Of a stretch of 64,000 bases of DNA, positions 1 through 64,000 are shown piece by piece. Source of the DNA: an uncultured Methanosarcinales archaeon (GTDB taxonomy: Archaea > Nanobdellota > Nanobdellia > Woesearchaeales > GW2011-AR15); contig CAZEKF010000005.1 of assembly GCA_964512765.1 (NCBI GenBank), positions 6,414 through 70,413 of the forward strand. Reading direction: 5' to 3'. The stretch's first letter is position 1. The number at the start of each line of letters is the position of its first letter. The notes under the pieces are model-generated. The model saw only the letters and a program-made list of their open reading frames with translations, did no database searches and had not been told where the DNA came from. The translations under genes were made by a program, and so were the position numbers.

Positions 1-142
1 TTAATCAAAAAACTCAATTTTTTGTCAAGAACCAGTAACGAAAAAAACTAATTTTATCGACGATAAAAGAAATAACAAGATATTTAAAAAGGTATCTTAA
101 AAATTTCAGCAATCTTTATAAATTCGTATATTAATCTTTTAG

Positions 143-190
143 AATGGGGTTGGAGGAATTACTCTCTGTGCGGTGGGGCGAAAGTAAGAA
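143..190. other. G-rich conserved element, copy A (partner copy at 23556-23594)
   Basis: GGAGGAATTACTCTCTGTGCGGTGGGGCGAAAGTAAGAA lies directly 3' of the helicase stop codon. The core TGTGCGGTGGGGCGAAAGTAAGAA (167-190) nearly matches TGTGGGTGGGGTGATAGTAAGAA at 23572-23594. Both cores are preceded by GGAGG. These are the only two GGTGGGG runs I found. Confidence 0.35.
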
Positions 191-191
191 T

Positions 192-1766
192 TTAAAATTT
201 TTCTATGCTTGTTTGACCTTTTCTTTTACCTTTCTTAACTTCTTTTATCTCCTGGCCGACTTGTTTTTTTAAATTAGAAGCAACTTTATTTCCTAATAAT
301 TGTGTTAGTTTTGTTATGTCTGTTTTTTTAATATCTCCTATATCTCTAATTCCGTTCTTGAACAATCTTCTTGCCCTTATCCTACCAATGTTCTTCAATC
401 TTACCAAAGGAACCAGTTCTTCTTTAACACCTTTTTCTAATCTATATCTTGTTTTTCTGATTATCTTAATCAAATCTCTGAAATTCAAAATCTTACTCAA
501 TTCTTCACTTGAATATAAGATCCAGTCACATAAATTACGTTTAACATGCAACTCACCTGGTGCAATGTTAAACTCCTCAAGAATATCATCTTCATTATTT
601 TCATCCATCCAAGATCTTAAAGCAAGGCTTGTTTTAACTGATTTAAGAAAACCGTCATATTCTGGTTCAAACACGCTTGGTTCAAAAACAATTAACTCAG
701 ATGATAACTCACCTAGTTCTGCTTCGATTTTTTCAACTTCTTTAACTCTAACAGATGACAATGGTCTTAACTCTAATGTTGAACATGACATCTGCAAGAA
801 AGAATACTCTGTTGTTATTTTCTGGGTGGCTCTTCTTAACGCAGTTATGATATAATGCGCTGTGTACGGATCCAAATATAATTGTGCAACTCTTAACCCT
901 AGTAATGTAACTTCCAATCTATCTTCTTGTTTTTTTGTCAATGAATCGGCAGAAACAAAATCATCTTCAACTGTTGAGTTTCCTTTGATAAACTCCCATT
1001 CTACAAGATATTTTAAAATCTTGTTAATAATGTTCTCAAGCTCTCGCATATCCCCATACTGATATCCATAGAATGTTTTTTCAAAAAATTTGACTAAATC
1101 TTCTTTTGAACGTGCAAAACCTGTTGCTATTAAGCTTAAACAATATGTTCTTAACACTGGTTCAACCGCTAGCTTGGACTGAATATCTTCTGGATCTGCG
1201 TTAATAAACCTGTTAAGAATTTCTTCAGCTTCAGAATCATTTTTTGCAATACAAATTGACTCTCCAAATTCATCGTTATAATCTGGACGACCAGCTCGAC
1301 CGCTACATTGATGGTATTCTAATGTTGGGATGTATTTAAATCCCCATCTGCCACCATATCTTTTCAAATCTTTCATGATAACACGGAATGCTGGCATGTT
1401 GATGCCTAGGGCCAAAGTTGGCGTGCTTGCAATAACTTTAATCAAACCCTTTCTAAAATTATCTTCAACTAATTTTCTTTGTTCAGATGCTAACCCTGCA
1501 TGATGAAACGCCGTGCCTTTTCTAACACATAAAGCAAGTCTTCTACACTGTTTTGTAGGAGAAGAAAACACTTTCAAAATCTTATTATTCAATTCATCTA
1601 ACTCTGGAGAATTTGTTTTTATTTGTTTAGATATTTTTTCAGCAGTTGCTTCAGCTGATCTTCTAGTGTTACAAAACACCAATGCTTGTTTACTCTTCTG
1701 TATAGTGTCAAGAGCAATGTCAATAGCTGGATGATCTGTTAACTCAGGAATAGAAAGTTTTTTCAT
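192..1766 (-). CDS. Ski2/Hel308-family helicase, C-terminal half only (RecA2, winged helix, ratchet and HhH domains)
   Basis: The translation starts at the helicase C-terminal (RecA2) domain (QALVFCNTRRSAE, HHAGL, STPTLALGINMPA, QCSGRAGRPD). It continues through Hel308-like ratchet and C-terminal HhH regions. No Walker A or DEAH domain is present. The gene has its own TATA-like box (TTTTATATA, 1792-1800) about 25 nt upstream of the ATG. Confidence 0.8.
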   Translation of the reverse strand: MKKLSIPELTDHPAIDIALDTIQKSKQALVFCNTRRSAEATAEKISKQIKTNSPELDELNNKILKVFSSPTKQCRRLALCVRKGTAFHHAGLASEQRKLVEDNFRKGLIKVIASTPTLALGINMPAFRVIMKDLKRYGGRWGFKYIPTLEYHQCSGRAGRPDYNDEFGESICIAKNDSEAEEILNRFINADPEDIQSKLAVEPVLRTYCLSLIATGFARSKEDLVKFFEKTFYGYQYGDMRELENIINKILKYLVEWEFIKGNSTVEDDFVSADSLTKKQEDRLEVTLLGLRVAQLYLDPYTAHYIITALRRATQKITTEYSFLQMSCSTLELRPLSSVRVKEVEKIEAELGELSSELIVFEPSVFEPEYDGFLKSVKTSLALRSWMDENNEDDILEEFNIAPGELHVKRNLCDWILYSSEELSKILNFRDLIKIIRKTRYRLEKGVKEELVPLVRLKNIGRIRARRLFKNGIRDIGDIKKTDITKLTQLLGNKVASNLKKQVGQEIKEVKKGKRKGQTSIEKF

Positions 1767-1846
1767 GTAATGTTCAAAGATAATTTTTCAGTATATAAAA
1801 GTATTTTTAGTAAATTTAATAAGTTCCTTTGTTTCAAGGTATTATT

Positions 1847-2077
1847 ATGAATTACAGATTCTTACTATATATAATAGCTGCAATGATACTCTATGACCTC
1901 TTGATTCATATTGTCTGGCTATTGAAAATAGAAGATTTTTTCTTAAAAAGAAAGCTTAACTTCTGGCCAAACTTTGGTAAAGGAAAAAAATATAATAGAA
2001 ACCTGTATCAAACATTTTGGACTATTTACTGGGGTGTTGCTCTATTATTAGCTGTGATTTTAATTCTTAATAATTAG
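1847..2077 (+). CDS. small hydrophobic protein, hypothetical
   Basis: In-frame ATG at 1847 preceded by AAGGT. There are two predicted hydrophobic helices. No recognisable family. Confidence 0.3.
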   Translation: MNYRFLLYIIAAMILYDLLIHIVWLLKIEDFFLKRKLNFWPNFGKGKKYNRNLYQTFWTIYWGVALLLAVILILNN

Positions 2078-2085
2078 AAAAAAAA

Positions 2086-2209
2086 TGGGCCCGATCGGAT
2101 TTGAACCGACGACCACTCGATCACCGACTGATAAGTTATCAGTCGAGCGCTCCATTATCCCATCACCAGGGTACAACCCTAGCGAGTGACCAGACTAAGC
2201 CACGGGCCC
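2086..2209 (-). tRNA. tRNA-Ile(GAU) with two introns (about 34 nt in the D-loop at ~2153-2186, and 15 nt at 37/38 at ~2122-2136)
   Basis: The reverse complement reads GGGCCCG TG GCTT AGTCTGGTCA [34 nt] GAGC G CTCGA CTGATA[15 nt]A TCGAG TGGTC GTCGG TTCAAAT CCGAT CGGGCCC A. Removing the two inserts gives a full 75-nt cloverleaf. D-loop intron borders are approximate. Confidence 0.85.
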
Positions 2210-2266
2210 TTATACTCTCAGAATTAAAGCTATATTTAAAAAAATTGCGATTAATTAACCTTTTTT

Positions 2267-2359
2267 CACTGGACAATATAACAAAATCATCTCTCCTCTT
2301 ATTCATCATTAAAATATACCACTGGACTCACTGGACATTTTCACGTGAGACTTATAAAC
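2267..2359 (+). promoter_or_regulatory. CACTGGACA-box promoter module, locus 1 (drives LAGLIDADG gene 2398-3063)
   Basis: CACTGGACA at 2267-2275. Tandem CCACTGGACTCACTGGACATTT at 2319-2340. After a 14-nt gap comes CTTATAAAC (2351-2359). The ATG with a GGTGA RBS is about 40 nt further on. Confidence 0.6.
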
Positions 2360-2397
2360 TAAATCACCCAATGCAATTAGATAAAGGTGATTTGTTT

Positions 2398-3063
2398 ATG
2401 AAAAAATCTCACATTATTATTCCAAAGAAAATGAGTCCTGAGTTGGCTGAATTAATAGGAATTTTAATGGGTGATGGATATCTTTATAATGGAATCAACA
2501 AATATACAATTGGGATTGTTGGGCACCCAAAAACGGATTTTGAATATTATAAATATATAGTGAATTTAATCAAAGATTTATTTAATAAAAAAGTACAAAT
2601 AAAGAAAATTGGACGTGGAATAAGAATAATATTCGATTCAAAGGAGATATTCAGATTTATAACAAAATATATCCCTTATTACAAAGGTGGAAAATCTGAC
2701 AAAATAATTATTCCTAAAGAGCTATTACAAAGGTGGAACCTTACTAAACACACAATTAGAGGAATTGTAGACACAGATGGATCAATATTCACTTCCAATA
2801 AACCTGGTTCTCCTAATTATCCTTCAATTGAGATTACAACATCTAGTAATAAATTAGCTATTCAGTTAAAAAATATATTACAAGATAATGGTTTCAAAGT
2901 TGCAAAGATTTGGAGTTATAAATCCAAGAATAGTAAAAAAACCACATATAAAGTTCCTTTAAATGGGGTTAACAATATAATTCTCTGGATGAGTCAAATT
3001 GGGTTTTCTAATTTCAATAAAGAGAAAAAAGCAATTGAAATTTTAGAAAAAAGTGGGATCTGA
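2398..3063 (+). CDS. free-standing double-motif LAGLIDADG homing-endonuclease-like protein
   Basis: Two LAGLIDADG motifs (LAELIGILMGDGYL and IRGIVDTDGSIF) about 100 aa apart. GGTGA RBS lies 8 nt before ATG 2398. The longer track ORF from 2101 runs antisense through tRNA-Ile and is rejected. Confidence 0.75.
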   Translation: MKKSHIIIPKKMSPELAELIGILMGDGYLYNGINKYTIGIVGHPKTDFEYYKYIVNLIKDLFNKKVQIKKIGRGIRIIFDSKEIFRFITKYIPYYKGGKSDKIIIPKELLQRWNLTKHTIRGIVDTDGSIFTSNKPGSPNYPSIEITTSSNKLAIQLKNILQDNGFKVAKIWSYKSKNSKKTTYKVPLNGVNNIILWMSQIGFSNFNKEKKAIEILEKSGI

Positions 3064-3192
3064 GGGATTTGAACCCTCGACACCACGGTGACTAAATACC
3101 GTTCACTAGGTACAACCTAATGGTGATGTGCTTCAGCCGTCTGAGCTACACTTATTAGGTGTATGTGCTCTCCCAGGCTGAGCTAAGATCCC
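3054..3192 (-). tRNA. tRNA-Phe(GAA) with two introns (24 nt inside the anticodon stem at 3140-3163, and 41 nt at 37/38 at 3090-3130)
   Basis: The mature sequence reconstructs exactly as GGGATCT TA GCTC AGCCTGGGA GAGC A CACGG CTGAAGA CCGTG GTGTC GAGGG TTCAAAT CCCTC AGATCCC A. Intron 1 is flanked by GAGC-ACA-TACAC...GTGTA-GCTC-AGA, a 4-bp helix with 3-nt bulges. Intron 2 contains TCAC-CAT-TAGG...CCTA-GTGA. Confidence 0.85.
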
Positions 3193-3242
3193 ATTTTAAA
3201 CTTCAAAAAAACATCTTAGCTTAAAATGTTTTCTAAAGTATA

Positions 3243-3396
3243 AGCCTCCGAAGGGACTTGAACCCTCGACCTGCTGATATCGTGACAAACTTTTCTTAAG
3301 TGGGCTTGAGCCGCAGGCGAAACCCACGAGTTTTGCTCAAGCTTTTCTTAAAAGCTTGTTACAAGTCAGCCGCTATAGCCACTAAGCCACGGAGGC
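3243..3396 (-). tRNA. tRNA-Thr(UGU) with an 81-nt intron at 37/38 (~3279-3359)
   Basis: GCCTCCG TG GCTTAGTGGCTATAGC G GCTGA CTTGTA[81 nt]A TCAGC AGGTC GAGGG TTCAAGT CCCTT CGGAGGC U. The discriminator is U. Confidence 0.85.
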
Positions 3397-3454
3397 GTGT
3401 TTTAGCCTACGGGATCCGAAAATCAAACTGTTTGATTTTTGTAGCCACGGAGGC
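3397..3454 (-). repeat. 58-nt leader that starts with an exact 12-nt copy of the tRNA-Thr 5' end (GCCTCCGTGGCT), followed by a hairpin
   Basis: agccacggaggc occurs at 3443-3454 and again at 3385-3396. Between them lies the hairpin AAAATCAA-ACAGT-TTGATTTT. A TATA-like ATATATAAATA (about 3476-3488) is centred about 28 nt upstream of the first copy. Confidence 0.6.
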
Positions 3455-3496
3455 ATACTCTCCTAGAACTAACTAAATATTTATATATGTTTTTAT

Positions 3497-4162
3497 TCAG
3501 AACATCTGTTTATGCTCAGATAACGGTTTTCTTAGGTCAGAAGCTCTGTTTAGGTTAATGTAAAACTTTAGATCTTCAATAAACCTTTCTGAAGCTCTTC
3601 TTAACTCAATTTCTTGTTCTCGCATTCTATCTTTATATATCATTCTTAGAAAGAAATCTTCTAACACTTTTCCGAGCATGAACTCTGAACTTTTTTGGAA
3701 CCAATTATTAATATCAAGTTCAAGGACAGCGTTAAACCACAATAAAAATTCTCCTACGTAAGGTTTAATTTTTTTGCCTTTGTACATGATTTCAACTCGT
3801 TTCATGTTAGTTGTAAGAACATCAATGTACCATTTAAACCTAAAAAAAGGATGATCTCCTCCTGCAATTCCTGCATGACTTTTTTGTATTCTCCACCAAA
3901 ACCTTATTTCTTTATGATCCTGTTGGTCCCTATATTCACCGTAAAAATCTTCAAACCATTTATCTCCTTTTGGCGAAGTCCAACCTTCTTCACTAAGCCA
4001 ATGATACATGTATCTGTATATATTCTCTAAATGAAGCACTCTAACTTGTTTAATCTGGGTACTGTATACAAGTAAATTACTTTCACCCCAGGTTGCGTCT
4101 GATGGAGGCGGTGCCCATTGTGATTGAATTCCTGCTGGGTGTTTAGGGGTCCAAGTAGTCAT
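3497..4162 (-). CDS. hypothetical Trp-rich protein
   Basis: Intact 221-aa ORF, co-directional with and immediately downstream of the two beta-helix surface-protein genes. No family recognised. Confidence 0.45.
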   Translation of the reverse strand: MTTWTPKHPAGIQSQWAPPPSDATWGESNLLVYSTQIKQVRVLHLENIYRYMYHWLSEEGWTSPKGDKWFEDFYGEYRDQQDHKEIRFWWRIQKSHAGIAGGDHPFFRFKWYIDVLTTNMKRVEIMYKGKKIKPYVGEFLLWFNAVLELDINNWFQKSSEFMLGKVLEDFFLRMIYKDRMREQEIELRRASERFIEDLKFYINLNRASDLRKPLSEHKQMF

Positions 4163-4233
4163 ATCTCAATTAATAGTCTCAATTCTATATAAAATTTTCG
4201 GAAAAAGGTATACTGGTTTACTAAAGAATATAA

Positions 4234-7107
4234 TCACTTATGTGACAAGACTTTATCAATAGTATCTTTGTCCCATTTCGCTAATTCTAATTCCTTCCTA
4301 ATTTGTTCATCTGACTGTCCTTCTCTTCTACTTTCTGCTACATGGTCTAACAGGTTCTGAAATTTAACATTTACTTCATCTATTTCAACTTCCTTTTTTT
4401 TGTTTTTCCTATTAATTAAGAAAATGAAAAATAATGCAGTAACAAACGCAGGTAAGATCCATGTTTTAAATCTGCTATATAAAAGTTTTATTTCAGTTAG
4501 TAGATTATCTGGTTCTAAAATTACTCTCCATTCATCAACAGGCGTTTCTTCTCCTTTGAATGTTATTGCGAACGTTGACAATCCTTCTGACTCAGCTTTA
4601 AAATAATGAACATCATCAATTGTTTCAATATAAGTTGTGTCTAATTCAACCCAGTCACTATCTATGAATTTAGTCATAACAACATCTTCAATTTTCTTTT
4701 TATGCTCTTTTAACCATGATTGGTTAACACTGAACTCTATTTTTGAAGATGTCACTTCTTTATTATCAATTTCATCATGTTCTATAACTATATATTGAGC
4801 AACAGGTTTACGAATTTCTCTTATTTCTTTTGGAGGCACGTTTCTGTTCTTTATCTTTATAGTTGGTTTATCATACCCTTTTTTGGTTTCAAAAACTACC
4901 TTCCTAACCTGTTCTGTCTCAGGTGTTACTGTTACTGGAGTATCTGCAACTATCTGTTCCAAAACTAAGGTTTCACTTTTTTCAACAACACAATATCCTC
5001 TATAATCACCATGATCTAAATGTGCTCTTGCAGCTGTTTGTGGAACGCATAACTCATGTTCGTTTCCAACAACATGACAAAGTAATGTTTTATGAGGCCT
5101 ACACGCTCCTTTGACAGGTGGTTCTTCAGTATTATCCACTGATGGTTGTTCTGTTTCATCTATTTGGTTATCTGGTATAGTATTATCTTCTGTAACAATC
5201 TCTTCTTGAACATTTTCAGTTATTTCTGTTTCTCCTACAATTGTATTATTTATTTCTTGGTCAACTATCTCATCGCTCTCTGTTGTGATTATGGTTACAT
5301 TTGTTTCTGGAATAACTGGCTCACTAACAATAATTTCACCTTCTGAAGGTACAAATGCTGCTGTATAAAAAGAGTGAAGACTATTAAATGGAAATTGAAC
5401 GTATCCTGTATTAATCTTATTTAATTCAGTATTAATGCTTGATCCAGATAAAGACAACCATTTTTGAGTTTTATTATCAAAGTAATATAAGTTAATACTT
5501 GATTCATCAAACAAATCTGGATCGTCTTCATAATGAATATCCATATCTAAATATCCACCTGATGAATCAAGTCTATAATAACCTCCTATATTTGTCAAGT
5601 TTAGGTTTTCTGGCAATTCATTTTTGCCAATATTTTTTATCCTAACACCTCGTATTTTATTTGCTGAAATCTTATACCCATCTCCAACTATTGTATTTAA
5701 AAAAACATTATTTTCACTTCCACCTAATCTGTCATTTATGTCAACTTCTATCTCATATCCCTCATTAACTTCTACCCTATTGTTCTCAAATAAATTATCA
5801 TTACCTATAGACCAAATGCTGAGTCCTTTTTCATAAACATCAGCTAAAAGTTGAATTGTATTGTCTCTAATTGTATTTTCTCTGCCATGAGTTATGTAAA
5901 CTCCAAAAACTCCTATGCTAGTAGAGGTTATTTTGTTATTTGAAATGACATTATTTATAGGACCAATATAAGTTGGACTATAAGATGAACTAACCGGATT
6001 AAATGATATATGAATTCCAGTTCCTTTATGGTTAGCATACTTATGAGTGGTATCTGTTATTACCTTAATTACATTATTGTCAACCAAAGTATCATTTGAA
6101 TGAAGGTAAATTCCTGCTGCAGGTGCATCTGTATTTTGCTTATTAACAATTATTTCATTATCAATTACCTTTGGTGAAAATTTTGGTAATAGTGAAATTC
6201 CACCTTCGCTAGTAGTTATTTTATTTTCCTTTATAATCAAGTCAGAGACAGCTTCATCAGATATTACATAAATACCACTCTCTGCGTCAATAGTATTTCC
6301 TACAATTTGGCATCCTGTACATTTATTATAAAATCCAATAGAGCCGTCCCCTCGTCTATATCCTTCAATTGTTTTGATATTATTATTTGTGACATCAATA
6401 TTTTTTGAAAATCCTTTTTCAACAGAACCTGTTACATATACTGCTCTTTTATAAACCTCAAAATCATTATTCATAACATTTCCATTTGTGATATCGACTA
6501 ATACAACTCCCCTGCTTGGCTCAATTGGTTGAAATGTATGAGACAGAGGGTCGTATTCACTTCCTGCCACTGCACTCAATGAAGAATATATATTATTTTC
6601 TCTAATTTCAATATTATCTGCATTACTAAGTGAGATTCCAACTTTAAAGTCAATTAGTTCCAAGTTTTTAATAACAATATTATTATGTCCTTCACCAGTA
6701 ATTGCTGTCCCTTTTCCATCACTTTTAATTGAATAGCCATTACCATCAATTGTAATATCTGAAGCACCAACAGTCAAACAAATGCCTGAAGTAACAATAT
6801 CATTTTGTAACACAATGTTTTGTGTAACTGTACCACATGCTGTCCCATCTGTATCGTCTGATTCTAAATCAAAATTGTTTAAGAAGACTGCATAAGTGCC
6901 AAATTCTGTGAGTTCTCCAGAACGAAATTTATTTGATTCTTTATCATGTGTAGATGTCTCAATAAGAACCCATTCTGATAATGATTCATCATATTTTCTT
7001 AGTATTAAACTATCTTCAGAAGCTCCATCTAACAAAGATTCGTCATATTGTAAGGAAAAATCAATGAAACTACCTGGGTCTCCTTCGTCCCACCTTTTTG
7101 CAATCAT
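4234..7107 (-). CDS. large cell-surface protein with right-handed parallel beta-helix (NosD/PbH1-like) repeats, a PGF-pre-PGF-like domain, a C-terminal TM anchor and a short cytoplasmic tail
   Basis: Repeated N/G/I-rich beta-helix turns (ITIDGNGYSI, NNIVIKNLE, NNIYSS and others). Acidic T/E/I-rich linker. A single hydrophobic segment ILPAFVTALFFIFLI is followed by NRKNKKK. There is no N-terminal signal peptide in the ATG-defined ORF. Confidence 0.6.
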   Translation of the reverse strand: MIAKRWDEGDPGSFIDFSLQYDESLLDGASEDSLILRKYDESLSEWVLIETSTHDKESNKFRSGELTEFGTYAVFLNNFDLESDDTDGTACGTVTQNIVLQNDIVTSGICLTVGASDITIDGNGYSIKSDGKGTAITGEGHNNIVIKNLELIDFKVGISLSNADNIEIRENNIYSSLSAVAGSEYDPLSHTFQPIEPSRGVVLVDITNGNVMNNDFEVYKRAVYVTGSVEKGFSKNIDVTNNNIKTIEGYRRGDGSIGFYNKCTGCQIVGNTIDAESGIYVISDEAVSDLIIKENKITTSEGGISLLPKFSPKVIDNEIIVNKQNTDAPAAGIYLHSNDTLVDNNVIKVITDTTHKYANHKGTGIHISFNPVSSSYSPTYIGPINNVISNNKITSTSIGVFGVYITHGRENTIRDNTIQLLADVYEKGLSIWSIGNDNLFENNRVEVNEGYEIEVDINDRLGGSENNVFLNTIVGDGYKISANKIRGVRIKNIGKNELPENLNLTNIGGYYRLDSSGGYLDMDIHYEDDPDLFDESSINLYYFDNKTQKWLSLSGSSINTELNKINTGYVQFPFNSLHSFYTAAFVPSEGEIIVSEPVIPETNVTIITTESDEIVDQEINNTIVGETEITENVQEEIVTEDNTIPDNQIDETEQPSVDNTEEPPVKGACRPHKTLLCHVVGNEHELCVPQTAARAHLDHGDYRGYCVVEKSETLVLEQIVADTPVTVTPETEQVRKVVFETKKGYDKPTIKIKNRNVPPKEIREIRKPVAQYIVIEHDEIDNKEVTSSKIEFSVNQSWLKEHKKKIEDVVMTKFIDSDWVELDTTYIETIDDVHYFKAESEGLSTFAITFKGEETPVDEWRVILEPDNLLTEIKLLYSRFKTWILPAFVTALFFIFLINRKNKKKEVEIDEVNVKFQNLLDHVAESRREGQSDEQIRKELELAKWDKDTIDKVLSHK

Positions 7108-7127
7108 TACTGTTATTGGACCACTTA

Positions 7128-8093
7128 TTAAGTCATAGTAGTAAGGTATGTCTGGTGTGGTGCTCTTTCAACTAAAACTCTCGCTCCCATAAAATTATTA
7201 ATATCTAATTGTACTTTATTTTCCAGGTTAAGGTTAGTAAACGTATTGTCAACAGACCTAAAATTAACAACTCCGTATCTAAAATCATCTTCAGAGTGTA
7301 TTAGCTCATTATCAGAATATGTGTTTTTAGATGAATCTTCAATCATAATAAGCCCGTCAAATCCAACTTCACCTACAATGGAATTAGAGTTTATAACATT
7401 TGACTCTGATTCATATAAATAAACTCCCACTCCACCATAATCACCTGTGTCAATTTCATTATTAGAGATTGTATTTCGTTGAGAAGATTCTAGCAAAACT
7501 GCTACATCGTAATTCCCAATGCGTAAGAAAATTTCATTAGAATCAATTAGATTATCTGACCCTTGAACATATATTGGATCTCCTAGAAATGGCGCAATAT
7601 AATTGTTTTGTATTGTGTTTGAGTTAGAGTTAGTGAGATAAATTGATGTTCCGCGTACATGTTGGTTATAGTACCTACTACTATCTCCTAATGTTCTTAT
7701 TCTCTGGAGAGGACCAGTCCAAGTAGTATTAATCATTGTATTATCTTCAATAACTGAATTTCTCATACCGTCTGCTCTGACAGCATATTGAAAACCTTTT
7801 ATTCCACCGAAATTCTTGATAACTATGTTATCATAACCACCAAGATTGGATATACCTGCACCTGTTTTGTTTTTTGGGGCTAAAAGATACCCGTCGCGGT
7901 TTGGACCGTATATTGTAAACCCGTTACCGTCAATTGTTACTCCACGTTTTGCAACAATAAAACAATCTCCTTCTGTAACAATATCTTGCGTTAGGACGAT
8001 ATCTTGTTTTACTTCGCCACATTCAGATACTTCAACAGAATGAACAAACATTACACATAACAAACTTACCAGTAAAATTACTCTTTTTTTCAT
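7128..8093 (-). CDS. secreted parallel beta-helix repeat protein (paralogous to the N-terminal part of 4234-7107)
   Basis: Signal-like N-terminus MKKRVILLVSLLCVMFVHS. CGEVKQDIVLTQDIVTEGDCFIV...VTIDGNGFTIYG matches CGTVTQNIVLQNDIVTSGICLTV...ITIDGNGYSI in the next gene. Confidence 0.6.
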   Translation of the reverse strand: MKKRVILLVSLLCVMFVHSVEVSECGEVKQDIVLTQDIVTEGDCFIVAKRGVTIDGNGFTIYGPNRDGYLLAPKNKTGAGISNLGGYDNIVIKNFGGIKGFQYAVRADGMRNSVIEDNTMINTTWTGPLQRIRTLGDSSRYYNQHVRGTSIYLTNSNSNTIQNNYIAPFLGDPIYVQGSDNLIDSNEIFLRIGNYDVAVLLESSQRNTISNNEIDTGDYGGVGVYLYESESNVINSNSIVGEVGFDGLIMIEDSSKNTYSDNELIHSEDDFRYGVVNFRSVDNTFTNLNLENKVQLDINNFMGARVLVERAPHQTYLTTMT

Positions 8094-8173
8094 TTTAAGT
8101 TTAACCTTAGTTTATTGAGTATAAATACTTTTCTGGAAACTATATAAAGAACATTGAGTTACTTTGTGGAATA

Positions 8174-9157
8174 ATGAAGGTATTTGTTAGATGTACTACT
8201 GGATTGGAAAAGTTTGTAGTTACAGAACTTGAGAAGATTACTAAATTAGAGAATGTTCAAGTATTTGATGGAATCGTTGTGTTTGAATGCAATGAAAACA
8301 TGGATATATTATTACAAATAAAAATAGTTGATGAGTTTCTTATTTTTGTAAAGAAACTAGCAGGTATTTCAAGGTATAGAACTACATTAAAAAATATTAG
8401 ACAACAAGTCAAAAAGTCAAATTTTAGAAAACTTGACAAAAATATTAAAACGCTTTCTGTTAAAACAAGTTATTCAGGTAGAAGGGACTACACTGCTGGA
8501 GAGGTTAATGAAACTGTTGCAGAAGGTATAGTCAAAAAATATGGTTGGAAACTAGTTGAAAACAATGCAGATATTAAGATTAATGTTATTTTAAAACCTG
8601 ACATTTCTTTAGTTGGACTGAATCTTACAAGAGAAAGCAAATACAAAACAGTACCTGGATCATTGAAAAGATCTGTTGCTAATGTTATGATCAAGTTAGC
8701 TAATCTTAAGAAAAAAGACGTTGTTCTTGATCCAATGTGTGGTTCTGGTATAATTCCCATTGAAGCTTCATTAATTGGAGCAAAAGCAATTGGAGGAGAT
8801 ATTGATAAAAAAAGGGTTGAACTAGCTAAAGAAAATAATAAAATCATGAAAACTAAAGTTGAGTTCAAGCTATGGGATGCTTTAGATTCTAAATTATCAG
8901 ATAATTCTATTGATAAAATCGTTTGTAACCTTCCTTTCGGTAAACAAGTTAAGATCAAAGACCAAACAATATTTTTTGACAAGTTCATTAATGAAATGTT
9001 AAGAATTTCTAAAAAAGGTTTTACCTGGGCTTTTCTTACAACATCCGGAGACATTATCAAGAAAACCATTGAAAAACATAATTTGAAATTAAAAAAAGTC
9101 ATCAAAATCATTAATTCTGGTCTTGAATCAGAAATATTAGTCATAAATAGGCAGTAA
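8174..9157 (+). CDS. THUMP-domain class I SAM-dependent RNA (tRNA guanine-N2, Trm14/Trm11-like) methyltransferase
   Basis: THUMP-like N-terminal half. SAM motif I DPMCGSGIIPIEA. Catalytic NLPFG motif. Confidence 0.65.
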   Translation: MKVFVRCTTGLEKFVVTELEKITKLENVQVFDGIVVFECNENMDILLQIKIVDEFLIFVKKLAGISRYRTTLKNIRQQVKKSNFRKLDKNIKTLSVKTSYSGRRDYTAGEVNETVAEGIVKKYGWKLVENNADIKINVILKPDISLVGLNLTRESKYKTVPGSLKRSVANVMIKLANLKKKDVVLDPMCGSGIIPIEASLIGAKAIGGDIDKKRVELAKENNKIMKTKVEFKLWDALDSKLSDNSIDKIVCNLPFGKQVKIKDQTIFFDKFINEMLRISKKGFTWAFLTTSGDIIKKTIEKHNLKLKKVIKIINSGLESEILVINRQ

Positions 9158-9187
9158 TATATATTCTAGCTAGGTTCTTTATTAATT

Positions 9188-9934
9188 ATGGTAAACTTTT
9201 GGAAGCTAGTTAATGAAGTCATCACAGATGCAGACATACTATTGTTAGTTTTAGATTCAAGGTTTCCTGATCTAACCAGAAATAAAGAAATTGAGTATAA
9301 AATTAAGGAAAAAGAAAAAAAACTGATTTATGTGTTTAACAAGTGTGATCTTACACCTGAAAAAGATCTACATGAACTTGGAAAAAAACTTAGTCCAAGT
9401 GTGTTTGTTTCAAGTAAAAAAAAATTCGGCGGAACTTTGTTATTTAAAGAGATTATGAAACTTTCTAAAGGCAGTCGTTGTGTAGTTGGTGTTCTAGGAT
9501 TTCCAAATGTTGGTAAGAGTTCTGTTATTAATTTGTTAAAAGGCAAAAAATCTGCTTCTGTTAGCAGTTATTCTGGTCATACACGAGGAAAACAGTTTAT
9601 TAGTGCAAAAGGAAAGATTAAATTAATAGACACACCTGGTGTGTTGCAGTTTAAAGAAAAAGATATAATGAACCAGGTTTTAATTGGTTCAATTAACCCG
9701 CAGCATGTTAAAGAACCAGATTATTTTGCAATGCAGTTAGTTGATAAATACCCCAAACTGTTTGAAAAATATTACAAAGACAAGATTGACACTGATGGTT
9801 ACGAGTTCTTAGAAAAGGTTGCTCTTAGGATGAATGTTCTTAAAAAAGGCGGTCAGCCAGATTTAATGCGGTTTTGTAGAAAATTGTTACAGGATTGGCA
9901 GAAAGGACGGATACATGAAGAATTCTTGAAATAA
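9188..9934 (+). CDS. circularly permuted ribosome-biogenesis GTPase (YlqF/RbgA/MJ1464 family)
   Basis: G-motif order is G4 (NKCD), then G1 (GFPNVGKSS), then G3 (DTPG), which is typical of cpGTPases. Confidence 0.75.
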   Translation: MVNFWKLVNEVITDADILLLVLDSRFPDLTRNKEIEYKIKEKEKKLIYVFNKCDLTPEKDLHELGKKLSPSVFVSSKKKFGGTLLFKEIMKLSKGSRCVVGVLGFPNVGKSSVINLLKGKKSASVSSYSGHTRGKQFISAKGKIKLIDTPGVLQFKEKDIMNQVLIGSINPQHVKEPDYFAMQLVDKYPKLFEKYYKDKIDTDGYEFLEKVALRMNVLKKGGQPDLMRFCRKLLQDWQKGRIHEEFLK

Positions 9935-9938
9935 AAAA

Positions 9939-10078
9939 AGCGAGAGGAGAGACTCGAACTCTCGAATAGTTGGGATCTGCTGGTTATCATCGCATTTCTG
10001 CTCATCATCCCAGACTTTTGCAGCCAACCGCATACTATGTCTTTTAGATAGACATCTTAGCCGCTTGGCGACTCTCGC
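9939..10078 (-). tRNA. tRNA-Cys(GCA) with two introns (24 nt in the D-arm at ~10032-10055, and 43 nt at 37/38 at ~9975-10017)
   Basis: GCGAGAG TC GCCAAGCGGCTAAG[24]GC G GTTGG CTGCAA[43]C CCAAC TATTC GAGAG TTCGAGT CTCTC CTCTCGC U. Discriminator U73 fits Cys identity. Confidence 0.8.
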
Positions 10079-10125
10079 GTGGATAATTCTAAGTGAAAAT
10101 TGACATATTTATAAAAGTTTACTCT

Positions 10126-10599
10126 CTATTTAGGAAAATTATTCAGAATTTCAACATTATGTTTCATAGAATAATTCTCTGCAGCTGCTGTAAACACATG
10201 ATGTTTGTCTTTTGTTAAGATGTTACCGTGAACTTTTAAAGCAGCAACAAACATGACTGCGTCGCTTGGATCATTAATTATTTCAAGAACTTTATTATCA
10301 TACTTCTGTACATATTCTTTTTCAGCTTGTATATTACCTGGTGAGACACTTACAGGCAAGTTTGACATTATGTTCAGTTTAAGAAAATCTCTAAGGTGGT
10401 GTATTGTATGGCCTTTGAACTTGTGATGTATGTAATCCAATTCTTCAAGGTTAAAACTTGTCATGCCAACTTTATTATTTTTACAGAAATTAACTAAAGT
10501 TTTGATCTTATCTTTCCTGAACACGTAATACATGAAACAAGTGTCAAGTAAATAATCAACATTATCTGTTTTTGGTAAATTGTCAATGAGTTGTTTCAT
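10126..10599 (-). CDS. PIN-domain nuclease
   Basis: The acidic PIN residues appear in order (LLDTCF, NLEELD, DPSDAVMFVAA, TKDKHH). I start at M25 of the track ORF because the first 24 codons overlap tRNA-Arg. Confidence 0.6.
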   Translation of the reverse strand: MKQLIDNLPKTDNVDYLLDTCFMYYVFRKDKIKTLVNFCKNNKVGMTSFNLEELDYIHHKFKGHTIHHLRDFLKLNIMSNLPVSVSPGNIQAEKEYVQKYDNKVLEIINDPSDAVMFVAALKVHGNILTKDKHHVFTAAAENYSMKHNVEILNNFPK

Positions 10600-10616
10600 T
10601 TTATCATAAAGAAAAG

Positions 10617-10711
10617 TGGGCCAGGGAAGATTTGAACTCCCGACCTTTAGCTTAGAAGGCTTACGGAACACATTGTGTTATACCGCTCTATCCAAGCTGA
10701 GCTACTGGCCC
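10617..10711 (-). tRNA. tRNA-Arg(UCU) with a 20-nt intron inside the 5' strand of the anticodon stem (~10661-10680)
   Basis: GGGCCAG TA GCTC AGCTTGGATA GAGC G GTA[20]GC CTTCTAA GCTAA AGGTC GGGAG TTCAAAT CTTCC CTGGCCC A. The intron is flanked by GCGG-TAT-AACAC...GTGTT-CCGT-AAG (4-bp helix with 3-nt bulges). One 27:43 G.A mismatch remains in the mature stem. Confidence 0.75.
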
Positions 10712-10763
10712 ATATTCTATTCAGAAGTTATAAATTGTTTTTAAATGTTTATGTTTATTCTAA

Positions 10764-11903
10764 TTAAACACAGTAAGCTTTTAAGTCAAAAACAAAATCG
10801 ATGAATTCTTTATCTTTAATTGGAGTTATATCATTAACTCTAAACTCTGTAATGTTTTCTTTAATCTCGTCAAGAGGAATTGAAGCAATTTTTGCTAGTT
10901 TAATCAAGAATTCAATGTTTATATAACTCTTATTGTTAGTGTTGAATTTGTGTAAGCTGGGAGGATTCCAACCAACTAGATATGATAATAACCTCTGACT
11001 GAAGTAACTGATGTTAAGAAGTCGAGTTTTCATACTTGATTTGATTGAACAACTAAATTTAGTAATTTTTGTTTTATTTAAAAACTGGAATTCTTTTCTA
11101 ATACTTCTTGAAAATAAGTTTATCTTCCAACATTTATGATAGTTTTTCCAGCCTGTGGTTCTAACAATCAAAGAACCTTTAGATTGTCTTTTGAATGTTG
11201 TAAAAGAAATATTTTCTTTTTTCAAAGATTTTTTAATGAGACTTGCCAATTTATCCTCATGATGTCCTAAACAAAAGTTAATACATACAATGTAGTTCAT
11301 CTGATAATTCACTGCAATATTTCCTTCTGCAGCAAATATCCCTCTTAAGAATGCTCTCCTCAACTCACTATCTTCTAAAAAATCTCCATGAAGAACTATA
11401 TCAATTATTTTTCCGAAAAGAGTTCTTAATATTATCCCAGTAATTTGAGTTTCACAGGATTCATTTTTAGTGCGCTGTGTGATTTGAATTTTTAGCTTAG
11501 ATAATGGCACATTTAGTGCTGTTGACCATTTTTTCAAGATATTCATATTGAATTCTTTAAAGCGTATTGATATTGTTGTATCACTCAAAGATATGTTAAA
11601 TCTATTTAAGAAAAAATCTAAGATAAATCTAGACATATCCATGTCAATTGAAGAAAATCCCAAATGTACTTGATCTTTACTTAGTTTACCGTCTCCTAAA
11701 TACATTCCAATTGCTTCCATAAATTCTTTGTCAATAACAAGCTTATTTGGAAAAATAAATGGTTTTGGTTGGCTCCCACGTCCTTTATTAACATAATAGA
11801 TTTTAACATGAGTGTTATTTACTTTTTTTGTGATCCAACTCTCTGGACATAATTCTACAAGATTGATTTTTTCTAAACTTTTTAATTGATTTTTTGTTTT
11901 CAT
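10764..11903 (-). CDS. LAGLIDADG-type endonuclease-like protein with a C-terminal extension
   Basis: Motifs AIGMYLGDGKLS and FLRGIFAAEGNIAV. GGTGAT RBS before ATG 11903. About 150 extra C-terminal residues of unknown function. Confidence 0.6.
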   Translation of the reverse strand: MKTKNQLKSLEKINLVELCPESWITKKVNNTHVKIYYVNKGRGSQPKPFIFPNKLVIDKEFMEAIGMYLGDGKLSKDQVHLGFSSIDMDMSRFILDFFLNRFNISLSDTTISIRFKEFNMNILKKWSTALNVPLSKLKIQITQRTKNESCETQITGIILRTLFGKIIDIVLHGDFLEDSELRRAFLRGIFAAEGNIAVNYQMNYIVCINFCLGHHEDKLASLIKKSLKKENISFTTFKRQSKGSLIVRTTGWKNYHKCWKINLFSRSIRKEFQFLNKTKITKFSCSIKSSMKTRLLNISYFSQRLLSYLVGWNPPSLHKFNTNNKSYINIEFLIKLAKIASIPLDEIKENITEFRVNDITPIKDKEFIDFVFDLKAYCV

Positions 11904-12032
11904 TTCAAATCACCAATTTTTTTTATGTGAGTTTCCATAAATGATTTCAAGTTAAAATAACTAAAATTATAATTCGGTTAATGAACTTCCAGTTAGGTGA
12001 TTTTAGTATATGTAAACAAAAACAATAAAGTG

Positions 12033-12126
12033 TTTATAAACTTCACACAGAAATGTCCAGTGTGTCCAGTGGACAAAAAAAACATAAAATAAGACGAGAA
12101 TTATTGAATATAAAGGTGTCCAGTGG
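12033..12126 (-). promoter_or_regulatory. CACTGGACA-box promoter module, locus 2 (upstream of LAGLIDADG-like gene 10764-11903)
   Basis: The minus strand reads CCACTGGACACC (12117-12126 region), then GTCCACTGGACACACTGGACATTT (12051-12074). After a 13-nt gap comes TTTATAAA (12033-12040). Confidence 0.55.
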
Positions 12127-12130
12127 AAAG

Positions 12131-13219
12131 TTAAGGTAACCAAGTTTTGGGATCACTTAATTTCTCAGGTAAATATTTATCAATGACATAATTTAATCCC
12201 CAGCGAGCTAACGATTGCTGCTCTGATCTTTTCTTCATTTTAGCCATTTCTATTAGAGCTTTTTGCCAGGGTTTATGTGCTTTGACAAAGGGATCATTTT
12301 TCAAGCCATCTTTAATTCTTTTAATATCTATGTCCTTTAAAGGATGAGTAGGTAATTTGTACTTAATGACATCCTGAGGAGTTATCCCTATGTATTTAGC
12401 TTGAGGAACACAAAAATATTTATTAATGTGCGCAGCATTTCCACTTCCAACTTTTAAAGTACGGTAGATATTTAACATCCCGTAGGGATCATTGTCCACA
12501 AATACATACACAGGTAATTTATGTTCATCACTTAATCTTCTGATAAACCTTCTACAAGCTCTAGTTGGCACACCACCCATTGCAATTAAAATACATTTAG
12601 CTTTTTTCCAGTACGAATGTTTTTGCAATCTTTGAAACATACCTGTTGTTTCAATTGCTAAAATAAACTTAGCATCTGTTTCAAATTTAAGATGTTCAAC
12701 AGAAGTTGGCACAGAATACGCACCAGATCCAAACTTTGTACAGTTTATCCGTATTTCTTTACCTGTTTGAGGATCTTTATCAATAACAATTAGTTTACCA
12801 GCAACGTCACCGCCTTTTTCTTCAGGTATAAATCCTAATTGTTCTCTGTTGACCATGAACATTGCTTCAACATCGTCCATGACTGTGTCTGATTCGTGCT
12901 GTTCTTTAAACCGTGCATCGCCCCAGTTCTTGCTAACGTAGTATGTTTCTCTTTTAGTTGCAATATCCTTTTGCTCAACAATCTCTTTAGAAAATGCCAT
13001 CATTTTCAGTGTCTGTGCAAAAGTTTTAACTGTACTAGCTGTTAAAGTTCTTTGTTTAAACTTACTATTTAATTTAAAATATCCTTGTGCTTCGTCATAC
13101 GTAACATTACTCAATGATCTAAGAGGCATAGTAATTTCTGGCTTAATTTCTTTAACAATATCTGTGTAGATGTTAGTACTAAGTCTTTTAATTTTGTCTG
13201 GAACAGTTTCTTCAGCCAT
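12131..13219 (-). CDS. top6A: DNA topoisomerase VI subunit A (Spo11 homologue)
   Basis: Spo11/Top6A-type sequence with a Toprim region (ILAIETTGMF, VFVDNDPYG). It lies immediately downstream of top6B. Confidence 0.9.
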   Translation of the reverse strand: MAEETVPDKIKRLSTNIYTDIVKEIKPEITMPLRSLSNVTYDEAQGYFKLNSKFKQRTLTASTVKTFAQTLKMMAFSKEIVEQKDIATKRETYYVSKNWGDARFKEQHESDTVMDDVEAMFMVNREQLGFIPEEKGGDVAGKLIVIDKDPQTGKEIRINCTKFGSGAYSVPTSVEHLKFETDAKFILAIETTGMFQRLQKHSYWKKAKCILIAMGGVPTRACRRFIRRLSDEHKLPVYVFVDNDPYGMLNIYRTLKVGSGNAAHINKYFCVPQAKYIGITPQDVIKYKLPTHPLKDIDIKRIKDGLKNDPFVKAHKPWQKALIEMAKMKKRSEQQSLARWGLNYVIDKYLPEKLSDPKTWLP

Positions 13220-13221
13220 TT

Positions 13222-15015
13222 TTACACATCTCCTTCCGTACTATCAACTGCAGGTGCAGAGTCATCATCTAAATTCTCATCAATTTCATCATCCAACCCT
13301 TCAATCTTATCAAGTTCACTGTCTTCTCTGACACGTTTAGGACCAAAGTCTCGCTTTAATTCATCTAATTCTTCCTTTTTAATTGTCCTAGTTTGTTCCA
13401 AAACAACGCTTAAATGTTCTTCTAATCTTGCTTTTTCTGTTTCTTCTAATTTTAATATTTCCTGTAGTGCTCCAGATACATGAGGTAAATACTTTGAAAT
13501 GTAATCTACTTTGCCTAATTCTTTTTTCAAACGTTTTTTCTTACCAAGATATTTGCCTAGTTCACGACCAACTTCTTGTATTGCTAAACGAATTTCTTTC
13601 ATAATTTCTGGATAATGTGCCAATGCTTCTTTTGCTTCACTTGTAAACGGTACCCAGACAGAGCCCATGTGAATAATAAGAATGCAAGGTCCCACAGGAA
13701 TACTATTATTAGACTGCCTTAAACCATATGAACGCCAGTTAGTTTTACATATAGATTTTGTGATTGCACATGATCCTTGCTGGTATAATAATGGCACTCT
13801 GTTTGCAAACCTGTTAATTTCTATGCTTTTATCAGCTTCCATGTTACCTCCGTATGCTATAGCAGCTTCTATTTGGAAAGGATTACCACGGTATACAGAA
13901 GGAGGTCTTGTTGTAGACGTATAGAATTCAGCATTTACTTCTTTTTTAAGGCCCTTTTCAATTAATTCTTTTCCTATTGGAGAAATACAGTCTGTTGGGG
14001 GGTTAATAATTTTAGTTTGTTTAATACCGTTCATCAATTGTTCAGCCAAGTCCCTTGAAACTTTTTTTGGTTTTGTAGAAGGTAATATTGCTGCATTTTC
14101 ACAAATCATTTTAGCAGTTCCGCTACCAACTCTACTGAACTCATTTGTTAAGAAAGCCTGCAATGTTCTATACTCAGTATAACGCAACATTTTCATTAAC
14201 CTGCCAAGTTCAACACCGTACGGATGCGGTTTAATTTCTCTTGGTTCTCTTGGCATTTCTTCAGTTGCCCTAACAAACATTATTTGTGACCCTTTTGGTG
14301 GCTGGTAAATAATAGTTACGTGTGGGTTAATTATTGCAGTTTGTTTAATATATTCATCAACACTTTGCCTTCCACCCACATGATAACCTTCAAGATCAAT
14401 CTCAACTCTTGTACCGTGCGGTTTATGCCATTCAACTTCTTTTTTAGATAATATCAAAGGTTTATTCTTAACTGTGTCAAGTTTAAGTTCTATCCTATTT
14501 GCTGGGTGGTTAGGACCTATTTTAGAAACAATAACTGCAGGTCTACCAGTTGTTAACTGTCCATACATTACACTTGCACTAATACCTATACCTTGTTGTC
14601 CTCTGCTCTGTTTCATTGTATGGAACTTACTTCCGTAAAGCAATTTTGCAAAGATTTTTGGCAACTGTGCTTTAACAATACCTGGACCATTATCTTCAAC
14701 CGCTATTCTGTAACGATCATTACCCATGTCTGTTATTTCAACAATTAGTTCTGGTAGAACACCTGCTTCCTCACACGCATCCAATGAATTATCAACTGCT
14801 TCTTTAATAGTTGTCAGTAAAGCTTTTTTTTTATTATCAAAACCTAATAAATGCCGGTTTTTTTCAAAAAATTCTGCTACAGAAATTTCTCTTTGTTTTT
14901 TTGCTAGTTCCATAGCAATTGGGTTTTTTTTAACAGGTTGTTCAGTCATTTTTTCTTCTGGTTTTGATGCGGGTTTTGAATCATTAAAAGAATCATTGTC
15001 CAATGTTTTCTGCAT
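13222..15015 (-). CDS. top6B: DNA topoisomerase VI subunit B (GHKL ATPase)
   Basis: Bergerat-fold motifs ([23 protein letters not shown]) followed by a transducer domain. The stop is 2 nt before the top6A start. Confidence 0.9.
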
Positions 15016-15103
15016 AATCTTATCAAAAAAATAGACGTATATAAAGATTGTTGTTACAAAAAATAAAGTTTGATTTTTATATAAGATATTTTTCTGATAT
15101 TTA

Positions 15104-15850
15104 ATGATAGATATTATTAGTATGCCTTTAGAACAGTTAGCTCTAATTGAGGATGAGTTTGTTAATGAATTAGAAAAAGATGAACTAGAAGAGTTATTTC
15201 AAAGATATGACAAAGTAGAAATTTATGGAGGTAATGAACTAGAACAATTCGAAAAATTGGTTGGACATTCTCCATTAGGTGTTAGAAAATATTTAGAACA
15301 TTGTGTAAAGGTATATTTTAAAGAGTTAGCTAAACCTGACGATGGGATGAGAATAAATGAAAGAATAATTAAACTGTATAAGTTTGATGATTTTAGACAT
15401 TCTGTGTTTGATAACTTTAGTGCAAGGTTGCCGAACCAGTTGTACAGGTGGTGGGCCATGAAAGATGTGTCACAACCTTATGAATTAGATCCTGAGGACG
15501 TTGTCCCTGTGTTTTTGAGTATCAATGAAACATTATACCCTGGTAGAGAATATGCTAACACTGTTGATATTCTATTTCCAGCTCCAAATTATACCTCTAT
15601 AAATCCAGATTTTCAAAATCTAATAACTGTTGTAGAATCCTGTGGGGAAGAATATTGGAGGCACAATGCAAGAGAAAGAAGTCCTGGTCAATACGGACGA
15701 TCGGTTGATGATATTTTAACAAAATGGAGATATGAATTTGAAGACACGTATAGGTATCCTGAAGAATATTTACAGTATCTTGTTGAACAAACACATTTAT
15801 TTATGCTACTTCTAAAGCAAGGTTATGAACGTAACAGACTTACCAACTAA
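15104..15850 (+). CDS. hypothetical acidic protein
   Basis: Intact 248-aa ORF divergent from top6B. No family recognised. Confidence 0.45.
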
Positions 15851-15936
15851 TTATTTAACAATTAAACATAGTATTTATAAACAACTATTAAATATTCTTT
15901 TTAAATATTAAAAAACAAGTTTAAAGGTGAAAAACT

Positions 15937-16581
15937 ATGAAAAACATTGTAATTGCTCCAATGGGAGATAACATGGACGCGTTGTTTGTTGGTATTAAAG
16001 AGTTTCCAACTGAAAAAATAATATTAATTGCTCCAGACAGGTATAAAAATGAAGCAGACTCTATTGTTAATGATCTTGAACGGTTTAAGATACCTGCACA
16101 TATTATGCATGTAAAAGGTGAGACTGAAGTTGAGATTTGGGAAGAAACATTTATGGCAATTTCAAAAACAAGAAATTCTGAAGAAAATGCTCATATTTTA
16201 GTGAATGTTGCTACAGGTGACAGAACATCACGATGTGCAGCCACATCTGCTGCTTTTGTGAACGGGTTAAAAGCATTTGCAACTGATAAAGAAAAAGCAA
16301 TGATGCTTCCTGTTATGAAGTTTGATTATTATAAAATAATTTCTGATAAGAAGATGGTTTTACTGAAAATATTACACGATAACGATTGTTGCTCTTCACT
16401 GGACGAACTTAGTAAGAAATCAAAGATGAGCCTACCATTAATTTCATACCATGTTAACGGTAACTTAAAATCTGAAGGATTAAAAGATATGGGACTTATT
16501 GAAACTGTTGAAAATAAAGGCAGAATCTCAGTTGAGTTAAGTCCGTTAGGTAGAATGATTGTTAGAGGCTACATTAAATAG
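15937..16581 (+). CDS. Csa3/HFX_2341-like regulator: CARF-like Rossmann N-domain plus C-terminal winged HTH
   Basis: The N-terminus MKNIVIAPMGDN...KIILIAP...LVNVATGDRTSRCAATSAA resembles CARF/DUF6293 domains. The C-terminal LLKILHDN...SLDELSKKSKMSLPLISYHVN...L is wHTH-like. AGGTGA RBS. Confidence 0.5.
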   Translation: MKNIVIAPMGDNMDALFVGIKEFPTEKIILIAPDRYKNEADSIVNDLERFKIPAHIMHVKGETEVEIWEETFMAISKTRNSEENAHILVNVATGDRTSRCAATSAAFVNGLKAFATDKEKAMMLPVMKFDYYKIISDKKMVLLKILHDNDCCSSLDELSKKSKMSLPLISYHVNGNLKSEGLKDMGLIETVENKGRISVELSPLGRMIVRGYIK

Positions 16582-16628
16582 TATTAAAACGAAAGATATT
16601 TATTACCTTTTCTTTAAAATATAAGTTA

Positions 16629-17105
16629 ATGACAAAGAAAACAGAATATAAGCTTAAACCAAAATGGATTAATGCATTTGTTCCTGAATTACTTAAAAAT
16701 ATGCTTTATGCTGCAATAATGGTAGTACCATTATATGTGCTTTACACTTTAATGAATTCAATACAGGTAATTTTAATCCAATTAAATAAAACGCATTTCT
16801 TAATAGCATATGCTGCATTATCCTTACTTCCTTCATTTTTTGTGTCTTTAAAGTTACATTTCACAACATATTATTTTCATGACGATCATGTTATCTCTGA
16901 GATAAAATTTCTGTCTATAAAACGCCATTCTTTGCCTTATAGTAAAATAACAAACATAACTTCTAACATATCTATCTGGGACAGAATATGTAATGCTGGT
17001 GATCTCGTATTATACACTGCTGAAGATAAAGCACCTGATTTGAAATTAAAGCATATTGCTGATCCGGAAAAAATTGAAAAACATATTTTTTCTTTGATAA
17101 AATAA
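16629..17105 (+). CDS. membrane protein with bacterial PH-like (bPH_2/YdbS-type) domain
   Basis: Two N-terminal TM helices, then LPYSKITNITSNISIWDRICNAGDLVLYT, typical of the bPH_2 fold. Confidence 0.55.
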   Translation: MTKKTEYKLKPKWINAFVPELLKNMLYAAIMVVPLYVLYTLMNSIQVILIQLNKTHFLIAYAALSLLPSFFVSLKLHFTTYYFHDDHVISEIKFLSIKRHSLPYSKITNITSNISIWDRICNAGDLVLYTAEDKAPDLKLKHIADPEKIEKHIFSLIK

Positions 17106-17159
17106 CTACCACTTATTAATTTCCTAGAAAACTTTTTTATTTTCTGGGTTTTAAAAAAT

Positions 17160-17504
17160 TCACCATTTTTTAATTTCTTTTTGAACACCGTCATGCCATT
17201 TATTAACAATGTCTAGCATACGTTGTTTAATTTCTGTTTTGTTTTTAATTTCATAATAAAACATGTAACCCCCTTTGTCAAGGTTAATCTGTAATCTCTT
17301 AACAAGATTTTTTTCTGCTAGTTGTTTTATAGCTTTCTGAACAGTTGTCCTGTCTAGGGACATTGCTTTTCCTAGTGCAGAAGCAGTGTATTCTTTTTCT
17401 TTTTTTAATAAATACATTAAAACATTATACTCAGTTTTGTTTAACTGAAAGCTACAACTAATCAAATCTTTAAATTTAATGTCCTGGCATGCAAATGTTA
17501 TCAT
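17160..17504 (-). CDS. winged-HTH transcription regulator (MarR/TrmB-like)
   Basis: EYNVLMYLLKKEKEYTASALGKAMSLDRTTVQKAIKQLAEKNLVKR. Confidence 0.6.
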   Translation of the reverse strand: MITFACQDIKFKDLISCSFQLNKTEYNVLMYLLKKEKEYTASALGKAMSLDRTTVQKAIKQLAEKNLVKRLQINLDKGGYMFYYEIKNKTEIKQRMLDIVNKWHDGVQKEIKKW

Positions 17505-17545
17505 TTTGTAAAATTATATATACTATTTCCTTTATCAATGTTTTC

Positions 17546-18226
17546 ATGAATAAATTATTATTATGGATTTTGATTTGGGGAATTGTATGGCTTGGTTATG
17601 ACTTCTTAAAAAAGCACAAAATTAATTTTGTTGATAATTTTTTTGTAACTCTTGTATATTTTTTAATTGTTGATTTAACACTGATTTATTTTTTCAAAAA
17701 TGATCTTATTATTTTTTTCAAGGATGTTACCATGTCGACTATTTTTTTCTTTGTTTTAGTGATTTTATTTTACTTTTTATTATACCATATTACCAGAAAA
17801 CACAGGAAAATATCAAAAACAGTCATTAAAAAATATCCTTGGTATACATTATTAAGAATCGACTATAAGTTCTTAATATCAAAACCTTTTGAAATACTAT
17901 TTCAACAATTATGTGTTTTATTGTTAATTACATGGTTAATGCAATATGGCTTTGTTTTTTACCAAATCTTGATTGTGTTTGGCATATTGTTTGGTCTTTC
18001 TCATTTAAGACTGCTTTTTGAAAGTCGTAATTTATTCACTTATCTTTTTATTGTAACAGCTCTTATAGGTAGTATAGTTCTCCCATACTTAATAGTCTAT
18101 GTTAAAAACGGAGCAATATATTCTTATCTAATACATTACGGTTATTACACCTTATTAGGAACAGTTTATTGGTTTAGTAAGCCTAAAGAAAAAAAAAGAA
18201 AAAAAAGAACTATTCAAGTTCTTTAA
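17546..18226 (+). CDS. polytopic membrane protein (possibly CPBP/CAAX-protease-like)
   Basis: About 6 hydrophobic segments. Weak FEILFQQ and FGLSHLR motifs. Start taken at ATG 17546 (MNKLLLW). Confidence 0.35.
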   Translation: MNKLLLWILIWGIVWLGYDFLKKHKINFVDNFFVTLVYFLIVDLTLIYFFKNDLIIFFKDVTMSTIFFFVLVILFYFLLYHITRKHRKISKTVIKKYPWYTLLRIDYKFLISKPFEILFQQLCVLLLITWLMQYGFVFYQILIVFGILFGLSHLRLLFESRNLFTYLFIVTALIGSIVLPYLIVYVKNGAIYSYLIHYGYYTLLGTVYWFSKPKEKKRKKRTIQVL

Positions 18227-19526
18227 TCAAAGCATCTATCACATCTCTGAAGTCTTGTTCTTCAGCTGCTAGATCATCTGCACTTTCATAACCGTTTCCG
18301 ATTCTGAAATATTTACATCCAAAAATGAATGTAGGAATACTTCCTCTTTCGTTAAACAGTTTATAATACTCTTGATCTTCTGCAGGAACTGATGTCTCAA
18401 CTTCTTCAGTTAATGTGTTATCTCCTGTGTCAAGTTCCCAGTGATACGCAACAATCTTATCTTCATCAACAAGTTCTTTCATCAAACCGTCGAAAGTTGG
18501 CATGATCCATTTACAATGAGGGCACCATGTTGTTGATAATAACCTTATAACTGGTTTACCGTCTTCTTCACAGATTCCGTCTTCAAGGATTAAACTTTGG
18601 AAAGTACCTATAGTCGGACCTTTTTCAGGTGGTGGTGGCGGCATCTCGCCTGCTAAAGCTTTCTCAATTTTGTCTGGAAAGCTTGAATATGAAGCTGCTC
18701 CTCGTATCATGTAACCTTTTTCTCCACCTACAAAGAACGTTGGTGTTCCTCCTACGCCTAAGCTTCTACCAAACTGTGTATCCTGGACAACAATTGATGC
18801 TTTTTCATTTTCATCTAGACATTTACTAAATTCAGCCATGTCAAGTTCCATGTCAGAAGCGTATTTCTTTAAACTGTCAATGTCTAAAGCGCCTTGGTTC
18901 TGGAACAGCACATCGTGATAATCCCAAAATTTACCTTGGTCACGCGCACATTCAGATGCTTCGCTAGCTTTTCTAGCAGATTCGTGCACAATAAAGTGTT
19001 TAAACACAACTTCAACTTTGTCACCGTAGTTCTTTTTAATGTTTGGAACTGACGGTAACCAGCTTGGATCCTGGCCTTGGAACTGGGCGATTAATTGAGC
19101 ATGGAATCCTGCAGCTGCGCTACAGTACGGGCATGCAAATTCACTAAACTCCAAAATCTGTATTACATCTTCTCCATAAACAGGATCTGATGGTTTAGAT
19201 GGTTCGCTTGGTTTTGATGGCTTAACAGGTTTCACATCAGCCATAGGCTCTAATTCTGTTAATGCAGTTGAAACTGCTGATTTAACCTCTGCAGGTAATT
19301 CTTTACCTTCTAATGTGTTAAGATCATCAACAACTGAACTAACACTAACACCTAGTCTAAACCCGTTTGTAAAAACAGATAATAACAATAGAACACCTAA
19401 TATTACTGTTGTTGTTTTCCACATATCATTTCCTAACATTCCTTCTTGAACTTCTTCATGTTTTGTAACATGGTGTCCAGAAGATTTACGTTTATGTCTT
19501 GATTTTTTTCTAATTGGTTTACTCAT
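18210..19526 (-). CDS. membrane-anchored double thioredoxin-fold (DsbA-like) thiol:disulfide oxidoreductase
   Basis: N-terminal basic tail plus a TM helix, then two Trx-fold modules with CPYC and CPHC active-site motifs. Confidence 0.65.
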   Translation of the reverse strand: MSKPIRKKSRHKRKSSGHHVTKHEEVQEGMLGNDMWKTTTVILGVLLLLSVFTNGFRLGVSVSSVVDDLNTLEGKELPAEVKSAVSTALTELEPMADVKPVKPSKPSEPSKPSDPVYGEDVIQILEFSEFACPYCSAAAGFHAQLIAQFQGQDPSWLPSVPNIKKNYGDKVEVVFKHFIVHESARKASEASECARDQGKFWDYHDVLFQNQGALDIDSLKKYASDMELDMAEFSKCLDENEKASIVVQDTQFGRSLGVGGTPTFFVGGEKGYMIRGAASYSSFPDKIEKALAGEMPPPPPEKGPTIGTFQSLILEDGICEEDGKPVIRLLSTTWCPHCKWIMPTFDGLMKELVDEDKIVAYHWELDTGDNTLTEEVETSVPAEDQEYYKLFNERGSIPTFIFGCKYFRIGNGYESADDLAAEEQDFRDVIDALIKELE

Positions 19527-19606
19527 TTAGTATACCCCCATATTAAATCTTATCATACGGAAGAATCAAGTTTTATTTATATATTTTATCTCTTTAAACA
19601 GAAGAA

Positions 19607-19804
19607 TTATTTTTTAGAAGTCTTTTTAGTTGTTTTTTTAACTGGCTTTTTAACAACTTTTTTCTTAACTGGCTTTTTCTTTGGCTTTGGTGTTTCTTTT
19701 TTCTTATTTTTACAAGTTTCACAATACAAAGAACCTGCATACTTCGGGTAAAATACACTACCACAAATCATACACTTTTTTCTTACCTTGTACAACTTTG
19801 CCAT
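19607..19804 (-). CDS. small zinc-ribbon protein with a lysine-rich tail
   Basis: CMIC...CETC followed by a KKPVKKK-type basic tail. Confidence 0.45.
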   Translation of the reverse strand: MAKLYKVRKKCMICGSVFYPKYAGSLYCETCKNKKKETPKPKKKPVKKKVVKKPVKKTTKKTSKK

Positions 19805-19951
19805 TTTTTTATACTCTTGGGAAAAACAACTTATTTTAAAAGGTTACGGAACTTCCGTAAGTGTTGGAGTTTTTAAATATTTTTAATCGCTCTGGAATAG
19901 TGTCACTTTTAATCCAATAAATTTTTATATTCTGTATATATAGGTGTGAAT

Positions 19952-20401
19952 ATGGGTGGTCTTTTAAGTCAAGTATTTACGAACAAAATTGTGTTAAGTG
20001 TAATTCTTTCATACACTGTTGCAAGTTTAATCAAAGTGTTTTTTCATTATCTTGGTACTGATAAATGGGACTTTATGGTATTTTTCAGGACTGGTGGTAT
20101 GCCAAGTTCACATACAGCGTCTGTTACTTCCATGACTGCAGCTATTTATTTTTTAGAAGGTTCATCTAACTTATTCATGGTTTGTTTAATAGTAAGTAGC
20201 ATTGTTATTTCAGATGCTATTGGACTAAGACGAGCTGTTGGTAAACAAGCACAAGTATTAAACAAAGTAGCTGCAGAGTTTAGACATTTCCGTACTTTTA
20301 GAACTAAAAGATTGTATGAATTATTAGGCCATACACCAAAACAAGCATTAGCAGGATTTATTCTTGGAATATTAATAGCAAAACTAGTATTCTTGTTCTA
20401 G
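19952..20401 (+). CDS. divergent PAP2-family membrane protein (DUF212)
   Basis: GGMPSSHTASV, DAIGLRR and GHTPKQALAG motifs. AGGTG RBS lies 5 nt before ATG 19952 (the track start is GTG 19946). Confidence 0.65.
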   Translation: MGGLLSQVFTNKIVLSVILSYTVASLIKVFFHYLGTDKWDFMVFFRTGGMPSSHTASVTSMTAAIYFLEGSSNLFMVCLIVSSIVISDAIGLRRAVGKQAQVLNKVAAEFRHFRTFRTKRLYELLGHTPKQALAGFILGILIAKLVFLF

Positions 20402-20856
20402 AATAATATTATTAATAAAAGACATAATACAGGATATACTATGTTATTTAATAAACTTAATTTAAGATTCTGAAAAAAGCTATGTTTTTTCTTGAATCCT
20501 AGAGAAGCTGTTACTAAACCAAACATAAAGATTAACAAAGCAATAACTGGATTTTTAGTTTCAAACAATGAAATTGAAAAGATTGAATAAAATAGTATGT
20601 TATTTGGAAACTTTTTAACCCATACAAAACCAAGCAATACAGAAACTAGTGAAATTGGTATTGAAAAGTAATATCTTAAGCCCAGATAACTGAAGAAAAA
20701 GTAAAAAACAACACCTAAGAAAATAGGTTTCAAAATTCTAAAATATTTTTTTCCTTGTTTAAGTTCTTCTTTTGTGAAATTAGAAATAAATGTGCCTATT
20801 ACCAAACCAAAGTAACTAAGAAACATTAGTAAAAGAAATTTTAGTAATTCTGACAT
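20398..20856 (-). CDS. hypothetical polytopic membrane protein
   Basis: 152-aa ORF that is hydrophobic throughout. Confidence 0.35.
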   Translation of the reverse strand: MSELLKFLLLMFLSYFGLVIGTFISNFTKEELKQGKKYFRILKPIFLGVVFYFFFSYLGLRYYFSIPISLVSVLLGFVWVKKFPNNILFYSIFSISLFETKNPVIALLIFMFGLVTASLGFKKKHSFFQNLKLSLLNNIVYPVLCLLLIILF

Positions 20857-20889
20857 AGAATTATTATCTTTTATTTGAGATATTTATAC

Positions 20890-22035
20890 TTATTGTATTT
20901 TTGTAAGATAATCAAGAACATACTTCATTACTTCATCCCTGGAAGCTTCATTAAATCTTATAGAACCTGCAACGTCGTGACCACCGCCACTAATTAAAGC
21001 GTAAGGAAACTTTTGTTTTAATTCTTTTAATAGATCAACACCACTAAAACTAACATTATCTGCTCTGTAACTAATCATGTCTTTTGTTTCTGCTAACGTG
21101 ATTCTAGGTCCATTAATTAATTCATGCGTTATTCTAACTGTTTTTGAAGATGCGTACTCCCAGTCACTTACTTTATTCTTATCAATTCTCAATAGTTTAA
21201 ATTTCTTATAATCTGTTATTTTAACATATTTCTCTGCTGCTTTCTTAACATTCTCAAACTTTTTTTCAACATCTTTTGACAATGAATTAATCACAATCTT
21301 ATTTTTTTCATTCATTGAAAACAAATCTGCTAAAAACTTTGCTCTGCCTGAAGATCTTAAATAATATAATTCATGATCAATTACAAATGACCATTTTTTT
21401 AGTTCATCGTCTGAGTAACCAGATAATTTAACATAATTTTCCTGGTCTTGACCTGAAGATTTATCTGCCACACCAGATATTGCCGGTAGATGATTAATAT
21501 TTGACAGTAAGGGATTAACAAACAATGCTAATTCTGTTGCCAATGCACCCGCGTGCAAACTAGTTTTAATTCCATACGCATGTGGATTCAAGAAAGATTC
21601 AGTTAAATCTATAATTTCATTATCATACCTATGATGATCAACTATAACAAATTCAAAACCATAGTCAAGCAATCTTTGAATTGCGTTAAAACTTTGTTCA
21701 TTTGAACCTAGATCGCATAAAATAACTAACGGTTTAGAATTATTAAACCCTAAACAATTGTTTAGATCGCGTAAAGCGTCTGTATAATCATAATACGGTG
21801 ATCTGCTAGCCATTCTAGCTACTTGTCTAGGATTTTTAGAAACTGATAAAATTGCTTTTTCAATAACAAACCCTGCTGTGTAACCGTCTGTGTCATCATG
21901 ATGTTTTATTATAATGAACCTGTTTTCTGAGATTGCTTTTTTAATTATCTCTGATGTTTTAACAAAACATTCTCTTAGATTTTCTAAATTTTCTGATTTT
22001 ATTAAGAAAGGTTTTTTTTTAGTATTTATTTCCAT
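20890..22035 (-). CDS. DHH/DHHA1-family phosphoesterase (archaeal RecJ/Cdc45-like)
   Basis: Motifs HHDDTDGYTAG, CDLGSN, VIVDHHRY and GGGHDVAGS. Confidence 0.7.
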   Translation of the reverse strand: MEINTKKKPFLIKSENLENLRECFVKTSEIIKKAISENRFIIIKHHDDTDGYTAGFVIEKAILSVSKNPRQVARMASRSPYYDYTDALRDLNNCLGFNNSKPLVILCDLGSNEQSFNAIQRLLDYGFEFVIVDHHRYDNEIIDLTESFLNPHAYGIKTSLHAGALATELALFVNPLLSNINHLPAISGVADKSSGQDQENYVKLSGYSDDELKKWSFVIDHELYYLRSSGRAKFLADLFSMNEKNKIVINSLSKDVEKKFENVKKAAEKYVKITDYKKFKLLRIDKNKVSDWEYASSKTVRITHELINGPRITLAETKDMISYRADNVSFSGVDLLKELKQKFPYALISGGGHDVAGSIRFNEASRDEVMKYVLDYLTKIQ

Positions 22036-22038
22036 TTT

Positions 22039-22302
22039 TTATCGTTTTCCTGTATCTTGCCATGCTGCATGGCCAAAGTGTATTAACAAATCAACACCTA
22101 AACTTTTGACATCTAATGGCAGGTCACAACTACCGTAACATGAACCACCCCAGATTACAACTTCTGCGTTTGTTTCTTTTTCTATAGTTTTCTGGATTTC
22201 TTCAGCTTTTGGCTTTAAACCATCTGGTAGATGTAAACATACAGTTTTAGCTTTATGTTTTTTAATTTCTTCAATTATTTTTTTTGTATCTAGGTTGTAC
22301 AT
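22039..22302 (-). pseudogene. dph2: N-terminal fragment of diphthamide synthase Dph2 (87 aa, where I recall roughly 330 aa for full length)
   Basis: LHLPDGLKPKAEEI...VVIWGGSCYGSCDL...VDLLIHFGHA matches the Dph2 N-terminal region. The ORF stops right after it, 4 nt before the DHH gene start. Confidence 0.55.
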
Positions 22303-22374
22303 ATTAATATTTTGGAAATAACTTACTATTAAAATTGTTTATGCTTTTTATATAACTTCATTCTCTTTTTTTGA

Positions 22375-23262
22375 ATGGCAAACATGCTTGTACATAGAGC
22401 TCGTGAAATTGGTCTTCAAAAAAACTATGTTGTTAAGGACAACGCACATATTTATACGTCTAAAGGTAATTTCGTTTATGGTTTTCCGCCATCTTCAATC
22501 TGGTTGGCAGAAAAAGATGGAGATAAATATATATTAAAAATTGTAATGTCGAAAAAGGAATATAAGAGAGAAATCAGAAGTCTTAGGAAAGTACATACTC
22601 ACCCAAATATTGTGCCTTTAGTTGAAACATATTCTTATGATTGTTATAATGTACTAGTAGAACCGTTTGTAGGGACAAGGAATCTTCCTAGATGTCTTGA
22701 CTCAGGTATTACTTTATCTAATTTTATTAGATATATGATAAGCGCTACACGTGGTGTAGGTCACTCACATGACATGAACATTACCCATCATAATCTTCAT
22801 CAAGATAATATTAGAATCGGAGAAAAAGAAGGATCCACAATAATTGATTTTCAGTTGGCAAACAAAACAGGTCAGTTTTACTTTGTTCAAACAAGAAGAT
22901 ACGGTCGAAAAGGAGAAAAAATAGTTTTTCATGGGCCTATTGAATACTATCCTTCCTCCAAGGTGCCTTTTTTTTCAAGCAAAGATGTTGACTTACATTG
23001 TTTAGTAAGAATAATAGATAGCACTCTTGGTTATACTCTATCAAACAGAGACCGTACATGGTTTACGGATATTTTTAATGATGGAGAGCAAGCAATGAAA
23101 GAATTAGGTCTTTCTTTACTTCACTTCATCAAATATTCTACTTCGGATAATAAAAGAGAAAGACCTAAGAATGCTAATCAGTTAATAACTCGGTTAGAAG
23201 ATTTACTTGGTAATCCAAGCTTTGAACAGTTTTCAGAATGGGTGTCAGAACAACATGACTAG
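22375..23262 (+). CDS. divergent eukaryotic-type protein kinase-like protein
   Basis: ILKIV (VAIK-like), HPNIVPL, a HHNLHQDN catalytic loop and IIDFQLA (DFG-like). Confidence 0.5.
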   Translation: MANMLVHRAREIGLQKNYVVKDNAHIYTSKGNFVYGFPPSSIWLAEKDGDKYILKIVMSKKEYKREIRSLRKVHTHPNIVPLVETYSYDCYNVLVEPFVGTRNLPRCLDSGITLSNFIRYMISATRGVGHSHDMNITHHNLHQDNIRIGEKEGSTIIDFQLANKTGQFYFVQTRRYGRKGEKIVFHGPIEYYPSSKVPFFSSKDVDLHCLVRIIDSTLGYTLSNRDRTWFTDIFNDGEQAMKELGLSLLHFIKYSTSDNKRERPKNANQLITRLEDLLGNPSFEQFSEWVSEQHD

Positions 23263-23525
23263 TCTTTAGCAACGTCTAATGCTTCATCGTCATCGGATTT
23301 CTTCCATCTTTTGCCGTTTTCACCGGATTTTGGAATATCCATAAAGTAAGTTGTATTTGTTTTTGACCTTCGTATTCGTGCCATTCTGATTCAGCTTAAA
23401 AACAGTTCATCCATTTCTTCTTCAGACAAGTTCCTGCTATTTATTGCAGAGGAGAAATCCTTCTTTTTTTTACTAGAATGTCTTTTCACCTTTTTTAGGA
23501 CTTCTGCGTCTTCGTCTTCATACAT
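23259..23525 (-). CDS. small ORF pair (44 + 43 codons) joined by one in-frame TGA at 23391-23393
   Basis: Manual translation gives MYEDEDAEVLKKVKRHSSKKKKDFSSAINSRNLSEEEMDELFLS-TGA-IRMARIRRSKTNTTYFMDIPKSGENGKRWKKSDDDEALDVAKD-TAG, all in one frame. Both halves are below the 60-aa track threshold. Confidence 0.3.
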
Positions 23526-23550
23526 TTTGGATCAACTTGATTAAAAAGAT

Positions 23551-23613
23551 CCTAGGCGTAAGGAGGTTTCTTGTGGGTGGGGTGATAGTAAGAAAAGTAC
23601 CTTACGGCCTAAG
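23551..23613. ncRNA. GC-rich structured island containing G-rich element copy B (candidate ncRNA, unassigned)
   Basis: CCTAGGCGTAAGG (23551-23563) pairs with CCTTACGGCCTAAG (23600-23613). The enclosed loop carries GGAGG...TGTGGGTGGGGTGATAGTAAGAA. An alternative pairing is AGTAAGAA with TTCTTACT. Confidence 0.3.
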
Positions 23614-23802
23614 TTCTTACTTGGAAGTAGTAGTTAGAAGTATATAAATGTTTCGGTTTTGTAACTATTTCATAGTAATAACTTAAGTTAAATTTATAAA
23701 TAAAGTTTTGTAACTGTGTTATATTATAATTAACTAATAATGGTAAAACATCATGACATATGCAACTTTCATATGTGATGTGAATTAAGAAGTAGTGAGA
23801 AA

Positions 23803-23955
23803 ATGATCCAAATAGCTGAAGAACATTTAACAAGAGGTAATATTGATCCTGTTGCACTTCTCTATTATGGGTTGGTGTGGAAAACAGACTGTAGTGTGCC
23901 AAATTTAGCTACACTATTAAAACAAAATAATGCTGATAGTCTACTAGATCTCTAA
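23803..23955 (+). CDS. small hypothetical protein (50 aa), translationally coupled to 23956-24276
   Basis: MIQIAEEHLTRGNIDPVALLYYGLVWKTDCSVPNLATLLKQNNADSLLDL. Its TAA abuts the next ATG (TAAATG). I prefer it over the antisense AT-rich ORF 23609-23902. Confidence 0.3.
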   Translation: MIQIAEEHLTRGNIDPVALLYYGLVWKTDCSVPNLATLLKQNNADSLLDL

Positions 23956-24276
23956 ATGGCATCTGCCGTAGACATGATGTTTGGGAAAGGAGAGATGCCC
24001 ATCCGCAGACTAAGTACATTATTGAGCAACGATGGTAAAGGTGAGGCGGAAGCATTTTATGCTGGAGTTTATGATGAAAGAGTTAGAGACTCTGAACACA
24101 AGGACTACTTTCTTTTCGGCCAAGGTTTTAGAAATGGACTTCTAGGTAACAAAGTAAGTATAAAACAAGCATTATTAATAGGAAGAGATGAAAATTACCA
24201 GAGTGGGTATGCAAAAGGTGAGTTCATACGAAAAGGACTTCAAGATAACAAAACACCATTATTCTTAAAAGAGTAA
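23956..24276 (+). CDS. hypothetical protein
   Basis: 106-aa ORF. No family recognised. Confidence 0.4.
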   Translation: MASAVDMMFGKGEMPIRRLSTLLSNDGKGEAEAFYAGVYDERVRDSEHKDYFLFGQGFRNGLLGNKVSIKQALLIGRDENYQSGYAKGEFIRKGLQDNKTPLFLKE

Positions 24277-24337
24277 CACAAAAACTCAGATTTTTTTAAA
24301 TATATCTTAGAGTAATAACTTTTTTTATGTTACCTAA

Positions 24338-24667
24338 CTAGCCTTCCACAGGAAACCTCATAAACTTTTTACAGTTAAAACAACTATAAACTATTTTAGA
24401 ATTAGTGTTTCTTACTCTACAATTAACTCCTGGTACTAGGTATTTGTAACAATGTTTACAGAATCTACGTTTTAATTCTCTAGGCATCCTAACCTTATAT
24501 TTCATACCTATTTTTCTAGCTAGTTCAACGTATCTATCTGAGAGAGTAGATTCTTCTTTGAACTTAAGCTCTGCTTGCTTAAACAACTCTTCTATTCGTT
24601 CTTTAGCTATTTGTCTAAACAATGCAGGTTTTTTCCTGTGTTTTTGTTTCATAATACCTGGTAACAA
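24338..24667 (-). CDS. rnp4: RNase P protein component 4 (Rpp21/Rpr2)
   Basis: Basic helical N-terminus (IAKERIEELF, RYVELARKI) plus a zinc ribbon CKHC...CFNC. Confidence 0.8.
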   Translation of the reverse strand: MLPGIMKQKHRKKPALFRQIAKERIEELFKQAELKFKEESTLSDRYVELARKIGMKYKVRMPRELKRRFCKHCYKYLVPGVNCRVRNTNSKIVYSCFNCKKFMRFPVEG

Positions 24668-24689
24668 GAATTAATTAAAATAATTTGTT

Positions 24690-24776
24690 AAAATAATAAT
24701 AACAATGGCCAGGCGAGCCGTAAGGCGAGTAGCATTTACGTAGTAAATGCGTCTGTGCCATTATTGTTATTATTTT
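24690..24776 (+). ncRNA. candidate structured RNA: perfect 20-bp AT-rich stem enclosing a 47-nt GC-rich core
   Basis: aaaataataataacaatggc (24690-24709) is the exact reverse complement of gccattattgttattatttt (24757-24776). The core contains GCC-GUAA-GGC flanked by tandem G.A/A.G, the duplicate AGGCGAG x2, and the 8-bp hairpin GCATTTAC-GTA-GTAAATGC. The plus strand is favoured because of the GNRA loop. Confidence 0.35.
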
Positions 24777-24852
24777 TTCCAAAACTATACACTTTTTTTT
24801 ATTATCCAAACATTTTAATATAAATAAATAATTGTAATAGTTGGGGGTATAT

Positions 24853-26085
24853 GTGGGTTTTCTTGAAAAAATATTTGGAAAAAAAACTGAACATGTAGAA
24901 ATTGATAAAATCGAGTTAAAAGAATGGCTTGATTCAAAAAAACTTTTAACAGAGATTGACCATGAAATTAACAAAACTCTTGATGGTATTAAGAAACTAA
25001 AATCTGAACTAAATAAAAAACTTGAAGATCTTGAACTTGCAAAACTAATGAATACAGACATACCTAAACGTGAAAAACAAATCATGCAAGGTAACAGAGA
25101 GAATTATATAAGAAAAACACAATTATTTCTTGACGAGTTAAAAGTTCCTGACCAAGACTATATTCAAATAAGCGAATTTTGTTCTGAGTTTGAAGAAAGA
25201 TTGTATGAGTTTAATGAAAACACATCTAAGACATACTTTATCTTGACACATTTTTTTGACACAGAAATGAAAAATATTGCTGGACTGTTAAAAAGAATTG
25301 AGAACAGTATTGTGAACTTAGTTGGGTTGTTAAAACACGAGAAAGTAACTCAATATAAAATGCTAGTTTCAAAAATAAATGAACTTAACAAGTCTACTAT
25401 TGAACACGATAAAACAAGTAAAAAACTTGATGAGCTTGAGAAAGAGTTTGAAGAAGCTGAGAAACGTGAAGTTGAATTAAATGAAAAAATGGATGCTTTG
25501 AAACAAAGTCCTGACTATAACAAATGCAAGAAATTTGATAAAAGAAAAACTGAGATAAAAGACGAGGTTTCCAGTCTTAATTCTAAGTTGAACAATAAAT
25601 TAAAACAGTTTGATAAAGCAATGAAAAAGTATATGCATACATCCCTAAAGAAAAATACGATTGCAAATTACCGTGAACATCCGTTGCAAGCACTTGAAAA
25701 AGATTCTAAACTTGAAATTATCAATATAATTGAAAAATTAAAGCAAGAGGTTAAAAAAGGCCGGATTGAACTAAAACAAAAGATTAAAGATAAAATATTG
25801 AAAGAAGATTTGACTAAAGTTTTTCTAGGAAAAATTACTTCTGAACACGAGAAATTAAAAAAAGAACGAGCAAAGATTAACCAGGAAGAAGATAAATTAA
25901 CAGTAATGATGAATTATAAAGAGTTGCAGTATAAAATTGAGCATAACACTGACAAAATCAAACAATTAAAAGAAAAGATTTCTGACAAAAAAAACCTGGT
26001 GAGTCATCTTAATATTAAGAACCAGGTTAACAAACTTCAGGAACTACTGAGTAGTACAACTGATTGCGAAGTTGTAATAAAATAG
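24853..26085 (+). CDS. K/E-rich coiled-coil protein, hypothetical
   Basis: Long heptad-like K/E/L-rich sequence. GGGGGT lies 6 nt before GTG 24853. The track start TTG 24841 is the alternative. Confidence 0.45.
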   Translation: MGFLEKIFGKKTEHVEIDKIELKEWLDSKKLLTEIDHEINKTLDGIKKLKSELNKKLEDLELAKLMNTDIPKREKQIMQGNRENYIRKTQLFLDELKVPDQDYIQISEFCSEFEERLYEFNENTSKTYFILTHFFDTEMKNIAGLLKRIENSIVNLVGLLKHEKVTQYKMLVSKINELNKSTIEHDKTSKKLDELEKEFEEAEKREVELNEKMDALKQSPDYNKCKKFDKRKTEIKDEVSSLNSKLNNKLKQFDKAMKKYMHTSLKKNTIANYREHPLQALEKDSKLEIINIIEKLKQEVKKGRIELKQKIKDKILKEDLTKVFLGKITSEHEKLKKERAKINQEEDKLTVMMNYKELQYKIEHNTDKIKQLKEKISDKKNLVSHLNIKNQVNKLQELLSSTTDCEVVIK

Positions 26086-26142
26086 TCCTGTCTGGACTTT
26101 CTAATAAAACGAGGTATAATAAAAAAATTATTTTTATAAAAA

Positions 26143-27000
26143 TTATTTTTTCTTCTTAGAATCTTTTTTTACTTCTTTCTTAGGCTTTGCTTTCTTAGTT
26201 TCTGTTTTCTTTTCCTTTTTCTCTGTTTTTTTAGGTTTCTTTTCTTCTTTCTTAGCAGGTTTTTTCTCTTCTTTAACAAGTTCTTTTGCTGCTGGTTTCT
26301 TTTCTTCTTCTTTTTTCTTTTCTTCAGGTTTTGGTTCTTCTGCTTTTTCTTCTTTTTTTTCTTCAACAACAGGTTCTTCAGGTTTCTTTTCAACAGCAAC
26401 AGGTTTTTTAGGTTTAGCTCTTACTACTTCCTGTGTTGTTTCTTCTAAAACTCTGATTAAAATTGCTCGAACAGGATGGATTTTGTTAAATTTAGATTTT
26501 AACTCTGATTGTAACCTGTTTTTTAACACACTTAAGAATAATTCGTCGTATGGTGTTTTTGTAACAAAACCTGTTAATTCTTCTTTCAATGCTGCTCTTA
26601 ACTTATACTCTACAAGTTTACTAACTTTTCCTCTAGTTAATAACATTGGTTTAATTCTAATTTGAACATTATCTTTTGTTGATAAAACAAGAGAATCATC
26701 TACTCTAGTCATTCTTCTCCTAACCATTCTTTTAATTGAAGAAGGTAAAAAGTTATATCCAATAAGACTTGTGTGAAGTTTATGATCTTTATACTCTGAT
26801 ATCCTGAACCTGACAGCAGCACTCTGTGATTTAATATCTCCTGTTACTTGCATAAGGTTTACTTTAACAGTTCTTTCCAAAGCTTCCTGTGCTTCTCCCA
26901 AATATGATTCACCGATTGGTTTTTCACCTAGTAACTTTGGAGCCACAATAGGAACCCATTTCTTCTTTTTAACAGATTTTTTAGCTACTCTCTTCGCCAT
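26143..27000 (-). CDS. rps3ae: 30S ribosomal protein S3Ae (eS1) with a ~85-aa K/E/P-rich C-terminal extension
   Basis: KKKWVPIVAPKLLGEKPIGESY...RFRISEY...MVRRRMTRVDD is eS1-like. The tail consists of EEKKPAKK-type repeats. Confidence 0.85.
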   Translation of the reverse strand: MAKRVAKKSVKKKKWVPIVAPKLLGEKPIGESYLGEAQEALERTVKVNLMQVTGDIKSQSAAVRFRISEYKDHKLHTSLIGYNFLPSSIKRMVRRRMTRVDDSLVLSTKDNVQIRIKPMLLTRGKVSKLVEYKLRAALKEELTGFVTKTPYDELFLSVLKNRLQSELKSKFNKIHPVRAILIRVLEETTQEVVRAKPKKPVAVEKKPEEPVVEEKKEEKAEEPKPEEKKKEEEKKPAAKELVKEEKKPAKKEEKKPKKTEKKEKKTETKKAKPKKEVKKDSKKKK

Positions 27001-27053
27001 AGCAGATTGGATTAATGAGAGATTTATAAAGTTTATGATATAAATATAAAGAA

Positions 27054-30000
27054 TTATACGTCCAAATTAACAACATTCATTGCATTTTCTTGGATAAAGT
27101 TTCTTCTAGGCTCAACGTCTTCGCCCATTAGATTAGAAAACTGTCTGTCTGCTTCAACACCATCTTCAATTGTAACTTGTTTAAGATACCTTTTCTCAGG
27201 GTCCATGGTAGTTTCCCATAACTGTTTAGGATTCATTTCTCCAAGACCTTTGTAACGTTGGATGCTAACGCCTTGTTTACCAAACTCGTTAATTATTGCA
27301 TCTCTTTCTTTATCATTCAACGCGTATCTTTCAGATTTGCCTTTTTTTACCTTGTACAATGGTGGTAAGGCCAAATAGATGTTACCGTTCTCAATCAAAG
27401 GCTTCATGTATCTGAAAAAGAATGTCAAAAGCAGTATTGAAATATGCGCACCGTCAACATCACTATCACACATTATTATTGTCCTGCCATACCTAAGCTT
27501 TGATATGTCAAACTCTTCTTCAATTCCTACTCCCAGAGCAGTAATAATTGCAACAATTTCGTTATTTTTCAAAATTTTGGCTAATCTTGCTTTTTCAACG
27601 TTCAAAACTTTACCTCGTAATGGAAGAACTGCTTGAGTTTCTCTGTTCCTAGCTTGTTTTGCACTGTTATGCACAAAAACACCCGACGCCAATGCAAAAT
27701 TGTGTGTTCCTTCTACTTCAAGATCATAAACATCCATTTTTTGAGGTAATCTAACAATCTCTTTTATTTTGTGATTATATCCTGCAACAGCTTCTATCAT
27801 AGCTGATTCATTATCATTAAAAAATCTCTTAACAAAAGTTTCTTTTTTCAAAAGATTTGTGTTTCTTTTTTTAGTTCTTTCTTGGTCATAATTCTCTAAA
27901 GAACCTTCTTTATCAAGAACGTTTTTCATGAAAGAAATTGTTTGTTTAAAGTAAGTTTTATCATACGCTTCCTTTCTTTTCTCTCGGAATTCTGGTGTCC
28001 ATTGTTCTTTTGTTTTTTCACTTCTCCATTCTTTTAATTTAGTATTTTCCCACTGTTTTTTGGCTATTAAACTTAATTCTTCTCTTGCTTCAGGATGTTC
28101 TTCAAAATATTTTTTTACTTGTTCCGCTCGTTGTTCTCTATTTTCTTTTTTAGCCCAGTATTTTTTTTGTTCTCTATTTAATATTTTCAAATTTTCTTTT
28201 CGATATTCTTCATTGGATTCATAAAATTCTAAATATTTTCTTATCATGAATTCTTTATAATCTTCATTTTCCCATTGCTTCTTTGCTCTTTCAGAAAGCA
28301 TCTTCTTCATTTCTGGAGAAGACATGATTTTACTCATTCTTTTTCTAAATTCTGGTGTTCTACGAGTCTTGGTAGCTTTTTGTTTAATATCTTCTCTATG
28401 TAATATTTTTTCGACTAGCATCGCATGATAAGCCATATGTTCATCTTTTTTCATTTGAAGGATATTATCAGGACTATTATTCAATTTATTGAAATCTATA
28501 TGGTGTTTATCACTACCTAAACCTATTGAATATTTGTCTTTTTCAAGGTTGTATCTATCAGCTAACAAATGAGTAAAAATCCATTTGTGTGTTTTTGGAC
28601 AAAGAACCATTTCATAGCCAGCGATAGTGATTCTTTTCTCAATTTTAGAAAGTTTTCTCTTCAAAGGCATCAAACTTTGAGTATTGGTTAACTTTATTGC
28701 ATTGACATACTCATTATTTCTAGTCATAAATCTATGATCAGGAGTACAGATTATCTCTTCATTGTTATCCAAAATTAATTTAATTACTTCAACATTAGAT
28801 TTTGTTTTTCTTGGATGTTTTATCAAACTAATTCCTACTGAACCATCTTCTTTGATTGTGTAACAATAATTCTTCTTGCCTTTTTTATCTTCTTTTATTA
28901 GTTCTTTAAATGATAAATTACGTCCATCGACTAATGCAACTTTTGTATCGTCTGAAAAACAACCTCCTGCAGAATCTCCTTCAACAATGTATACTTCACA
29001 CTTACTTGGATCTTTTTCTGAACAATCTGCAAGTTTACCTGGTAATGTTGATCCTTCAAGCAAACCTTTTCTCCTTACCAAATCTTTAGCTTTTCTCGCA
29101 GCTTCCCTTGCTTTTGCTGCGTTAACAGCTTTATCTAAAATGAGAGATGCTATCTTTGGATTTTCTTCTAAAAATGTTGTTAATGCTTCAGAAACTGTAC
29201 TGTCAACAATACCTTTAACCTCAGAATTACCCAGTTTAGTTTTTGTCTGGCCTTCAAACTGCGGTTCAGGAACTTTAACAGAAATAACAGCTGCTACACC
29301 TTCACGAACATCGTCACTTGATAATTTAACATCTTTGTTGTTGTTATTAATATATTTATTAATTGTCCTTGTTAGTGCAGTTTTAAACCCTGATAAATGC
29401 GTACCGCCTTCAATTGTGTTAATATTATTAACAAAACTAAATATGTTTTCTTTAAACCCTGAATTATACTGCATTGCAACTTCAACAATAACATCATTTT
29501 TGGTTTTTTCAAAGTAAATTGGATTATGCACTGGGTTTTTGTTCTGGTTAAGATATTCAACAAAAGATATTATTCCTCCGTCATAATGAAACAATTTTTG
29601 TTCATTTGTTCTTTCATCAAGAATTTGGATCTTAATGCCTTTGTTAAGAAAAGCTAGTTCTCGTAATCTCGCTACAAGGATATCAAACTGATATTCAAGT
29701 ACTGTAAATATTTCAGGATCTGGTTTAAACGTAACCATTGTTCCTGTACCCTCATCTTTACCGATTAGTTTCATTTGCGTGACTGGTTTGCCTTTTTTAT
29801 ACTTCTGAGTGTGAACTTTCCCTTCTCTTTTAACAAAAATGTCAAGTTCTTCAGACAATGCATTCACAACTGCCAACCCAACACCGTGCAACCCGCCTGA
29901 AACTTTATAAGAATTCTTGTCAAACTTGCCACCTGAGTGAAGTTTAGTCATAATAATTTCCATTGTTGGCTTTTTGTATTTAGGATGCATACCAATAGGA

Positions 30001-30230
30001 ATACCACGACCGTCATCTGCAACTGAAACTTTTCCAGTTTTATGAACAACTACTTTGATATTTTTAGCATGACCAGCCATTGCTTCGTCTATACTATTAT
30101 CCACAACTTCGTAAACCAAATGGTGTAATCCTCTGCTAGATGTTGATCCAATGTACATACCTGGACGTTTTCTAACAGCGCTTAACCCGCCTAAAACAGT
30201 AATGTCCTTTGCATCGTAGCTTTGTGTCAT
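27054..30230 (-). CDS. gyrB: DNA gyrase subunit B, interrupted by a 432-aa intein
   Basis: GHKL ATPase (YEVVDNSIDEA, DDGRGIP, GGLHGVG). The Toprim motif EGDSAGG is followed by the intein. The extein resumes at SAKQARNRETQAVLPLRGK and continues to PLYK and RYKGLGEM. The extein totals 626 aa. Confidence 0.9.
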   Translation of the reverse strand: MTQSYDAKDITVLGGLSAVRKRPGMYIGSTSSRGLHHLVYEVVDNSIDEAMAGHAKNIKVVVHKTGKVSVADDGRGIPIGMHPKYKKPTMEIIMTKLHSGGKFDKNSYKVSGGLHGVGLAVVNALSEELDIFVKREGKVHTQKYKKGKPVTQMKLIGKDEGTGTMVTFKPDPEIFTVLEYQFDILVARLRELAFLNKGIKIQILDERTNEQKLFHYDGGIISFVEYLNQNKNPVHNPIYFEKTKNDVIVEVAMQYNSGFKENIFSFVNNINTIEGGTHLSGFKTALTRTINKYINNNNKDVKLSSDDVREGVAAVISVKVPEPQFEGQTKTKLGNSEVKGIVDSTVSEALTTFLEENPKIASLILDKAVNAAKAREAARKAKDLVRRKGLLEGSTLPGKLADCSEKDPSKCEVYIVEGDSAGGCFSDDTKVALVDGRNLSFKELIKEDKKGKKNYCYTIKEDGSVGISLIKHPRKTKSNVEVIKLILDNNEEIICTPDHRFMTRNNEYVNAIKLTNTQSLMPLKRKLSKIEKRITIAGYEMVLCPKTHKWIFTHLLADRYNLEKDKYSIGLGSDKHHIDFNKLNNSPDNILQMKKDEHMAYHAMLVEKILHREDIKQKATKTRRTPEFRKRMSKIMSSPEMKKMLSERAKKQWENEDYKEFMIRKYLEFYESNEEYRKENLKILNREQKKYWAKKENREQRAEQVKKYFEEHPEAREELSLIAKKQWENTKLKEWRSEKTKEQWTPEFREKRKEAYDKTYFKQTISFMKNVLDKEGSLENYDQERTKKRNTNLLKKETFVKRFFNDNESAMIEAVAGYNHKIKEIVRLPQKMDVYDLEVEGTHNFALASGVFVHNSAKQARNRETQAVLPLRGKVLNVEKARLAKILKNNEIVAIITALGVGIEEEFDISKLRYGRTIIMCDSDVDGAHISILLLTFFFRYMKPLIENGNIYLALPPLYKVKKGKSERYALNDKERDAIINEFGKQGVSIQRYKGLGEMNPKQLWETTMDPEKRYLKQVTIEDGVEADRQFSNLMGEDVEPRRNFIQENAMNVVNLDV
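27666..28961 (-). mobile_element. intein in GyrB (residues 424-855) carrying an HNH-type endonuclease and K/E-rich repeats
   Basis: Block A CFSDDTKVALVDG. Block B ICTPDHRF. HNH motif DKHHIDFNKLNNSPDNILQMKKDEHMAYH. Repeated AKKQWEN segments. Terminal blocks VYDLEVEGTHNFALASGVFVHN followed by S+1. Confidence 0.8.
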
Positions 30231-30391
30231 TTTTTTAACTAATTTTTGAATGTTTTTTGAATATTGAAATTATAAGAGAAAAATCATTATTTCTCGTCTA
30301 TAACTAATGAAAATTTTTGTATATATAAATGTTATGGAAAATGTTGCAAAAATCCAAACTCTTTTAAAATAAATCAAATTAACTTTTTGTC

Positions 30392-31630
30392 ATGCAATTA
30401 CTTAACAAAATCAAAACTGAACTTAAACCAGACACAACTGTTTTGGTAGAGATTGAACTTTTTGTTAAAGAGATTAATAAAGAGATTAAAAAGAATAAAA
30501 TAACGGCAGAGTGTGTTACAGGCGGTTCTGTTGCAAAAGGTACTTTTCTTAGAGGAGACTTTGACATTGATTTGTTTGTTAAGTTTGATTATTCGTATAA
30601 AGATAAAGACATATCGAAACTATTAAAAAAAGTATTGAGTAAATTCAAACCTGAACTTGTGCATGGTTCAAGAGACTATTTTCAGTTAAAACAAGCTAGT
30701 TTAAACTATGAAATTGTGCCAGTATTAGATGTTAAAGATCCAAGTAAAGCAATTAATGTGACTGATATGAGTCCAATGCACGTTAACTGGGTTAAAAAAC
30801 ATTTGAAAAAAGGCATGGATGATGATATAAGGTTAGCGAAAAAGTTTTGTAAAGCTATTAATGTGTACGGTGCAGAATCTTACATAAACGGTTTTTCTGG
30901 CCATGTTATTGATATTCTAATAATACATTATGGTTCTTTTATTAACCTGTTAAAACAATCACAGAAATGGCTGCCAAAAGTTATTATTGACACTGAAAAG
31001 TATTACCGTAACAAAATGGATGTAATGTTCAATATTAACAAATCAAAAACTTCTGGTCCAATGGTTGTGGTAGATCCTATACTGAAGTCAAGGAACGCTG
31101 CATCTGCTTTATCTTTAGACAAGTTTGATATATTCAAGAAAAAAGCTAGAGCTTTTTTAAAAAAACCTTCCTATGATTATTTTATAGAGGAGAAAATAAC
31201 TAAAGAATTTTTGAAACAAAAGTACAAGAAAAATCTTTACATTCTTGAACTAGAGCCTAAAAAAGGCAAAAAAGACGTTGTTGGTAGTAAAATATTGAAA
31301 TCATTCAAGTTTCTGAATAAAGAATTAAAAGAACTTGGTTTTGAAATTAATAAACCTGGTTGGTACTGGGACAAAAATGTTTTAATGTGGTTTGTTTTTG
31401 AAAAAACAAAATTGCCTGAAACTAGAATCATTGAAGGACCTCCTTTAGATATGAAAGAAGCTTGTAAACAATTTAAGAAAAAGTACAAGAAATGTTTTGA
31501 AAAAAATAAGAAATTATGTTCTGAAGTTAAAGTTAAGAAAAGATCTGTTGAAGAGAATATTAGAGAACTTTCCAAAAAATCATATTTTAAGGAAAAGATT
31601 AAACTGTCACAAATAGAAAAGTATTTATAA
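30392..31630 (+). CDS. cca: archaeal class I CCA-adding enzyme (tRNA nucleotidyltransferase)
   Basis: GGSVAKGTFLRGDFDIDLFV catalytic motif with archaeal CCA architecture. Confidence 0.85.
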   Translation: MQLLNKIKTELKPDTTVLVEIELFVKEINKEIKKNKITAECVTGGSVAKGTFLRGDFDIDLFVKFDYSYKDKDISKLLKKVLSKFKPELVHGSRDYFQLKQASLNYEIVPVLDVKDPSKAINVTDMSPMHVNWVKKHLKKGMDDDIRLAKKFCKAINVYGAESYINGFSGHVIDILIIHYGSFINLLKQSQKWLPKVIIDTEKYYRNKMDVMFNINKSKTSGPMVVVDPILKSRNAASALSLDKFDIFKKKARAFLKKPSYDYFIEEKITKEFLKQKYKKNLYILELEPKKGKKDVVGSKILKSFKFLNKELKELGFEINKPGWYWDKNVLMWFVFEKTKLPETRIIEGPPLDMKEACKQFKKKYKKCFEKNKKLCSEVKVKKRSVEENIRELSKKSYFKEKIKLSQIEKYL

Positions 31631-31652
31631 CATATTTCTCTAAAAAGTTTCA

Positions 31653-32405
31653 ATGAAAAAATCACAACTTTCTATTTTTGTTATTATTGGGCTACTTATT
31701 GTGATTATTTCAGCGTTTGTTATTATTAGAATTAACCAGAGCAAGTTAAACCAAATTAAAGATAGTCCTGAACTTGACGAGGATCCAGAATTAAAAAAGA
31801 TACAGCCTGTTTATGACTATATCTCTCAATGTTTAAAGATTACAACTACTGACGCAATGCAATTATTAGGTCAACAAGGTTTGATTTATCCAGATACGTA
31901 CTTATCATCTGAAAAAGTTAAGATATCCTATTTTTATTACAAAGGTAAAGATTATTTTCCTGATATTGAAATTGTTGAGGAACAGATTCAAAACTATGTC
32001 CAAGAAAAAATAGTTTCTTGTTTATTAGAATATTCTGATGACACATTTACAATTGAATATGGTGAACAACATAATGTTAATGTTTTTATTGAAGAAAGCA
32101 TAGTAAGAACAGAACTTGAATACCCTGTTACTGTATATTCTCATGGTGAAGTAATTGATGTTAACAAGTTCACATCTGAAATAAAAACAAATTATAATCG
32201 CATGTATAAAGTCTCTGAAGAAATAATTTTTGATACTGTAAATAATCCTGACTGGATAGATTTTGAAAAATTGTATAATACTGATCTTGATATTAAAATT
32301 GTAAAGATTGATAAAGCTACAATTGTTTATGTTATTCGAGACAGTGAAATCGGATTAGAAAATGAGCCGTTCGAGCTCAGGTTTGGTGTTAAATATGACT
32401 TTTAA
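31653..32405 (+). CDS. hypothetical N-terminally anchored extracellular protein
   Basis: N-terminal hydrophobic helix LSIFVIIGLLIVIISAFVII. No family recognised. Confidence 0.4.
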   Translation: MKKSQLSIFVIIGLLIVIISAFVIIRINQSKLNQIKDSPELDEDPELKKIQPVYDYISQCLKITTTDAMQLLGQQGLIYPDTYLSSEKVKISYFYYKGKDYFPDIEIVEEQIQNYVQEKIVSCLLEYSDDTFTIEYGEQHNVNVFIEESIVRTELEYPVTVYSHGEVIDVNKFTSEIKTNYNRMYKVSEEIIFDTVNNPDWIDFEKLYNTDLDIKIVKIDKATIVYVIRDSEIGLENEPFELRFGVKYDF

Positions 32406-34050
32406 ACTTAAACATTTAGTATTATTTGTACTTTTAATTAACACAGTAGTTGCTGTAGATAATCCATTCATTGACCTTGAAAATGAATTAATCAAATTTG
32501 ACAGTTCAACTTACGTATATCCAAGTTTTGCTGAAGTAAAAGACTATCAATTACATTTAACATTAAACTCTAAAACATTACTTCTTGATTTAGATAGTAT
32601 TACTGAAAATGTTTTTGTTGAGATCTTTGTTGAAGACAATTCTCCAAAAATATCTATAACATCTAATGAAAAAACCACATCTATTAAACAAATTAAAGAG
32701 GAAGAGACTTTGGTGTATTATGGTAAACCTTCTCAAACAGTTATAGAAAGTAATACAAAATTAGTGTATATTGTTGAACATTATTCACCTGATAAAGAAG
32801 TAACTGATTCTAGCAGGAAACAAGGTGTAAAAAGACTTACAGCGGTTGTAAAAGACGCAGTTGTTGAGATTGATAACGGGATCATTGTGAGAACTGACGG
32901 GTTAAAAGTTCACACTAAATCGTTTTTAGAAGCAGAAACATTGGAAGATAAAGAAATTGATTTTATTGGAAACAATAAATTAACTGAAATTTTCGGATAT
33001 TTGAAATCACTTGTTGTTAGAGTAGTTAACAAATTTAGGTATGGTGGTTTGTTTGATCGTGGTTTTGCTGTTGAGGATGATTTTGAAGCTCCTGATTTGG
33101 ATTTTGGCACAGAATTTGTTGATGTTGTTGACGGTAAACAAGAAGGTTGTAACAAGTTTGGTTTTGTATTTGTGCCTGGTTTTGGATATGATTATCTTAG
33201 TGAAGTTAATAAATTAACAAAAAACAAAGGATATGCTGTTGGGATTGCATATTCAAGAAATGATAATTTCGCATCAGCTTTGGAAGATATGACAGAATTC
33301 ATTCAAAAAGCTAAAGAAGATGGTTTGACACCTGTTATAAGAATAATGGGCAATGTTGGAAGCATTAGCCAAGCGTGTAGGGAAGATTTTGGTATAGACG
33401 CATGTGAAAATGAAGGCGATACAATGTGTAATGGTGCTTATATAATTAATTGTAACAATGTTATGGAGAAATGTAATGTTTGGCAAGCGGTTCAAACAAC
33501 ATGTTCTGGAAATCAAGAAGTAAGTAATTGTAATAATAACAATTATTGTTTTGGTGATTATGCATATAATGAAATTATTAACTCAGACTATGTTGCTACA
33601 TTTATTAAAAAATTAGATCAAAAAACTGATTTTGAATATGTTCAGGTATGGGATCAAGTAGATAACTATTTTACAGTTGAACAATACGTAGATTATGTTA
33701 AAGAAATAAAAAATAGTATTGAACCTGATATTAAATTAATAAGTGGTAGTGTTTCAGACGAAGAATTATTTAATGAATTAACAGATCTTGATAATACTCT
33801 TGATTTTTTTACAATTAGTACTAACATTGAAACAGATAAGCAAGTGTTCTTTGAAACAAGTAGCCAAGACAGCAGCTATTTGAAAGGTTTATTAGAAGAT
33901 CAAAACATCAAAGGAATTTTCTTGTCTGTTGCTAATTATTGGAATAAATATGAAAAAAATTATTGGACAACTGATGATAACTGGATAGATTCATCAACAA
34001 AAGAATTGAAAGTGTTTGCTATTGGTGTTTCTGACGAGGTTTGTGAGTAA
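32395..34050 (+). CDS. hypothetical secreted Cys-rich protein
   Basis: Signal-like MTFKLKHLVLFVLLINTVVA. The start overlaps the previous stop (ATGACTTTTAA). A Cys-rich middle region is present. Confidence 0.4.
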   Translation: MTFKLKHLVLFVLLINTVVAVDNPFIDLENELIKFDSSTYVYPSFAEVKDYQLHLTLNSKTLLLDLDSITENVFVEIFVEDNSPKISITSNEKTTSIKQIKEEETLVYYGKPSQTVIESNTKLVYIVEHYSPDKEVTDSSRKQGVKRLTAVVKDAVVEIDNGIIVRTDGLKVHTKSFLEAETLEDKEIDFIGNNKLTEIFGYLKSLVVRVVNKFRYGGLFDRGFAVEDDFEAPDLDFGTEFVDVVDGKQEGCNKFGFVFVPGFGYDYLSEVNKLTKNKGYAVGIAYSRNDNFASALEDMTEFIQKAKEDGLTPVIRIMGNVGSISQACREDFGIDACENEGDTMCNGAYIINCNNVMEKCNVWQAVQTTCSGNQEVSNCNNNNYCFGDYAYNEIINSDYVATFIKKLDQKTDFEYVQVWDQVDNYFTVEQYVDYVKEIKNSIEPDIKLISGSVSDEELFNELTDLDNTLDFFTISTNIETDKQVFFETSSQDSSYLKGLLEDQNIKGIFLSVANYWNKYEKNYWTTDDNWIDSSTKELKVFAIGVSDEVCE

Positions 34051-34703
34051 TGTTCGGAGAATTAACAACCTGGATCCTTGAATTAATTAGATCACATGGT
34101 ATTTTAGCAGTTATTCTTGGCGTGGTTATTGAAACTGTAATTGTTCCGTTGCCTAGTCCTTTAATTGTAATGACTGCAGGTTATATCTTAATACCACAAG
34201 GAACATTAATACAAATTATATTAAACGCTGCCTGGATCTCATTAGTGGCAGGGTTAGCGCAAACTATTGGAAGTTATTTACTGTTTTTCATTGGATATTT
34301 TGGAGGTAAACCAGTTATACAGAAATTTAGAAAGTTTCACGGTGTGGCCTGGTCTGACATTAAGAATTTCCAGAATAAGTTTAGTAAAGGTAAAAAAGAA
34401 GATTTTACTTTATTTTTACTAAGAGCTCTGCCTATAATGCCATTATCAGTTGTTTCAGGTGTTGCAGGTGTCATGAAAATGAATATTAAAAGATATACTA
34501 TTGCTACATTTTTAGGTGTATTACCTAGGAACTTTTCATTAGCTATATTAGGCTTTTCGTTTGGCGGTTTTTATACCATGATTGCAAATAAGATTGATCA
34601 TGCTGAAACTATAATGACTGTGTTGTTAGTGTTATTGATTCTTTTCTATATTATTGGCCAAAAAACTGGTTTGTTTGACAAATTAAGGAAAAAAATTATA
34701 TAG
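34050..34703 (+). CDS. DedA/VTT-family membrane protein
   Basis: VIVPLPSPLIVMTAGY plus a YFGGKP-type signature. Polytopic. Confidence 0.55.
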   Translation: MFGELTTWILELIRSHGILAVILGVVIETVIVPLPSPLIVMTAGYILIPQGTLIQIILNAAWISLVAGLAQTIGSYLLFFIGYFGGKPVIQKFRKFHGVAWSDIKNFQNKFSKGKKEDFTLFLLRALPIMPLSVVSGVAGVMKMNIKRYTIATFLGVLPRNFSLAILGFSFGGFYTMIANKIDHAETIMTVLLVLLILFYIIGQKTGLFDKLRKKII

Positions 34704-34725
34704 TATTTCTCCTCAACATTTAGTT

Positions 34726-35334
34726 ATGAACAATTTTTTTAAACAATATGGATTTAGAAGAAAAGTTATACATTTTATGGTTGGACTCTCAATTGTATTT
34801 TTACTTAATCTTAAACATCCTAATCCAAAAGAACAGTTACAATCATATTTAATTGTTGGATTAGTTGCAACTATGATCATAAGTGCGTATACAAAACAAA
34901 AAAAACCTAAATGGGTCCTATCAATATTAAGACATTTTGAAAAACCTAAAGATTTGATTAATTTTCCAGCAAAAGGTGCAATTTATTATTTAATTGGTGT
35001 TCTTATTGCAATTGTATTATTTGATAAAGATATTGCATCTGCTTCAATTTTAATCTTGGCAGTAGGTGATCCTGCTGGACACATAGTTGGAAGGTATTAT
35101 GGTACTAAAAGACTTGTAATTAACAGGAAAAAATTGTTAGAAGGTACTTTAGCAGGAATATTTTTTAGTACAATTGCCGCTTCATTTTTTGTATCTGTAC
35201 CAGTAGCTTTTTTCGGTGCAAGTTTTGGTATGATGGCTGAAGCCATTGAACTTAAATTCTTAGAATTAGACGATAACTTTTCTATACCTTTCATATCCGG
35301 GTTAGTGATGAATTTAATTAAAAGTCTGATATAA
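34726..35334 (+). CDS. polyprenol (dolichol) kinase / CTP-transferase-1 family membrane protein
   Basis: VGDPAGHIVGRYYG...KKLLEGTLAG signature in a polytopic protein. Confidence 0.5.
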   Translation: MNNFFKQYGFRRKVIHFMVGLSIVFLLNLKHPNPKEQLQSYLIVGLVATMIISAYTKQKKPKWVLSILRHFEKPKDLINFPAKGAIYYLIGVLIAIVLFDKDIASASILILAVGDPAGHIVGRYYGTKRLVINRKKLLEGTLAGIFFSTIAASFFVSVPVAFFGASFGMMAEAIELKFLELDDNFSIPFISGLVMNLIKSLI

Positions 35335-35390
35335 GCCTTTTTTTCCGCAATATTTAAAATACAAATCAGTTTTCTTTTGATAAACCAAAC

Positions 35391-35549
35391 GGGGCTATGG
35401 TGTAGCTTGGCCAACGAAAATCTCGATTTTCGAGGTTGCGTTGAAGCAACTATCACTCAACGTTTGGGGCGTTGCAACCCCAGTTCAAATAGACTCACTG
35501 TCGTTCGTAACTTCCAAAGACAGGGTCTTTGAAAGTCTGGGTAGCCCCA
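35391..35549 (+). tRNA. tRNA-Pro(UGG) with two non-canonical introns (38 nt in the D-loop at 35415-35452, and 46 nt in the T-loop at 35491-35536) and none at 37/38
   Basis: GGGGCTA TG GTGT AGCTTGGCCAA[38]TCAC T CAACG TTTGGGG CGTTG CAAC CCCAG TTCAAAT[46]CTGGG TAGCCCC A. The T-loop TTCAAA pairs with the intron 3' end TTTGAA. TATA-like ATATTTAAAATA lies about 30 nt upstream. Confidence 0.8.
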
Positions 35550-35640
35550 TTTCTTTTATTTATTGTTCTTCGGACTACTTAACGCAGTTAATGTAGTCCT
35601 TAATCTGTTTTCCCTCAAGGCTTTTTCTAAAAGGCTTGAT

Positions 35641-35653
35641 CTGGGTAACCCCA
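35641..35653 (+). repeat. degenerate second copy of the tRNA-Pro 3' exon (CTGGGTAaCCCCA), preceded by a hairpin
   Basis: TCTGGGTAGCCCCATTTCTTTT (35536-35557) resembles TCTGGGTAACCCCATTCTTTCTTTT (35640 onward). Each copy is preceded by a hairpin (CAAAGAC/GTCTTTG, or TCAAGGCTTTT/AAAAGGCTTGA at 35615-39) and a short spacer. Confidence 0.55.
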
Positions 35654-35733
35654 TTCTTTCTTTTTTATTTTTCATGTTTTATTCTCTATTACTCATAGTT
35701 AAATATTTAAATAGTCAAGATTTCCAAGTCGAC

Positions 35734-35943
35734 ATGGCAAAAGATCTTCCAAAATCTGTAAAAAGGTTTGGTTCAAGGTACGGTAGAAGAGTTAGGTTAA
35801 AGTTTGGTTTTATAGAGAGAGTACAGAGATCTTTGCATAAATGTCCATATTGCAATCAAAAAAAAGCAAAAAGAGTATCTGTAGGTATTTGGTTTTGTAA
35901 GAAATGCAAGTCAAAGTTTACTGGAAAAGCCTACACTGTATAA
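35734..35943 (+). CDS. rpl37ae: 50S ribosomal protein L37Ae (eL43)
   Basis: RFGSRYGRRVR...CPYC...CKKC zinc ribbon. I start at ATG 35734, because the longer track ORF runs through the tRNA-Pro flank. Confidence 0.85.
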   Translation: MAKDLPKSVKRFGSRYGRRVRLKFGFIERVQRSLHKCPYCNQKKAKRVSVGIWFCKKCKSKFTGKAYTV

Positions 35944-35951
35944 ATTAAAAA

Positions 35952-36089
35952 ATGGTATTATACAAATGTTTTCAATGCGGTAAAGAGATTGAAGATAAAA
36001 CTTTAAGAAAAAGAGTGCGTTGCATATATTGTGGTTCTAAGATGTTATACAAACCTAGAACTACCTCAACAAAAGTTAAAGCAAGATGA
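35952..36089 (+). CDS. rpoP: DNA-directed RNA polymerase subunit P (Rpo12)
   Basis: 45 aa, MVLYKCFQCGKEI...VRCIYCGSKMLYKPR zinc ribbon. Below the track threshold. Its stop overlaps the next ATG (ATGA). Confidence 0.75.
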   Translation: MVLYKCFQCGKEIEDKTLRKRVRCIYCGSKMLYKPRTTSTKVKAR

Positions 36090-36304
36090 TAACTTGCACA
36101 CTTGAAATTAAAGATAATGTAGATGAACTATATCAAATATTTTCATCTGAAAAGTTAAAATCTGATCGAGCAAACTGCAACATTAAAAAAGGTGATACTT
36201 TAACTTTCAAAATAGAAGCAAAGGATCCTGTAAGCATGCGAGCTTTCATGAACTCGATTCTGAAAATAATTGAAACTCATAATAAAATCTCAGCTGTAAA
36301 ATGA
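36086..36304 (+). CDS. pcc1: KEOPS complex subunit Pcc1
   Basis: 72 aa with FKIEAKDPVSMRAFMNSILKII. It sits in the conserved L37Ae-RpoP-Pcc1-prefoldin beta arrangement. Confidence 0.6.
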   Translation: MITCTLEIKDNVDELYQIFSSEKLKSDRANCNIKKGDTLTFKIEAKDPVSMRAFMNSILKIIETHNKISAVK

Positions 36305-36338
36305 AAATTTCAAGAAAATTTTCAAATCCAAAAGGAAA

Positions 36339-36659
36339 ATGAAAAAAGAAACAAAAGAAAAAATTGAACAGTTACAATCAATGGAACAAAACATTAATTC
36401 TATTATTGCACAAAAACAACAGTTTCAAGCTCAACAAATGGAAGTTGACAATGCATTGTCACAAGTTAAAAAAACAGATAAAGTTTTCAGAATTATAGGT
36501 AATATCATGGTTGCATCTTCTAAAACTACTGTTAAAAAAGAGTTAAGCGAGAAAAAAGAGCTTGTTGATCTTAGACTAAAAACAATGGACAAGCAGGAAG
36601 ATAAGTTACGTGATAAAGCAGCTGAAATACAAAAAGAAGTAATGAAAGATATAAAGTGA
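36339..36659 (+). CDS. pfdB: prefoldin subunit beta
   Basis: Two coiled-coil arms around VFRIIGNIMV. Size and context fit. Confidence 0.8.
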   Translation: MKKETKEKIEQLQSMEQNINSIIAQKQQFQAQQMEVDNALSQVKKTDKVFRIIGNIMVASSKTTVKKELSEKKELVDLRLKTMDKQEDKLRDKAAEIQKEVMKDIK

Positions 36660-36665
36660 TTAAAA

Positions 36666-36911
36666 ATGTCAGACCAAGTAGAAGATATTATAGACGTTCT
36701 CACAGAACTTTTGGAAGATAATACTGTCCCAAAAAATGTTAAAATTAAGATTGAAAGTATAATTAATTCATTAAAACAAGATTCTGAGTTATCATTAAAA
36801 GTTAATCAAGCATTAAGTATACTTGACGAAATATCTGATGATAACAATATTCAGCCATATACAAGAACACAAATATGGAACATTGCATCCATGCTAGAAT
36901 CTTTAAGTTAA
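36666..36911 (+). CDS. UPF0147-family small protein
   Basis: VLTELLEDNTVPKNVK...ALSILDEISDDNNIQPYTRTQIWNI is typical of archaeal UPF0147. Confidence 0.65.
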   Translation: MSDQVEDIIDVLTELLEDNTVPKNVKIKIESIINSLKQDSELSLKVNQALSILDEISDDNNIQPYTRTQIWNIASMLESLS

Positions 36912-37477
36912 GGTTTTCTTTTTCTTATCTTTATTTTAGATTTAATAACGGCCGAGTTTGGAATATGTAGAACATCGCCGTTTTTAGTCTGGATTCTCAC
37001 TTGAAGTAAATCTATTTTTATTAACTCGCCTTTTATGTCATCAATTTCTACAAATTTACCGTCTTTAAGATTTTCTTTAGTGTATAAATAAAATCCTGCC
37101 ATTACGTTTGGTATAAAATCTCTTATAGCCAAGAAAAATGATATTAATATAATTGCAATAGCAGCAGCTGATAAAAGATACAAAATTGTGTTTGCTAACC
37201 CGATTTGTTCAAGTGCTGCAACTAAGCTTAAGAAATATATTGTGTACGATAAAATATGGCTTATTATATGGTCAGCATTTAGCCTAAGACCTGTTGAATT
37301 TTTTATTAAATTGTTAAGTTCAATTTCTTTCAATACTTTGTAAACAACTCTTTCAACAATTTTTCCGAGAATAAAACCTAGTAAAAATGTTAAGATTGCA
37401 AACGATAGTTTAACTAATGTTCTATTAAGCTCTCCAAGCACTGTTCTAGGGCTTATTGCTGATATTTGAAAGTTCAT
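36908..37477 (-). CDS. small MscS-type mechanosensitive channel
   Basis: Three N-terminal TM segments and a beta-domain GKFVEIDDIKGELIKIDLLQVRIQTKNGDVLHIPNS. Confidence 0.55.
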   Translation of the reverse strand: MNFQISAISPRTVLGELNRTLVKLSFAILTFLLGFILGKIVERVVYKVLKEIELNNLIKNSTGLRLNADHIISHILSYTIYFLSLVAALEQIGLANTILYLLSAAAIAIILISFFLAIRDFIPNVMAGFYLYTKENLKDGKFVEIDDIKGELIKIDLLQVRIQTKNGDVLHIPNSAVIKSKIKIRKRKP

Positions 37478-37515
37478 ATGTGTAGTTATATTGGTTTATT
37501 TATAATATTTATTGT

Positions 37516-38142
37516 TTATACTAGAGGAACGAAACTAAAATGGCCGTGAGTTGATTTTTCCATTTGTTTACCTTTTTTAACTAGTTTAGTCATTACTTCA
37601 CTAAAACCTCTCTTAACAGGTAATACTATTGTGCCTTTATCAGATAATTGTTCGAGAAGGCTTCCTGGAATATTAGATGCAGTAGCTGTTACAACGATTT
37701 TATTGTAAGGTGCCTGTTTTCCATATCCTTTTTTACCGTCTGAGTTTATTAATTTAACATTATTTATTTTTGCTTTTTCTAAGTTGTTTATTGCAAAATC
37801 ACATAACTCTTTTATTATTTCAATAGAAACAATTTTTCCTCTATCTCCAACTAAATATGACATAACAGCAGCGTTATACCCTGAACCACAACCAATTTCT
37901 AATACTTTATCATTTTTATTAATATTCAACAGTTCCAACATAAACGCTACTGTGTAAGGTTGTGATATTGTTTGGTTATAGCCAATTGGTAAAGGGTGGT
38001 TATCGTATGCATGGTTTTTTTGATCTTTTGAAATGAATGATTCTCGAGGAGTTTTTGCAATAGCTTCTAAGATTTTGTTATTTCTTATTCCCATAACCTT
38101 TAATTCATGCAATAACCTTTCCTTATCCATTATTAATCCCAT
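37516..38142 (-). CDS. pcm: protein-L-isoaspartate O-methyltransferase
   Basis: GYNQTISQPYTVAFMLELL and VLEIGCGSGYNAAVM. Confidence 0.85.
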   Translation of the reverse strand: MGLIMDKERLLHELKVMGIRNNKILEAIAKTPRESFISKDQKNHAYDNHPLPIGYNQTISQPYTVAFMLELLNINKNDKVLEIGCGSGYNAAVMSYLVGDRGKIVSIEIIKELCDFAINNLEKAKINNVKLINSDGKKGYGKQAPYNKIVVTATASNIPGSLLEQLSDKGTIVLPVKRGFSEVMTKLVKKGKQMEKSTHGHFSFVPLV

Positions 38143-38201
38143 AACAAAATAAAATAGATTAACAAAATATAAATACTTTCATTGATTTTTTCTCAATAAC
38201 A

Positions 38202-39083
38202 ATGGATGATCGTGATAAATACATAAAAGCAGGGGAAATAGCACGTGAAGCATTGCACTACGGTGCTAAGTTTATAAAAATCGGTGCTAGTTTACTAGAT
38301 GTAACTGAAAAAGTTGAAGATAAAGTAAAAGAGTTAGGAGGAGAGTTCGCTTTTCCGCCACAGATTTCTTTGAACGATATTGCAGCGCATTACTGTGCTG
38401 ATCCAAACGATGAAACTGTGTTTAAAAAAGGTGATGTAGTTAAACTTGACGTTGGTGTCATGATAGACGGTTACATTGGAGATAATGCTCTAACAATTAA
38501 TCTAGGTGACCATGAAGAGTTAGTAAAAGCTAGCAGAGAAGCATTGGATAATGCAATTAAAATTATTAAACCTAGAGTTACATTGGGTGAAATCGGAAGA
38601 GTTATACAGGACACAATTACTAAATATGGTTTTGCGCCTGTTAAAAACCTTTCTGGTCATGGATTAAGCCAATTTGTTTATCATGATAAACCAAGCATTC
38701 CTAACTTTGACACAGGCGATAAAACACAACTTAAAAAAGGCCAAGTTATTGCTATTGAGCCTTTCGCATCCACTGGAAGTGGTGTTATTTTTGAAAGTAG
38801 CCATGCTAACATTTTTTCTTTAAGACAAAAAAAACCTGTTAGAAATATTATAACAAGAAACGTTCTAAAAGAAATTCTTAAGTTCAATAACATGCCATTC
38901 ACAACACGATGGCTAACTAATAAAATTCCTGAAGCAAAGGTTAACTTTGCATTACGCGAGTTGTTACAATACGGTATTCTTAACAAATACCCGCCTTTAC
39001 CTGATACTAATAAGGGATTAATTAGTCAGGCTGAGCATACTATTATTGTTGATGACAAACCTATTATTACAACTAAATTTTAA
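38202..39083 (+). CDS. map: type II methionine aminopeptidase
   Basis: Pita-bread fold motifs (FPPQISLNDIAAHY, DVGVMIDGYIGD, GHGL, AIEPF, EHT) with the archaeal insert. Confidence 0.85.
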   Translation: MDDRDKYIKAGEIAREALHYGAKFIKIGASLLDVTEKVEDKVKELGGEFAFPPQISLNDIAAHYCADPNDETVFKKGDVVKLDVGVMIDGYIGDNALTINLGDHEELVKASREALDNAIKIIKPRVTLGEIGRVIQDTITKYGFAPVKNLSGHGLSQFVYHDKPSIPNFDTGDKTQLKKGQVIAIEPFASTGSGVIFESSHANIFSLRQKKPVRNIITRNVLKEILKFNNMPFTTRWLTNKIPEAKVNFALRELLQYGILNKYPPLPDTNKGLISQAEHTIIVDDKPIITTKF

Positions 39084-40170
39084 GTTTTCTCACAAACAAC
39101 ACAGACAACGGAGTTATTGCACCTAATAAAATAAACAATAATTTGTAGTCAAACACAAACGCAAACCCTAAAAATATTATTGCTCCAATGCAAAACATTA
39201 ACATTCGTTCTGCAATTAAAGTAACTGCGTCCTTATTTTCAATATCATCGAAAAAGATTGTGTTGTAAGGTACATTGATTGCGTTGTAAAACAAGCTTAC
39301 TATTAGGATGAACGCGTATGGTAGGTTTAACACACCAAACAATATCCAGCTTAAACTTTGTAATAATATAAAACTCATTAAAACATTTTTTTTATTATAT
39401 TTGTCTATCAAAAACCCGCTTGCGCTTGTTGAAATTAAAGCTATAATACCTAAAAACGTTCCAAACGAACCAACAACAAGTTCTTGTTTTGACAGTTCAA
39501 AGATATATATTGGAAATATAAACGCTGTAATAACAAACGTCATACCTCGCAAAAATACAAGCCACATATGTTTAGGCAAATTACCTTTAAGCTTAGAAAA
39601 CCATACAATTTTCTTTTTAACTGGTACGTTAAGTTTGAGTTTAAAGCTTAACAAACCACCTATTAAAACTAATAATAATGATGTTATGAACAGTACAGGA
39701 TAATTAAACCAGGTTATTAAAAACCCACCAACAAACGGTGCAATTATAGTAGATAACCACATACTAGCATAAATACTACCTTGCTGGTTACCTCTTTTCT
39801 TTGGTTCAGTTGTTTTTAATGTTACTGTGTCCATTGATACCCAGTATGAAAAACCTATAAACCCTGAAGCAAATCCCTGCAACTCAATTGGATATCTTAA
39901 AACTGGATAAAACCTTATTATTAAAACAATTAAAGGTTCTAATATTCCTCTCAATACTATAAAGATCTTAACACCTTTCTTATGCATAATAATGTTTGAA
40001 ACTATACTAGCAATTACTCCACCGAGGCAAAAGACCATTAAGTAAAAAACTATTCTGTTAAACGAAATACCATGGTTTAGATAATAAATAGGCACAAACA
40101 TACTATACAAACTATTACCAAGTGTCATCAGAAACAAAATTAGTTTCTGTAGATTCCTTTGCATTTGCAT
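39073..40170 (-). CDS. MFS-type transporter
   Basis: About 11-12 TM segments with a central loop. Confidence 0.5.
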   Translation of the reverse strand: MQMQRNLQKLILFLMTLGNSLYSMFVPIYYLNHGISFNRIVFYLMVFCLGGVIASIVSNIIMHKKGVKIFIVLRGILEPLIVLIIRFYPVLRYPIELQGFASGFIGFSYWVSMDTVTLKTTEPKKRGNQQGSIYASMWLSTIIAPFVGGFLITWFNYPVLFITSLLLVLIGGLLSFKLKLNVPVKKKIVWFSKLKGNLPKHMWLVFLRGMTFVITAFIFPIYIFELSKQELVVGSFGTFLGIIALISTSASGFLIDKYNKKNVLMSFILLQSLSWILFGVLNLPYAFILIVSLFYNAINVPYNTIFFDDIENKDAVTLIAERMLMFCIGAIIFLGFAFVFDYKLLFILLGAITPLSVLFVRKLKI

Positions 40171-40202
40171 TTTACGTTAGAGAAGAAATAAAGTATAAAA
40201 AA

Positions 40203-41978
40203 TTAACTTAAAAATTTAATAACCTGTTTAACAGTTAATAACTGTTCTTTCCCACTCTTCATATCCCTTAGTTTTACTTTGCCTTGTTTGAGTTCTTTTT
40301 CACCCACAAACACAACATAAGGAAGTCCATAAGAATTTGCATATTGAAGATTTTTGCTTATTCCTCGCTCTAGTAAATCAATATCTGTGTTGATACTTTT
40401 TTCTCTTAACTGCTGTGCTAATTTCAAAGATTGTTTTAATGTTTTAATTGGAATGATGTACAATTTAGTAACTGATTTCTTATTGGCTTTGTTTTTTTCT
40501 TTCAATGCTTCTATGATTACTTCTATGCCAAAACTAATTCCTGTTGCTGGGATTATTTCTTTTGTTCCTAAATAATTTCCAATTAATTCATCATATCTGC
40601 CACCACCTGCTGCAGAACTTGTCAATGAAGATTCTTTTAAAAGCACTTCGTATATTGGACCAGTGTAATATGCAAGACCCCTAGCTAAGCTTGGGTCAAA
40701 CACAATGCTTTTTATCTTATACATTTCGAGAAAATCAAGTAGCTCTCCCATTTCCTGTATCCCTTGCTTACCAATCTTACTTTTAATTATAGATTTTAAT
40801 TTATCAAGAGTTTTTCTATTTGTTTTATCCTTTGACAGGGTATCTAAGATGAACTTTATTTTATCTTTACTATACCCTTGTTCAGATAATTCCTTTGTAA
40901 CTCCTTTTTTGCCTATTTTTTTCAACTTATCAATTGAAACTGTAACAGATTCCCAATCTTTTTTTTTAATTCCAGAATCTTCTAAAACTCCCTCGATTAC
41001 TTTTCTGTTATTTACTTCAATGTAAAACTTGAATCCTAACTCACTAAAAACAGCATCAGTAACTGCTAATATTTCTGCATCTGCAATCATACCTTTAACT
41101 CCAACTATATCTGGGTCAAACTGTCTAAAGCTTCGGTACCTGCCTTTTTTAATGGGCCCATCTCTAAACACTTCACCTTCTAAATATTTTTTAAATGGCA
41201 TTTTAATAGATGGGTTCATTGCAATATACCTTGAAAAAGGTACTGTCATGTCAAATCTTAATCCTAATTTTCTACCACCATTATCTGTTGAAACAAAAAT
41301 CTCCTTTAAAGCATCAGACTCTTCACCTGCTGCAAATTTAGCTGCTAATGTTTCATATCTTTCAAGAATGGGTGTTTCAATTGGACTAAACCCATAAGTT
41401 TCACAAACCTTCTTGATTGTATTAAGAACATAATCTCTAAGGATTTTTTCATTAGGCCCGAAATCTCTTGTGCCTTTAGCTAAATCTATTTTAGATTTTT
41501 TCATTTTTTTAGGTGGTTCTTCTTTATCTAAAACTGTTGATACTATGCTGTATGTATCTTTACCTTTTTTTTCTATCTTTTTTATCTTAAATATGCCAAT
41601 CTCTTTTGTATTATCAACATGAGGGTTGCCACATGCTTGTATATCAAAATCTTTTATTTCAACTACCCTAATCTTTTTAACAGACTCAGGCACCATTGAT
41701 AAGTCAACAAGCTTTTGAGCTTTTTCCCTGCTCATGTTTGTTTTTGTAACTGGCAGATTCTTTTTTATTACTTCATTTACTTTAGTCTCTAACTCCTCAG
41801 GTCCTACCTCCCTAAGATCTTTTTTACACTCCATAACAATCCTTATCTTGTTATCTCCAATATCAAGAGCTTTCTGGATTGTTTTATACTGAGTTCTAAG
41901 AATATTATAAAAAACATGTTCTCCTGATTCCAGTCTTGCGCGTTTACTTACCATAATCTTCACCCTTTCAATGGCCAA
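40203..41978 (-). CDS. hisS: histidyl-tRNA synthetase with an N-terminal AlaX-S-like (tRNA_SAD editing-type) domain
   Basis: Residues ~1-160 carry EHVFYN (HxxxH-like), VVEIKDFDIQACGNPHV (CxxxH) and IGIFKIKKIEKKGK. The HisRS core follows: KGTRDF, RGLAYYTG and GGGRYD. A C-terminal anticodon-binding domain is present. Confidence 0.8.
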   Translation of the reverse strand: MAIERVKIMVSKRARLESGEHVFYNILRTQYKTIQKALDIGDNKIRIVMECKKDLREVGPEELETKVNEVIKKNLPVTKTNMSREKAQKLVDLSMVPESVKKIRVVEIKDFDIQACGNPHVDNTKEIGIFKIKKIEKKGKDTYSIVSTVLDKEEPPKKMKKSKIDLAKGTRDFGPNEKILRDYVLNTIKKVCETYGFSPIETPILERYETLAAKFAAGEESDALKEIFVSTDNGGRKLGLRFDMTVPFSRYIAMNPSIKMPFKKYLEGEVFRDGPIKKGRYRSFRQFDPDIVGVKGMIADAEILAVTDAVFSELGFKFYIEVNNRKVIEGVLEDSGIKKKDWESVTVSIDKLKKIGKKGVTKELSEQGYSKDKIKFILDTLSKDKTNRKTLDKLKSIIKSKIGKQGIQEMGELLDFLEMYKIKSIVFDPSLARGLAYYTGPIYEVLLKESSLTSSAAGGGRYDELIGNYLGTKEIIPATGISFGIEVIIEALKEKNKANKKSVTKLYIIPIKTLKQSLKLAQQLREKSINTDIDLLERGISKNLQYANSYGLPYVVFVGEKELKQGKVKLRDMKSGKEQLLTVKQVIKFLS

Positions 41979-43075
41979 AATGGCTTTATCAATGATTTTT
42001 CAAACAAATCTTTTTTTCTCCAATTAATTTCAATTTTATTTTCTTTCATTATTATCATTCCTTTAAAATGCAATGCAAACACGACTTTTTTAAGGAAATC
42101 TTCTGGTACTTTGATTTTCTTTGATATTTCTTCAACAGTTTTTGGTTTAACACCTTCCCTTAACACCAAATATTCAACAGGTGGTATTTTTTCAGGTTCA
42201 ACTTTAAATGAGAATTTTATCAGGAAATTCTCAAGTTTACCTTTTGGAGTGTATTCAATTGGTAAATCATCTGATACTAAATATGAATTTACTTTTTCTC
42301 TGTTATTAGACAGGTATTCCATTAACATTTTTCCTATTAATTTCTGGCCGCCGTGTAAGTACAACCTGGCAAAGATCTTCATGTACTCGAAATACCGTCT
42401 GGTAAAGTTATGTTCATCTTTAACCTTACTAAAAATGTAACATCTTTCTCTGTAATATTTTAGCACGTCAAAGTTTTTTGTAAGGTCATAGTATATTTTT
42501 AATGAATACCATTGGCACAAACCTTCTTCAAACCATTCAATATACATTTGGTCTTTACTTTTATTCTGTGATAGACATGAATGCAATTGTTCATGTATCA
42601 ATAATATTGGCGTGAAAAACGAACTAACTCTTTTGTTAAGGAAATATATGCCTGCGTTTTTGTTACCTTCAAATATTGTTACTGAACTAGCACCTTTTTT
42701 TTCAAATGATATTAATCCCTGCGGAAAATTGTCATCAAAAAAAATAGATCTTGTTTTGAAGTTCATACCTAATGTTTTTTTTACTTCGTCACGAATTTTA
42801 GGAAGCATGTCTCGCCATAATTTCTCGTCAAACTGTTTCGGCGTGGTTTTCAATTCTTTTTGTATTTTCTTAATATCTTCTTTAAGAATCGTGTTGTACG
42901 CCATGACATTGTTAGTCTTTACTAAATTCTTTAACTTGATATCTGTAGCTTCTGAATAATCGTTTTCTTCATTGAAATTTTTATCCAGTAACTTGTACAT
43001 GCTAGGTTTATAATATCCTAACTTTGTTTTGAAGAACGTGTCTTCAATTACCCGTAATTCTGATAAATTGATCAT
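41960..43075 (-). CDS. hypothetical HExxH protein with a C-terminal winged-helix-like region
   Basis: LLIHEQLHSCL motif. The C-terminal TVEEISKKIKVPEDFLKKVVFALHFKGMIIM is wHTH-like. The gene lies between hisA-IE and hisS, overlapping hisS by 19 nt. Confidence 0.4.
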   Translation of the reverse strand: MINLSELRVIEDTFFKTKLGYYKPSMYKLLDKNFNEENDYSEATDIKLKNLVKTNNVMAYNTILKEDIKKIQKELKTTPKQFDEKLWRDMLPKIRDEVKKTLGMNFKTRSIFFDDNFPQGLISFEKKGASSVTIFEGNKNAGIYFLNKRVSSFFTPILLIHEQLHSCLSQNKSKDQMYIEWFEEGLCQWYSLKIYYDLTKNFDVLKYYRERCYIFSKVKDEHNFTRRYFEYMKIFARLYLHGGQKLIGKMLMEYLSNNREKVNSYLVSDDLPIEYTPKGKLENFLIKFSFKVEPEKIPPVEYLVLREGVKPKTVEEISKKIKVPEDFLKKVVFALHFKGMIIMKENKIEINWRKKDLFEKSLIKPFWPLKG

Positions 43076-43085
43076 CTTATTTCAC

Positions 43086-44330
43086 CTATTGTTCATTTAA
43101 CTCCTCTGATTTTATATAATTTCTTATTTTAAGCTCGTTTTCTATGTCTTTATAATCAATATTGTTCTTAACCATTAACACAGATATAAAATATAACATG
43201 TCTGCAATTTCCCATCTTAAGTTGTTTTTATCAGTATAATTAATCACTTCATTTGCTTCTTCAATGATTTTCTTTATTAACTTTGGTTCATTGTTTAATA
43301 ATTTATCTGTGTATGAATTACTGCCTTTTCTTGATTTAATTATATCTAATAAATCATTGAAACTGAATTCTTTGTCTGAAAAACAACTATAATCTCCTTC
43401 ATGACAAGCTACGTTTTTCTGTTTAACAGTAAAAATTAACGTATCACTGTCACAGTCTGTCTGTATTCTTAACAACTCTTGTGTGTTACTTGATGTTTCG
43501 CCTTTTTTCCATAACTTGTTCCGAGTTCTTGAATAATAGATTCCTTTTCTTTGCTTCAGTGCTTGTTGTACTGATTTTTTATTACTAAATGCTAGCATTA
43601 ATATTTGATTATTTTGGTCTTTGACAATGGTTGGAATTAAACTCATGTTTTTTTCAAAATTTAACAACGAAACAAAGATATCATTATAATTTATCTTATT
43701 TTCATAATATGCCATGCCAATAACAGCGTCAATATCATACCTTGCTAGTTCCAAAATTTGTTCTTTTGTTGATACACCACCTGCATATTGTATTTTATTA
43801 TTTGTAATTTCTCTTAACCTTAATGCTGTATCAATATCAATTCTTTCCATTGTACCTTCCTTGTCAACATATGTGTATAAAAAACCTGAGCAATAGTCTT
43901 GTAATTCAATCACCTTTTCAATCGCTGTCTTGTTTGTTTTATTAGTCCATGCTTTATCAACAATTTTACCTTGTTTTGAGTCAACTGCAACAATAATTTT
44001 TTCTTTTGACAATTTCTTAAGGAAGTCTTTATTAGCTTTTGTTCCAATGATTATTTTGTTTGCTCCTAATTTAAGTATTTCATACGCTTGATCAACTGTC
44101 CTAATACCTCCACCAACATTACAGTTACAGATTTTACATATTTTTCTGATTAATTCAATATTGCTACCTTTGCCAAAAGCTGCGTCAAGATCAATTAAAT
44201 TAACTTCTGGATAAATTGAAAACTTCAGAGCTAAAGCTAATGCATCTTCCTCAAATTTCTTGTTTTGAGGATTGCCCTGAACTAATTTCACCACTTTTCC
44301 ATTCATTAAATCTATACTCGGAACTAAAAT
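43086..44330 (-). CDS. hisA: HisA-HisI-HisE triple fusion (ProFAR isomerase, PR-AMP cyclohydrolase and PR-ATP pyrophosphatase)
   Basis: HisA is the N-terminal domain (VKLVQG...GGGIR). HisI follows (IPTIVKDQNNQILMLAF, SRTRNKLWKKGETS, DCDSDTL, ACHEG..SCF). HisE is the C-terminal domain (SYTDKLL, EEANE, EIADMLY). The conserved VPSIDL strand lies upstream of the first ATG (44306), so the 5' end is set at ATT 44328-44330. That start is uncertain. Confidence 0.75.
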   Translation of the reverse strand: MLVPSIDLMNGKVVKLVQGNPQNKKFEEDALALALKFSIYPEVNLIDLDAAFGKGSNIELIRKICKICNCNVGGGIRTVDQAYEILKLGANKIIIGTKANKDFLKKLSKEKIIVAVDSKQGKIVDKAWTNKTNKTAIEKVIELQDYCSGFLYTYVDKEGTMERIDIDTALRLREITNNKIQYAGGVSTKEQILELARYDIDAVIGMAYYENKINYNDIFVSLLNFEKNMSLIPTIVKDQNNQILMLAFSNKKSVQQALKQRKGIYYSRTRNKLWKKGETSSNTQELLRIQTDCDSDTLIFTVKQKNVACHEGDYSCFSDKEFSFNDLLDIIKSRKGSNSYTDKLLNNEPKLIKKIIEEANEVINYTDKNNLRWEIADMLYFISVLMVKNNIDYKDIENELKIRNYIKSEELNEQ

Positions 44331-45079
44331 CTTACATCAACTCCTTTATTATTCAAATAAGTTTTAACATCATTTATTGAATACTGATCAAAATGGAAAA
44401 TACTAGCAGCTAATGCTGCATCTGCTTTTCCTTTTGTAAATGCTTGATATATTTGTTCTAAATCACCTGCACCACTGCTAGCAATAACAGGTATGTTAAC
44501 AGATTCTGAAATTAATTTAGTTATTTCTAAATCATAACCTTGTTTCATACCATCTGTGTCTAATGAGTTAAGCAGGATTTCACCTGCACCTAATTTTTCG
44601 CACTGTTTAGCAAATTCTAAAGCATTAATTCCTGTTGATTCTTTTCCTCCATAGATGTACAATTCCCAATAATCATTGTTTTTCTTAACATCTAAGGATA
44701 TAACAATGCACTGTGAACCAAATTTATTTGAGGCTTGTTTTATGATTTCAGGGTTTTTCACAGCTTCTGTGCAAAACGCTACTTTATCTGCTCCGTTTTT
44801 TAGGAGCAATTTAATGTCATCAATGGTTTTTATTCCACCACCAACAGTGAACGGAATAAAGATGTTATTAGCTACATTTCTTACTATTTCCAACATAGTT
44901 TTTCTGTTTTCAATGCTTGCTGTAATGTCAAGGAAACATAACTCGTCAGCGCCTTCATTATAATATTTTATAGCTAACTCTACAGGATCACCAATTTCTT
45001 TCAAATTCTTGAAATTAGTGCCTTTGACTACTTTTCCATTTTTTACGTCCAAACAAGGTATGATTCTTTTTGTCAACAT
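44324..45079 (-). CDS. hisF: imidazole glycerol phosphate synthase cyclase subunit HisF
   Basis: RIIPCLDV, DELCFLDI, GGGI and SLDTDG motifs. Confidence 0.9.
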   Translation of the reverse strand: MLTKRIIPCLDVKNGKVVKGTNFKNLKEIGDPVELAIKYYNEGADELCFLDITASIENRKTMLEIVRNVANNIFIPFTVGGGIKTIDDIKLLLKNGADKVAFCTEAVKNPEIIKQASNKFGSQCIVISLDVKKNNDYWELYIYGGKESTGINALEFAKQCEKLGAGEILLNSLDTDGMKQGYDLEITKLISESVNIPVIASSGAGDLEQIYQAFTKGKADAALAASIFHFDQYSINDVKTYLNNKGVDVRF

Positions 45080-45675
45080 TATAACTCACCAAAGTTCTTC
45101 AACATCTTCAGTCCAATCTCACTTGATTTTTCAGGGTGGAACTGTGTTGCATACACATTATATTTTTGGATTCCACTCACGAATTTTGTACCATAGTTTG
45201 TCGTTGTCAACACAACATTATTATCCTCAGGAACAACATAGTATGAATGCACAAAGTAAAAATATCCATTATCTATCCCATTTAGTAATAATGATTCTTT
45301 TTTTTGTTCAACATTGTTCCATCCAATTTGAGGTATTTTTACATTGTTTGGAAATCTTTTTATTTTTCCTTTGATCAATCCAAGCCCTTTAACGCCCAGA
45401 TCTTCTTCACTGTTCTCAAACAATATTTGGAGTCCTATACAAATGCCAAGGTAAAGTTTTCCTTTCTTAATCTCTTCAATCATAACTTTATCAAGCTTTT
45501 CTTCTCCAAGCTTAGTCATGACATCACCAAACCTTCCTTGGCCAGGCAAGATCAATTTATCTGCGTTCATAATCTCTCCTGGATCATCTGTAACCTTGTT
45601 TTTTATTCTAAGATAATCAAGTGCATTCTTGACACTACCTATATTACCTGATCCGTAATCTATTATCGCTATCAT
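45079..45675 (-). CDS. hisH: imidazole glycerol phosphate synthase amidotransferase subunit HisH
   Basis: IAIIDYGSGN, GICIGLQ and FHPEKS triad motifs. Confidence 0.9.
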   Translation of the reverse strand: MIAIIDYGSGNIGSVKNALDYLRIKNKVTDDPGEIMNADKLILPGQGRFGDVMTKLGEEKLDKVMIEEIKKGKLYLGICIGLQILFENSEEDLGVKGLGLIKGKIKRFPNNVKIPQIGWNNVEQKKESLLLNGIDNGYFYFVHSYYVVPEDNNVVLTTTNYGTKFVSGIQKYNVYATQFHPEKSSEIGLKMLKNFGEL

Positions 45676-46262
45676 AGTGTACCTTTTGTACTTGGTATCT
45701 TATCTTTTACCCTGTTATCTATCTCGACTGCTTGTCTGATTGCTTTTGCAAAAGCTTTGAAAATACCTTCAATTTTATGGTGGTCATTTCTTTTTTTGTT
45801 TAACAATTTAACATGGAGGTTTAGCTTTGCATTCTGAGCTATTGCACCAAAAAAATCATACACTAACTCAGTTGATAAATCACCAACTTTTTCTCTATTA
45901 AACTCTGCGTCAAACTCAAAAGCATATCTTCCTGCAAAGTCTAAGCTGACTAAAGCAAGGACTTCATCCATTGGCAATATCATTGTACCGTATCTTCGAA
46001 TGCCTTTTTTGTCACCTACTGCTTTTAACAATGCTTGACCAAGTACTATTCCAATATCTTCAACAGTGTGATGTTCATCTATCTCAATGTCACCTTTTGC
46101 ATTCACTTCTAAATTTATTAGAGAGTGTTTTGCAAACAAGTCTAGCATGTGGTTAAGAAAACCAACTGGTGTCTGGATTTTTCTTTTACCAGAACCGTCT
46201 AGGTTAACTGAAACAGTAATTTGTGTTTCTTTTGTATCACGTTTAATCTTAGCAGTCCTCAT
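45672..46262 (-). CDS. hisB: imidazoleglycerol-phosphate dehydratase (monofunctional HisB)
   Basis: RDTKET, DEHHTVED and NDHHKIE motifs. No phosphatase domain. Confidence 0.9.
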   Translation of the reverse strand: MRTAKIKRDTKETQITVSVNLDGSGKRKIQTPVGFLNHMLDLFAKHSLINLEVNAKGDIEIDEHHTVEDIGIVLGQALLKAVGDKKGIRRYGTMILPMDEVLALVSLDFAGRYAFEFDAEFNREKVGDLSTELVYDFFGAIAQNAKLNLHVKLLNKKRNDHHKIEGIFKAFAKAIRQAVEIDNRVKDKIPSTKGTL

Positions 46263-47953
46263 TTTAGCACCTCATTTAATTTGTTAATATTGTTCAAAAC
46301 AACCTTAACACCTTTATTTTCAAAAAGTTCCTTGATTTTTTCTGATGGAACTGGCGGTATTATTCCAATTGAATCAATATCTGCTTTATTTGCTGCATTA
46401 ATATCATCAACTGTATCACCTATGTACACTACGTTTTTTGCATTCAATTCTTTCATTGCTCTCTTTATTCCATCAGCTTTTTCAGGTTCATCGTCCATTG
46501 TAAAAATAACTTTGAAGAATTTGTCTAAACCAAATTTCTTAATTGTATAATCCGCATCTCTTTTTGGTCTACCTGTTACTAAACCTAACTTGTATTTTTC
46601 AGAAAGTTCTTCCAAAAAATCTAAACTAACAATCAGAGTTTCATTATCAATAGCACCGCCTAAGTAAATAGCGTCAAACTTTTCTCTGATTTCGTCTCTT
46701 GTTTTCTCAACACCACGTTCTTTTAGAATAGCTTGTGTACAGTCCCAGTCATTGTTCAAACCGCCTTTTTCCTTATATTTCTGTATTTGTTCAAAGGTTA
46801 TTTCTTTGTCTTTTAGAAAATATTCTGCTGTTTGTTTAATCGCAACTCTGTAAGATTTTGAAACATCTACTAAAACACCGTCCATATCGAATAGTAAGGT
46901 ATCGTATTTGTTCAATTTAGTCAAGATTATTTTCAATGCTTCAATTAATTTTTCACACTGTTCTTTCTTCCCAACAGTTATTCTTAAACAATTCTTAACA
47001 TAACTATTTCTATCTCTTACTAGTATTCCTAGTTTTTTTAATCCTGCATACACTGTTTTATACCTTAAACCAAAATCAACTAAGAAAAAGTTTGCACTAC
47101 CTTGATAAAATTTAATTCCAAGTTTATTTAGTTCATTGTATAGATATTTTTTATTAGTTATAATTTCACCAACATAGTTTTCAACGTATTCGTAATCTTC
47201 CAGTGCTGCTTTAACAATTTTATTTGCAAGACAAGTTATACTGTAAGGAGAGTTTACTTTTTGAAACAATTCAATATTCTCTTTATTTGAGATTAAATAT
47301 CCTAACCTCAATCCTCCAAGTCCAAACGCTTTTGAGAAAGATCTAAGTATTACTAGATTCGGATACTTATCAATTAAATCAACACATGTTTCCTTTGTAA
47401 ACTCAGAATATGCTTCATCTAATAAAACAATAGAATTTTTTGCTTTGTCAAGTATTTTAATTATGTCTTTTCTTAGTATTGATGTGCCAGTAGGATTGTT
47501 TGGATTCACTAGTACAATTAGTTTAACATTTTCATTAATTGCATTTAAAACTTCATCTGTTGGAAAAGATAAATCTGGTTTGTATTGCACATTTTTAATA
47601 TTTGCACCATTTAACTCTGCATAAAACTTAAACATAGCAAAAGTCGGTGTTGGAAGCAAAACTGTATCACCTTTACTAACAAAAGTATTCATTATTAACA
47701 TAATCCCTTCATCTCCTGCATTTGTTGGAATAATTTTTGACATGTCAACTTTAACAAAATCAGCAATAAGTTTTCTTAACTCGTTATATTCTGGATACAT
47801 CGATAGTTCACTTGCTGTTACTGTTTTTAATGCTTCAATTACTTTTGGTGAACAACCTACTGTGTTCTCATTAAAATCTAATCTCATATATTCACTTCTA
47901 CTACAAGTAGGTGGACTGTACGGTGCCATTTTTATTACTTCTTTTCGTATCAT
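46259..47953 (-). CDS. hisC: histidinol-phosphate aminotransferase fused to a C-terminal HAD-superfamily phosphatase domain
   Basis: HisC occupies residues 1-~345 (NPNNPTG, SFSKAFGLGGLRLGY). The HAD domain follows from ~350 (LLFDMDGVLVD, GLVTGRP, GDTVDDINAA). Confidence 0.8.
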   Translation of the reverse strand: MIRKEVIKMAPYSPPTCSRSEYMRLDFNENTVGCSPKVIEALKTVTASELSMYPEYNELRKLIADFVKVDMSKIIPTNAGDEGIMLIMNTFVSKGDTVLLPTPTFAMFKFYAELNGANIKNVQYKPDLSFPTDEVLNAINENVKLIVLVNPNNPTGTSILRKDIIKILDKAKNSIVLLDEAYSEFTKETCVDLIDKYPNLVILRSFSKAFGLGGLRLGYLISNKENIELFQKVNSPYSITCLANKIVKAALEDYEYVENYVGEIITNKKYLYNELNKLGIKFYQGSANFFLVDFGLRYKTVYAGLKKLGILVRDRNSYVKNCLRITVGKKEQCEKLIEALKIILTKLNKYDTLLFDMDGVLVDVSKSYRVAIKQTAEYFLKDKEITFEQIQKYKEKGGLNNDWDCTQAILKERGVEKTRDEIREKFDAIYLGGAIDNETLIVSLDFLEELSEKYKLGLVTGRPKRDADYTIKKFGLDKFFKVIFTMDDEPEKADGIKRAMKELNAKNVVYIGDTVDDINAANKADIDSIGIIPPVPSEKIKELFENKGVKVVLNNINKLNEVLK

Positions 47954-49248
47954 TTTTCATCATCCTCAAACCTTATTTTAACTGAATTAGCGTGAGCAGG
48001 TAAACTTTCAAGCTCTGCTATTGTAACAATAGTATTTTTTAATGAATCAAGCCCTTGCTTTGTTAATTTTTGGATAGTTGGCATTTTCAAAAAATCATAA
48101 ACACTTAACCCTGACTTTACCTTAGCATACTGTCCTGTTGATAACACATGGTTAGTGCCAGAACAATAATCACCTGCAGCTTCCACACTATATTCTCCAA
48201 AAAATATTGAACCTGCATTAGATATCCTGTCCAAGATGGAGTCATCATAACCAATGATTTCTAAGTGTTCAGGTGCAAAATCATTACTAAACTCAATAGC
48301 TTGGTCAACAGAATCTACTACAACAATACAACTATAATTTTCAAAAGATTTTTTAATGATTTCTTTTGATTCAAACTTAGCTGTTTGTTTAATAATTTCT
48401 TTTTTTACGGATTCTGCTAATTGTCTTGACTCTGTAAACAATAAACCACACGCAACTTCATCATGTTCAGCTTGTGCTAGCATGTCAGCTGCTACGAACC
48501 TTGGATTAGAATCTTTTGAAGCAATGATTACTACTTCACTCGGGCCAGCAGGAATGTCAATACCAACTTCACCATACAACCATTTCTTAGCTGCTGTGAC
48601 ATAGATATTACCTGGACCGACTATCTTGTTAACTTTAGGAATAGTTTTTGTGCCATACGCTAAAGCAGCTATTGCTTGAGCACCACCAGATACAATAATT
48701 TTATCAGCACCTGCCAGATCTGCTGCAACAATAATTGCTGGGTTTGCTTTACCATTTTTTTGAGGTGGTGTTGCTACAATAATTTCTTTAACTCCTGTAA
48801 CCTTAGCAGGAACAATTGTCATTAATGTTGTAGAAGGTAAAGGATAATTACCTCCAGGTATGTAACATCCTACTCTTTCAATTGGCCTAATAAAAACACC
48901 GCAGTTAACTCCCTTAGATATTTCAGTTAAGAAAGGTTTTGGTTTTTGGGTTTCTGCAAACTTTTTAATATTAGACAATGCTTTTTTTATTGCTGTAATT
49001 TGGTTTTCATCTACTATCTTGTAAGCTTCATTAATTTCATTTTTACTGACAATCAGATCACTTTCTTTTAATTTTACATTGTCGAACTTATTTGCATATT
49101 CAACTAATGCTTTGTTGCCATTAATCTTTACATTATTGATTACTTGTTTTACTTTATCCTCTATTTCTGTAAGATCTGAACTTGACCTTTGTTTAACTTT
49201 ATTGATTTCTTCTTTGTCCTTGTTATAATCTAAGATTCTTACTTTCAT
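47950..49248 (-). CDS. hisD: histidinol dehydrogenase
   Basis: YIPGGNYPLPST, QAEHDE and APEHLE motifs. Confidence 0.9.
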   Translation of the reverse strand: MKVRILDYNKDKEEINKVKQRSSSDLTEIEDKVKQVINNVKINGNKALVEYANKFDNVKLKESDLIVSKNEINEAYKIVDENQITAIKKALSNIKKFAETQKPKPFLTEISKGVNCGVFIRPIERVGCYIPGGNYPLPSTTLMTIVPAKVTGVKEIIVATPPQKNGKANPAIIVAADLAGADKIIVSGGAQAIAALAYGTKTIPKVNKIVGPGNIYVTAAKKWLYGEVGIDIPAGPSEVVIIASKDSNPRFVAADMLAQAEHDEVACGLLFTESRQLAESVKKEIIKQTAKFESKEIIKKSFENYSCIVVVDSVDQAIEFSNDFAPEHLEIIGYDDSILDRISNAGSIFFGEYSVEAAGDYCSGTNHVLSTGQYAKVKSGLSVYDFLKMPTIQKLTKQGLDSLKNTIVTIAELESLPAHANSVKIRFEDDEK

Positions 49249-49830
49249 TTTCTATCACCTATAATAACAAAATCTGAATAGAAAATTTTGTCATAAACTT
49301 TCAAGCCAAGCTTTTTCATAGACTTGCCAGTATATACAATATCAATCACTAACCCAGCAATGCCTGCTGAATAACTTGCTTCTGTACTACCTTTTACATA
49401 GAATTTTTTGAAATTAAATCCTCTAGTTTCAAGTAAGTTAAGGTATTTTTTTGACAGAAGTTTGTATTTATTACTAATACAGATCGATTGTTGTTTGGGA
49501 ATATTGTCAAGGTCTTTGTTATCTGGTCCAAGTAAACATAAAACAGGTTTATTAAACAAAGCTTTGGGATCATTCCAATCAATAATCTTAAGAATTTTTG
49601 TAGTTGTTTTGTAATTCTTTAAACAATATTCTTTGTAAAGGTCTTGGCCAGTTATACCAATGGCTTTTTTACCTTGTTTGGTTAATTCTTCAACCCAAAA
49701 TGGAACATCTTCACCACGTACTTCAAGAGTTTCTTTAGGTTCCAAAGTTTCAATAAATTCCTTGTATTTCCTTAATCCACTATTCTTTGGTACAACAGTG
49801 AATACAACCAGTCTCTATGACTCTTTCCAT
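49245..49830 (-). CDS. hisG: short-form ATP phosphoribosyltransferase HisG; the 5' end needs a +1 frame change or a non-canonical start
   Basis: The track ORF (TTG 49745) begins at RGEDVPFWV...IGITGQDL and therefore lacks the N-terminal strand. The conserved-looking LVVFTVVPKNSGLRKYKEFIETL is encoded in the same frame upstream (49746-49811) without an ATG, GTG or TTG. An ATG at 49828-49830 with GGAGGT 6 nt upstream lies in the frame one nucleotide off. Confidence 0.65.
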
Positions 49831-49860
49831 GTTCAGACCTCCATTTATAGTATTAAAAAG

Positions 49861-49947
49861 GGCCATAGGCGGGAATCGAACCCGCGCCACAGGATTTCCA
49901 TATTTGGATTCCACAGTCCTGTATTCTCCCACTAAACTACTACAGCC
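49861..49947 (-). tRNA. tRNA-His(GUG) with a genomically encoded G-1 and a 15-nt intron at 37/38 (49896-49910)
   Basis: G GCTGTAG TA GTTTAGTGGGAGAAT A CAGGA CTGTGG[15]A TCCTG TGGC GCGGG TTCGATT CCCGC CTATGGC C. G-1 sits opposite C73. Confidence 0.8.
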
Positions 49948-49969
49948 ATACTGAGCTTTATTAGAACAA

Positions 49970-50087
49970 ACAATGAATGCATTCCCCAGATTGGTTACTG
50001 GCAATGCCTCTAAGATTAGATTTCTGATTATTTAAAATAGATTTAGAACTACCGACAATGAATACAATCTCCAGGTTGGTTACTGGC
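49970..50087 (-). repeat. two 33-nt imperfect direct repeats upstream of tRNA-His, each about 26 nt downstream of a TATA-like box
   Basis: On the minus strand, GCCAGTAACCAATCTGGGGAATGCATTCATTGT (50002-49970) and GCCAGTAACCAACCTGGAGATTGTATTCATTGT (50087-50055) match at 29 of 33 positions. The preceding boxes are TTTTAAATA and TTTTTATATAAG. Confidence 0.6.
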
Positions 50088-50215
50088 TTTCATAGTTGCA
50101 TGGGAAAGCATATCTTATATAAAAATGTTTCCTGATATTTTAATAGACGAGAAAATTGACGATAAACAGTTTTTTTAACAAATTTTATAAATTCTGTAAC
50201 ACTAACTTAACTACT

Positions 50216-50716
50216 ATGGTACAAATAAAAAGCATTCCAAAAACAAGATGGAAAGAACATAAAGAATTAAGGTTAGAAGCATTAAAGAAATATCCAAAAG
50301 CATTTGGTACATCATTAAAGGAAGAACTCAAGTTCAAAGAAAAAGATTGGAATAACAGAACATGGACAAAGAACTCTGACACTGTTTTTGCCCTTGATAA
50401 TAATAAGTTGGTTGGAATGGTAGCGTATTTTGTAGTAGATAGATTGTCACAAAGACATATTGCAAACGTTGTTGGGATGTATGTTAAAGAAGAATATCAG
50501 AACCAAGGTGTTGGTAAGAAGTTATTAGAAGCAATTTTCAAGAAAATCAAAGAGCGCGGTGGTGTAACAAAAATGAAAATAACTGTGGTTACAACCAATA
50601 AACCTGCCCTGAAATTGTATGAGAAGGTTGGGTTTAAAAAAACAGCATTACTCAAGAAAGAATTAAAAATTAATGGCAAATATTATGACGAGTATTTGAT
50701 GGAAATGTTACTTTAA
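50216..50716 (+). CDS. GNAT-family N-acetyltransferase
   Basis: VGMYVKEEYQNQGVGKKLLEA acetyl-CoA motif. Start taken at ATG 50216. Confidence 0.75.
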   Translation: MVQIKSIPKTRWKEHKELRLEALKKYPKAFGTSLKEELKFKEKDWNNRTWTKNSDTVFALDNNKLVGMVAYFVVDRLSQRHIANVVGMYVKEEYQNQGVGKKLLEAIFKKIKERGGVTKMKITVVTTNKPALKLYEKVGFKKTALLKKELKINGKYYDEYLMEMLL

Positions 50717-51379
50717 CTCTTTTCTACAAAAGAACAACATTTGGCTAAGAAATGTTTGAGGACCGTAAAAAGTAGCAATTTCAACTCCCATTTTACATTC
50801 TCTTTTCCAGCCATAGAAGAAATCATATTTGTTGAATTGAGGGATGTTGCCTATTGAAGATTTAATCCACGCTACTTGCTTGTTATTATTTATCATATAT
50901 TTATTGATGCAAACTTCCAGTTGAAAGTTTCTAGGATTTAGTTTAAATGCACCTAACAAATCTTTTTTAGATAGTATTCTCACACCTGATAATACAATAA
51001 CTCCTCTCATTATTTTTGCGTAGAAAGTGTCTTTTTCTGTTCTAAAAATTAACAAGCCGGGTTTATGTTTAATAAACTTGGAAATAATCGTGTCAACTTC
51101 TTTTGAATTTACATCAAATAAGTCTGCATCAAGTAAAAAAACATACTCTGTTTTTATATGTTTCAACCCTTGTCGTACAGCATTACTTTTTCCCGTGTTC
51201 TTATTCAATCTAACTAACTTAACTTTCGGATATTTTACTTTAACTTTTTCATAAGATTTGTCAGATGAACCGTCATCAACACAAATAATTTGTTTAATGT
51301 TTTTACATTTAGTTATTTCTTTCAGAACATTAAGAATTCTATTACCTTCATTGTAAAAAGGAATAATGCAAGAAACCAT
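50708..51379 (-). CDS. family 2 glycosyltransferase
   Basis: CIIPFYNEGNRI, CVDDGSSDKS and LLDADL motifs. Confidence 0.75.
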   Translation of the reverse strand: MVSCIIPFYNEGNRILNVLKEITKCKNIKQIICVDDGSSDKSYEKVKVKYPKVKLVRLNKNTGKSNAVRQGLKHIKTEYVFLLDADLFDVNSKEVDTIISKFIKHKPGLLIFRTEKDTFYAKIMRGVIVLSGVRILSKKDLLGAFKLNPRNFQLEVCINKYMINNNKQVAWIKSSIGNIPQFNKYDFFYGWKRECKMGVEIATFYGPQTFLSQMLFFCRKELK

Positions 51380-51382
51380 TTT

Positions 51383-52732
51383 TTATCTCAAATTAACCAA
51401 CACTTCGCTTAATGTCGGGTGAACGTGTATCATTTGTTTCAAAACATCGATTTTAGCGCCTGCGTATATTAATGCAACAACTTCATGGATGATGTCATCA
51501 GCGTTTGCACCAACAATGGATGAACCAATTATTTTTTTAGTTTTTTTGTCATATAATACTTTGATAAAACCTTCTTGCTTGTTAATAATTTTAGCGCGAC
51601 CGTTTTTCATGAACGGTGCTTTCATTAAACCATAATTAATCTTTTTCTCTTGTGCCAGTTTTTCGTTTAAACCAACTCCAGCAACAACAGGTTCAGAAAA
51701 TGTTGCCCATGGAACTAAAGCAAAATTCATTTTTTGTTTTTTAGTTTCAAAAATATTATTTTTTACTATGTTTGTTTGTCTTTTGGCAGAATGTGCAAAC
51801 ATTGGATGGCCGTTACAGTCGCCTATCGCATAAACATTTTTGCATGATGTTTCAAGGTAATCATTAACAACAATATCTCCTCGTTTACCAGACTTAATTC
51901 CTGATTTATCTAAATCAAGACCTTTTGTGTTAGGTAATCTACCAGTTGCTAAGAACACAGCACCAACTTTCAACTTCTTTGCTTTAGAATTTTTATCACG
52001 AACATCATTGTAAGAAACATTAACACCTTTTTTAATCTCTAAAATGTTAGCGTTTGTTATTATTTTAATACCTTTTTTATCCTGAGAATGAAGCAGCACT
52101 TCTCTAATATCTTCGTCAAGCATGCCTAACACTTGTGGTAACATTTCCAACACAGTTACTTTAACACCAAGATCATTAAAGAATGAAGCATATTCCATTG
52201 AAATGTACCCACCACCTATCATTGCAACTGATTTAGGTAGTTTAGTTAGTTCAAGAACTGATTCATTATCCAAATAACCTGTTTCTTTCAAACCTTTAAT
52301 TGGTGGTACAAAGTTATATGCACCTGTTGCAATAACAATATTATCTGCTGTGTATGTTTCATTGCCTGCTTTGATCTTTTTATTACCAATGAACTTAGCT
52401 TTTGCTTTTACCAAAGTAAGGTTTTTATTCTTTTTAAGTCCAGCATAAATATGGTCACGGCCTTCTTTAGAAATTGAATTAACACGTTGCATTAATTTTT
52501 TAAAATTAAGTTTTGATTTTGCATTAATACCAAAAAAATTCATAGTTTTTGTTGAATGATACAAATGAGCTGCGTATAACATTGCTTTAGTTGGTATGCA
52601 TCCAGTGTTCAAGCATGTACCTCCCAGTACACTAGGTTCAATTAATAAAGTTTTAACTTTCTTAGAACACATTATAGCAGTTCTTAAGCCAGCTGTTCCA
52701 CCGCCTATTACAATAACAGGATATTTTACCAT
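51383..52732 (-). CDS. class I pyridine nucleotide-disulfide oxidoreductase (dihydrolipoamide dehydrogenase-like)
   Basis: VIGGGTAG, the redox disulfide GGTCLNTGCIPTK, a second Rossmann motif MIGGGYIS, and C-terminal HVHPTLSE. Confidence 0.7.
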   Translation of the reverse strand: MVKYPVIVIGGGTAGLRTAIMCSKKVKTLLIEPSVLGGTCLNTGCIPTKAMLYAAHLYHSTKTMNFFGINAKSKLNFKKLMQRVNSISKEGRDHIYAGLKKNKNLTLVKAKAKFIGNKKIKAGNETYTADNIVIATGAYNFVPPIKGLKETGYLDNESVLELTKLPKSVAMIGGGYISMEYASFFNDLGVKVTVLEMLPQVLGMLDEDIREVLLHSQDKKGIKIITNANILEIKKGVNVSYNDVRDKNSKAKKLKVGAVFLATGRLPNTKGLDLDKSGIKSGKRGDIVVNDYLETSCKNVYAIGDCNGHPMFAHSAKRQTNIVKNNIFETKKQKMNFALVPWATFSEPVVAGVGLNEKLAQEKKINYGLMKAPFMKNGRAKIINKQEGFIKVLYDKKTKKIIGSSIVGANADDIIHEVVALIYAGAKIDVLKQMIHVHPTLSEVLVNLR

Positions 52733-52834
52733 AACAAATAGTTATTGACGAAACCTTTAAATAGTTTTTTAAAGTGAACTTAATTTCATCGTAAAATAAG
52801 GAGGTATGGATAATGAAATTTTACAAATACGGAG

Positions 52835-53230
52835 ATGGTGACGAAGACGATGATGACGGATGTCCGTTCTGTTAAAAAGATTAATTTAGGACTGTTTTTC
52901 TTAGTTATAGTTATATTTATATCTGGTTGTAAACCAGAGAATCCACAGATTGAAGAATTTGCAAAATGTATAACTGAAAATGGTGCTATTATGTACGGTG
53001 CTCTTGGATGTAGTCATTGTGAACGTAACAAGGCAATGTTTGGCAGTGCTGTTAAACACATAACCTTTGTAGAATGCAATCCAAGGGGAGATAATGCACA
53101 ACCTGAACTGTGCATTGCAAAAAACATAACAGGATATCCTACTTGGGAATTTGCAGACGGTTCATTAGTACATGGTGAGCACACGTTTTACAATTTAAGC
53201 CAGAGAACAGGATGTGTGTTCAATGGTTGA
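52835..53230 (+). CDS. membrane-anchored thioredoxin-like protein (resembles the Trx-like domain fused to bacterial VKOR homologues)
   Basis: TM/lipobox-like LFFLVIVIFISGC. YGALGCSHCERNKAMFG...FVECNP...GYPTWEF. The start may instead be ATG 52850 or 52853 (GGTGA upstream). Confidence 0.55.
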   Translation: MVTKTMMTDVRSVKKINLGLFFLVIVIFISGCKPENPQIEEFAKCITENGAIMYGALGCSHCERNKAMFGSAVKHITFVECNPRGDNAQPELCIAKNITGYPTWEFADGSLVHGEHTFYNLSQRTGCVFNG

Positions 53231-53936
53231 CATTCTTTTACCAACATGGCCAGTTGTATTATCAACTGCAGTGGTAGATTCTATTAATCCTTGTGCAATC
53301 GGTGTTTTAGTAATTTTAGTAGCTGCACTACTCGAGTTACACGAAGATAAAAAAAAGATGTTACAAGTTGGAATGATCTATATTTCTGTTGTTTTTCTAA
53401 CATATTTAGCAGCAGGTTTTGGATTGTTATTATTTATACAAAAACTTAACATTGGCAATATTATTAGCTGGGTTGTTGGTATTATTGTTATTTTAATGTC
53501 CTTAATAGAAATAAAAGATTTTTTTTGGTATGGAAAAGGAATTTCTTTAACTATTCCAAAAAAGCATGCTAAAAAAATTATGCATAGAATAAAAAACATT
53601 ACTGTATCAGGAAGCATATTTTTAGGATTTTTTGTAGCTGCAGTTGAACTACCTTGCACAGGCGGACCATACCTTGCAATAACAACTGTTTTGGCAAAGT
53701 TAGGTTTTTCATGGGAAGTTTTTTGGTTATTGTTTGTTTATAACTTCATCTTTGTGCTACCTTTGATAATTATTGTATTTTTAGTATATTTTGGATTAAG
53801 TCACACACATATTAAAGACTGGAAAGATAGAAAAAAGAAATGGATGAGACTGTTCATGGGTTTGATCATGTTAGCGCTAGGTATTTTATTAATACTCTGG
53901 GCAAACGGCACAGTTAGTTTTGGGTTAGGAGGTTAA
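53223..53936 (+). CDS. CcdA/DsbD-family transmembrane thiol:disulfide electron transporter
   Basis: DSINPCAIGVL and ELPCTGGPYL with conserved Cys-containing TM motifs. The start overlaps the previous stop (ATGGTTGA). Confidence 0.65.
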   Translation: MVDILLPTWPVVLSTAVVDSINPCAIGVLVILVAALLELHEDKKKMLQVGMIYISVVFLTYLAAGFGLLLFIQKLNIGNIISWVVGIIVILMSLIEIKDFFWYGKGISLTIPKKHAKKIMHRIKNITVSGSIFLGFFVAAVELPCTGGPYLAITTVLAKLGFSWEVFWLLFVYNFIFVLPLIIIVFLVYFGLSHTHIKDWKDRKKKWMRLFMGLIMLALGILLILWANGTVSFGLGG

Positions 53937-53942
53937 AATTAA

Positions 53943-54233
53943 ATGAAAATATCTGAATTAGAAGCAAATCAAGGAAAAATAGAAATTGAAGCAGAAGTTA
54001 ATGAAATGGGCGAAGTAAGAGAATTTGAAAAGTTTGGCAGGCAAGGAAGAGTATGTAATGCTACTGTTAAAGACGATTCTGGTGAAATTAAGTTAACGTT
54101 ATGGGACGACCAAATTGATCAGGTTAAAGAAGGCGATAAAGTTAAAATTAGTAACGGCTATGTCAAGGAATGGCAAGGCGAGAAACAGTTAAGTGTTGGT
54201 AAATACGGTACTATGGAAGTAATTAGTTCTTAA
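53943..54233 (+). CDS. single OB-fold ssDNA-binding (RPA/SSB-like) protein
   Basis: VCNATVKDDSGEIKLTLWDDQ...GDKVKISNGYVKEWQGEKQLSVG is a typical short archaeal OB-fold. Confidence 0.65.
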   Translation: MKISELEANQGKIEIEAEVNEMGEVREFEKFGRQGRVCNATVKDDSGEIKLTLWDDQIDQVKEGDKVKISNGYVKEWQGEKQLSVGKYGTMEVISS

Positions 54234-54275
54234 TTTATTTTTTATTAATATTTTTAGACAAACATTAAAAATCAT

Positions 54276-55277
54276 ATGTTCTTTCTCATCAAAATAATGA
54301 CAGATTTAATCGATAAAGCATCTCAGGTTTATAGTGAGAATTTTCAACCAGTAACATGGTTTGAACGTGCAATTTTTATTAGTTGGTTTTGTGCAAAACC
54401 TACTTGTAAATTCTGTTACATGTATACTATCAAGGACCAGATTAAAAAACCTAGAAAAGCAAGGCGTAGATTAGAATCAATATATGCTGAAGCATTGATA
54501 TGTAAGATATGCAACTGGGAAATTGGGTTCATTAGTGCAGGCATTGCATCATGGTCTACTAAAGAGCTTAAACCTGCTTTAGAAGGTGTGTTTAAAATTA
54601 CTGGAAAAAAACAATGGCTCAACCTTGGAGTTTTAAAAGAAAAACAAATTCAAGAATTATTGCCTTATATTGAAGGTGTAACTGGTACTGTTGAATGTGT
54701 TAATGATAAACTAAGAAATGACATTGTTCCTGATAAACCATTAGATGAAATTGAACAAATGTTTAACCTAGCTGACAAATATAACCTAAAAAAAGCAATC
54801 ACCATTATTATTGGATTAGGAGAAACAATTGATGATTTTTCTGGATTAGTTAATTTAGTTAATAAATGGAACATTGACAGAATAAATTATTATAGGTTAG
54901 TGCCACATGAAGGTGCTGATTTATTTCCAACAGGCCCATCAACTGAATATTACATTGAATGGATTGCTAAAACACGCATAGAATTTCCAAAGATACAAAT
55001 AGTAGCAGGCAGCTGGCCTGATAAAACCATTGAAATTCCTTTACTGTTAAAAGCTGGTGCAAATGCCATAACTAAGTTACCCGCTATTAAACTGTTTGGT
55101 AAAAAACCTGCTATTGAAATACAAAAAGGTGCTGAAAAAGCTGGTAGGAAGTTTATTAGCGAATTGATTAAGTATCCTAAAGTTGATGTTAATGGTGAAT
55201 TAAACAAACTAGACTTTGATGATGATATGAAAAATAGAATTAAAGATAAATACATGAAATATAATAGAAAATTCTGA
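54276..55277 (+). CDS. radical SAM-like protein with a CX4CX2C cluster motif
   Basis: FCAKPTCKFCYM followed by TIM-barrel-like segments. An alternative start is ATG 54297. Confidence 0.5.
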   Translation: MFFLIKIMTDLIDKASQVYSENFQPVTWFERAIFISWFCAKPTCKFCYMYTIKDQIKKPRKARRRLESIYAEALICKICNWEIGFISAGIASWSTKELKPALEGVFKITGKKQWLNLGVLKEKQIQELLPYIEGVTGTVECVNDKLRNDIVPDKPLDEIEQMFNLADKYNLKKAITIIIGLGETIDDFSGLVNLVNKWNIDRINYYRLVPHEGADLFPTGPSTEYYIEWIAKTRIEFPKIQIVAGSWPDKTIEIPLLLKAGANAITKLPAIKLFGKKPAIEIQKGAEKAGRKFISELIKYPKVDVNGELNKLDFDDDMKNRIKDKYMKYNRKF

Positions 55278-55320
55278 GAAATCACAATCTATTTAAGTTT
55301 TTTATAAATACCATAACAAA

Positions 55321-55734
55321 ATGTCATTAGGAACGTATCTAAACAATATGTTATACTCTACAGCAGAAAGATTACCTGATGTATCTATAGACCAAATTAG
55401 TGAAGTTGCTCAGCCATTGCATCTGCTTGCTAGGGATACTACGACTTTGAAAATGATTAAAATGCAGCAAAATTATCCACTAGCTAGTCATTTGTTTGAT
55501 GGACCTACTGAAGTTCCTTCTTCTGTCTCAGATTATATTTTTCCTGTTGCAATTTTGGCTATATTATTAGGTATTGCTGGATCTGTTTATTTAGCAAGTA
55601 GACTGAAAAATCCAAATCAACAACGACAACATTCACTTCTGGATGCTGCTAGCAACGAAATTAGTAATAAAAGATTACAAGATGAAATGGATGCTTCTAG
55701 ACAGTATACAGAGGAGAATTATAGAGTGTTTTAA
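55321..55734 (+). CDS. hypothetical single-pass membrane protein
   Basis: 137-aa ORF with one TM segment FPVAILAILLGIAGSVYLA. Confidence 0.35.
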   Translation: MSLGTYLNNMLYSTAERLPDVSIDQISEVAQPLHLLARDTTTLKMIKMQQNYPLASHLFDGPTEVPSSVSDYIFPVAILAILLGIAGSVYLASRLKNPNQQRQHSLLDAASNEISNKRLQDEMDASRQYTEENYRVF

Positions 55735-56327
55735 AGCCCAATATCAACCACAATAACTTTCTCTTTCAAATTTTCTAAACCTGTTTTAATATCATGAAAC
55801 GCATAAATAATATCTGCGTTCACAACTTTGTCTAATATTTCACTTGTATCTGGGTTTAATCCTGTAGGTATGTCAACTGCTAAGATTGTTTTATTAGATT
55901 GATTTATTAAATCTATGACTTCTGAAAACGGTTCTCGTATCTTGCCTTGAACACCTGTTCCTAACATTGCATCTACAATAATGTCTGATTCATTAATAAT
56001 AGAATAATCTTCTGCAAAAATATCTGAAAACTGATCTTTAAGTAAGTAATAATTATAACCAGACTCTTTCTTAAGTTTTTCTTCTTTTCCTAAAAACAAA
56101 ACATTAACATCATAATTGTTTTGTTTCAAGTATCTTGCTAAGACAAAACCGTCACCACCATTGTTACCTGAACCACAAACAATTAGAATTTTTTTATTAT
56201 TGAGATCATATTTCTTCTTAATCTCATTATACAAACCAGAGCCAGCACTTTCCATTAACTGTAACTTAGAAATTCCTTTCTGTTCAGATAAATCCTCGAG
56301 TTCACGCATTTCTTGTGTTGATATCAT
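55731..56327 (-). CDS. NAD(P)H-hydrate epimerase (YjeF N-terminal domain)
   Basis: ILIVCGSGNNGGDGFV and DAMLGTG motifs. Confidence 0.75.
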   Translation of the reverse strand: MISTQEMRELEDLSEQKGISKLQLMESAGSGLYNEIKKKYDLNNKKILIVCGSGNNGGDGFVLARYLKQNNYDVNVLFLGKEEKLKKESGYNYYLLKDQFSDIFAEDYSIINESDIIVDAMLGTGVQGKIREPFSEVIDLINQSNKTILAVDIPTGLNPDTSEILDKVVNADIIYAFHDIKTGLENLKEKVIVVDIGL

Positions 56328-56674
56328 TGTATTCCATAATCAAAATTATCATATTTACCAGTGTCAACAATAAAATCATCTTTTTTTTCTTGCTTATGCA
56401 CTGGTACTTTTTGTTGTTTGTTAATTTTAAATGATTTCATTTCTAAACCTTTTTTTAAGTTCATGTTACCACAGTTGACACAGTAAAAATAAGGACCATA
56501 TTTACCAATCCTAATATCAAGGTATGATCCACAAACGCATTTAATATCCTCTAATAACTTGTTTTTGTGATCATTACAAACATTTAATCCTTGTTTATTT
56601 TTAGCAATGGCTCTATTATCACAAAAAGGACATTTTTCCTCTTTATACTGACCATATTTTTTTGGTATGTACAT
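56324..56674 (-). CDS. zinc-finger protein (topoisomerase-type C4 finger-like)
   Basis: CPFC...C..H and CVCG...GKYGPYFYCVNC. Start taken at the internal ATG 56674. Confidence 0.4.
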   Translation of the reverse strand: MYIPKKYGQYKEEKCPFCDNRAIAKNKQGLNVCNDHKNKLLEDIKCVCGSYLDIRIGKYGPYFYCVNCGNMNLKKGLEMKSFKINKQQKVPVHKQEKKDDFIVDTGKYDNFDYGIQ

Positions 56675-56726
56675 ATACAGAATAACTTCAAGAAAGAATA
56701 TAAATAAGTTCCGATAATAAGTTAAT

Positions 56727-57320
56727 ATGAAGGTTAAGAAGAACAACTTCATATACAAATATCTAAGAAGTGTTAGTAAATTACTTAGTCAAATAACTAA
56801 AGATAAAAGAAAATTTCTTTTTACATCTGTCTCTCTCTTAATTGGTCTTCTTATATTAACTAAATTCAAAAGTATTTTTTTCACAATTATTTTGATAATG
56901 TTCGGAGCAGTGTCCATGATTTATATCAGATTTTTCAAATATTCCCATTATGTTGCATTTGAACTATGCACATTAGCAACTGTTTTGACAACTTTGGCTT
57001 ATGGTCCCCATGTAGGCATGTTCACAGGTTTCATGTCAATAACATTAGGTTTTGTTATTAGCGGATATTTCAAACCACAGTATTTTATTTCTGTGTTAGC
57101 TCTACCATTAATGGCATTAATAATTCCTTTTTTATCACATCTTGAATTATGGCAAATAGGCGTTATTGTAACTGTTATTTACGATCTAATCATTCTTCCC
57201 TTGTATGCATTGTTCGGAAGTAGAATTTTGTCAACAGTTGTGTTTTTTATAACACATATTTTACTTAATTATTGGGTTTTTACAACAGTTGCTCCAATTG
57301 TGTTTTCAATTATGTCTTAA
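56727..57320 (+). CDS. hypothetical polytopic membrane protein
   Basis: 197-aa hydrophobic ORF. Confidence 0.35.
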   Translation: MKVKKNNFIYKYLRSVSKLLSQITKDKRKFLFTSVSLLIGLLILTKFKSIFFTIILIMFGAVSMIYIRFFKYSHYVAFELCTLATVLTTLAYGPHVGMFTGFMSITLGFVISGYFKPQYFISVLALPLMALIIPFLSHLELWQIGVIVTVIYDLIILPLYALFGSRILSTVVFFITHILLNYWVFTTVAPIVFSIMS

Positions 57321-58117
57321 TATTGTTTATCTATTGTTAAAACAGCATCATAAACAATATTTGCTGTTAAAGATAATGTTTGTGGATCTATTAACTCGAT
57401 GGTATCTCTGACAGTGTCAGCAACATTCCATAGTTTAGTTATAGATAATATACTGTCTGCGTTACATCTTGTTGACCAATCTCGTGAGAATTTAGCTCTT
57501 CTATATTCTTTCATAAGAGCAAAATCCTCATTGTCTAATGCTATTAAAGTTAAAGAAGTTATTCCATTAAACGATACATGATCAGACCCTCTACTTTGCA
57601 GATAGGGAAGTCTCAGTGTTCTTAAACCGTAATCTTCTGCACTGTTTTCAATAGCAAGTTCTAAACAATGTTCAGATTCAAGAAACACAGGCCATAACAT
57701 GTAATTTGCCCCAAATCCAACAAGATCAAGGTTATAAACACCTATTATGTCTTCTCTTTTCAAATGACGCATGTACTCTCTCGAACCTAATAAACTTGGT
57801 TCTTCAGCATCAAAAAAACAAAATTCAACACCTATATTTTTCAGTTGTGTACTCTGAAATCTTCTAACAAGTTCACAAAGTACTGCTACGCCTGATGCAT
57901 TATCAACAGCGTTATTTCCTCCGTTATCCAAAGCGTCATAATGTGCATCTATTAAAATATAGGGAATTTTAGTAGTAGGGACAATAATATTCTGATTTTT
58001 AAAGAAATTTTGATGATTTTGATTTGCTCCTAACTGGACCAGGATATCTTTTATTATTGGCCTACGATCTACTGTTGATTTTCCTGATAATAATTCCACT
58101 ATTTCAAAAGGTGTCAT
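57317..58117 (-). CDS. M28-family metallopeptidase
   Basis: DAHYDA, NNAVDNASGVAVLCEL and FFDAEEPSLLGS metal-ligand motifs. Confidence 0.6.
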   Translation of the reverse strand: MTPFEIVELLSGKSTVDRRPIIKDILVQLGANQNHQNFFKNQNIIVPTTKIPYILIDAHYDALDNGGNNAVDNASGVAVLCELVRRFQSTQLKNIGVEFCFFDAEEPSLLGSREYMRHLKREDIIGVYNLDLVGFGANYMLWPVFLESEHCLELAIENSAEDYGLRTLRLPYLQSRGSDHVSFNGITSLTLIALDNEDFALMKEYRRAKFSRDWSTRCNADSILSITKLWNVADTVRDTIELIDPQTLSLTANIVYDAVLTIDKQY

Positions 58118-58161
58118 TTAGAGTAAGAAAAAATAATTAATTTAAAAAGAAATGGAATACC

Positions 58162-60663
58162 TTATTTGTTCATCTCTTCTAAAACCTTAATCACAAACTC
58201 AACATGTTCATTAAACTCAATACCGAACTTTTCTATCCCATAGTTTATCTCTTCTCTGCTAACTTTTGCTGCAAATTTCATGTCTTTGAACTTTTTCTTG
58301 AATGATTTAACTTTCATTCCTTTGAATCCGTCTGGTCTCATTAATGAATATGCGTACATTATACCTGTTAACTCATCAACAGCTAACAATCCAAAAGCTA
58401 GTTTAGTCTGTGGTTTAACACCTGTTTCTAAGTAGCAATGTGCTTCAACTGCATGCACCAACTCATCAGGATATTTCTTTTTCTTAAACCATTCAATTTC
58501 TTTAAACGGATGTTCATTTGGATGTTCTTGATAATCAAGATCATGCAACAGTCCAGTAACATACCATAACTGTTTATTCTCTTTTAACTTTTCAGCGTAT
58601 TTTTCCATGACATAAGCAACTGTCTTAGCGTGTTCTACCTGGTACTTGTCCTTAACATGTTTTTTCAATAATGCCATTGCTTCTTTTCTAGAAGGTAATC
58701 CTGATAAATCCTTAGAAATTTTCTTTTTAGGAGTACTAACAGCTTTTGCACTTGAATCATACAATTCAAACTTCTCAGTTATTTTATCAACAACTGATTT
58801 TTTACCAAACACTAAAACACCTAAATATTCTATATCTTTTTGTTTTTTAGATTTTGTCCAATCAACAACTTTTGTATCATCTGTTGTTTCAATCATCTCT
58901 CTGGTAAATTCACTAACTTGTAATCCTTTATTTTTCGCAGTTTTTATTAAATTAAAAACCTCTTCTTTAGACTTTGCAGTTTTAATCATGATTGCGTGCT
59001 GGATGTTAAGTTTAATGTTTTTATCATCTTTTGTGGTTATTTCATCTTGCAAAAATAGACTCTTACCTATCCTTGCAGCAAACGCAGCATTAAGATGCGC
59101 AACAGTGTTCATTTCTTCCCATAGTTTAAGTTTCAACCCTTTGTTAATAACGGCAACAGCAATTTTAGATTCTTTTGATTTAACAGCTTCTGGAATGTCC
59201 AATGGTTTCATAATAGGGAACAAAATAATGTCCCGGATAGATTCCTGGCCAGTCATTAGCATTATCATTCTATCAACGCCAACACCGTTACCGCTGTTAG
59301 GCGGAAGACCATATTCTAATGATTCAACAAAGTCCATGTCCAAGGGATGGGCTTCATCGTCACCAGCTTTCATTTGCTCAGCTTGTTCCTGGAAATTTTT
59401 CAACTGTAAAACAGGATCGTTTATTTCAGTGTATAAGTTTCCAACTTCCCATGTATTTACAAAAGATTCAGCTCGCTCAGCATATCTGTTATCATACCTA
59501 CACGGTTTTGCTAAAGGACATATCTCAACAGGATGGTCAATAATATGCACTGGCTGGATTAACTTTTCTTCGCACAATTCTTCAAACAATAATGAGATAG
59601 CTAATCCTTTTGAATACTTACCTTGAATCTCAATGTCGTGTTTTTTTAGTAATTTTTTAACTTCTTTATCATTCAATTTTTCAGCATCGATCTTTGCATA
59701 TTTTTTCAAAGCATCAACCATCCTTAATTTCGGCCATGGTGCTTTAACATCAATAGTTTTTTTGCCAAATTTTAATTTTGTAGTTCCTAACAATTTTTTA
59801 GCAACATATTCCCATAACTCTTCTGTTAACTTCATGTTATCATTGTAATCAGCGTACGCCCATTGTATTTCCATCATAGTAAACTCTGGGTTATGCGTTT
59901 TATCACTACCTTCATTTCTAAAACATGAGCTAAGGTCATAGATTTTTTCAAATCCACCAACAATTAATTTTTTCAAATAAATTTCATATGCAATACGCAA
60001 GTACATTTTCATGTCCCATGCATTAATCTTTGTAACAAACGGTCTTGCTAAACCACCACCATATAATGGCTGTAATATAGGAGTTTGTACTTCCATGAAT
60101 CCTTTATTATCAAGGAACTCTCGAATATATTTCATAATGTTTGATCTTTTAACAAACACATCTTTTGCTTCAGGGTTAACAACAAAGTCAACGTATCTTT
60201 TTCTATACCTTGATTCAATATCTTTCAACCCGTGATATTTTTCAGGAAATGGTCTTATTGACTTAGCCAGAAAAGTAAACTTTTTTACAAAAACACTTAT
60301 CTCACCAGTTTTAGTTGTGAAAACAATGCCTTTGACACCAACACAATCTCCAACATCTACTTTTTTAAAGATTTTATACTGATCTTTAACTTCGTCTTTT
60401 CTAATATGAACTTGAATTTTACCTGAACCGTCTTGTAAATGAAAAAACGCAACTTTACCCATGTTTCTTAACGAAACTACCCTCCCCGCTATTGAAACAT
60501 TATGTTTTGTGTATTTCTCAGGTTTTAACTTCTTATGTTTTTTAAGAATTTCTTGAGCAGAATTCTTTTGATCGTAGTTATACGGGTATATTTCAACACC
60601 CCAACTTTCTAATTCTTTGAGCTTATCCTTACGTTCTTTTACTAACCTATGTTCTGAGTCCAT
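58162..60663 (-). CDS. lysS: class II lysyl-tRNA synthetase fused to DUF2000-like and HD-domain modules
   Basis: LysRS occupies residues 1-~497 (OB anticodon-binding domain, FRNEGSDKTHNPEFTMME, GVGVDRMIMLMTG). Residues ~505-640 are DUF2000/PTH2-like (IAVAVINKGL...NTVAHL...YLGVLVFGKKSVVDKIT). Residues ~655-833 are an HD domain (HAKTVA...GLLHDLD...AVEAHC). Confidence 0.8.
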   Translation of the reverse strand: MDSEHRLVKERKDKLKELESWGVEIYPYNYDQKNSAQEILKKHKKLKPEKYTKHNVSIAGRVVSLRNMGKVAFFHLQDGSGKIQVHIRKDEVKDQYKIFKKVDVGDCVGVKGIVFTTKTGEISVFVKKFTFLAKSIRPFPEKYHGLKDIESRYRKRYVDFVVNPEAKDVFVKRSNIMKYIREFLDNKGFMEVQTPILQPLYGGGLARPFVTKINAWDMKMYLRIAYEIYLKKLIVGGFEKIYDLSSCFRNEGSDKTHNPEFTMMEIQWAYADYNDNMKLTEELWEYVAKKLLGTTKLKFGKKTIDVKAPWPKLRMVDALKKYAKIDAEKLNDKEVKKLLKKHDIEIQGKYSKGLAISLLFEELCEEKLIQPVHIIDHPVEICPLAKPCRYDNRYAERAESFVNTWEVGNLYTEINDPVLQLKNFQEQAEQMKAGDDEAHPLDMDFVESLEYGLPPNSGNGVGVDRMIMLMTGQESIRDIILFPIMKPLDIPEAVKSKESKIAVAVINKGLKLKLWEEMNTVAHLNAAFAARIGKSLFLQDEITTKDDKNIKLNIQHAIMIKTAKSKEEVFNLIKTAKNKGLQVSEFTREMIETTDDTKVVDWTKSKKQKDIEYLGVLVFGKKSVVDKITEKFELYDSSAKAVSTPKKKISKDLSGLPSRKEAMALLKKHVKDKYQVEHAKTVAYVMEKYAEKLKENKQLWYVTGLLHDLDYQEHPNEHPFKEIEWFKKKKYPDELVHAVEAHCYLETGVKPQTKLAFGLLAVDELTGIMYAYSLMRPDGFKGMKVKSFKKKFKDMKFAAKVSREEINYGIEKFGIEFNEHVEFVIKVLEEMNK

Positions 60664-60747
60664 TTAATGAGATAATTTACCTTTGTTTTTAAAACTTATG
60701 ACTGTTGAACATAGGATTTATATAACATAACTATTTTTTCATTTGTT

Positions 60748-61128
60748 ATGGTTTACATTGCATTCAGTACAGGAGTTATTGCATTGGCATTTCTATTAAT
60801 TTTTGTTTATACTATTATTAACTGTCTACAATCTAATCTAAAAGATATTGAAAAATTGTTATGGATCATAATAATTATATTTTTGAACATATTTGGTGTA
60901 ATACTTTACTATGTATTTGCAAAGAAGATGGGTGAAAATATGAAAAAAAATGTTAAGAGATTATACAGAAGTAAAAAAAACAGAGTCATTGCTGGTGTTT
61001 GCGGTGGTTTAGGCGATTATTTTGATGTTGATCCTACACTAATTAGACTAATCTGGGTATTATTCATGTTTACTGGAGCAGGAATATTGGCTTATATAAT
61101 CGCATGGATTATCATGCCTGAGAAATAA
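60748..61128 (+). CDS. PspC-domain membrane protein with an N-terminal PLDc_N-like segment
   Basis: [33 protein letters not shown]. Confidence 0.65.
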
Positions 61129-61133
61129 AATTA

Positions 61134-61553
61134 TTTTCCTTGTCCTGGAAGAAGTTCTGCAATCTTGTCATTGACTTTCTTAGTAGAGTAATCTTTTGTG
61201 AATAAATCTGTGTCATATGATGTGTTCAAAATCCCTACAAGCTGAGCATCTGAATAAGATGCTGGAACTCTTTGGTGTTTTTTCTTTGGACTACCTTTGC
61301 TCCAGTTAGATTTTTGTCTTAATAAATTACCTCTGTGATAATGTATACCTGTTCATGTTTCATCGCTCGAGGAAACATAACAAACAGCTTGAGCTGCCAT
61401 TAGTTCTTCTAATAGTACTTGTCTTGTTTCTTGGTCTCGTATGTTAACATAGTCTTTGCTCAATAAAAAAACAGGTGTGTCAAATAACTTTCCAACTATA
61501 ACATCAATCCAATTCTGTACTGGTTTTTCTAATGCAATAAACTCAAGTGACAT
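61134..61553 (-). CDS. hypothetical 140-codon reading frame interrupted by one in-frame TGA (61353-61355)
   Basis: The track ORF 61353-61553 ends ...YVSSSDET-TGA. The same frame continues TGIHYHRGNLLRQKSNWSKGSPKKKHQRV...AELLPGQGK-TAA for 73 codons, verified codon by codon. It lies 53 nt downstream of the Cas4-like gene on the same strand. Confidence 0.35.
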
Positions 61554-61606
61554 GCCAGAGAAAAATATATTTCTATTTATAAGTTTTACTATTATTAAGT
61601 AGTAAT

Positions 61607-62308
61607 TTAGTAATCGAGCAACGTAGATTTCTTTATTTTTTCTTTACTTTCAGTTAAATCTGGTTTAGTATTAAGGTATTTACAGTATTCACATTTCTGA
61701 TTTAATTTAGGTATAGGTCCTTCTATTATTTTGATTGCTTTATCAATTATATCTTCAGCTATCTTAATATTTGTATCAATTTTAACCAGATCAGCATGGA
61801 ACAAGAAAACATTATCAACAACTTTGTCAGGATGGTAGAACAATAAATACGAATAATCTTCTGTCTCATAATCATTTTTTCTTAACAAATAATTGTACAA
61901 TGCTTGTTGTTCAATATAATGTTCGTGCGTGTCTTCTTTCAAAGGATATCCTCTTGTTTTATAGTCAAGAACAACTAGTTTATCACCTTTTTTTAACAAT
62001 GCGTCAACACATCCCTTTATTATGAATTTATCAGTTTTATGTATTATCCCTTTGTACATTGAACGCCAGGTTTCTAATAATTCTAAATCAGGAAAAAGTT
62101 CGTATCCTTTTAGTTCTTTTAACTCTGGCGGCATTTCTTTTTTTTTTGTATATTCATCAAAATGATTTTTTAATATTTTATCCATACCGCTTGGCAATGA
62201 CGGAAATATCCCTCTCGGTCTCCTAAATTTTTTATTAAATTCAAGCCAGAAACATCTCGGACAATCTTTAACAAGATTAAGTTTTGACGGCGAAAATTTG
62301 TAAACCAT
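61607..62308 (-). CDS. Cas4-like PD-(D/E)XK nuclease with a Cys cluster
   Basis: N-terminal CPRC. DALLKKGDKLVVLDYKT (D...D/ExK). QQALYNY (QxxxY). C-terminal CEYC. Confidence 0.65.
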   Translation of the reverse strand: MVYKFSPSKLNLVKDCPRCFWLEFNKKFRRPRGIFPSLPSGMDKILKNHFDEYTKKKEMPPELKELKGYELFPDLELLETWRSMYKGIIHKTDKFIIKGCVDALLKKGDKLVVLDYKTRGYPLKEDTHEHYIEQQALYNYLLRKNDYETEDYSYLLFYHPDKVVDNVFLFHADLVKIDTNIKIAEDIIDKAIKIIEGPIPKLNQKCEYCKYLNTKPDLTESKEKIKKSTLLDY

Positions 62309-62330
62309 TATTTCACTGATTATTTTAAAA

Positions 62331-62377
62331 CTTATAAGCGTTACGTCAGAATGTCCAGTGGACTTTTTTGTCCAGTG
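62331..62377 (-). promoter_or_regulatory. CACTGGACA-box promoter module, locus 3 (upstream of the Cas4-like nuclease gene)
   Basis: The minus strand reads CACTGGACAAAAAAGTCCACTGGACATT (62377-62350). After a 14-nt gap comes CTTATAAG (62338-62331). The ATG at 62308 is about 25 nt further. Confidence 0.55.
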
Positions 62378-62464
62378 TAATCTTCAATGTTAAACATTAT
62401 GTTAATATACTACTTGATAAAGCTAACATATATTCTTAAATCATTATTATTTTAAATTTTAATC

Positions 62465-63211
62465 ATGCTGACAAACACGTTCTTGCACATCCCGTACGTG
62501 AGCGAGACAACAGAAAAAAAGTTATGGAAAAACAATATCAGGTCATGGGATGATTTTCTTTGCAATGGTTGCGATGTTAAAAATAATGAGCTTATCAATA
62601 AATATATTTTGTTATCTAAGGAAAGATATGAAAAAAAAGACCACGAATTTTTCTCAGGAAAATTAATGTCAAAATATCATTGGAGAGCTTACGATGATTT
62701 CAAAGATAATGTTTGTTTCTTAGACATTGAAACAACAGGCTTAAGCAAACATTACAATGACATAACAACAATTGGAATGTTTAATGGAAAAGAGTCAAAA
62801 GTGTTTATTAACGGCCAAAACTTAGATGAATTTAAAGATGAAATCAAAAAATATTCATACATTGTAACATTCAACGGTGCATTGTTTGACTTACCATTTA
62901 TCAAAGCTAAGTTTCCTGATGCAGAATTTAACCATTTCCATGCTGATTTAAGGTTTATGTTGAAACGGTTAGGTTACACAGGCGGACTAAAAAAAATTGA
63001 AAAAACATTAGGTATAGAAAGAGAATCTGATTTGTCTGAACTAACAGGTAGAGATGCAGTTAAGTTATGGCACAGGTATAAAAGACACAATGATAAAAAA
63101 GCACTGGATAAACTAGTCAGGTATAATATTGAAGATATTGAAAATTTAAAAATATTAATGGAAATGTCGTATAAAAAATTAAAACAAAAAGAATTTAGTA
63201 ATTCTTACTAA
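62465..63211 (+). CDS. RNase H-fold DEDD 3'-5' exonuclease-like protein (YprB-type)
   Basis: CFLDIETTGL, TFNGALFDLPF and H..DL motifs. Confidence 0.6.
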   Translation: MLTNTFLHIPYVSETTEKKLWKNNIRSWDDFLCNGCDVKNNELINKYILLSKERYEKKDHEFFSGKLMSKYHWRAYDDFKDNVCFLDIETTGLSKHYNDITTIGMFNGKESKVFINGQNLDEFKDEIKKYSYIVTFNGALFDLPFIKAKFPDAEFNHFHADLRFMLKRLGYTGGLKKIEKTLGIERESDLSELTGRDAVKLWHRYKRHNDKKALDKLVRYNIEDIENLKILMEMSYKKLKQKEFSNSY

Positions 63212-64000
63212 CATATCTTTCTAGTTTATCATAACCTTCATTAAGAGCTTCCTCGCTTGCAGCAAACACTATCCTGAAATGTTTTGTATTATCTTTTTGG
63301 CCAAATCCTGAGCCGAAAACAAACAACACGCCTTCTTCACGTAAAAAGTCAAGTACAAACTTTTTATCAGATTCTATTGGTAAATCAAGTTTTGGGAATG
63401 CGTAAAAAGCACCTTTTGGTTTGACACAACTTATCCCAGGTATTTCATTCATACGTTTATAAGTTATATCTCTTCTCTTTCTTAGTTTGTCAACCATTTC
63501 TTTGATATGGTCCTGTGGTCCCTCAAGTGCAGGTTTCACTGCGTATTGCATAGGATGGCTAATTGATAACCTTGCTCTAGCTAATTGTTTAACAGATTCT
63601 GCATATTCAGAAATGTTTTCGCCTGAAAAAAAACTCCAGCCAACTCTCCACCCAGGACATAGATAATTTTTTGAAAGTGTATTAAATGTAACAACCGGCA
63701 CATCTTTACTCAATGAGCCAACAGCGTTAAATTCAAAATCGTCATCAAAAATAATTTTGTCATAAGTTTCGTCTGATAATATGGGTAAATTATGCTCGCC
63801 TGCTAAATCAATGACTTTTTTCAATGTTTCTTTTGTGTACAAAGCACCTGTTGGATTGTTAGGATTGATCAAAACAATAGCTTTTGTTTTGTCGTTAATC
63901 TTTCTTCTCATGTCTTCAACATCAGGTTGCCATTCATTGTCTTCATCCAATTCATATTCATTTATTTCGCCTTCAACATAATTAACAACTGCATTGTACA
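63195..64000 (-). CDS. class I/II aminotransferase (aspartate/alanine type), 5'-truncated by the window edge
   Basis: NPNNPTG, SLSKNYLCPGWRVGW and a C-terminal domain. The reading frame stays open upstream of the track start, out to position 64000. Confidence 0.7.
   Translation of the reverse strand, partial: YNAVVNYVEGEINEYELDEDNEWQPDVEDMRRKINDKTKAIVLINPNNPTGALYTKETLKKVIDLAGEHNLPILSDETYDKIIFDDDFEFNAVGSLSKDVPVVTFNTLSKNYLCPGWRVGWSFFSGENISEYAESVKQLARARLSISHPMQYAVKPALEGPQDHIKEMVDKLRKRRDITYKRMNEIPGISCVKPKGAFYAFPKLDLPIESDKKFVLDFLREEGVLFVFGSGFGQKDNTKHFRIVFAASEEALNEGYDKLERYVSKNY

Follow-up and report, generated by a model that had tools for sequence, protein, structure and literature searches.

The apparent second 3′ exon of tRNA-Pro in this archaeal genome very probably arose through the action of a mobile element, small and non-coding, and is not part of a tRNA. 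The element, which we call E, occupies 70 nt on the plus strand of the window (positions 35569-35638; the window being the whole 64,000-nt stretch of DNA that was analyzed) and lies between two copies of a tRNA-Pro repeat. A census of the genome under study (G000; other G numbers denote its relatives), made with BLAST and an HMM of the shared module, found 18 copies of E, and its structure is supported by covariation. E encodes no protein, lacks inverted ends, produces duplications of 12-94 nt, and seems to be a hairpin repeat of an undescribed kind. What was first noticed would be a scar rather than a novel type of tRNA gene.

The gene concerned, tRNA-Pro(UGG), runs from 35391 to 35549 on the plus strand and comprises three exons (35391-35414, 35453-35490, and 35537-35549). 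Its exon structure is supported by ARAGORN, which called tRNA-Pro(tgg) once the D-loop intron (35415-35452, containing a CGAAAATC..GATTTTCG mini-hairpin) and the T-loop intron (35491-35536) had been removed; the unspliced gene is missed by standard tools. Orthologues with and without these introns are both present among the relatives and, the mini-hairpin excepted, neither intron of tRNA-Pro(UGG) is repeated elsewhere. The initial annotation, made from the letters of the window, had noticed a variant repeat of the 3′ exon with one change in the acceptor strand, and this repeat was confirmed. The exon CTGGGTAGCCCCA at 35537-35549 and its copy CTGGGTAACCCCA at 35641-35653 differ by a single G>A substitution, and alignment showed that the repeat is longer than had been claimed, covering ~33 nt of exon and T-rich trailer. 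The proximal repeat (B, 35536-35568, plus strand) consists of the functional 3′ exon and its T-rich trailer, and it stops exactly where E starts. The distal repeat (B′, 35640-35673, plus strand) consists of the variant exon copy and a trailer-like T-rich stretch, and it continues into the native spacer ahead of the next gene, which encodes L37Ae. By our own arithmetic, the chance expectation for a 13-mer to recur with at most one mismatch inside ~150 nt is roughly 1e-4, and the variant 13-mer is unique in the assembly (1.53 Mb in 44 contigs, 32% G+C, 97% complete). A second copy of the 3′ end also follows the tRNA-Pro genes of four relatives (G001, G002, G011, and G012), where the spacers are E-like or degenerate and the second copies carry uncompensated changes that are different in each. 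The tRNA-Pro(UGG)/L37Ae spacer of G007 contains neither E nor a second 3′-end copy. The single RNA contig obtained from the sequencing runs covers the L37Ae gene only, and the contigs of the source sample obtained from these runs end at the repeat and showed neither an empty allele of the site nor a joint; assemblies break at E.

The copy of E behind tRNA-Pro(UGG) belongs to subfamily A and has four parts: a left end of TTC (on the 35569 side), hairpin 1 (35572-35599, GGACTAC..GTAGTCC), a linker (35600-35615) terminating in GTTTTCCCT, and hairpin 2 (35616-35638, CAAGGC-loop-GGCTTG), in which a G·G mismatch is conserved. Two of the structures had been proposed from the letters and both are real, namely the 12-bp stem of hairpin 1, which has one bulged T, and a hairpin with CTTGAT at its end, our hairpin 2, that adjoins the exon copy at 35641. 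At least four subfamilies can be distinguished, which differ in hairpin 1 and have the linker and hairpin 2 in common. The loop of hairpin 2 accepts nested inserts of 25-110 nt, and an identical insert was found with different types of hairpin 1. Among 20 copies of E from 11 genomes, compensatory changes were observed at 8 of the 12 pairs of hairpin 1 and at 3 of the 9 pairs of hairpin 2, and one pair of hairpin 2 was found in all four Watson-Crick combinations (CAANGC vs. GGNTTG). In the same set, paired cells amounted to 93%, the observed covariation score was reached by none of 500 shuffles, and slid controls collapsed. E has no ORF and no terminal inverted repeats, its left end (TTCGGAC..) and right end (..GGCTTG) not being inverted copies of each other. 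An autonomous long form was not found in G000 or G004, in which every match to the left-end pattern of subfamily A has hairpin 2 within ~100 nt. When the region was compared with Rfam, only tRNAs passed at gathering scores, with no match to E, and relaxing the E-value to 10 produced one match on the region, a chance hit to a lncRNA.

The arrangement at tRNA-Pro is a recurrent one. Every copy of E with a recognizable duplication, more than 35 in the ~12 genomes inspected, showed the same order of an intact gene end (B), E, and then a copy of the gene end (B′), with the intact gene always on the left-end side of the element. Within G000, the genes with duplicated ends include six for tRNAs (Pro-UGG, Pro-GGG, Val-GAC, Val-UAC, Val-CAC, and Ala), and protein genes are affected at the 3′ end of ribonucleotide reductase (RNR), the 3′ end of a gene for an HExxH protein, and the 5′ end of another ORF. 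Targets in the relatives include the 5′ ends of enolase, GroEL, dCMP deaminase, and tRNA-Pro(CGG) and the 3′ end of phosphomannomutase. Repeat length ranges from 12 to 94 nt across loci. The left junction of E is precise, with a possible TTC overlap of 0-3 nt, and the right junction carries 0-6 extra bases. In some tRNA cases, a GTGGGAA at the right junction pairs with TTCCC of the linker and therefore belongs to the element there; overall, selection of right-junction bases to extend hairpin 2 was not significant (p = 0.27). At tRNA targets, the outer copy begins in the 3′ half of the T-loop or at position 61. At three loci (L008, L018, and L037), the left end of E recurs directly behind the outer copy for its first 8-14 nt, as far as the loop of hairpin 1. 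Orientation followed a rule: sense E, the strand with a T5 run, was seen behind genes only, and antisense E in 5′ leaders and tRNA introns. Essential genes are spared by E, an intact copy always being kept, and the duplicated gene ends next to it mislead both tRNA and gene callers.

Of the 19 other genomes in the family, 13 carried E, and the 21 genomes that represent the order's other families all lacked it. Public matches to a degenerate E pattern came from metagenome-assembled genomes (MAGs) of Candidatus Woesearchaeota, and a search of viral contigs with this pattern yielded no match. One match in a bacterial genome lay inside an ABC-ATPase gene and was discarded as chance. Six of the 18 copies in G000 lie between genes with no clear duplication, and another three lie antisense within tRNA introns. 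The complete genome of G004 holds at least nine copies, one of which has a duplication identical at 54 of 56 positions. The copies group by genome and not by target: in G000, hairpin 1 plus linker (53 nt) is 98% identical between the Pro-UGG and Val-GAC copies, identity between the modules of Pro-UGG and Pro-GGG is 90% across 87 nt, and in G005 a private variant of hairpin 2 is common to copies at different sites. At the 3′ end of RNR, E and a 24-nt duplication are found in G000, G005, and G007, and the site is cleanly single-copy in eight other genomes, namely G002, G003, and G004, which belong to the genus of G000, and five more. Comparisons of this kind indicate that the sites of E are insertions rather than ancient structure. 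The boundary of the 24-nt duplication is identical in the three lineages and the E copies themselves differ, a pattern that is consistent neither with insertion occurring simply and independently in each nor with a simple, recent transfer.

One precise junction just outside the gene, one ragged junction 12-94 nt back, and strict polarity indicate that the duplications arise by a polar process. From this junction anatomy, we infer that E would insert with its left junction made first, just outside the gene and often with 0-3 nt of TTC microhomology, and that its right junction would be made 12-94 nt back, such that the intervening stretch would come to lie on both sides of E. Two routes were graded the most likely, target-primed copying from an antisense E template and recombination of a small cassette bearing E plus the gene end. 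The left tRNA-Pro copy, still joined to its gene, would be the one in use, and the right copy, with its G>A change, a relic. An att-like duplication or decaying duplicate, as offered in the initial annotation, was right in substance, the copy being the repeat on the distal flank of a hairpin element that occurs many times.

Searches for an enzyme returned no match to a reverse transcriptase (RVT_1) in G000, G004, G005, G007, G008, and G009, none to Cas1 in G000, G004, G005, G007, and G009, and none to TnpB (PF07282) in G000, the one genome searched for it. Y1 transposases, DDE_Tnp_1, and the LAGLIDADG family of the window did not co-occur with E, and the complete, E-bearing G004 contains none of these three, nor RVT_1 or Cas1. 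Y1_Tnp is absent from the E-positive G004 and G005 and abundant in the E-negative G014, and the DDE_Tnp_1 gene of G000 is single-copy and unrelated. Each genome has one strong Phage_integrase match, which we take to be XerA, plus weaker small ones. Short integrase-like genes (169-187 aa) occur near E-bearing tRNA genes in G000 (C13:4936-5445) and G007 (C4:44208-44771), in conserved housekeeping synteny with two AAA-type ATPase genes. Their protein looks domesticated, the usual HxxR box reading HILHAY, and no third repeat copy marking a larger island was found near the inspected integrase-like genes. No mobility enzyme that was sought explains the insertions of E; one acting in trans is conceivable. 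As a separate observation, G000 carries two IS200-type Y1 transposase genes that are truncated at contig ends (C27:11275-11487 and C38:29-217). A hairpin-bearing end sequence (..AGGGGATTATAAGGGG..CCCCTTAT) lies 3′ of the gene on C38 and recurs beside tRNA-Ser on C18, and this repeat family is unrelated to E.

The coding targets carry a further signal. According to a conservative script, B and B′ of these targets show 37 synonymous and 16 non-synonymous codon differences, counts in which some 5′-UTR triplets were miscounted as non-synonymous and one locus was skipped; counting by hand with 5′-UTR positions removed gave about 44 synonymous vs. 11 non-synonymous. Random decay would be expected to yield 19% synonymous differences (p about 1e-15), and a mixture of one selected and one free copy 32% (p = 2e-8). 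Synonymous to non-synonymous ratios in individual cases were 11:2 for phosphomannomutase (30 codons), 7:1 for enolase, where a TCT/AGT serine switch is among the differences, and 6:1 for the gene at L024. Since the coding copies differ mostly at synonymous sites, the outer copy is not simply a decaying duplicate, and the origin of the two copies lies in two working alleles. Plain target-site duplication would predict neutral decay of the outer copy, unlike what is seen in these cases. Mutagenesis of the DGR type was also considered and rejected, as differences between the aligned copies are not adenine-specific. The simplest account of the coding copies is duplication in place followed by homologous exchange; exchange with related strains, its tracts ending at the element or at heterology, would produce the two-allele signal. 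Alternatively, the signal might stem from cassettes that carry their own gene end.

The latter alternative, replacement of gene ends by a cassette, is possible but should be held only tentatively. A small and perhaps circular DNA bearing E and a private version of the last 12-94 nt of a gene would recombine with the homologous gene end at its left edge, so that the version from the cassette takes over as the working end and the host end is pushed downstream; the outer copy in the window would then be the original tRNA-Pro end. Such a history would account for the strict polarity and for the synonymous differences, as well as for the identical 24-nt boundary at RNR in three lineages and for the terminator or ribosome-binding site that the proximal copy supplies for itself at L005 and L035. 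It would likewise explain phosphomannomutase, of which the working C-terminus enters hairpin 1 and the outer copy retains a native-like end. However, a cassette is at odds with the grouping of E copies by genome instead of target, and with the behavior of the gene-end copies, which go with their own genome and not with E, both at the HExxH gene (G000 vs. G004, C15 vs. L010) and at the RNR site. Several duplications are, moreover, perfect or near-perfect (24/24 at L081, 23/23 at L022, and 17/17 at L025), and the elements neither contain nor adjoin an integrase; a small integrase-like gene is found close to two copies and forms part of a conserved housekeeping synteny.

Two of the coding loci, both in G009, deserve description in their own right. 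At L036 (G009:C117, minus orientation, 384-512), the phosphomannomutase ORF terminates within hairpin 1 of E (..VLSLIRST*). The arms of this hairpin are changed in a compensating manner (GTTCTAC/GTAGAAC), and the same DNA is both coding sequence and hairpin. At L035 (G009:C36), 5′ of enolase, the displaced start region comprises a ribosome-binding site, an ATG, and about 20 codons. The displaced frame is open across the antisense element, and its TGA stop overlaps the real start codon (ATGTCTGA), an overlap that may suit translational coupling, with chance as the alternative.

It is unlikely that E serves chiefly as a cis-acting signal in RNA or DNA, such as a terminator or 3′-end module, that has been domesticated and is maintained by selection and whose duplications are old side products. 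Conservation of the structure across genera with compensatory changes would be expected of such a signal, and the orientation of E is suggestive as well, since all copies behind genes are sense and antisense copies occur only where transcription must pass, in 5′ leaders and tRNA introns. The same gene ends are also occupied in different genera. On the other hand, presence at orthologous sites is patchy within one genus, a single genome holds near-identical copies, the loop of hairpin 2 can contain other, nested hairpins, and E is missing from most genes; conservation of the hairpins would be equally predicted for the substrate of a recombinase or transposase. A role as a cis-acting signal is compatible with the mobile-element explanation.

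In archaea, the bulge-helix-bulge (BHB) motif at splice junctions consists of two 3-nt bulges with a 4-bp helix between them, and a split tRNA of the Nanoarchaeum or Caldivirga type requires a separate 5′ piece that can pair, through its 3′ flank, with the leader of the 3′ piece. The initial annotation had suggested that the second copy could serve as a trans-spliced or alternative isoacceptor exon, in which case read-through or separate transcripts would pair through the hairpin region and joining of the T-loop to the copy by the splicing endonuclease would give a variant tRNA-Pro. The module does resemble the 3′ end of an intron, as had been noted: the T-loop introns of this clade end in hairpin-CTTG-(G)TGAA-AGT, and the module presents a hairpin, CTTG, and a TTGA that could pair with the TCAA of a T-loop. 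That part of the description stands, and the working exon that was read into it is unsupported. Also in its favor, tRNA-Pro(GGG), which is encoded on a different contig, has a T-loop intron that starts with sequence complementary to hairpin 2, and DPANN-type endonucleases are described as tolerant of relaxed motifs (PMC3239211). However, exact and degenerate searches of the 97%-complete assembly for a tRNA 5′ fragment starting with GGGGTTA found this motif only in coding or non-tRNA contexts, and sequence complementary to the leader of the copy was found only as antisense E in the T-loop introns of the complete tRNA-Ser(GGA) and tRNA-Pro(GGG) genes. No such piece is needed to complete the tRNA set, as an intact tRNA-Pro(UGG) lies directly upstream and tRNA-Pro(GGG) is present on C21. 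The junction, too, is no BHB: the copy is preceded by a 4-bp TTGA/TCAA helix with a 1-nt bulge only and lacks a 3-nt bulge. The real T-loop intron of tRNA-Pro(UGG) has TTCA/TGAA and an AGT bulge beside the T-stem. With the resident 5′ strand, the variant exon CTGGGTAACCCCA would form a C:A mismatch at acceptor position 5:68, and second copies in relatives often have T-stem strands that are unable to pair with their gene (L004, L011, L012, and C13). The sense strand of E also carries a T5 run, in hairpin 2, which is likely an archaeal terminator and stands ahead of the variant copy. Given these observations and an equal layout at the 3′ and 5′ ends of protein genes, where a tRNA function is irrelevant, a functional alternative or trans-spliced exon is highly improbable.

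As a mobile element, E shares features with several known systems. Prophage e14 and phage 21 integrate at icd and bring a replacement 3′ end for the gene. E resembles them in its direct repeats over the gene end, in the mainly synonymous differences of the displaced copy, and in its strict polarity; unlike these integrase-encoding elements with their defined att core, it has no linked integrase, the insert is tiny, and the copies follow the host genome. The BHB tRNA introns of Thermoproteales are said to transpose, related introns having reportedly been found in different tRNA genes by Fujishima and colleagues in 2010. A composite T-loop intron common to tRNA-Ser(GGA) and tRNA-Pro(GGG), and to several genera, is similar in this respect; unlike those introns as described, the E family also occurs outside tRNA genes with flanking duplications. 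Like a MITE, E is small, non-coding, and multi-copy, with presence or absence at orthologous sites, but MITEs have terminal inverted repeats and a short duplication of fixed length, whereas E has no inverted repeats and its duplications vary from 12 to 94 nt. With SINEs and non-LTR retroposons, E has in common its non-autonomous nature, the combination of a precise junction and a ragged one with extra bases, and target duplications of variable length. Unlike SINEs, it has no A-rich tail, no truncated copies were seen, and RVT_1 was absent from the six genomes searched. REP/REPIN-RAYT and IS200/IS605-derived elements are likewise short, protein-less hairpins of conserved structure, including an extrahelical base, but they are Y1-dependent and make no target duplication, in contrast to E, which duplicates its target and does not co-occur with Y1.

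Long direct repeats of variable length (8-514 bp), with no accepted mechanism, are known from IS1634 and IS1549 (PMC2266710, citing Vilei 1999 and Plikaytis 1998). The target duplications of E are similarly long and variable; these insertion sequences measure 1.5-2 kb, belong to the DDE class, and have terminal inverted repeats, whereas a DDE gene and such repeats are both absent from E. Integration of a recombinase-encoding element of 1.8 kb into an archaeal tRNA gene duplicates part of the gene and creates an additional intron (Sugahara et al. 2012, PMC3293823). In this case, as in att duplications of the SSV/pNOB8 type and at tRNA-Pro(UGG), a partial tRNA copy flanks the insert, the gene is functional, and a link to introns or tRNA fragments has been proposed. 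Unlike the 1.8-kb element with its recombinase, E is 70 nt long, has no ORF, leaves repeats of 12-94 nt, and is also found at the 3′ and 5′ ends of protein genes.

An earlier model of intron gain rests on that recombinase-encoding element (PMC3293823), and the route by which tRNA introns arrive is still open according to a 2026 preprint on tRNA genes of Asgard archaea (10.64898/2026.10.13.758758). Sequences of E also form tRNA introns in G000, and this makes the arrival of archaeal tRNA introns directly testable. The window itself contains a second copy of E, of subfamily D (3300-3358, plus strand; hairpin 1 at 3300-3327 and hairpin 2 at 3338-3358), which lies antisense in the 37/38 intron of the minus-strand tRNA-Thr(UGU) gene (3243-3396). 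This intron is largely antisense E, and its 5′ end is the right end of the element (CAAGC..). The composite T-loop intron of tRNA-Ser(GGA) and tRNA-Pro(GGG) consists of antisense E plus a short repeat of T-loop relic, and introns in tRNA genes of three other genera look to be built in the same way. In G009, the T-loop intron of tRNA-Pro(UGG) contains little beyond a hairpin-2-like stem and GTGAAAGT. Within the family, two genomes have no intron in the T-loop of tRNA-Pro(UGG), and three inserts unrelated to one another occupy this loop elsewhere. Taken together, the sequences suggest that E-type elements may feed the gain of tRNA introns.

A more specific proposal, which we offer as speculative and somewhat doubtful, is that hairpin elements constitute a route to non-canonical tRNA introns in DPANN archaea, through polar, long-duplication insertion that needs no transposase of their own. 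Insertion would proceed by target-primed copying or by hairpin-directed recombination with host enzymes, and the element would land in or near the T-loop, a near-palindrome (TTCRAA), such that pairing between the duplicated T-loop bases could supply the helical part of a splice motif. From then on, the insert would act as a T-loop intron and the outer copy as the 3′ exon. The module behind tRNA-Pro(UGG) would represent an arrested first step of this series.

Duplication was also evident at the other end of a tRNA gene. A 5′-end duplicate at tRNA-Thr had been reported from the letters of the window, and it proved to be an exact 12-nt duplication, GCCTCCGTGGCT, on the minus strand (3385-3454, with copies at 3443-3454 and 3385-3396). 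The two copies flank a 46-nt insert with a AAAATCAAAC..GTTTGATTTT mini-hairpin. Mini-hairpins of this type were found at least 10 times, in D-loop introns of tRNA genes and nested in the hairpin 2 loops of E. They are related to a family of the form CGAAAATC-n3-GATTTTCG and similar, which occurs in tRNA D-loop introns, in arrays, and in hairpin 2 loops of E, its sites including 35415-35452 in the window and C4:42705, C11:44823, C11:54153, C14:10890-10940, and C5:83352 in G000.

The tRNA genes of G000 are otherwise unusual in that many have two or three introns at non-canonical sites. ARAGORN called 22 tRNA genes, and the Rfam tRNA model found 13 above its cut-off (16 at E ≤ 0.01). An estimated number of ~40 or more is expected, of which these counts are about half or fewer. 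Multiple non-canonical introns thus cause the automatically predicted tRNA complement of such MAGs to be badly underestimated. Finally, the tRNA-Pro(GGG) gene of G000 (C21:4607-4802, L065) has an apparent A53-U61 pair instead of the nearly universal G53-C61. The relic copy 3′ of this gene retains CTGGG, the strand found in the T-stem of Pro(UGG), which suggests that the two Pro genes derive from a duplicated ancestor that already carried E.

Follow-up and report, generated by a model that had tools for sequence, protein, structure and literature searches.

The window analysed here, a stretch of 64,000 nucleotides of DNA from whose first letter all positions are counted, carries on its minus strand a cluster in which Pfam and NCBIfam profiles identify, in reading order, hisG, hisD, a hisC-HAD fusion, hisB, hisH, hisF, a hisA-hisI-hisE fusion, a gene for a 371-aa protein and a tRNA_SAD-HisRS gene. 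The body of hisG, placed by profile matches and frame analysis, spans 49245..49799 and overlaps by 4 nt with hisD (47950..49248), which encodes histidinol dehydrogenase. These are followed by hisC fused to a HAD phosphatase domain (46259..47953), hisB for imidazoleglycerol-phosphate dehydratase (45672..46262), hisH (45079..45675), hisF (44324..45079) and the triple fusion (43086..44306). HisG, HisE, HisI, HisA, HisH, HisF, HisB (IGPD), HisC and HisD domains were all detected, making the histidine pathway complete, and the HAD domain fused to HisC is a candidate histidinol-phosphate phosphatase. A first, sequence-only reading of this DNA had proposed a tight cluster of tRNA-His, his genes and hisS; the cluster proved real, with all of its domains found by the profiles and with junctions ranging from a 19-nt overlap to a 17-nt gap.

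HisG belongs, as that reading had claimed, to the short form: it has about 190 residues, PF01634 is its sole Pfam domain and it lacks the C-terminal regulatory HisG_C domain. The last gene, hisS (40203..41978), encodes a HisRS with an N-terminal AlaX-like tRNA_SAD domain, and a T6 run (40202-40197) lies 3' of its stop codon. The product is a true HisRS: TIGR00442 scores 357.4 bits against a cutoff of 286.75, and PF13393 and PF03129 (anticodon-binding domain) are both present. The claim that hisS is the only HisRS-like gene held throughout the 64-kb window, where a second HisRS- or HisZ-like sequence is absent. Between the triple fusion and hisS lies the gene for the 371-aa protein (41960..43075), which is conserved and confined to DPANN. 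Its HExxH motif is invariant (H161, E162 and H165), and a MarR-like winged helix is found at its C-terminus. Sequence and fold searches of the PDB with this protein returned nothing beyond a weak match to the C-terminal wHTH.

Upstream of hisG, on the same strand, is tRNA-His(GUG) (49861..49947, G-1 to C73), with exon 1 at 49947-49911, an intron at 49910-49896 and exon 2 at 49895-49861. ARAGORN miscalls this gene as Phe by default and as Ser in intron mode; both identities were discarded because intron removal and orthologue comparison each give His. Once the 15-nt intron at position 37/38 is taken out, the His(GUG) anticodon sits in a 7-nt loop, bearing out the identity proposed earlier, and the orthologues of three relatives (L007, L008 and L010) have the same exons without an intron and are called tRNA-His. 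The genomic G-1 (49947) lies opposite C73 (49861), and the predicted fold has an 8-bp acceptor stem. Directly 3' of the gene is a T5 run (49855..49859), a weak archaeal terminator-like signal that forms Phe codons in the open frame. T3-T5 runs are found 3' of tRNA-His in most relatives, and tRNA genes often end in T-runs. Both the T5 run and the TATAAAT (49849-49843) reported between the tRNA and hisG are present.

The hisG gene lies in the +1 frame of its leader

A Shine-Dalgarno (SD) sequence, GGAGGT (49837..49842), begins 18 nt after C73 of tRNA-His, as reported, and lies 6 nt before an ATG at 49830; it is kept in 39+38 related loci. This ATG had been taken as the ordinary start of hisG, an assignment that does not hold. 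The frame it opens, a 16-codon minus-strand leader ORF encoding MERVIETGCIHCCTKE (49780..49830), ends at TAG 49782-49780, and hisG is in the +1 frame. The latter has a TAG at 49817-49815 and contains no ATG, GTG or TTG ahead of the conserved VVPKNSGL motif. At ATT CAC (49798..49803; shift site 3), a predicted +1 shift would skip C49800 and continue with ACT GTT GTA CCA, giving a predicted trans-frame HisG of 194 aa, MERVIETGCI/TVVPKNSGL... (here and below, the slash marks the junction).

Other ways of joining the two frames were considered. A shift upstream of the CTG, at GAG-A-CTG or ACT-G-GTT, was dropped because the broader data put the junction at the His codon. The +1-frame codons after the CTG carry synonymous changes among the three closest relatives, a pattern that had hinted at an upstream shift. 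Quadruplet decoding of CAUU by tRNA-His was rejected: the tRNA has a normal 7-nt loop, and in-frame HisG proteins have Ile, not His, at the junction. With no homopolymer at the site, transcriptional slippage is improbable.

The predicted shift site is conserved among relatives

We compared the locus with those of 80 species genomes and with an independent set of 80 metagenome loci. The offset from the SD-led ATG to hisG is +1 in 39 species loci, 0 in six and +2 in none; the corresponding metagenome counts are 38, three and none. Under a relaxed criterion, 111 loci have a shift site and 28 are in frame, and the shifted form accounts for ~80% of this HisG family in DPANN. Every +1 locus has NTT-CAY, containing a frame-0 His codon, at a fixed position, and the allowed shift windows intersect at merely -12..+2 nt around that codon. 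Read in the +1 frame, the C of CAY completes a Phe codon, which is TTC in 39/39 loci versus 32% of Phe codons there; the log10 P of this bias is -21.7 if the loci are independent, a value inflated by their phylogenetic relatedness. A GUGAU is conserved 3 nt upstream of the P-site codon.

In relatives with an in-frame hisG, the N-terminus corresponds to the frame-0 peptide, with the His codon as the exact point of joining. The in-frame L082 (MKIENNFDFIIVPKN) can be set against the shifted L072 (MEVIDNFDFI/IVPKN), L069 (..KDCIIVVPNN) against L025 (..SDCI/IVVPNN) and L013 (MINTQDYIIVVPKN) against L095 (MINSRGCI/IVVPK), the bodies of this last pair being 79% identical. The in-frame forms are polyphyletic among the shifted ones. 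At nine loci without a tRNA, HisG is reachable only via two successive cassettes from a leaderless ATG, and this path is open in 9/9. Double-shift loci in which the second frame has no ATG of its own are L031, L039, L036/L038/L045 of Iainarchaeota and L110/L130/L131. Three hallmarks of a programmed +1 frameshift are found together: conserved overlapping ORFs in frames 0 and +1, an NTT-CAY site within the overlap and a predicted product collinear with unshifted homologues.

Further cassettes lie upstream of the tRNA

Two TATA-preceded repeats had been noted ahead of the tRNA. They are real (R1 and R2, 49 nt each, 78% identical and 85 nt apart) but not anonymous: they appear to be extra His-codon shift cassettes, the first forming a leaderless mini-ORF. 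A minus-strand TATA box, TTTATATA (50116..50123), lies 22 nt upstream of the mini-ORF ATG and is the putative promoter of a leaderless transcript; in about 30 related loci, a TTTATATA/TTTAAATA box starts ~30 nt ahead of the corresponding ATG. Mini-ORF 1, corresponding to R1, encodes MKASNQPGDCIHCR (50049..50093). Its homologues occur in L007 (MRLSNQSVDCIHC), L010, L091 and L011, with MKRVDCIHCE-type ORFs in about 20 further lineages. Within it is shift site 1, ATT CAT (50058..50063; P-site Ile, A-site His), which shares the cassette consensus of the hisG-proximal sites. The +1 segment after site 1 encodes IVGSSKSILNNQKSNLRGIASNQSGECIHCLF (49961..50059), ends at TAA 49963-49961 and holds R2, inside which lies shift site 2, also ATT CAT (49973..49978). 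R2 itself lacks a start codon. In the window clade, the tRNA is contained in the +1 frame after site 2, and this post-shift frame is open through the tRNA-His gene into the hisG leader.

Among relatives, the post-shift frame of the mini-ORF is open for 110-435 nt through the tRNA to the hisG leader in 17 of ~46 candidate loci; there it has 0 stops versus 75 and 161 in the other two frames, the loci having been chosen for being open. The cassette TGRTTgtaTT-CAT-tgt is kept at 45 upstream mini-ORF sites, a conservation that is not explicable by hisG coding or a hisG start. Taken by itself, the window shows no significant excess of cassettes (2 matches versus 1.3 expected). Another upstream leader is found in group X (about 19 loci), where a +1 ORF ends in ..IHHHC-stop well ahead of the tRNA. 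Readings of R1 and R2 as small-peptide genes or as degenerate copies of the 5' end of hisG were rejected, since the cross-species pattern of mini-ORFs and promoters favours functional shift cassettes. The same pattern disfavours a role as operators for the wHTH protein, which the repeats may nevertheless have.

Linkage of tRNA-His and hisG

We located tRNA-His genes at the loci by explicit enumeration of parses. A same-strand tRNA-His lies upstream of hisG in 44/75 species loci, its 3' end at a median distance of 51 nt, and three further species loci have the order tRNA-His, HisRS, hisG. The position is never taken by a tRNA of another type. HisRS is found downstream on the same strand in 33/80 loci, and hisG-HisRS adjacency is widespread. 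Comparison of synteny thus upholds the proposed linkage of tRNA-His, his genes and hisS.

The 3' end of the tRNA is 12-30 nt from the leader ATG in most loci; in L051, no SD-ATG is present between the tRNA and hisG. In many species the SD follows the tRNA 3' end after only 2-13 nt, too short a stretch to accommodate an archaeal BRE/TATA. The earlier suggestion that hisG is read through tRNA-His therefore has stronger support than first argued, and we infer that transcription passes through the tRNA into hisG. In the window, TATAAAT could also act as an internal promoter for a short-leader transcript from ~49818. Feedback on tRNA-His charging is plausible.

A proposed histidine-sensing leader

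We consider it probable that the his operon is led by a His-tRNA-sensing leader that uses programmed +1 frameshifting and is co-transcribed with tRNA-His. From the architecture, the frames and their conservation, all seen by sequence comparison in about 110 loci of uncultured organisms, we infer the shift itself and its response to histidine. The composite leader would comprise the tRNA-His gene and three +1 frameshift cassettes (NUU-CAY, Ile-His). Its TATA box would drive the leaderless mini-ORF with site 1, the second cassette (site 2) would come next, and the tRNA-His gene with its T5 run and an SD-led 10-codon leader ending at site 3 would follow. With Ile-tRNA in its P site, a ribosome waiting for His-tRNA-His at the CAC would slip forward by one base into the hisG frame; without the slip, it would terminate after a 16-aa peptide and no HisG would be made. 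Because the slow step is decoding of the His codon, the shift would become more frequent when charged tRNA-His is scarce. HisG would then be switched on, and the 4-nt gene overlaps would pass expression on to hisD, hisC-HAD, hisB and hisH. The later junctions, after hisH, consist of a 1-nt overlap, two short gaps and a 19-nt overlap. A weak point of the scheme is P-site re-pairing: going from AUU to UUC keeps 2/3 pairs only.

More tentative, and on balance doubtful, is the extension that the leader is an archaeal counterpart of attenuation that works via frameshifting, the ribosome translating through tRNA-His under shortage. The primary transcript would open with the leaderless mini-ORF. With plentiful His-tRNA-His, translation would stop after ~14 codons, tRNA-His would fold and be processed, and transcription or translation would largely end at the T-run. 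With scarce His-tRNA-His, a +1 shift at each NUU-CAY would cause the tRNA-His gene and the T-run to be translated: the molecule would serve as mRNA instead of tRNA precursor, and termination would possibly be suppressed. On reaching the hisG leader in frame, the ribosome would make a further shift into hisG. With several cassettes in series, of which the window has three, the response would be steeply non-linear.

Alternative explanations

If there were no frameshift, translation of hisG would begin within its own frame at a weak or near-cognate codon (in the window, CTG 49811; GTG or TTG in most relatives), and the SD-led ORF would be an overlapping regulatory uORF with His-codon pausing. We regard this as unlikely. 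An NTG (GTG/TTG/CTG) occupies the homologous position in 35/39 loci, so some independent initiation is possible; gene callers begin many homologues at that GTG, and a His-containing uORF would likewise always occupy this single frame. However, 11/39 loci have no canonical start there, with CTG in the window clade and AGG, CGG or GGG in four other species, and in L075 a stop codon in the +1 frame lies 2 nt ahead of the His codon. The NTG has no SD in front of it (the SD is 22-34 nt off), and its T-G is kept just as well in upstream mini-ORF cassettes with no hisG behind them. The peptide found in in-frame relatives is the frame-0 one rather than VIVF, and the double-cassette loci, with their startless second ORF, need a shift anyway. 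The regulatory sign would also be wrong: a ribosome stalled at the His codon would mask the NTG in starvation.

A constitutive +1 shift, which would set a fixed low HisG level or correct a tolerated indel without sensing histidine, seems to us similarly improbable. It is true that the comparative data show a requirement for the shift and not its regulation, and that 'corrective' frameshifting occurs in reduced genomes (Atkins 2016, PMC5009743). Against this, a His codon occupies the A site at 100% of about 110 sites, and the gene belongs to the histidine pathway; cassettes are duplicated in series within leaders; and one group adds a His run (IHHHC-stop). Moreover, the feature is kept across several DPANN lineages although in-frame revertants arise easily.

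That the tRNA-His/hisG adjacency is merely an inherited order without function, with hisG transcribed from TATAAAT and the tRNA terminating at T5, is very unlikely. The window does have a T5 run and a TATA-like heptamer between tRNA and SD, and such runs are common at tRNA gene ends, but a transcript from TATAAAT would begin near 49818 and hence have neither SD nor ATG, and the 2-13-nt spacers of relatives are too short for a promoter. The adjacency also outlasts extensive rearrangement of the remaining cluster and involves tRNA-His exclusively. Finally, a hisG pseudogene or a sequencing or assembly error, which a 5' frame break in a single sequence would resemble, appears effectively refuted: a 551-nt sequence is identical in six independent metagenome contigs from different samples, so the frame break is not an assembly error, the +1 offset falls at the same nucleotide in about 110 loci from many assemblies, and the remainder of hisG and the operon is intact and conserved.

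Implications

The his leader looks like a previously undescribed form of histidine-shortage sensing in a DPANN archaeon and about a hundred relatives. If confirmed, it would be the first case of programmed +1 frameshifting in a cellular gene of archaea, and the first natural 'hungry' sense codon that senses the amino acid for its own biosynthetic pathway. It would provide an answer to how amino-acid biosynthesis is controlled in tiny-genome archaea with few transcription factors, reveal that a tRNA gene can sit inside a translated leader, and account for the systematic failure of gene callers on hisG in DPANN genomes, which they truncate or start at the wrong place. At 13 nt, the cassette would be compact and portable.

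Comparison with known systems

The literature that we searched, whose incomplete coverage provides no proof of absence, describes neither frameshifting in hisG nor linkage of tRNA-His to his genes in DPANN. The sole demonstrated programmed ribosomal frameshift (PRF) in an archaeal cellular gene is the -1 PRF of Sulfolobus fucA1 (PMC8211752). Like hisG, fucA1 is an archaeal cellular gene in two overlapping frames with full-length in-frame homologues in relatives; unlike hisG, it uses a -1 shift at the heptamer A-AAA-AAT, a case from one lineage, and the regulatory purpose of the fucA1 shift is unknown. A different parallel is the bacterial pair of short HisG and HisZ: HisG here has no regulatory domain, and many genomes link it with a gene of the HisRS family. 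In contrast to that pair, the linked gene is a bona fide HisRS, not HisZ; conceivably, it might take over the part of HisZ, which the short form needs in bacteria.

Hungry-codon +1 frameshifting is exemplified by yeast Ty1 (CUU-AGG-C) and Ty3 (GCG-AGU-U) and by starvation-induced shifts in E. coli. In these, as would hold for the his cassette, a slowly decoded A-site sense codon drives the +1 shift, but they sense a rare tRNA or are laboratory phenomena. No natural example of starvation-specific trans-frame protein synthesis of this type is known (Atkins et al. 2016, PMC5009743). The T-boxes of Firmicutes hisS and his genes couple tRNA-His charging to his/hisS expression, as the proposed leader would; here, however, the gene for the tRNA is present in cis and the ribosome would do the sensing, and a T-box covariance model found no match in the leader region (49600-50300). 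Antizyme (OAZ1) resembles the proposed leader in that a metabolite-responsive +1 PRF is both sensor and effector of a feedback loop, but this eukaryotic system responds to polyamines at a stop codon and lies outside operon leaders.

In bacteria, the his operon is controlled by attenuation (Rfam His_leader) through the hisL leader peptide, MTRVQFKHHHHHHHPD. Common to both systems would be a short 5' leader ORF whose His codons read charged tRNA-His, and the IHHHC-stop run of one DPANN group adds to the likeness. The read-out differs: the ribosome would switch frame, and each cassette has a single His codon. No terminator or antiterminator hairpins were identified in the his leader, and a search of 49600-50300 for Rfam His_leader (RF00514) gave no match, the tRNA alone matching at E<=1.

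The prfB (RF2) gene is regulated by a bacterial autoregulatory +1 frameshift at CUU UGA C with an upstream SD-like element. The his cassette would share with it the +1 shift, an NUU-type P-site codon and an A site awaiting a limiting decoding factor, as well as the position early in the gene, the short frame-0 product and the negative-feedback logic. The GUGAU of the cassette sits where prfB has its SD-like stimulator and may have a role here. The his cassette differs from prfB in having a sense His codon in the A site, so that it would sense His-tRNA-His rather than a release factor, and the his system is archaeal, arranges its cassettes in series (2-3 per leader) and belongs to a biosynthetic operon.

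A conserved frame break at the start of hisG

The central feature of the histidine cluster, missed in a sequence-only reading of this DNA, is a conserved and serial leader with putative +1 frameshifting at His codons and with tRNA-His inside it. The ATG at 49830 (minus strand), which that reading took for an ordinary hisG start, is led by GGAGGT at 6-nt spacing and encodes MERVIETGCIHCCTKE, but its frame ends at a TAG stop (49782-49780) and hisG occupies the +1 frame. No ATG, GTG or TTG precedes the conserved VVPKNSGL in the hisG frame, where a TAG stands at 49817-49815, and hisG was therefore called short, at 166 aa. The frame break is not a sequencing or assembly error: six contigs from different samples agree at every position of a 551-nt region, and the two closest relatives (72-77% HisG identity) have the same arrangement of ATG and hisG frames.

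We fetched 80 species-representative loci with internal HisG peptides (L numbers denote hisG loci of relatives) and sought an SD-led ATG upstream of the conserved Pro codon. Its offset from hisG was +1 in 39 loci (class B), 0 in 6 (class A) and +2 in none; in a second, independent sample of 80 metagenome loci, the counts were 38, 3 and 0. By a site-only criterion, 111 loci have the site and 28 are in frame. In every +1 locus, a frame-0 His codon (CAT/CAC) follows NTT (ATT, more rarely CTT or GTT), 10 or 7 nt 5′ of the Pro codon. The allowed shift region, running from the last +1-frame stop to the first frame-0 stop, narrows to -12..+2 nt when intersected over all loci; a TAG ends 2 nt 5′ of the His codon in L075, and frame 0 stops at +2 in L010, L014, L015 and L044. 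In the window, the site consists of ATT (49803-49801) and CAC (49800-49798). Skipping of C49800 would yield a 194-aa trans-frame HisG, MERVIETGCI/TVVPKNSGL... (slash, junction).

Frameshift or alternative start

Translation of hisG could instead begin at an NTG codon in the hisG frame, which would make the SD-led ORF a uORF, and GTG, TTG or CTG does occur in that frame 11 nt 5′ of the His codon in most loci. However, four species have AGG, CGG or GGG at this position and seven, the window included, have CTG, while several loci have no start codon at all in the open part of the hisG frame. The supposed start also lacks an SD ahead of it. The first base of the His codon doubles as the synonymous third position of a Phe codon in the +1 frame. 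All 39 loci have C there, against a TTC share of only 32% among their 2,958 Phe codons.

The N-termini of class A proteins continue the frame-0 peptide and pass into hisG at precisely the place of the His codon: MKIENNFDFIIVPKN in class A L082 versus MEVIDNFDFI/IVPKN in class B L072, ..AKDCIIVVPNN (L069) versus ..TSDCI/IVVPNN (L025), ..NCDYIIVPKN (L052) versus ..SCDYI/IVPKN (L049), and MINTQDYIIVVPKN (L013) versus MINSRGCI/IVVPK (L095). Class A lineages are interspersed among class B, and the single-nucleotide difference therefore arose repeatedly at this spot. The 13-nt cassette T-G-R-T-T-g-t-a-T-T-C-A-T is kept at 45 upstream sites with no hisG behind them, and the 'TG' of the supposed start is part of what is conserved. 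Finally, a ribosome paused on the His codon would cover the supposed start codon, so a pure uORF model would repress HisG under starvation. Given these six points (start codons, SD, Phe TTC, class A, cassette and pausing), we prefer a +1 shift at NUU-CAY as the best explanation; it is quite probably the real decoding route of HisG. The shift predicts the junction peptide ...VIETGCITVVPK, and the alternative start predicts an N-terminal (M)VVFTVVPK.

A variant occurs in L053, L055, L058 and L062, where an SD-led uORF (for example, MISKGDLFHGPQL and a stop) lies some 76-85 nt 5′ of the Pro codon. Its His codon overlaps an in-frame hisG ATG (TTT C ATG G), so that ATG is the post-shift codon.

Serial cassettes upstream of hisG

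Two TATA-preceded repeats, R1 and R2, had been noted upstream. A TATA box does lie ahead of R1, but the two are not mere repeats: they are further shift cassettes. R1 (50049-50093) is a mini-ORF encoding MKASNQPGDCIHCR followed by a stop, and its ATG lies 22 nt 3′ of an TTTATATA box (50123-50116), a spacing that matches the geometry of a putative leaderless archaeal transcript. About 30 related loci show this layout, with a TATA box that starts ~30 nt 5′ of the ATG of an ORF of 9-27 codons containing D/G-C/Y-I/L-H (for example, MKRVDCIHCE and MRLSNQSVDCIHC).

Site 1 (50063-50058, minus strand) opens a frame closed by TAA 49963-49961. Site 2, in R2 (49978-49973, minus strand), opens a 65-codon frame that spans tRNA-His and its T5 run, then TATAAAT and the SD, and reaches ATG 49830 in frame. 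Site 3 (49803-49798, minus strand) leads into hisG. When a ribosome was simulated to shift at every NTT-CAY, its path from ATG 50093 stayed open all the way to the stop codon of hisG.

In nine tRNA-less loci (L031, L039, the Iainarchaeota-type L036/L038/L045/L050/L130, and L110/L131), the +1 frame of the mini-ORF runs 18-29 codons into frame 0 of the hisG-proximal cassette. The second frame has no ATG of its own in L031, L039, L036/L038/L045 (Iainarchaeota) and L110/L130/L131, and HisG is therefore reachable there solely via two successive +1 shifts. This two-shift path is open in 9/9 tRNA-less loci.

tRNA-His is embedded in the leader

ARAGORN called the tRNA at 49860-49946 Phe(GAA) by default and Ser(GGA) in intron mode. 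Its anticodon loop shows an 18-nt insertion in the Rfam alignment, and tRNA-His(GUG) results once 15 nt at the canonical 37/38 position are taken out. L007, L008 and L010 have near-identical exons, lack the intron and are called tRNA-His outright; the Phe and Ser calls were dropped on these two grounds. G-1 (49947) is genomic and faces C73 (49861), a hallmark of the tRNA-His family. Together, the intron removal, the G-1/C73 pair and the intron-less relatives confirm the earlier identification as tRNA-His(GUG).

Its linkage to the his genes is strongly conserved across relatives: among the 75 species loci with enough upstream sequence, 44 have a same-strand tRNA-His ≤700 nt upstream of hisG (median gap, 51 nt), and other tRNA identities were never found there. 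Three further loci have the order tRNA-His, HisRS, hisG. Many leader tRNA-His genes contain introns of 11-81 nt and are miscalled by ARAGORN. In L010 (about 6190-6290), the tRNA-His 3′ end is doubled between tRNA and hisG (GATTCTCGCTCGTGGCCCTT twice, about 75 nt apart), which looks like the scar of an element integrated into the tRNA. Other intron-rich tRNA genes lie on the minus strand of the window (3243-3396, 2086-2209 and 10616-10711): one has an 83-nt intron, one has two insertions (38 and 16 nt), and the third call is tRNA-like only, without an anticodon assignment.

The tRNA 3′ end is typically 12-30 nt from the leader ATG, which leaves 2-20 nt between tRNA and SD. Because this space cannot hold BRE/TATA plus the start site of an SD-bearing mRNA, the his mRNA must, judging from the sequence, arise by transcription through tRNA-His, in line with the co-transcription proposed before. 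A separate promoter for it could at most be the window's TATAAAT, and a transcript from there would miss both SD and ATG; this element had earlier been discounted as the hisG promoter. A second TATA-like element (ATTTTAAATAA; 50028-50038, minus strand), inside the site-1 +1 frame and about 55 nt 5′ of R2, could be a separate constitutive promoter of the tRNA-His precursor.

The post-shift frame is open for 110-435 nt across tRNA-His in 17 of ~46 loci with a leaderless mini-ORF, comprising the window clade (L007, L010, L011, L091) and remoter lineages. It joins the hisG-leader ATG in frame or ends right there (L010, ...CTT TAA C ATG). Over these stretches, in loci picked for being open, the other two frames hold 75 and 161 stops. 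With ~7 stops expected per locus, chance would leave ~0.1% of loci open versus the 37% seen, the 17 being selected as open. L051 has no SD-ATG whatever between tRNA and hisG. In a second group of ~19 loci, the +1 product of the leaderless mini-ORF is a conserved ~33-aa peptide ending ..SIHHHC before its stop (seen in L016, L021, L023, L025, L028, L032, L034, L035, L043, L061, L105, L108, L149 and L161). Between this peptide's ORF and the tRNA lie a conserved TTCTTGCATTGTTTAG and T6-T7 runs, an arrangement that resembles an attenuator.

The downstream operon

The window has a G+C content of ~31%, and its HisG relatives are labelled as DPANN archaea (Woesearchaeota, Nanoarchaeota, Pacearchaeota and similar). 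Pfam and NCBIfam matches bear out a tight minus-strand operon and, as had been read, a complete his cluster ending in hisS. The divergent hisG (66 bits) is indeed the short form, with PF01634 the sole domain found. It is followed by hisD, a fusion of hisC with a HAD phosphatase (46259-47953), likely the histidinol-phosphate phosphatase, then hisB (IGPD), hisH, hisF and a hisA-hisI-hisE triple fusion in one polypeptide (43086-44306). A 371-aa protein without any family match (41960-43075) precedes HisRS (40203-41978). Genes overlap by 4 nt at four of the first five junctions and by 1 nt at the fifth; the widest gap in the operon is 17 nt, and a T6 run lies 3′ of the hisS stop.

The family of the 371-aa protein (41 homologues at 40-92% identity) is confined to DPANN archaea and matches no Pfam model; H161-E162-x-x-H165 is invariant, along with E183/E184. 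In fold comparisons of the protein's confident AF2 model (pLDDT 92), MarR-type winged-helix likeness was weak and confined to the last ~70 residues, and the N-terminal 290 aa gave no PDB match. This protein could be a regulator, but nothing connects it with the cassettes.

HisRS scores above the hisS equivalog cutoff and is a true synthetase by score and domain content (Pfam, NCBIfam); no second HisRS-like sequence was found within the 64-kb window. Linkage of hisG to HisRS is widespread, minimal tRNA-His/hisG(-hisIE)/HisRS clusters included, which would be compatible with the earlier idea that HisRS doubles as HisZ. In the minimal clusters (L044, L063-L066, L068, L072-L074, L077-L079, L082, L084, L086), the order is tRNA-His, hisG, HisRS, with hisG often extended by a hisIE fusion to about 300-400 aa. 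Further his genes are lacking close by; the organisms may carry them elsewhere or may not use these clusters to synthesize histidine. The window HisRS has an N-terminal AlaX-like, editing-type tRNA_SAD domain (aa 15-143; AlaXM model, 2.8e-22), unusual in a HisRS, and the relatives L001 and L008 share this fusion. Elsewhere in the window, about 58160-60660 (minus strand; L001 1-1584 and beyond) encodes an 833-aa fusion protein in which a class-II aminoacyl-tRNA synthetase (tRNA-synt_2, OB anticodon domain) is joined to DUF2000 and an HD domain.

Proposed mechanism and known systems

The architecture, the frames, the universal His codon, the homology of the trans-frame products, the serial cassettes and the position of the tRNA are read directly from the DNA. 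We infer that ribosomes would shift by +1 at NUU-CAY, and more often at a limiting supply of His-tRNA-His, since the A site would then remain empty. This hungry-codon principle is familiar from Ty1/Ty3 and from E. coli starvation experiments. The shift would gate HisG and, by way of the 4-nt overlaps, the four genes behind it (hisD, hisC-HAD, hisB and hisH). The upstream cassettes would gate ribosome passage over the tRNA and T-run, and may thereby decide whether the operon is expressed or the outcome is tRNA maturation or termination. Should the genome have no tRNA-His copy besides the one in the leader, the promoter must be constitutive; his control would then have to act after initiation, which would account for the design. 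That the frameshift also serves as a histidine sensor co-transcribed with tRNA-His seems fairly likely, a step less so than the shift itself. Co-transcription and the charging feedback on tRNA-His, both suggested before, are supported; overall, the sequence-only reading was largely correct in observation and partly right in interpretation.

According to a 2021 review (PMC8211752), one -1 PRF (fucA1) is the sole demonstrated case in archaea, and Atkins et al. 2016 (PMC5009743) knew of no examples of hungry-codon frameshifting that gives starvation-specific trans-frame proteins. hisG is absent from GeneTack surveys, our literature search found no description of this frameshift/tRNA-His system, and an Rfam scan of the leader region gave no match to a His leader or a T-box. 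In mechanism, the leader comes closest to prfB, which likewise combines an NUU codon in the P site, slow decoding in the A site and a feedback logic, and whose upstream element has its place taken here by a conserved GUGAU at a distance of 3 nt. In purpose, bacterial his attenuation and T-box control are nearest to it.

What the first reader, a model, noticed from the sequence alone, without database searches (positions are those of the whole stretch)
41498..41978. AlaX-type editing-like domain fused to the N-terminus of HisRS
- The first ~160 residues align by eye with free-standing AlaX-S proteins. The matching features are the helix with EHVFYN in place of HxxxH, the Zn motif ACGNPHV (CxxxH), and IGIFKIKKIEKKGK.
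- This domain normally hydrolyses mis-charged Ser/Gly-tRNA-Ala or belongs to AlaRS/ThrRS, and I am not aware of it on HisRS.
- One Zn ligand appears replaced (HxxxN). The domain may therefore have been repurposed for tRNA binding, or for HisZ-like regulation of the adjacent short HisG.
Basis: partly seen in the sequence, partly recalled or inferred. Interest (0 to 1): 0.65.

Follow-up and report, generated by a model that had tools for sequence, protein, structure and literature searches.

The report
HisRS carrying an AlaX-type proofreading domain
A marine DPANN archaeon makes its histidyl-tRNA synthetase with a small AlaX-S-type tRNA-proofreading domain tethered to its front end, a real and repeatedly evolved architecture that I could not find described for HisRS, an enzyme thought to need no proofreading.

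Summary
Window 40203-41954 (minus strand) is one 583-codon gene. Residues 1-145 form an AlaX-S fold (Pfam tRNA_SAD E=3e-13; Foldseek TM 0.77 to P. horikoshii AlaX-S). Residues 146-157 are a disordered linker. The rest is a complete HisRS that passes the hisS trusted cut-off.

The fusion is not an artefact. Contigs from four independent runs are identical across it, and at least 12 divergent DPANN proteins (down to 45% identity) keep the architecture.

The canonical HxxxH aligns with E9-S-G-E-H13, so the first His is replaced by Glu. H13, C108 and H112 are invariant.

Fused domains fall into at least four mini-AlaX subtypes, each with free-standing siblings. They sit on HisRS cores scattered among unfused ones, one protein carries two domains in tandem, and two HisRS subfamilies are involved. 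This points to repeated fusion or domain swapping.

The fusion occurs with and without his operons, so a HisZ-like role for the domain is unsupported.

The most likely function is an active Ser/Gly-tRNA deacylase tethered to HisRS. Whether it edits tRNA-His in cis or tRNA-Ala/Thr in trans is open.

No paper describing this was found. GenBank names these proteins only 'histidine--tRNA ligase'.

The parts
40203..41954 (-). alaX-S::hisS fusion gene, 583 codons plus stop
   Evidence: Single ORF. Three Pfam domains. Identical in 4 independent assemblies across 41300-42100. The same protein is on 9 contigs.
41960..41965 (-). Shine-Dalgarno-like GGGTGA overlapping the stop codon of the upstream gene, 5 nt before the ATG
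   Evidence: Read directly from the sequence. The same AGGTGA-N7-ATGGT layout precedes the unfused hisS in L003.
41520..41954 (-). AlaX-S-type editing-fold domain (residues 1-145)
   Evidence: Pfam tRNA_SAD E=3e-13. AlaXM profile E=2e-22. PDB 1v7o E=1e-12. AF2 pLDDT 93.8 and Foldseek TM 0.77-0.78 to 1v7o/1wnu.
41916..41930 (-). E9-S-G-E-H13, the variant of the HxxxH zinc motif in which the first His is Glu
   Evidence: Alignments. Census: fused domains have E in 8 and H in 5; H13 is present in 13 of 13.
41619..41633 (-). C108-G-N-P-H112, the CxxxH motif containing the catalytic Cys
   Evidence: Invariant in alignments A5 and A6 and in 112 of 112 mini-AlaX sequences.
41484..41519 (-). Flexible Lys/Glu/Pro-rich linker (residues 146-157). 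It contains Met151 (41502-41504), which sits about where unfused HisRS proteins start and may be a relic start codon.
   Evidence: pLDDT below 50 for residues 148-157. No SD-like sequence before Met151. Unfused relatives start M-x(1-4)-AKGTRD.
40518..41474 (-). HisRS class IIa catalytic core (residues 161-479)
   Evidence: PF13393 E=3e-37. TIGR00442 above cut-off. Foldseek TMt 0.75-0.84 to HisRS structures. Motif 2 GRYRSFRQFD, LARGLAYYTG and motif 3 GGGRYDELI are read in the sequence.
40209..40463 (-). HGTP anticodon-binding domain (residues 498-582)
   Evidence: PF03129 E=5.6e-16.
41960..43075 (-). Conserved upstream neighbour: a 371-aa protein with HEQLH-x18-E and a weak C-terminal wHTH. It is translationally coupled to the fusion gene.
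   Evidence: No Pfam family above cut-off. Found at 62-78% identity upstream of hisS in L001, L003 (unfused) and L021 (fused).
43086..49830 (-). his operon upstream of the fusion gene: short-form hisG, hisD, hisC-HAD, hisB, hisH, hisF, hisA-hisIE
   Evidence: Pfam and NCBIfam hits. hisB, hisH and hisF are assigned from ORF translations and from the Pfam-annotated syntenic operon.

Best explanation
The gene encodes one polypeptide. A catalytically competent AlaX-S-type aminoacyl-tRNA deacylase (residues 1-145) is tied by a disordered linker of about 12 residues to a complete, housekeeping HisRS.

I think the N-domain most likely keeps the ancestral AlaX-S job. That job is to hydrolyse small wrong amino acids, mainly Ser and perhaps Gly, from tRNA 3' ends such as Ser-tRNA-Ala and possibly Ser-tRNA-Thr. 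His-tRNA-His would be left untouched because His does not fit the pocket. On this reading HisRS is a carrier. It is a dimeric, constitutively expressed scaffold with a permissive N-terminus. It sets the dose and location of a deacylase that has little tRNA specificity of its own.

The Glu that replaces the first zinc-binding His probably weakens or alters the zinc site rather than abolishing catalysis.

Shown: the single ORF, the fold, the linker, the conserved catalytic residues, and the recurrent association with HisRS.
Inferred: hydrolytic activity, the substrates, and the carrier role.
For: Fold and family:
- Two confidently folded modules are joined by a low-confidence linker.

Conservation:
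- H13, C108, H112 and T116 are invariant in all 13 fused domains. C and H of CxxxH are invariant in 112 of 112 mini-AlaX sequences.
- Five fused domains keep the canonical HTA[DE]H.
- The N-domain and the core are about equally conserved between the closest fused pair (75% against 78%), which is consistent with purifying selection on the domain.

Literature on the zinc site (PMC12003907):
- Cys of the CxGxH motif is crucial for editing.
- Zn is dispensable for structure and editing.
- Second-His-to-Ala mutants of HxxxH still deacylate Ser/Gly-tRNA-Ala and still reject Ala-tRNA-Ala.

Free-standing relatives:
- Free-standing siblings of 138-147 aa, 53-69% identical to three of the four fused subtypes (41-43% for the fourth), exist in related organisms.
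- Their genes are mostly not next to hisS, so the module works without HisRS.
- HisRS proteins 71-74% identical and in the same synteny lack the domain, so HisRS works without the module.

Permissive N-terminus and local precedent:
- P0074 carries HisA fused at the same place.
- The same window encodes a LysRS carrying a C-terminal DUF2000 plus HD extension, so fused aaRS genes are not unique here.
Against: - If HisRS were only a carrier, fusions to other synthetases or housekeeping proteins would be expected. Among the 150 best hits to the N-domain in 1.84 billion representative proteins, the only partner outside the AlaRS/AlaX family is HisRS.
- At least four mini-AlaX subtypes and two HisRS subfamilies show the same fusion. 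This argues for a specific link to HisRS or tRNA-His.
- No activity or substrate was measured.
- The pocket residue aligned with AlaX-S Thr30 is Gln in this subtype (loop alignment, low confidence), so specificity may differ.
- Labelled Woesearchaeota and other DPANN MAGs encode an AlaX-M. If this organism does too (not shown), a second Ser-tRNA-Ala deacylase would be partly redundant.
Confidence: 0.4

Rival explanations
1. True HisRS proofreading. The tethered AlaX-S domain edits tRNA-His. HisRS holds tRNA-His by its anticodon and G-1:C73, and the flexible 3' end swings from the synthetic site to the tethered deacylase. The deacylase removes a small non-cognate amino acid placed on tRNA-His by HisRS or by another synthetase. 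This is the logic of bacterial ThrRS (N-terminal SAD-type editing domain, class IIa core, HGTP anticodon domain) and of the YbaK-ProRS-tRNA complex, in which a non-specific deacylase borrows tRNA specificity from a synthetase.
For: - The association is exclusive and recurrent. At least four AlaX subtypes, each with free-standing siblings, are fused to HisRS cores scattered among unfused ones.
- N-domain and core identities are incongruent. P0033 and P0142 have cores 68% identical but N-domains 35% identical. P0091's N-domain is 63-71% identical to others while its core is 41-49%.
- P0025 carries two subtypes in tandem.
- P0181 carries the domain on a different HisRS subfamily.
- No other non-AlaRS partner was seen.
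- The domain order is the same as in ThrRS.
- One free-standing alaX-S lies two genes upstream of hisS (L026).
- tRNA-His genes lie 1.4 kb and 4.3 kb from fused hisS in L022 and L020.
Against: - No HisRS is known to need editing, and no natural near-cognate amino acid is known for it (general knowledge; review PMC7373986 lists none).
- HisRS proteins 71-74% identical do without the domain.
- Linkers vary from about 12 to 40 residues and are disordered. This differs from the fixed geometry of ThrRS.
- The two tRNA-His genes examined are canonical, with encoded G-1, C73 and no G3:U70, so there is no obvious cause of mischarging.
Confidence: 0.3
2. Non-catalytic appendage. The domain has lost hydrolysis and serves as an acceptor-stem/CCA-binding or chaperoning module that raises HisRS affinity for tRNA-His, as the N-terminal extensions of eukaryotic synthetases do.
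For: - The first zinc ligand is lost in 8 of 13 fused domains.
- The domain sits on a flexible tether at the N-terminus, as eukaryotic tRNA-binding appendages do.
Against: - The catalytic Cys and the other two ligands are invariant, and five fused domains keep all four ligands. A pure binding module should tolerate their loss.
- The same E/Q substitution is common in free-standing members (36 of 99), which have no synthetase to assist.
- Mutants of the second HxxxH His remain active (PMC12003907).
Confidence: 0.12
3. A link to histidine biosynthesis. The protein, or its AlaX domain, acts like HisZ on the short-form HisG encoded in the same operon.
For: - The gene is the last in a his operon whose HisG is the short form with no HisG_C domain, and no separate hisZ lies in the 64-kb window.
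- A relative has HisA fused to HisRS (P0074).
- HisZ profiles hit the HisRS core weakly.
Against: - Any HisZ-like role would belong to the HisRS core, not the AlaX domain. The same operon with the same synteny carries an unfused HisRS.
- Fused genes occur without his genes nearby or next to only a his remnant.
- The protein passes the hisS cut-off and fails the hisZ cut-off (170 against 272 bits), and it keeps an anticodon-binding domain.
- hisG here has no canonical start codon for its N-terminal 25 or so residues, a frame break that is real in 4 assemblies.
Confidence: 0.04
4. Artefact. A separate alaX gene and hisS gene were merged by an assembly or frameshift error.
For: Met151 sits about where stand-alone HisRS proteins start.
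Against: - Four independent run assemblies show 0 differences across the junction.
- The identical protein is on 9 contigs from four sources.
- At least 12 orthologues at 45-77% identity keep the reading frame, several without the internal Met.
- There is no SD-like sequence before Met151, whereas GGTGA-like sequences precede the starts of this gene and the two neighbouring genes examined.
Confidence: 0.01

Closest known systems
AlaX-S (type I AlaXp), e.g. Pyrococcus horikoshii PH0574 (PDB 1V7O, 1WNU, 1WXO)
   Same: Same minimal editing fold with no extra domains (TM 0.77-0.78, 30% identity). Same size, about 145-155 aa. Same CxxxH motif with the catalytic Cys, and the second His of HxxxH is kept.
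   Different: It is not free-standing, being fused to HisRS. The first His of HxxxH is Glu. The residue aligned with Thr30 is Gln (loop alignment, low confidence). It belongs to a DPANN-rich 'mini-AlaX' clade of 138-147 aa.
Bacterial/eukaryotic ThrRS (N2 editing domain, class IIa core, HGTP anticodon domain)
   Same: Same order of homologous modules: a SAD-superfamily editing domain N-terminal to a class IIa catalytic core and an HGTP anticodon-binding domain.
   Different: The core is HisRS, not ThrRS; thrS profiles match only the anticodon domain. There is no TGS domain. The linker is short, variable and disordered, unlike ThrRS's fixed connection (from memory). The editing domain is closer to AlaX/AlaRS than to ThrRS N2 (Foldseek E 5e-13 against 7.5e-7) and lacks an aromatic residue 9-10 positions before the Cys, where ThrRS has Tyr173 (PMC12003907; by linear offset only).
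Bacterial SepRS fused to an N-terminal tRNA-Thr-ED editing domain (Mukai et al. 2022, PMC8762117)
   Same: A precedent for an editing module of one system appearing at the N-terminus of a synthetase not known to need editing, found by metagenome mining, with free-standing homologues in DPANN and euryarchaea.
   Different: The editing fold differs (tRNA-Thr-ED, which I recall as DTD-like, against the SAD/AlaX type). The synthetase differs (SepRS against HisRS).
YbaK / ProXp with ProRS (trans-editing factors that gain tRNA specificity by binding the synthetase; PMC6344894)
   Same: A possible functional analogy: a deacylase with weak tRNA specificity working beside a class IIa synthetase.
   Different: The fold is unrelated. 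The association there is non-covalent, whereas here it is covalent.
HisZ (HisRS paralogue, regulatory subunit of short-form HisG)
   Same: HisRS-like core encoded in a his operon together with a short HisG.
   Different: This protein keeps the anticodon-binding domain, passes the hisS cut-off and fails the hisZ cut-off. No HisZ in the PDB hits or the NCBIfam HisZ profiles showed an AlaX-type domain.

Membership tests
AlaX-S / AlaRS-type editing domain (tRNA_SAD superfamily) | Pfam tRNA_SAD (PF07973) match above the gathering score | tested here: met
   49.8 bits against 24, E=3.3e-13, residues 95-132.
AlaX-S / AlaRS-type editing domain (tRNA_SAD superfamily) | Three-dimensional fold of AlaX-S | tested here: met
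   AF2 pLDDT 93.8. Foldseek top hits are 1v7o and 1wnu with TM 0.77-0.78 and rmsd 2.9 A over about 155 columns.
AlaX-S / AlaRS-type editing domain (tRNA_SAD superfamily) | HxxxH zinc motif, described as universally conserved (PMC12003907) | tested here: not met
   The motif is E9-S-G-E-H13, with only the second His kept. The same deviation (E, Q or another residue) occurs in 53 of 99 free-standing mini-AlaX sequences.
AlaX-S / AlaRS-type editing domain (tRNA_SAD superfamily) | CxxxH (CxGxH) motif with the catalytic Cys | tested here: met
   C108-G-N-P-H112. C and H are invariant. The central Gly is absent, as it is in P. horikoshii AlaX-S (CNKEH).
AlaX-S / AlaRS-type editing domain (tRNA_SAD superfamily) | Free-standing protein (the definition of AlaXp) | tested here: not met
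   The domain is covalently fused to HisRS in one ORF.
AlaX-S / AlaRS-type editing domain (tRNA_SAD superfamily) | Hydrolysis of Ser- or Gly-tRNA-Ala | not testable with these tools
   Requires a deacylation assay.
AlaX-M (NCBIfam NF040865 equivalog) | Full-length match above the trusted cut-off | tested here: not met
   80 bits against 300. Only profile positions 96-227 are matched, and the N-terminal AlaX-M subdomain is absent.
Histidyl-tRNA synthetase (class IIa) | TIGR00442 hisS equivalog above the trusted cut-off | tested here: met
   358.2 bits against 286.75, residues 159-573.
Histidyl-tRNA synthetase (class IIa) | Class II motifs 2 and 3, the His-binding RGLxYY loop and the HGTP anticodon domain | tested here: met
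   GRYRSFRQFD, GGGRYDELI and LARGLAYYTG are read in the sequence. PF03129 E=5.6e-16. Foldseek TMt 0.75-0.84 to HisRS structures.
Histidyl-tRNA synthetase (class IIa) | Histidylation of tRNA-His | not testable with these tools
   Requires an aminoacylation assay.
HisZ (ATP-PRT regulatory subunit) | TIGR00443 above cut-off, and typically no anticodon-binding domain | tested here: not met
   170.5 bits against 271.65, and an anticodon-binding domain is present.
HisZ (ATP-PRT regulatory subunit) | Encoded together with a short-form HisG | tested here: met
   hisG at 49245-49745 has PF01634 only and no HisG_C. It lies in the same operon, 7.3 kb away.
Threonyl-tRNA synthetase | thrS equivalog (TIGR00418) over the catalytic core | tested here: not met
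   57.6 bits against 383.65, with the best match in the anticodon domain only.

The most novel reading that the evidence does not exclude
In a set of DPANN archaea, HisRS is a genuinely editing synthetase. The tethered mini-AlaX domain proofreads tRNA-His in cis, and free-standing mini-AlaX proteins dock on unfused HisRS in related species. This would add HisRS to the list of synthetases that need post-transfer editing and would reveal an unknown source of tRNA-His mischarging. As a corollary, the HxxxH zinc motif, called invariant from LUCA onward, is routinely dispensed with (E, Q or another residue at the first His) in a large clade of natural editing domains.
Probability: 0.28. Interest if true: 0.85.

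Novelty: new variant of a known kind. Interest (0 to 1): 0.63.

Why it matters
- HisRS is one of the synthetases for which no editing domain or editing need has been described. Reviews place AlaX-type domains only in AlaRS, ThrRS and free-standing AlaXp (PMC11580382, PMC7373986).
- A recurrent, independently re-invented AlaX-S::HisRS fusion is a 'Rosetta-stone' signal that the two activities are functionally connected in DPANN archaea. It makes a concrete question testable: does tRNA-His get mischarged in these organisms, or is HisRS a docking platform for a generic Ser-tRNA deacylase?
- The family also supplies natural variants of the 'universally conserved' HxxxH zinc motif (Glu or Gln at the first His). 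These bear directly on the recent proposal that this zinc site exists to shield the catalytic Cys from oxidants.
- For annotation, these proteins are currently named only 'histidine--tRNA ligase', which hides the extra domain.

Tried and rejected
- A genome-contig scan with the single N-domain returned only distant AlaX/AlaRS loci and none with an adjacent HisRS.
With the narrower A7 it found only 3 loci: 2 fused and 1 truncated.
- N-domain queries to the search for homologous proteins never listed the fused proteins, not even the window's own. Fused and free proteins cannot be counted from those tables. The fused set came from the full-length search and the representative search.
- The large alignments A2 and A3 misplaced the short AlaX proteins (12-19% apparent identity) and were discarded in favour of A4.
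- The whole-model Foldseek search was dominated by HisRS, so a second, N-domain-only model was needed.
- Novoa et al. 2015, on the tRNA non-specificity of AlaX-S, is not held. That point rests on its title as cited in PMC8762117 and on my own knowledge.
- Idea rejected: fusion arose from a conserved alaX-hisS adjacency. Two of four free-standing contexts have no HisRS-like gene in the DNA available around alaX-S (L004 with about 6 kb each side; L023, a 2.7-kb contig), one has one gene in between (L026), and one contig ends too early to tell (L002).
- Idea rejected: an unusual tRNA-His explains the fusion. The two tRNA-His genes near fused hisS are canonical.
- Sequence searches of the 371-aa upstream protein and of the LysRS C-terminal extension against the PDB found nothing useful.
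Full report
**What is at the coordinates**

The finding lies on the minus strand, inside one long ORF. The ORF listing starts that ORF at a TTG at 41978. That start lies inside the upstream gene, whose stop codon is at 41960-41962. The plausible start is the ATG at 41954-41952, which is preceded by GGGTGA 5 nt upstream. This gives a 583-residue protein (window 40203-41954).

Pfam finds three domains, all above gathering scores:
- tRNA_SAD, residues 95-132, E=3.3e-13.
- tRNA-synt_His, residues 161-479, E=3.3e-37.
- HGTP_anticodon, residues 498-582, E=5.6e-16.

NCBIfam puts the C-terminal 425 residues above the trusted cut-off of the hisS equivalog (358 against 287 bits). It matches residues 7-135 to the editing half of the AlaX-M model (E=1.9e-22). 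The hisZ and thrS models stay far below their cut-offs.

**The N-terminal domain is an AlaX-S**

- The best solved-structure sequence match of residues 1-155 is P. horikoshii AlaX-S (1v7o/1wnu, E=1e-12).
- An AlphaFold2 model of residues 1-155, built on 45 homologues, has mean pLDDT 93.8.
- Its best Foldseek matches in the PDB are the same AlaX-S entries (TM 0.77-0.78, rmsd 2.9 A, 30% identity). AlaRS editing domains, AlaX-M and, more distantly, ThrRS N2 domains follow.
- In the full-length model (pLDDT 87.3), residues 1-145 and the HisRS body are confident, and residues 148-157 fall below 50. The picture is two folded modules on a flexible tether.
- The body matches HisRS crystal structures with target-normalised TM 0.75-0.84.

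**Correction of the motif register**

Three lines of evidence place the canonical motif one helical turn earlier, at E9-S-G-E-H13:
- Alignment with P. horikoshii AlaX-S (H9-S-A-L-H13).
- Alignment with fused relatives that still read L-H-T-A-[DE]-H-I-L.
- Alignment with about 100 free-standing relatives.

The first zinc ligand is therefore replaced by Glu, and the second is kept. C108-G-N-P-H112 is the CxxxH motif.

The census of this motif is as follows:
- In 13 fused domains, position 9 is Glu in 8 and His in 5. H13, C108, H112 and T116 are present in all 13.
- In 99 free-standing mini-AlaX proteins, position 9 is His in 46, Gln in 30, Glu in 6 and something else in the rest. The Cys and His of CxxxH are present in 99 of 99.

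Gogoi et al. 2025 (PMC12003907) report that:
- the Cys is crucial for editing;
- the zinc is dispensable for structure and for editing, and serves to protect the Cys from oxidants;
- mutants of the second HxxxH His (to Ala) still edit Ser/Gly-tRNA-Ala and still reject Ala-tRNA-Ala.

The Glu is therefore not evidence of a dead or repurposed domain. It does show that a motif described as universally conserved is often altered in this clade.

**The fusion is real**

- Eight public metagenome runs (marine and seawater, two studies) hold the junction region.
- Contigs from four of them are identical to the window over 41300-42100, with no substitutions or gaps.
- The exact protein is recorded on 9 contigs from NCBI, JGI, ENA and Logan.
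- There is no SD-like sequence before the internal Met151, which sits about where stand-alone HisRS proteins begin (M-x(1-4)-AKGTRD). GGTGA- or GGAGG-type sequences precede the starts of this gene and the two neighbouring genes examined.
- Met151 may be a relic start codon. Several fused relatives keep a Met there and others do not.

**Distribution**

A full-length search found the same three-domain architecture in the following proteins:

| Protein | Identity to window | Length | Source label |
|---|---|---|---|
| P0022 | 77% | 585 aa | - |
| P0023 | 60% | 587 aa | Woesearchaeota, MBN2422166.1 |
| P0024 | 57% | 593 aa | Nanoarchaeota, MBU0758425.1 |
| P0025 | 52% | 745 aa | 'archaeon', MFH0876380.1 |
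| P0033 | 52% | 586 aa | - |
| P0040 | 51% | 580 aa | - |
| P0060 | 48% | 583 aa | - |
| P0079 | 48% | 573 aa | - |
| P0091 | 45% | 591 aa | Aenigmarchaeota, PIV68190.1 and others, 74 contigs |

The exhaustive representative search added P0181 (608 aa) and the truncated P0158. Wherever a source gives a name, it is just 'histidine--tRNA ligase'.

Most close HisRS relatives are unfused (about 425-435 aa), including proteins 71-74% identical to the window's core. One of these, P0028, sits in exactly the same gene order as the window: hisC-HAD, hisB, hisH, hisF, hisA-IE, a 372-aa unknown protein, hisS, an MFS transporter and MetAP (with one extra phosphoribosyltransferase gene between hisF and hisA-IE).

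In L003 the unfused hisS begins ATG GTT (MVELAKGTRD) after the same AGGTGA stop/SD overlap. In the window the AlaX module lies between that 'MV' and 'LAKGTRD'.

**Repeated fusion or domain swapping**

- In a neighbour-joining tree of 120 HisRS cores, the fused proteins lie at seven or more separate positions among unfused ones.
- In a tree of N-domains, the fused domains fall into at least four subtypes, each with free-standing siblings of 138-145 aa that end at the natural C-terminus. The subtypes are:
  - window/P0022 and P0023/24/33/91, grouping with P0002 (up to 69% identity);
  - P0060/P0079, grouping with P0176 (57-58%);
  - P0025 domain 1 and P0142, grouping with P0162 (41-43%);
  - P0181, grouping with P0165 (53%).
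- N-domain identity and core identity disagree. P0033 and P0142 have cores 68% identical but N-domains 35% identical. P0091's N-domain is 63-71% identical to those of P0023/24/33, while its core is only 41-49% identical. P0025 carries both subtypes in tandem on a core 69-76% identical to P0033 and P0142.
- P0181's core belongs to a different HisRS subfamily, nearest the T. acidophilum and trypanosomatid enzymes. The window's core is nearest the Elizabethkingia, Nostoc and human enzymes.
- Among the 150 best hits to the N-domain in 1.84 billion representatives, every multi-domain protein I checked was either AlaRS/AlaX-M/L or HisRS.

These trees are NJ only and carry no support values, so the exact number of events is uncertain. 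The qualitative pattern is robust.

**Genomic context and the HisZ idea**

In the window, the fusion gene closes a his operon that runs: short-form hisG, hisD, hisC-HAD, hisB, hisH, hisF, hisA-hisIE, a 371-aa unknown protein, then alaX-hisS. HisG is the short form, and no other HisRS-like gene lies in the window. A HisZ-like moonlighting role of the HisRS core cannot be excluded.

The AlaX domain, however, does not track the operon:
- The syntenic operon exists with an unfused HisRS.
- P0023's fused gene sits beside only a hisA/I remnant.
- P0091 and P0060 have no his genes nearby.
- hisG here lacks a canonical start for its first 25 or so residues. An SD-preceded ATG at 49830 is in another frame, and this is identical in four assemblies.

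Free-standing alaX-S genes are not next to hisS in two contexts. In one (L026) the gene lies two genes upstream. One contig ends too early to tell.

tRNA-His genes lie near two fused hisS genes and are canonical, with encoded G-1, C73 and no G3:U70.

**Mechanism**

Shown:
- one polypeptide;
- an AlaX-S fold with the catalytic Cys and two of the three zinc histidines conserved;
- a flexible tether;
- an intact HisRS;
- a recurrent and exclusive partnership with HisRS.

Inferred: the domain is an active aminoacyl-tRNA deacylase.

My leading reading (confidence 0.40) is that it keeps the AlaX-S job of clearing Ser, and perhaps Gly, from tRNA-Ala or tRNA-Thr in trans, and uses HisRS as a permissive carrier. 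Three points support this:
- Closely related organisms run the two parts separately.
- The HisRS N-terminus also accepts HisA (P0074).
- His is too large to be mis-edited.

The main rival (0.30) is genuine cis-editing of tRNA-His, with HisRS supplying tRNA specificity to a deacylase that has little of its own. The domain order copies bacterial ThrRS, and the exclusivity and recurrence of the partnership favour this rival.

A non-catalytic tRNA-binding role (0.12), a his-regulatory role (0.04) and an artefact (0.01) are less likely.

**Comparison with what is known, and novelty**

- Reviews place AlaX-type domains in AlaRS, ThrRS and free-standing AlaXp only (PMC11580382; PMC7373986).
- Six full-text searches found no description of an AlaX- or tRNA_SAD-HisRS fusion.
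- The nearest precedent is bacterial SepRS fused to a tRNA-Thr-ED editing domain (PMC8762117).
- The sequences are already public, and automated domain databases probably list the architecture.

I rate this a new variant of a known kind: known modules in an undescribed and evidently selected combination. Its function is open and readily testable.

Noticed in passing
window 58162-60663 (-): An 833-aa class II LysRS (NF001756, 650 bits) carries a C-terminal DUF2000 domain (residues 503-635) and an HD/HDIG domain (residues 677-754). This is a second synthetase in the window with an appended, possibly tRNA-related hydrolase module. I recall DUF2000 as having a PTH2-like fold, but that is from memory and unverified. 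No PDB sequence match was found.
   Followed up: partly
window 49745-49830 (-): The short-form hisG has no canonical start codon for its N-terminal part (RLVVFTVVPKNSGLRKYKEFIET). An ATG preceded by GGAGGT at 49830 opens a different frame (MERVIETGC...), so a 1-nt shift or a non-canonical start (CTG at 49811) is needed. The sequence is identical in four independent assemblies. It could be a pseudogene, recoding or an unusual start.
   Followed up: partly
window 41960-43075 (-); L001 1413-2528; L003 4836-5993; L021 6850-7959: A 371-aa protein with no Pfam family has a conserved LLIHEQLH-x18-E motif (gluzincin-like HExxH...E) and a weak C-terminal winged-helix signal. It lies immediately upstream of hisS, with an overlapping stop/SD, in four relatives whether or not HisRS carries the AlaX domain and whether or not a his operon is present.
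   Followed up: partly
P0025 (MFH0876380.1, 745 aa) and P0074 (636 aa), relatives found: P0025 has two different mini-AlaX domains in tandem before HisRS: one with canonical HTAEH and one with ESAQH. P0074 is a HisA::HisRS fusion. The HisRS N-terminus is a recurrent fusion site in this lineage.
   Followed up: partly
mini-AlaX family: proteins P0002-P0011, P0157-P0180, P0306-P0337: More than half of the free-standing 138-147-aa AlaX-S-like proteins in the sample lack the first His of HxxxH (Gln in 30, Glu in 6 and others, out of 99). Many are from DPANN archaea, and one is labelled Berkelbacteria. This contradicts the statement that the motif is invariant across life.
   Followed up: partly
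window 46259-47953 (-) and 43086-44306 (-): There are fused his genes. HisC carries a C-terminal HAD hydrolase (TIGR01548-like) that may supply the missing histidinol-phosphate phosphatase. There is also a HisA-HisI-HisE triple fusion.
   Followed up: no
window 27054-30230 (-): GyrB is interrupted by an intein: an Intein_splicing match spans residues 433-855, near the Toprim domain.
   Followed up: no
window 10616-10711 (-): ARAGORN calls a 96-nt tRNA of undetermined identity, possibly intron-containing. It overlaps the end of ORF 10126-10671.
   Followed up: no
L020 2033-2105; L022 6545-6617: tRNA-His(GUG) genes lie 4.3 kb and 1.4 kb upstream of two unrelated fused alaX-hisS genes. Both have a genomically encoded G-1 and C73.
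   Followed up: yes
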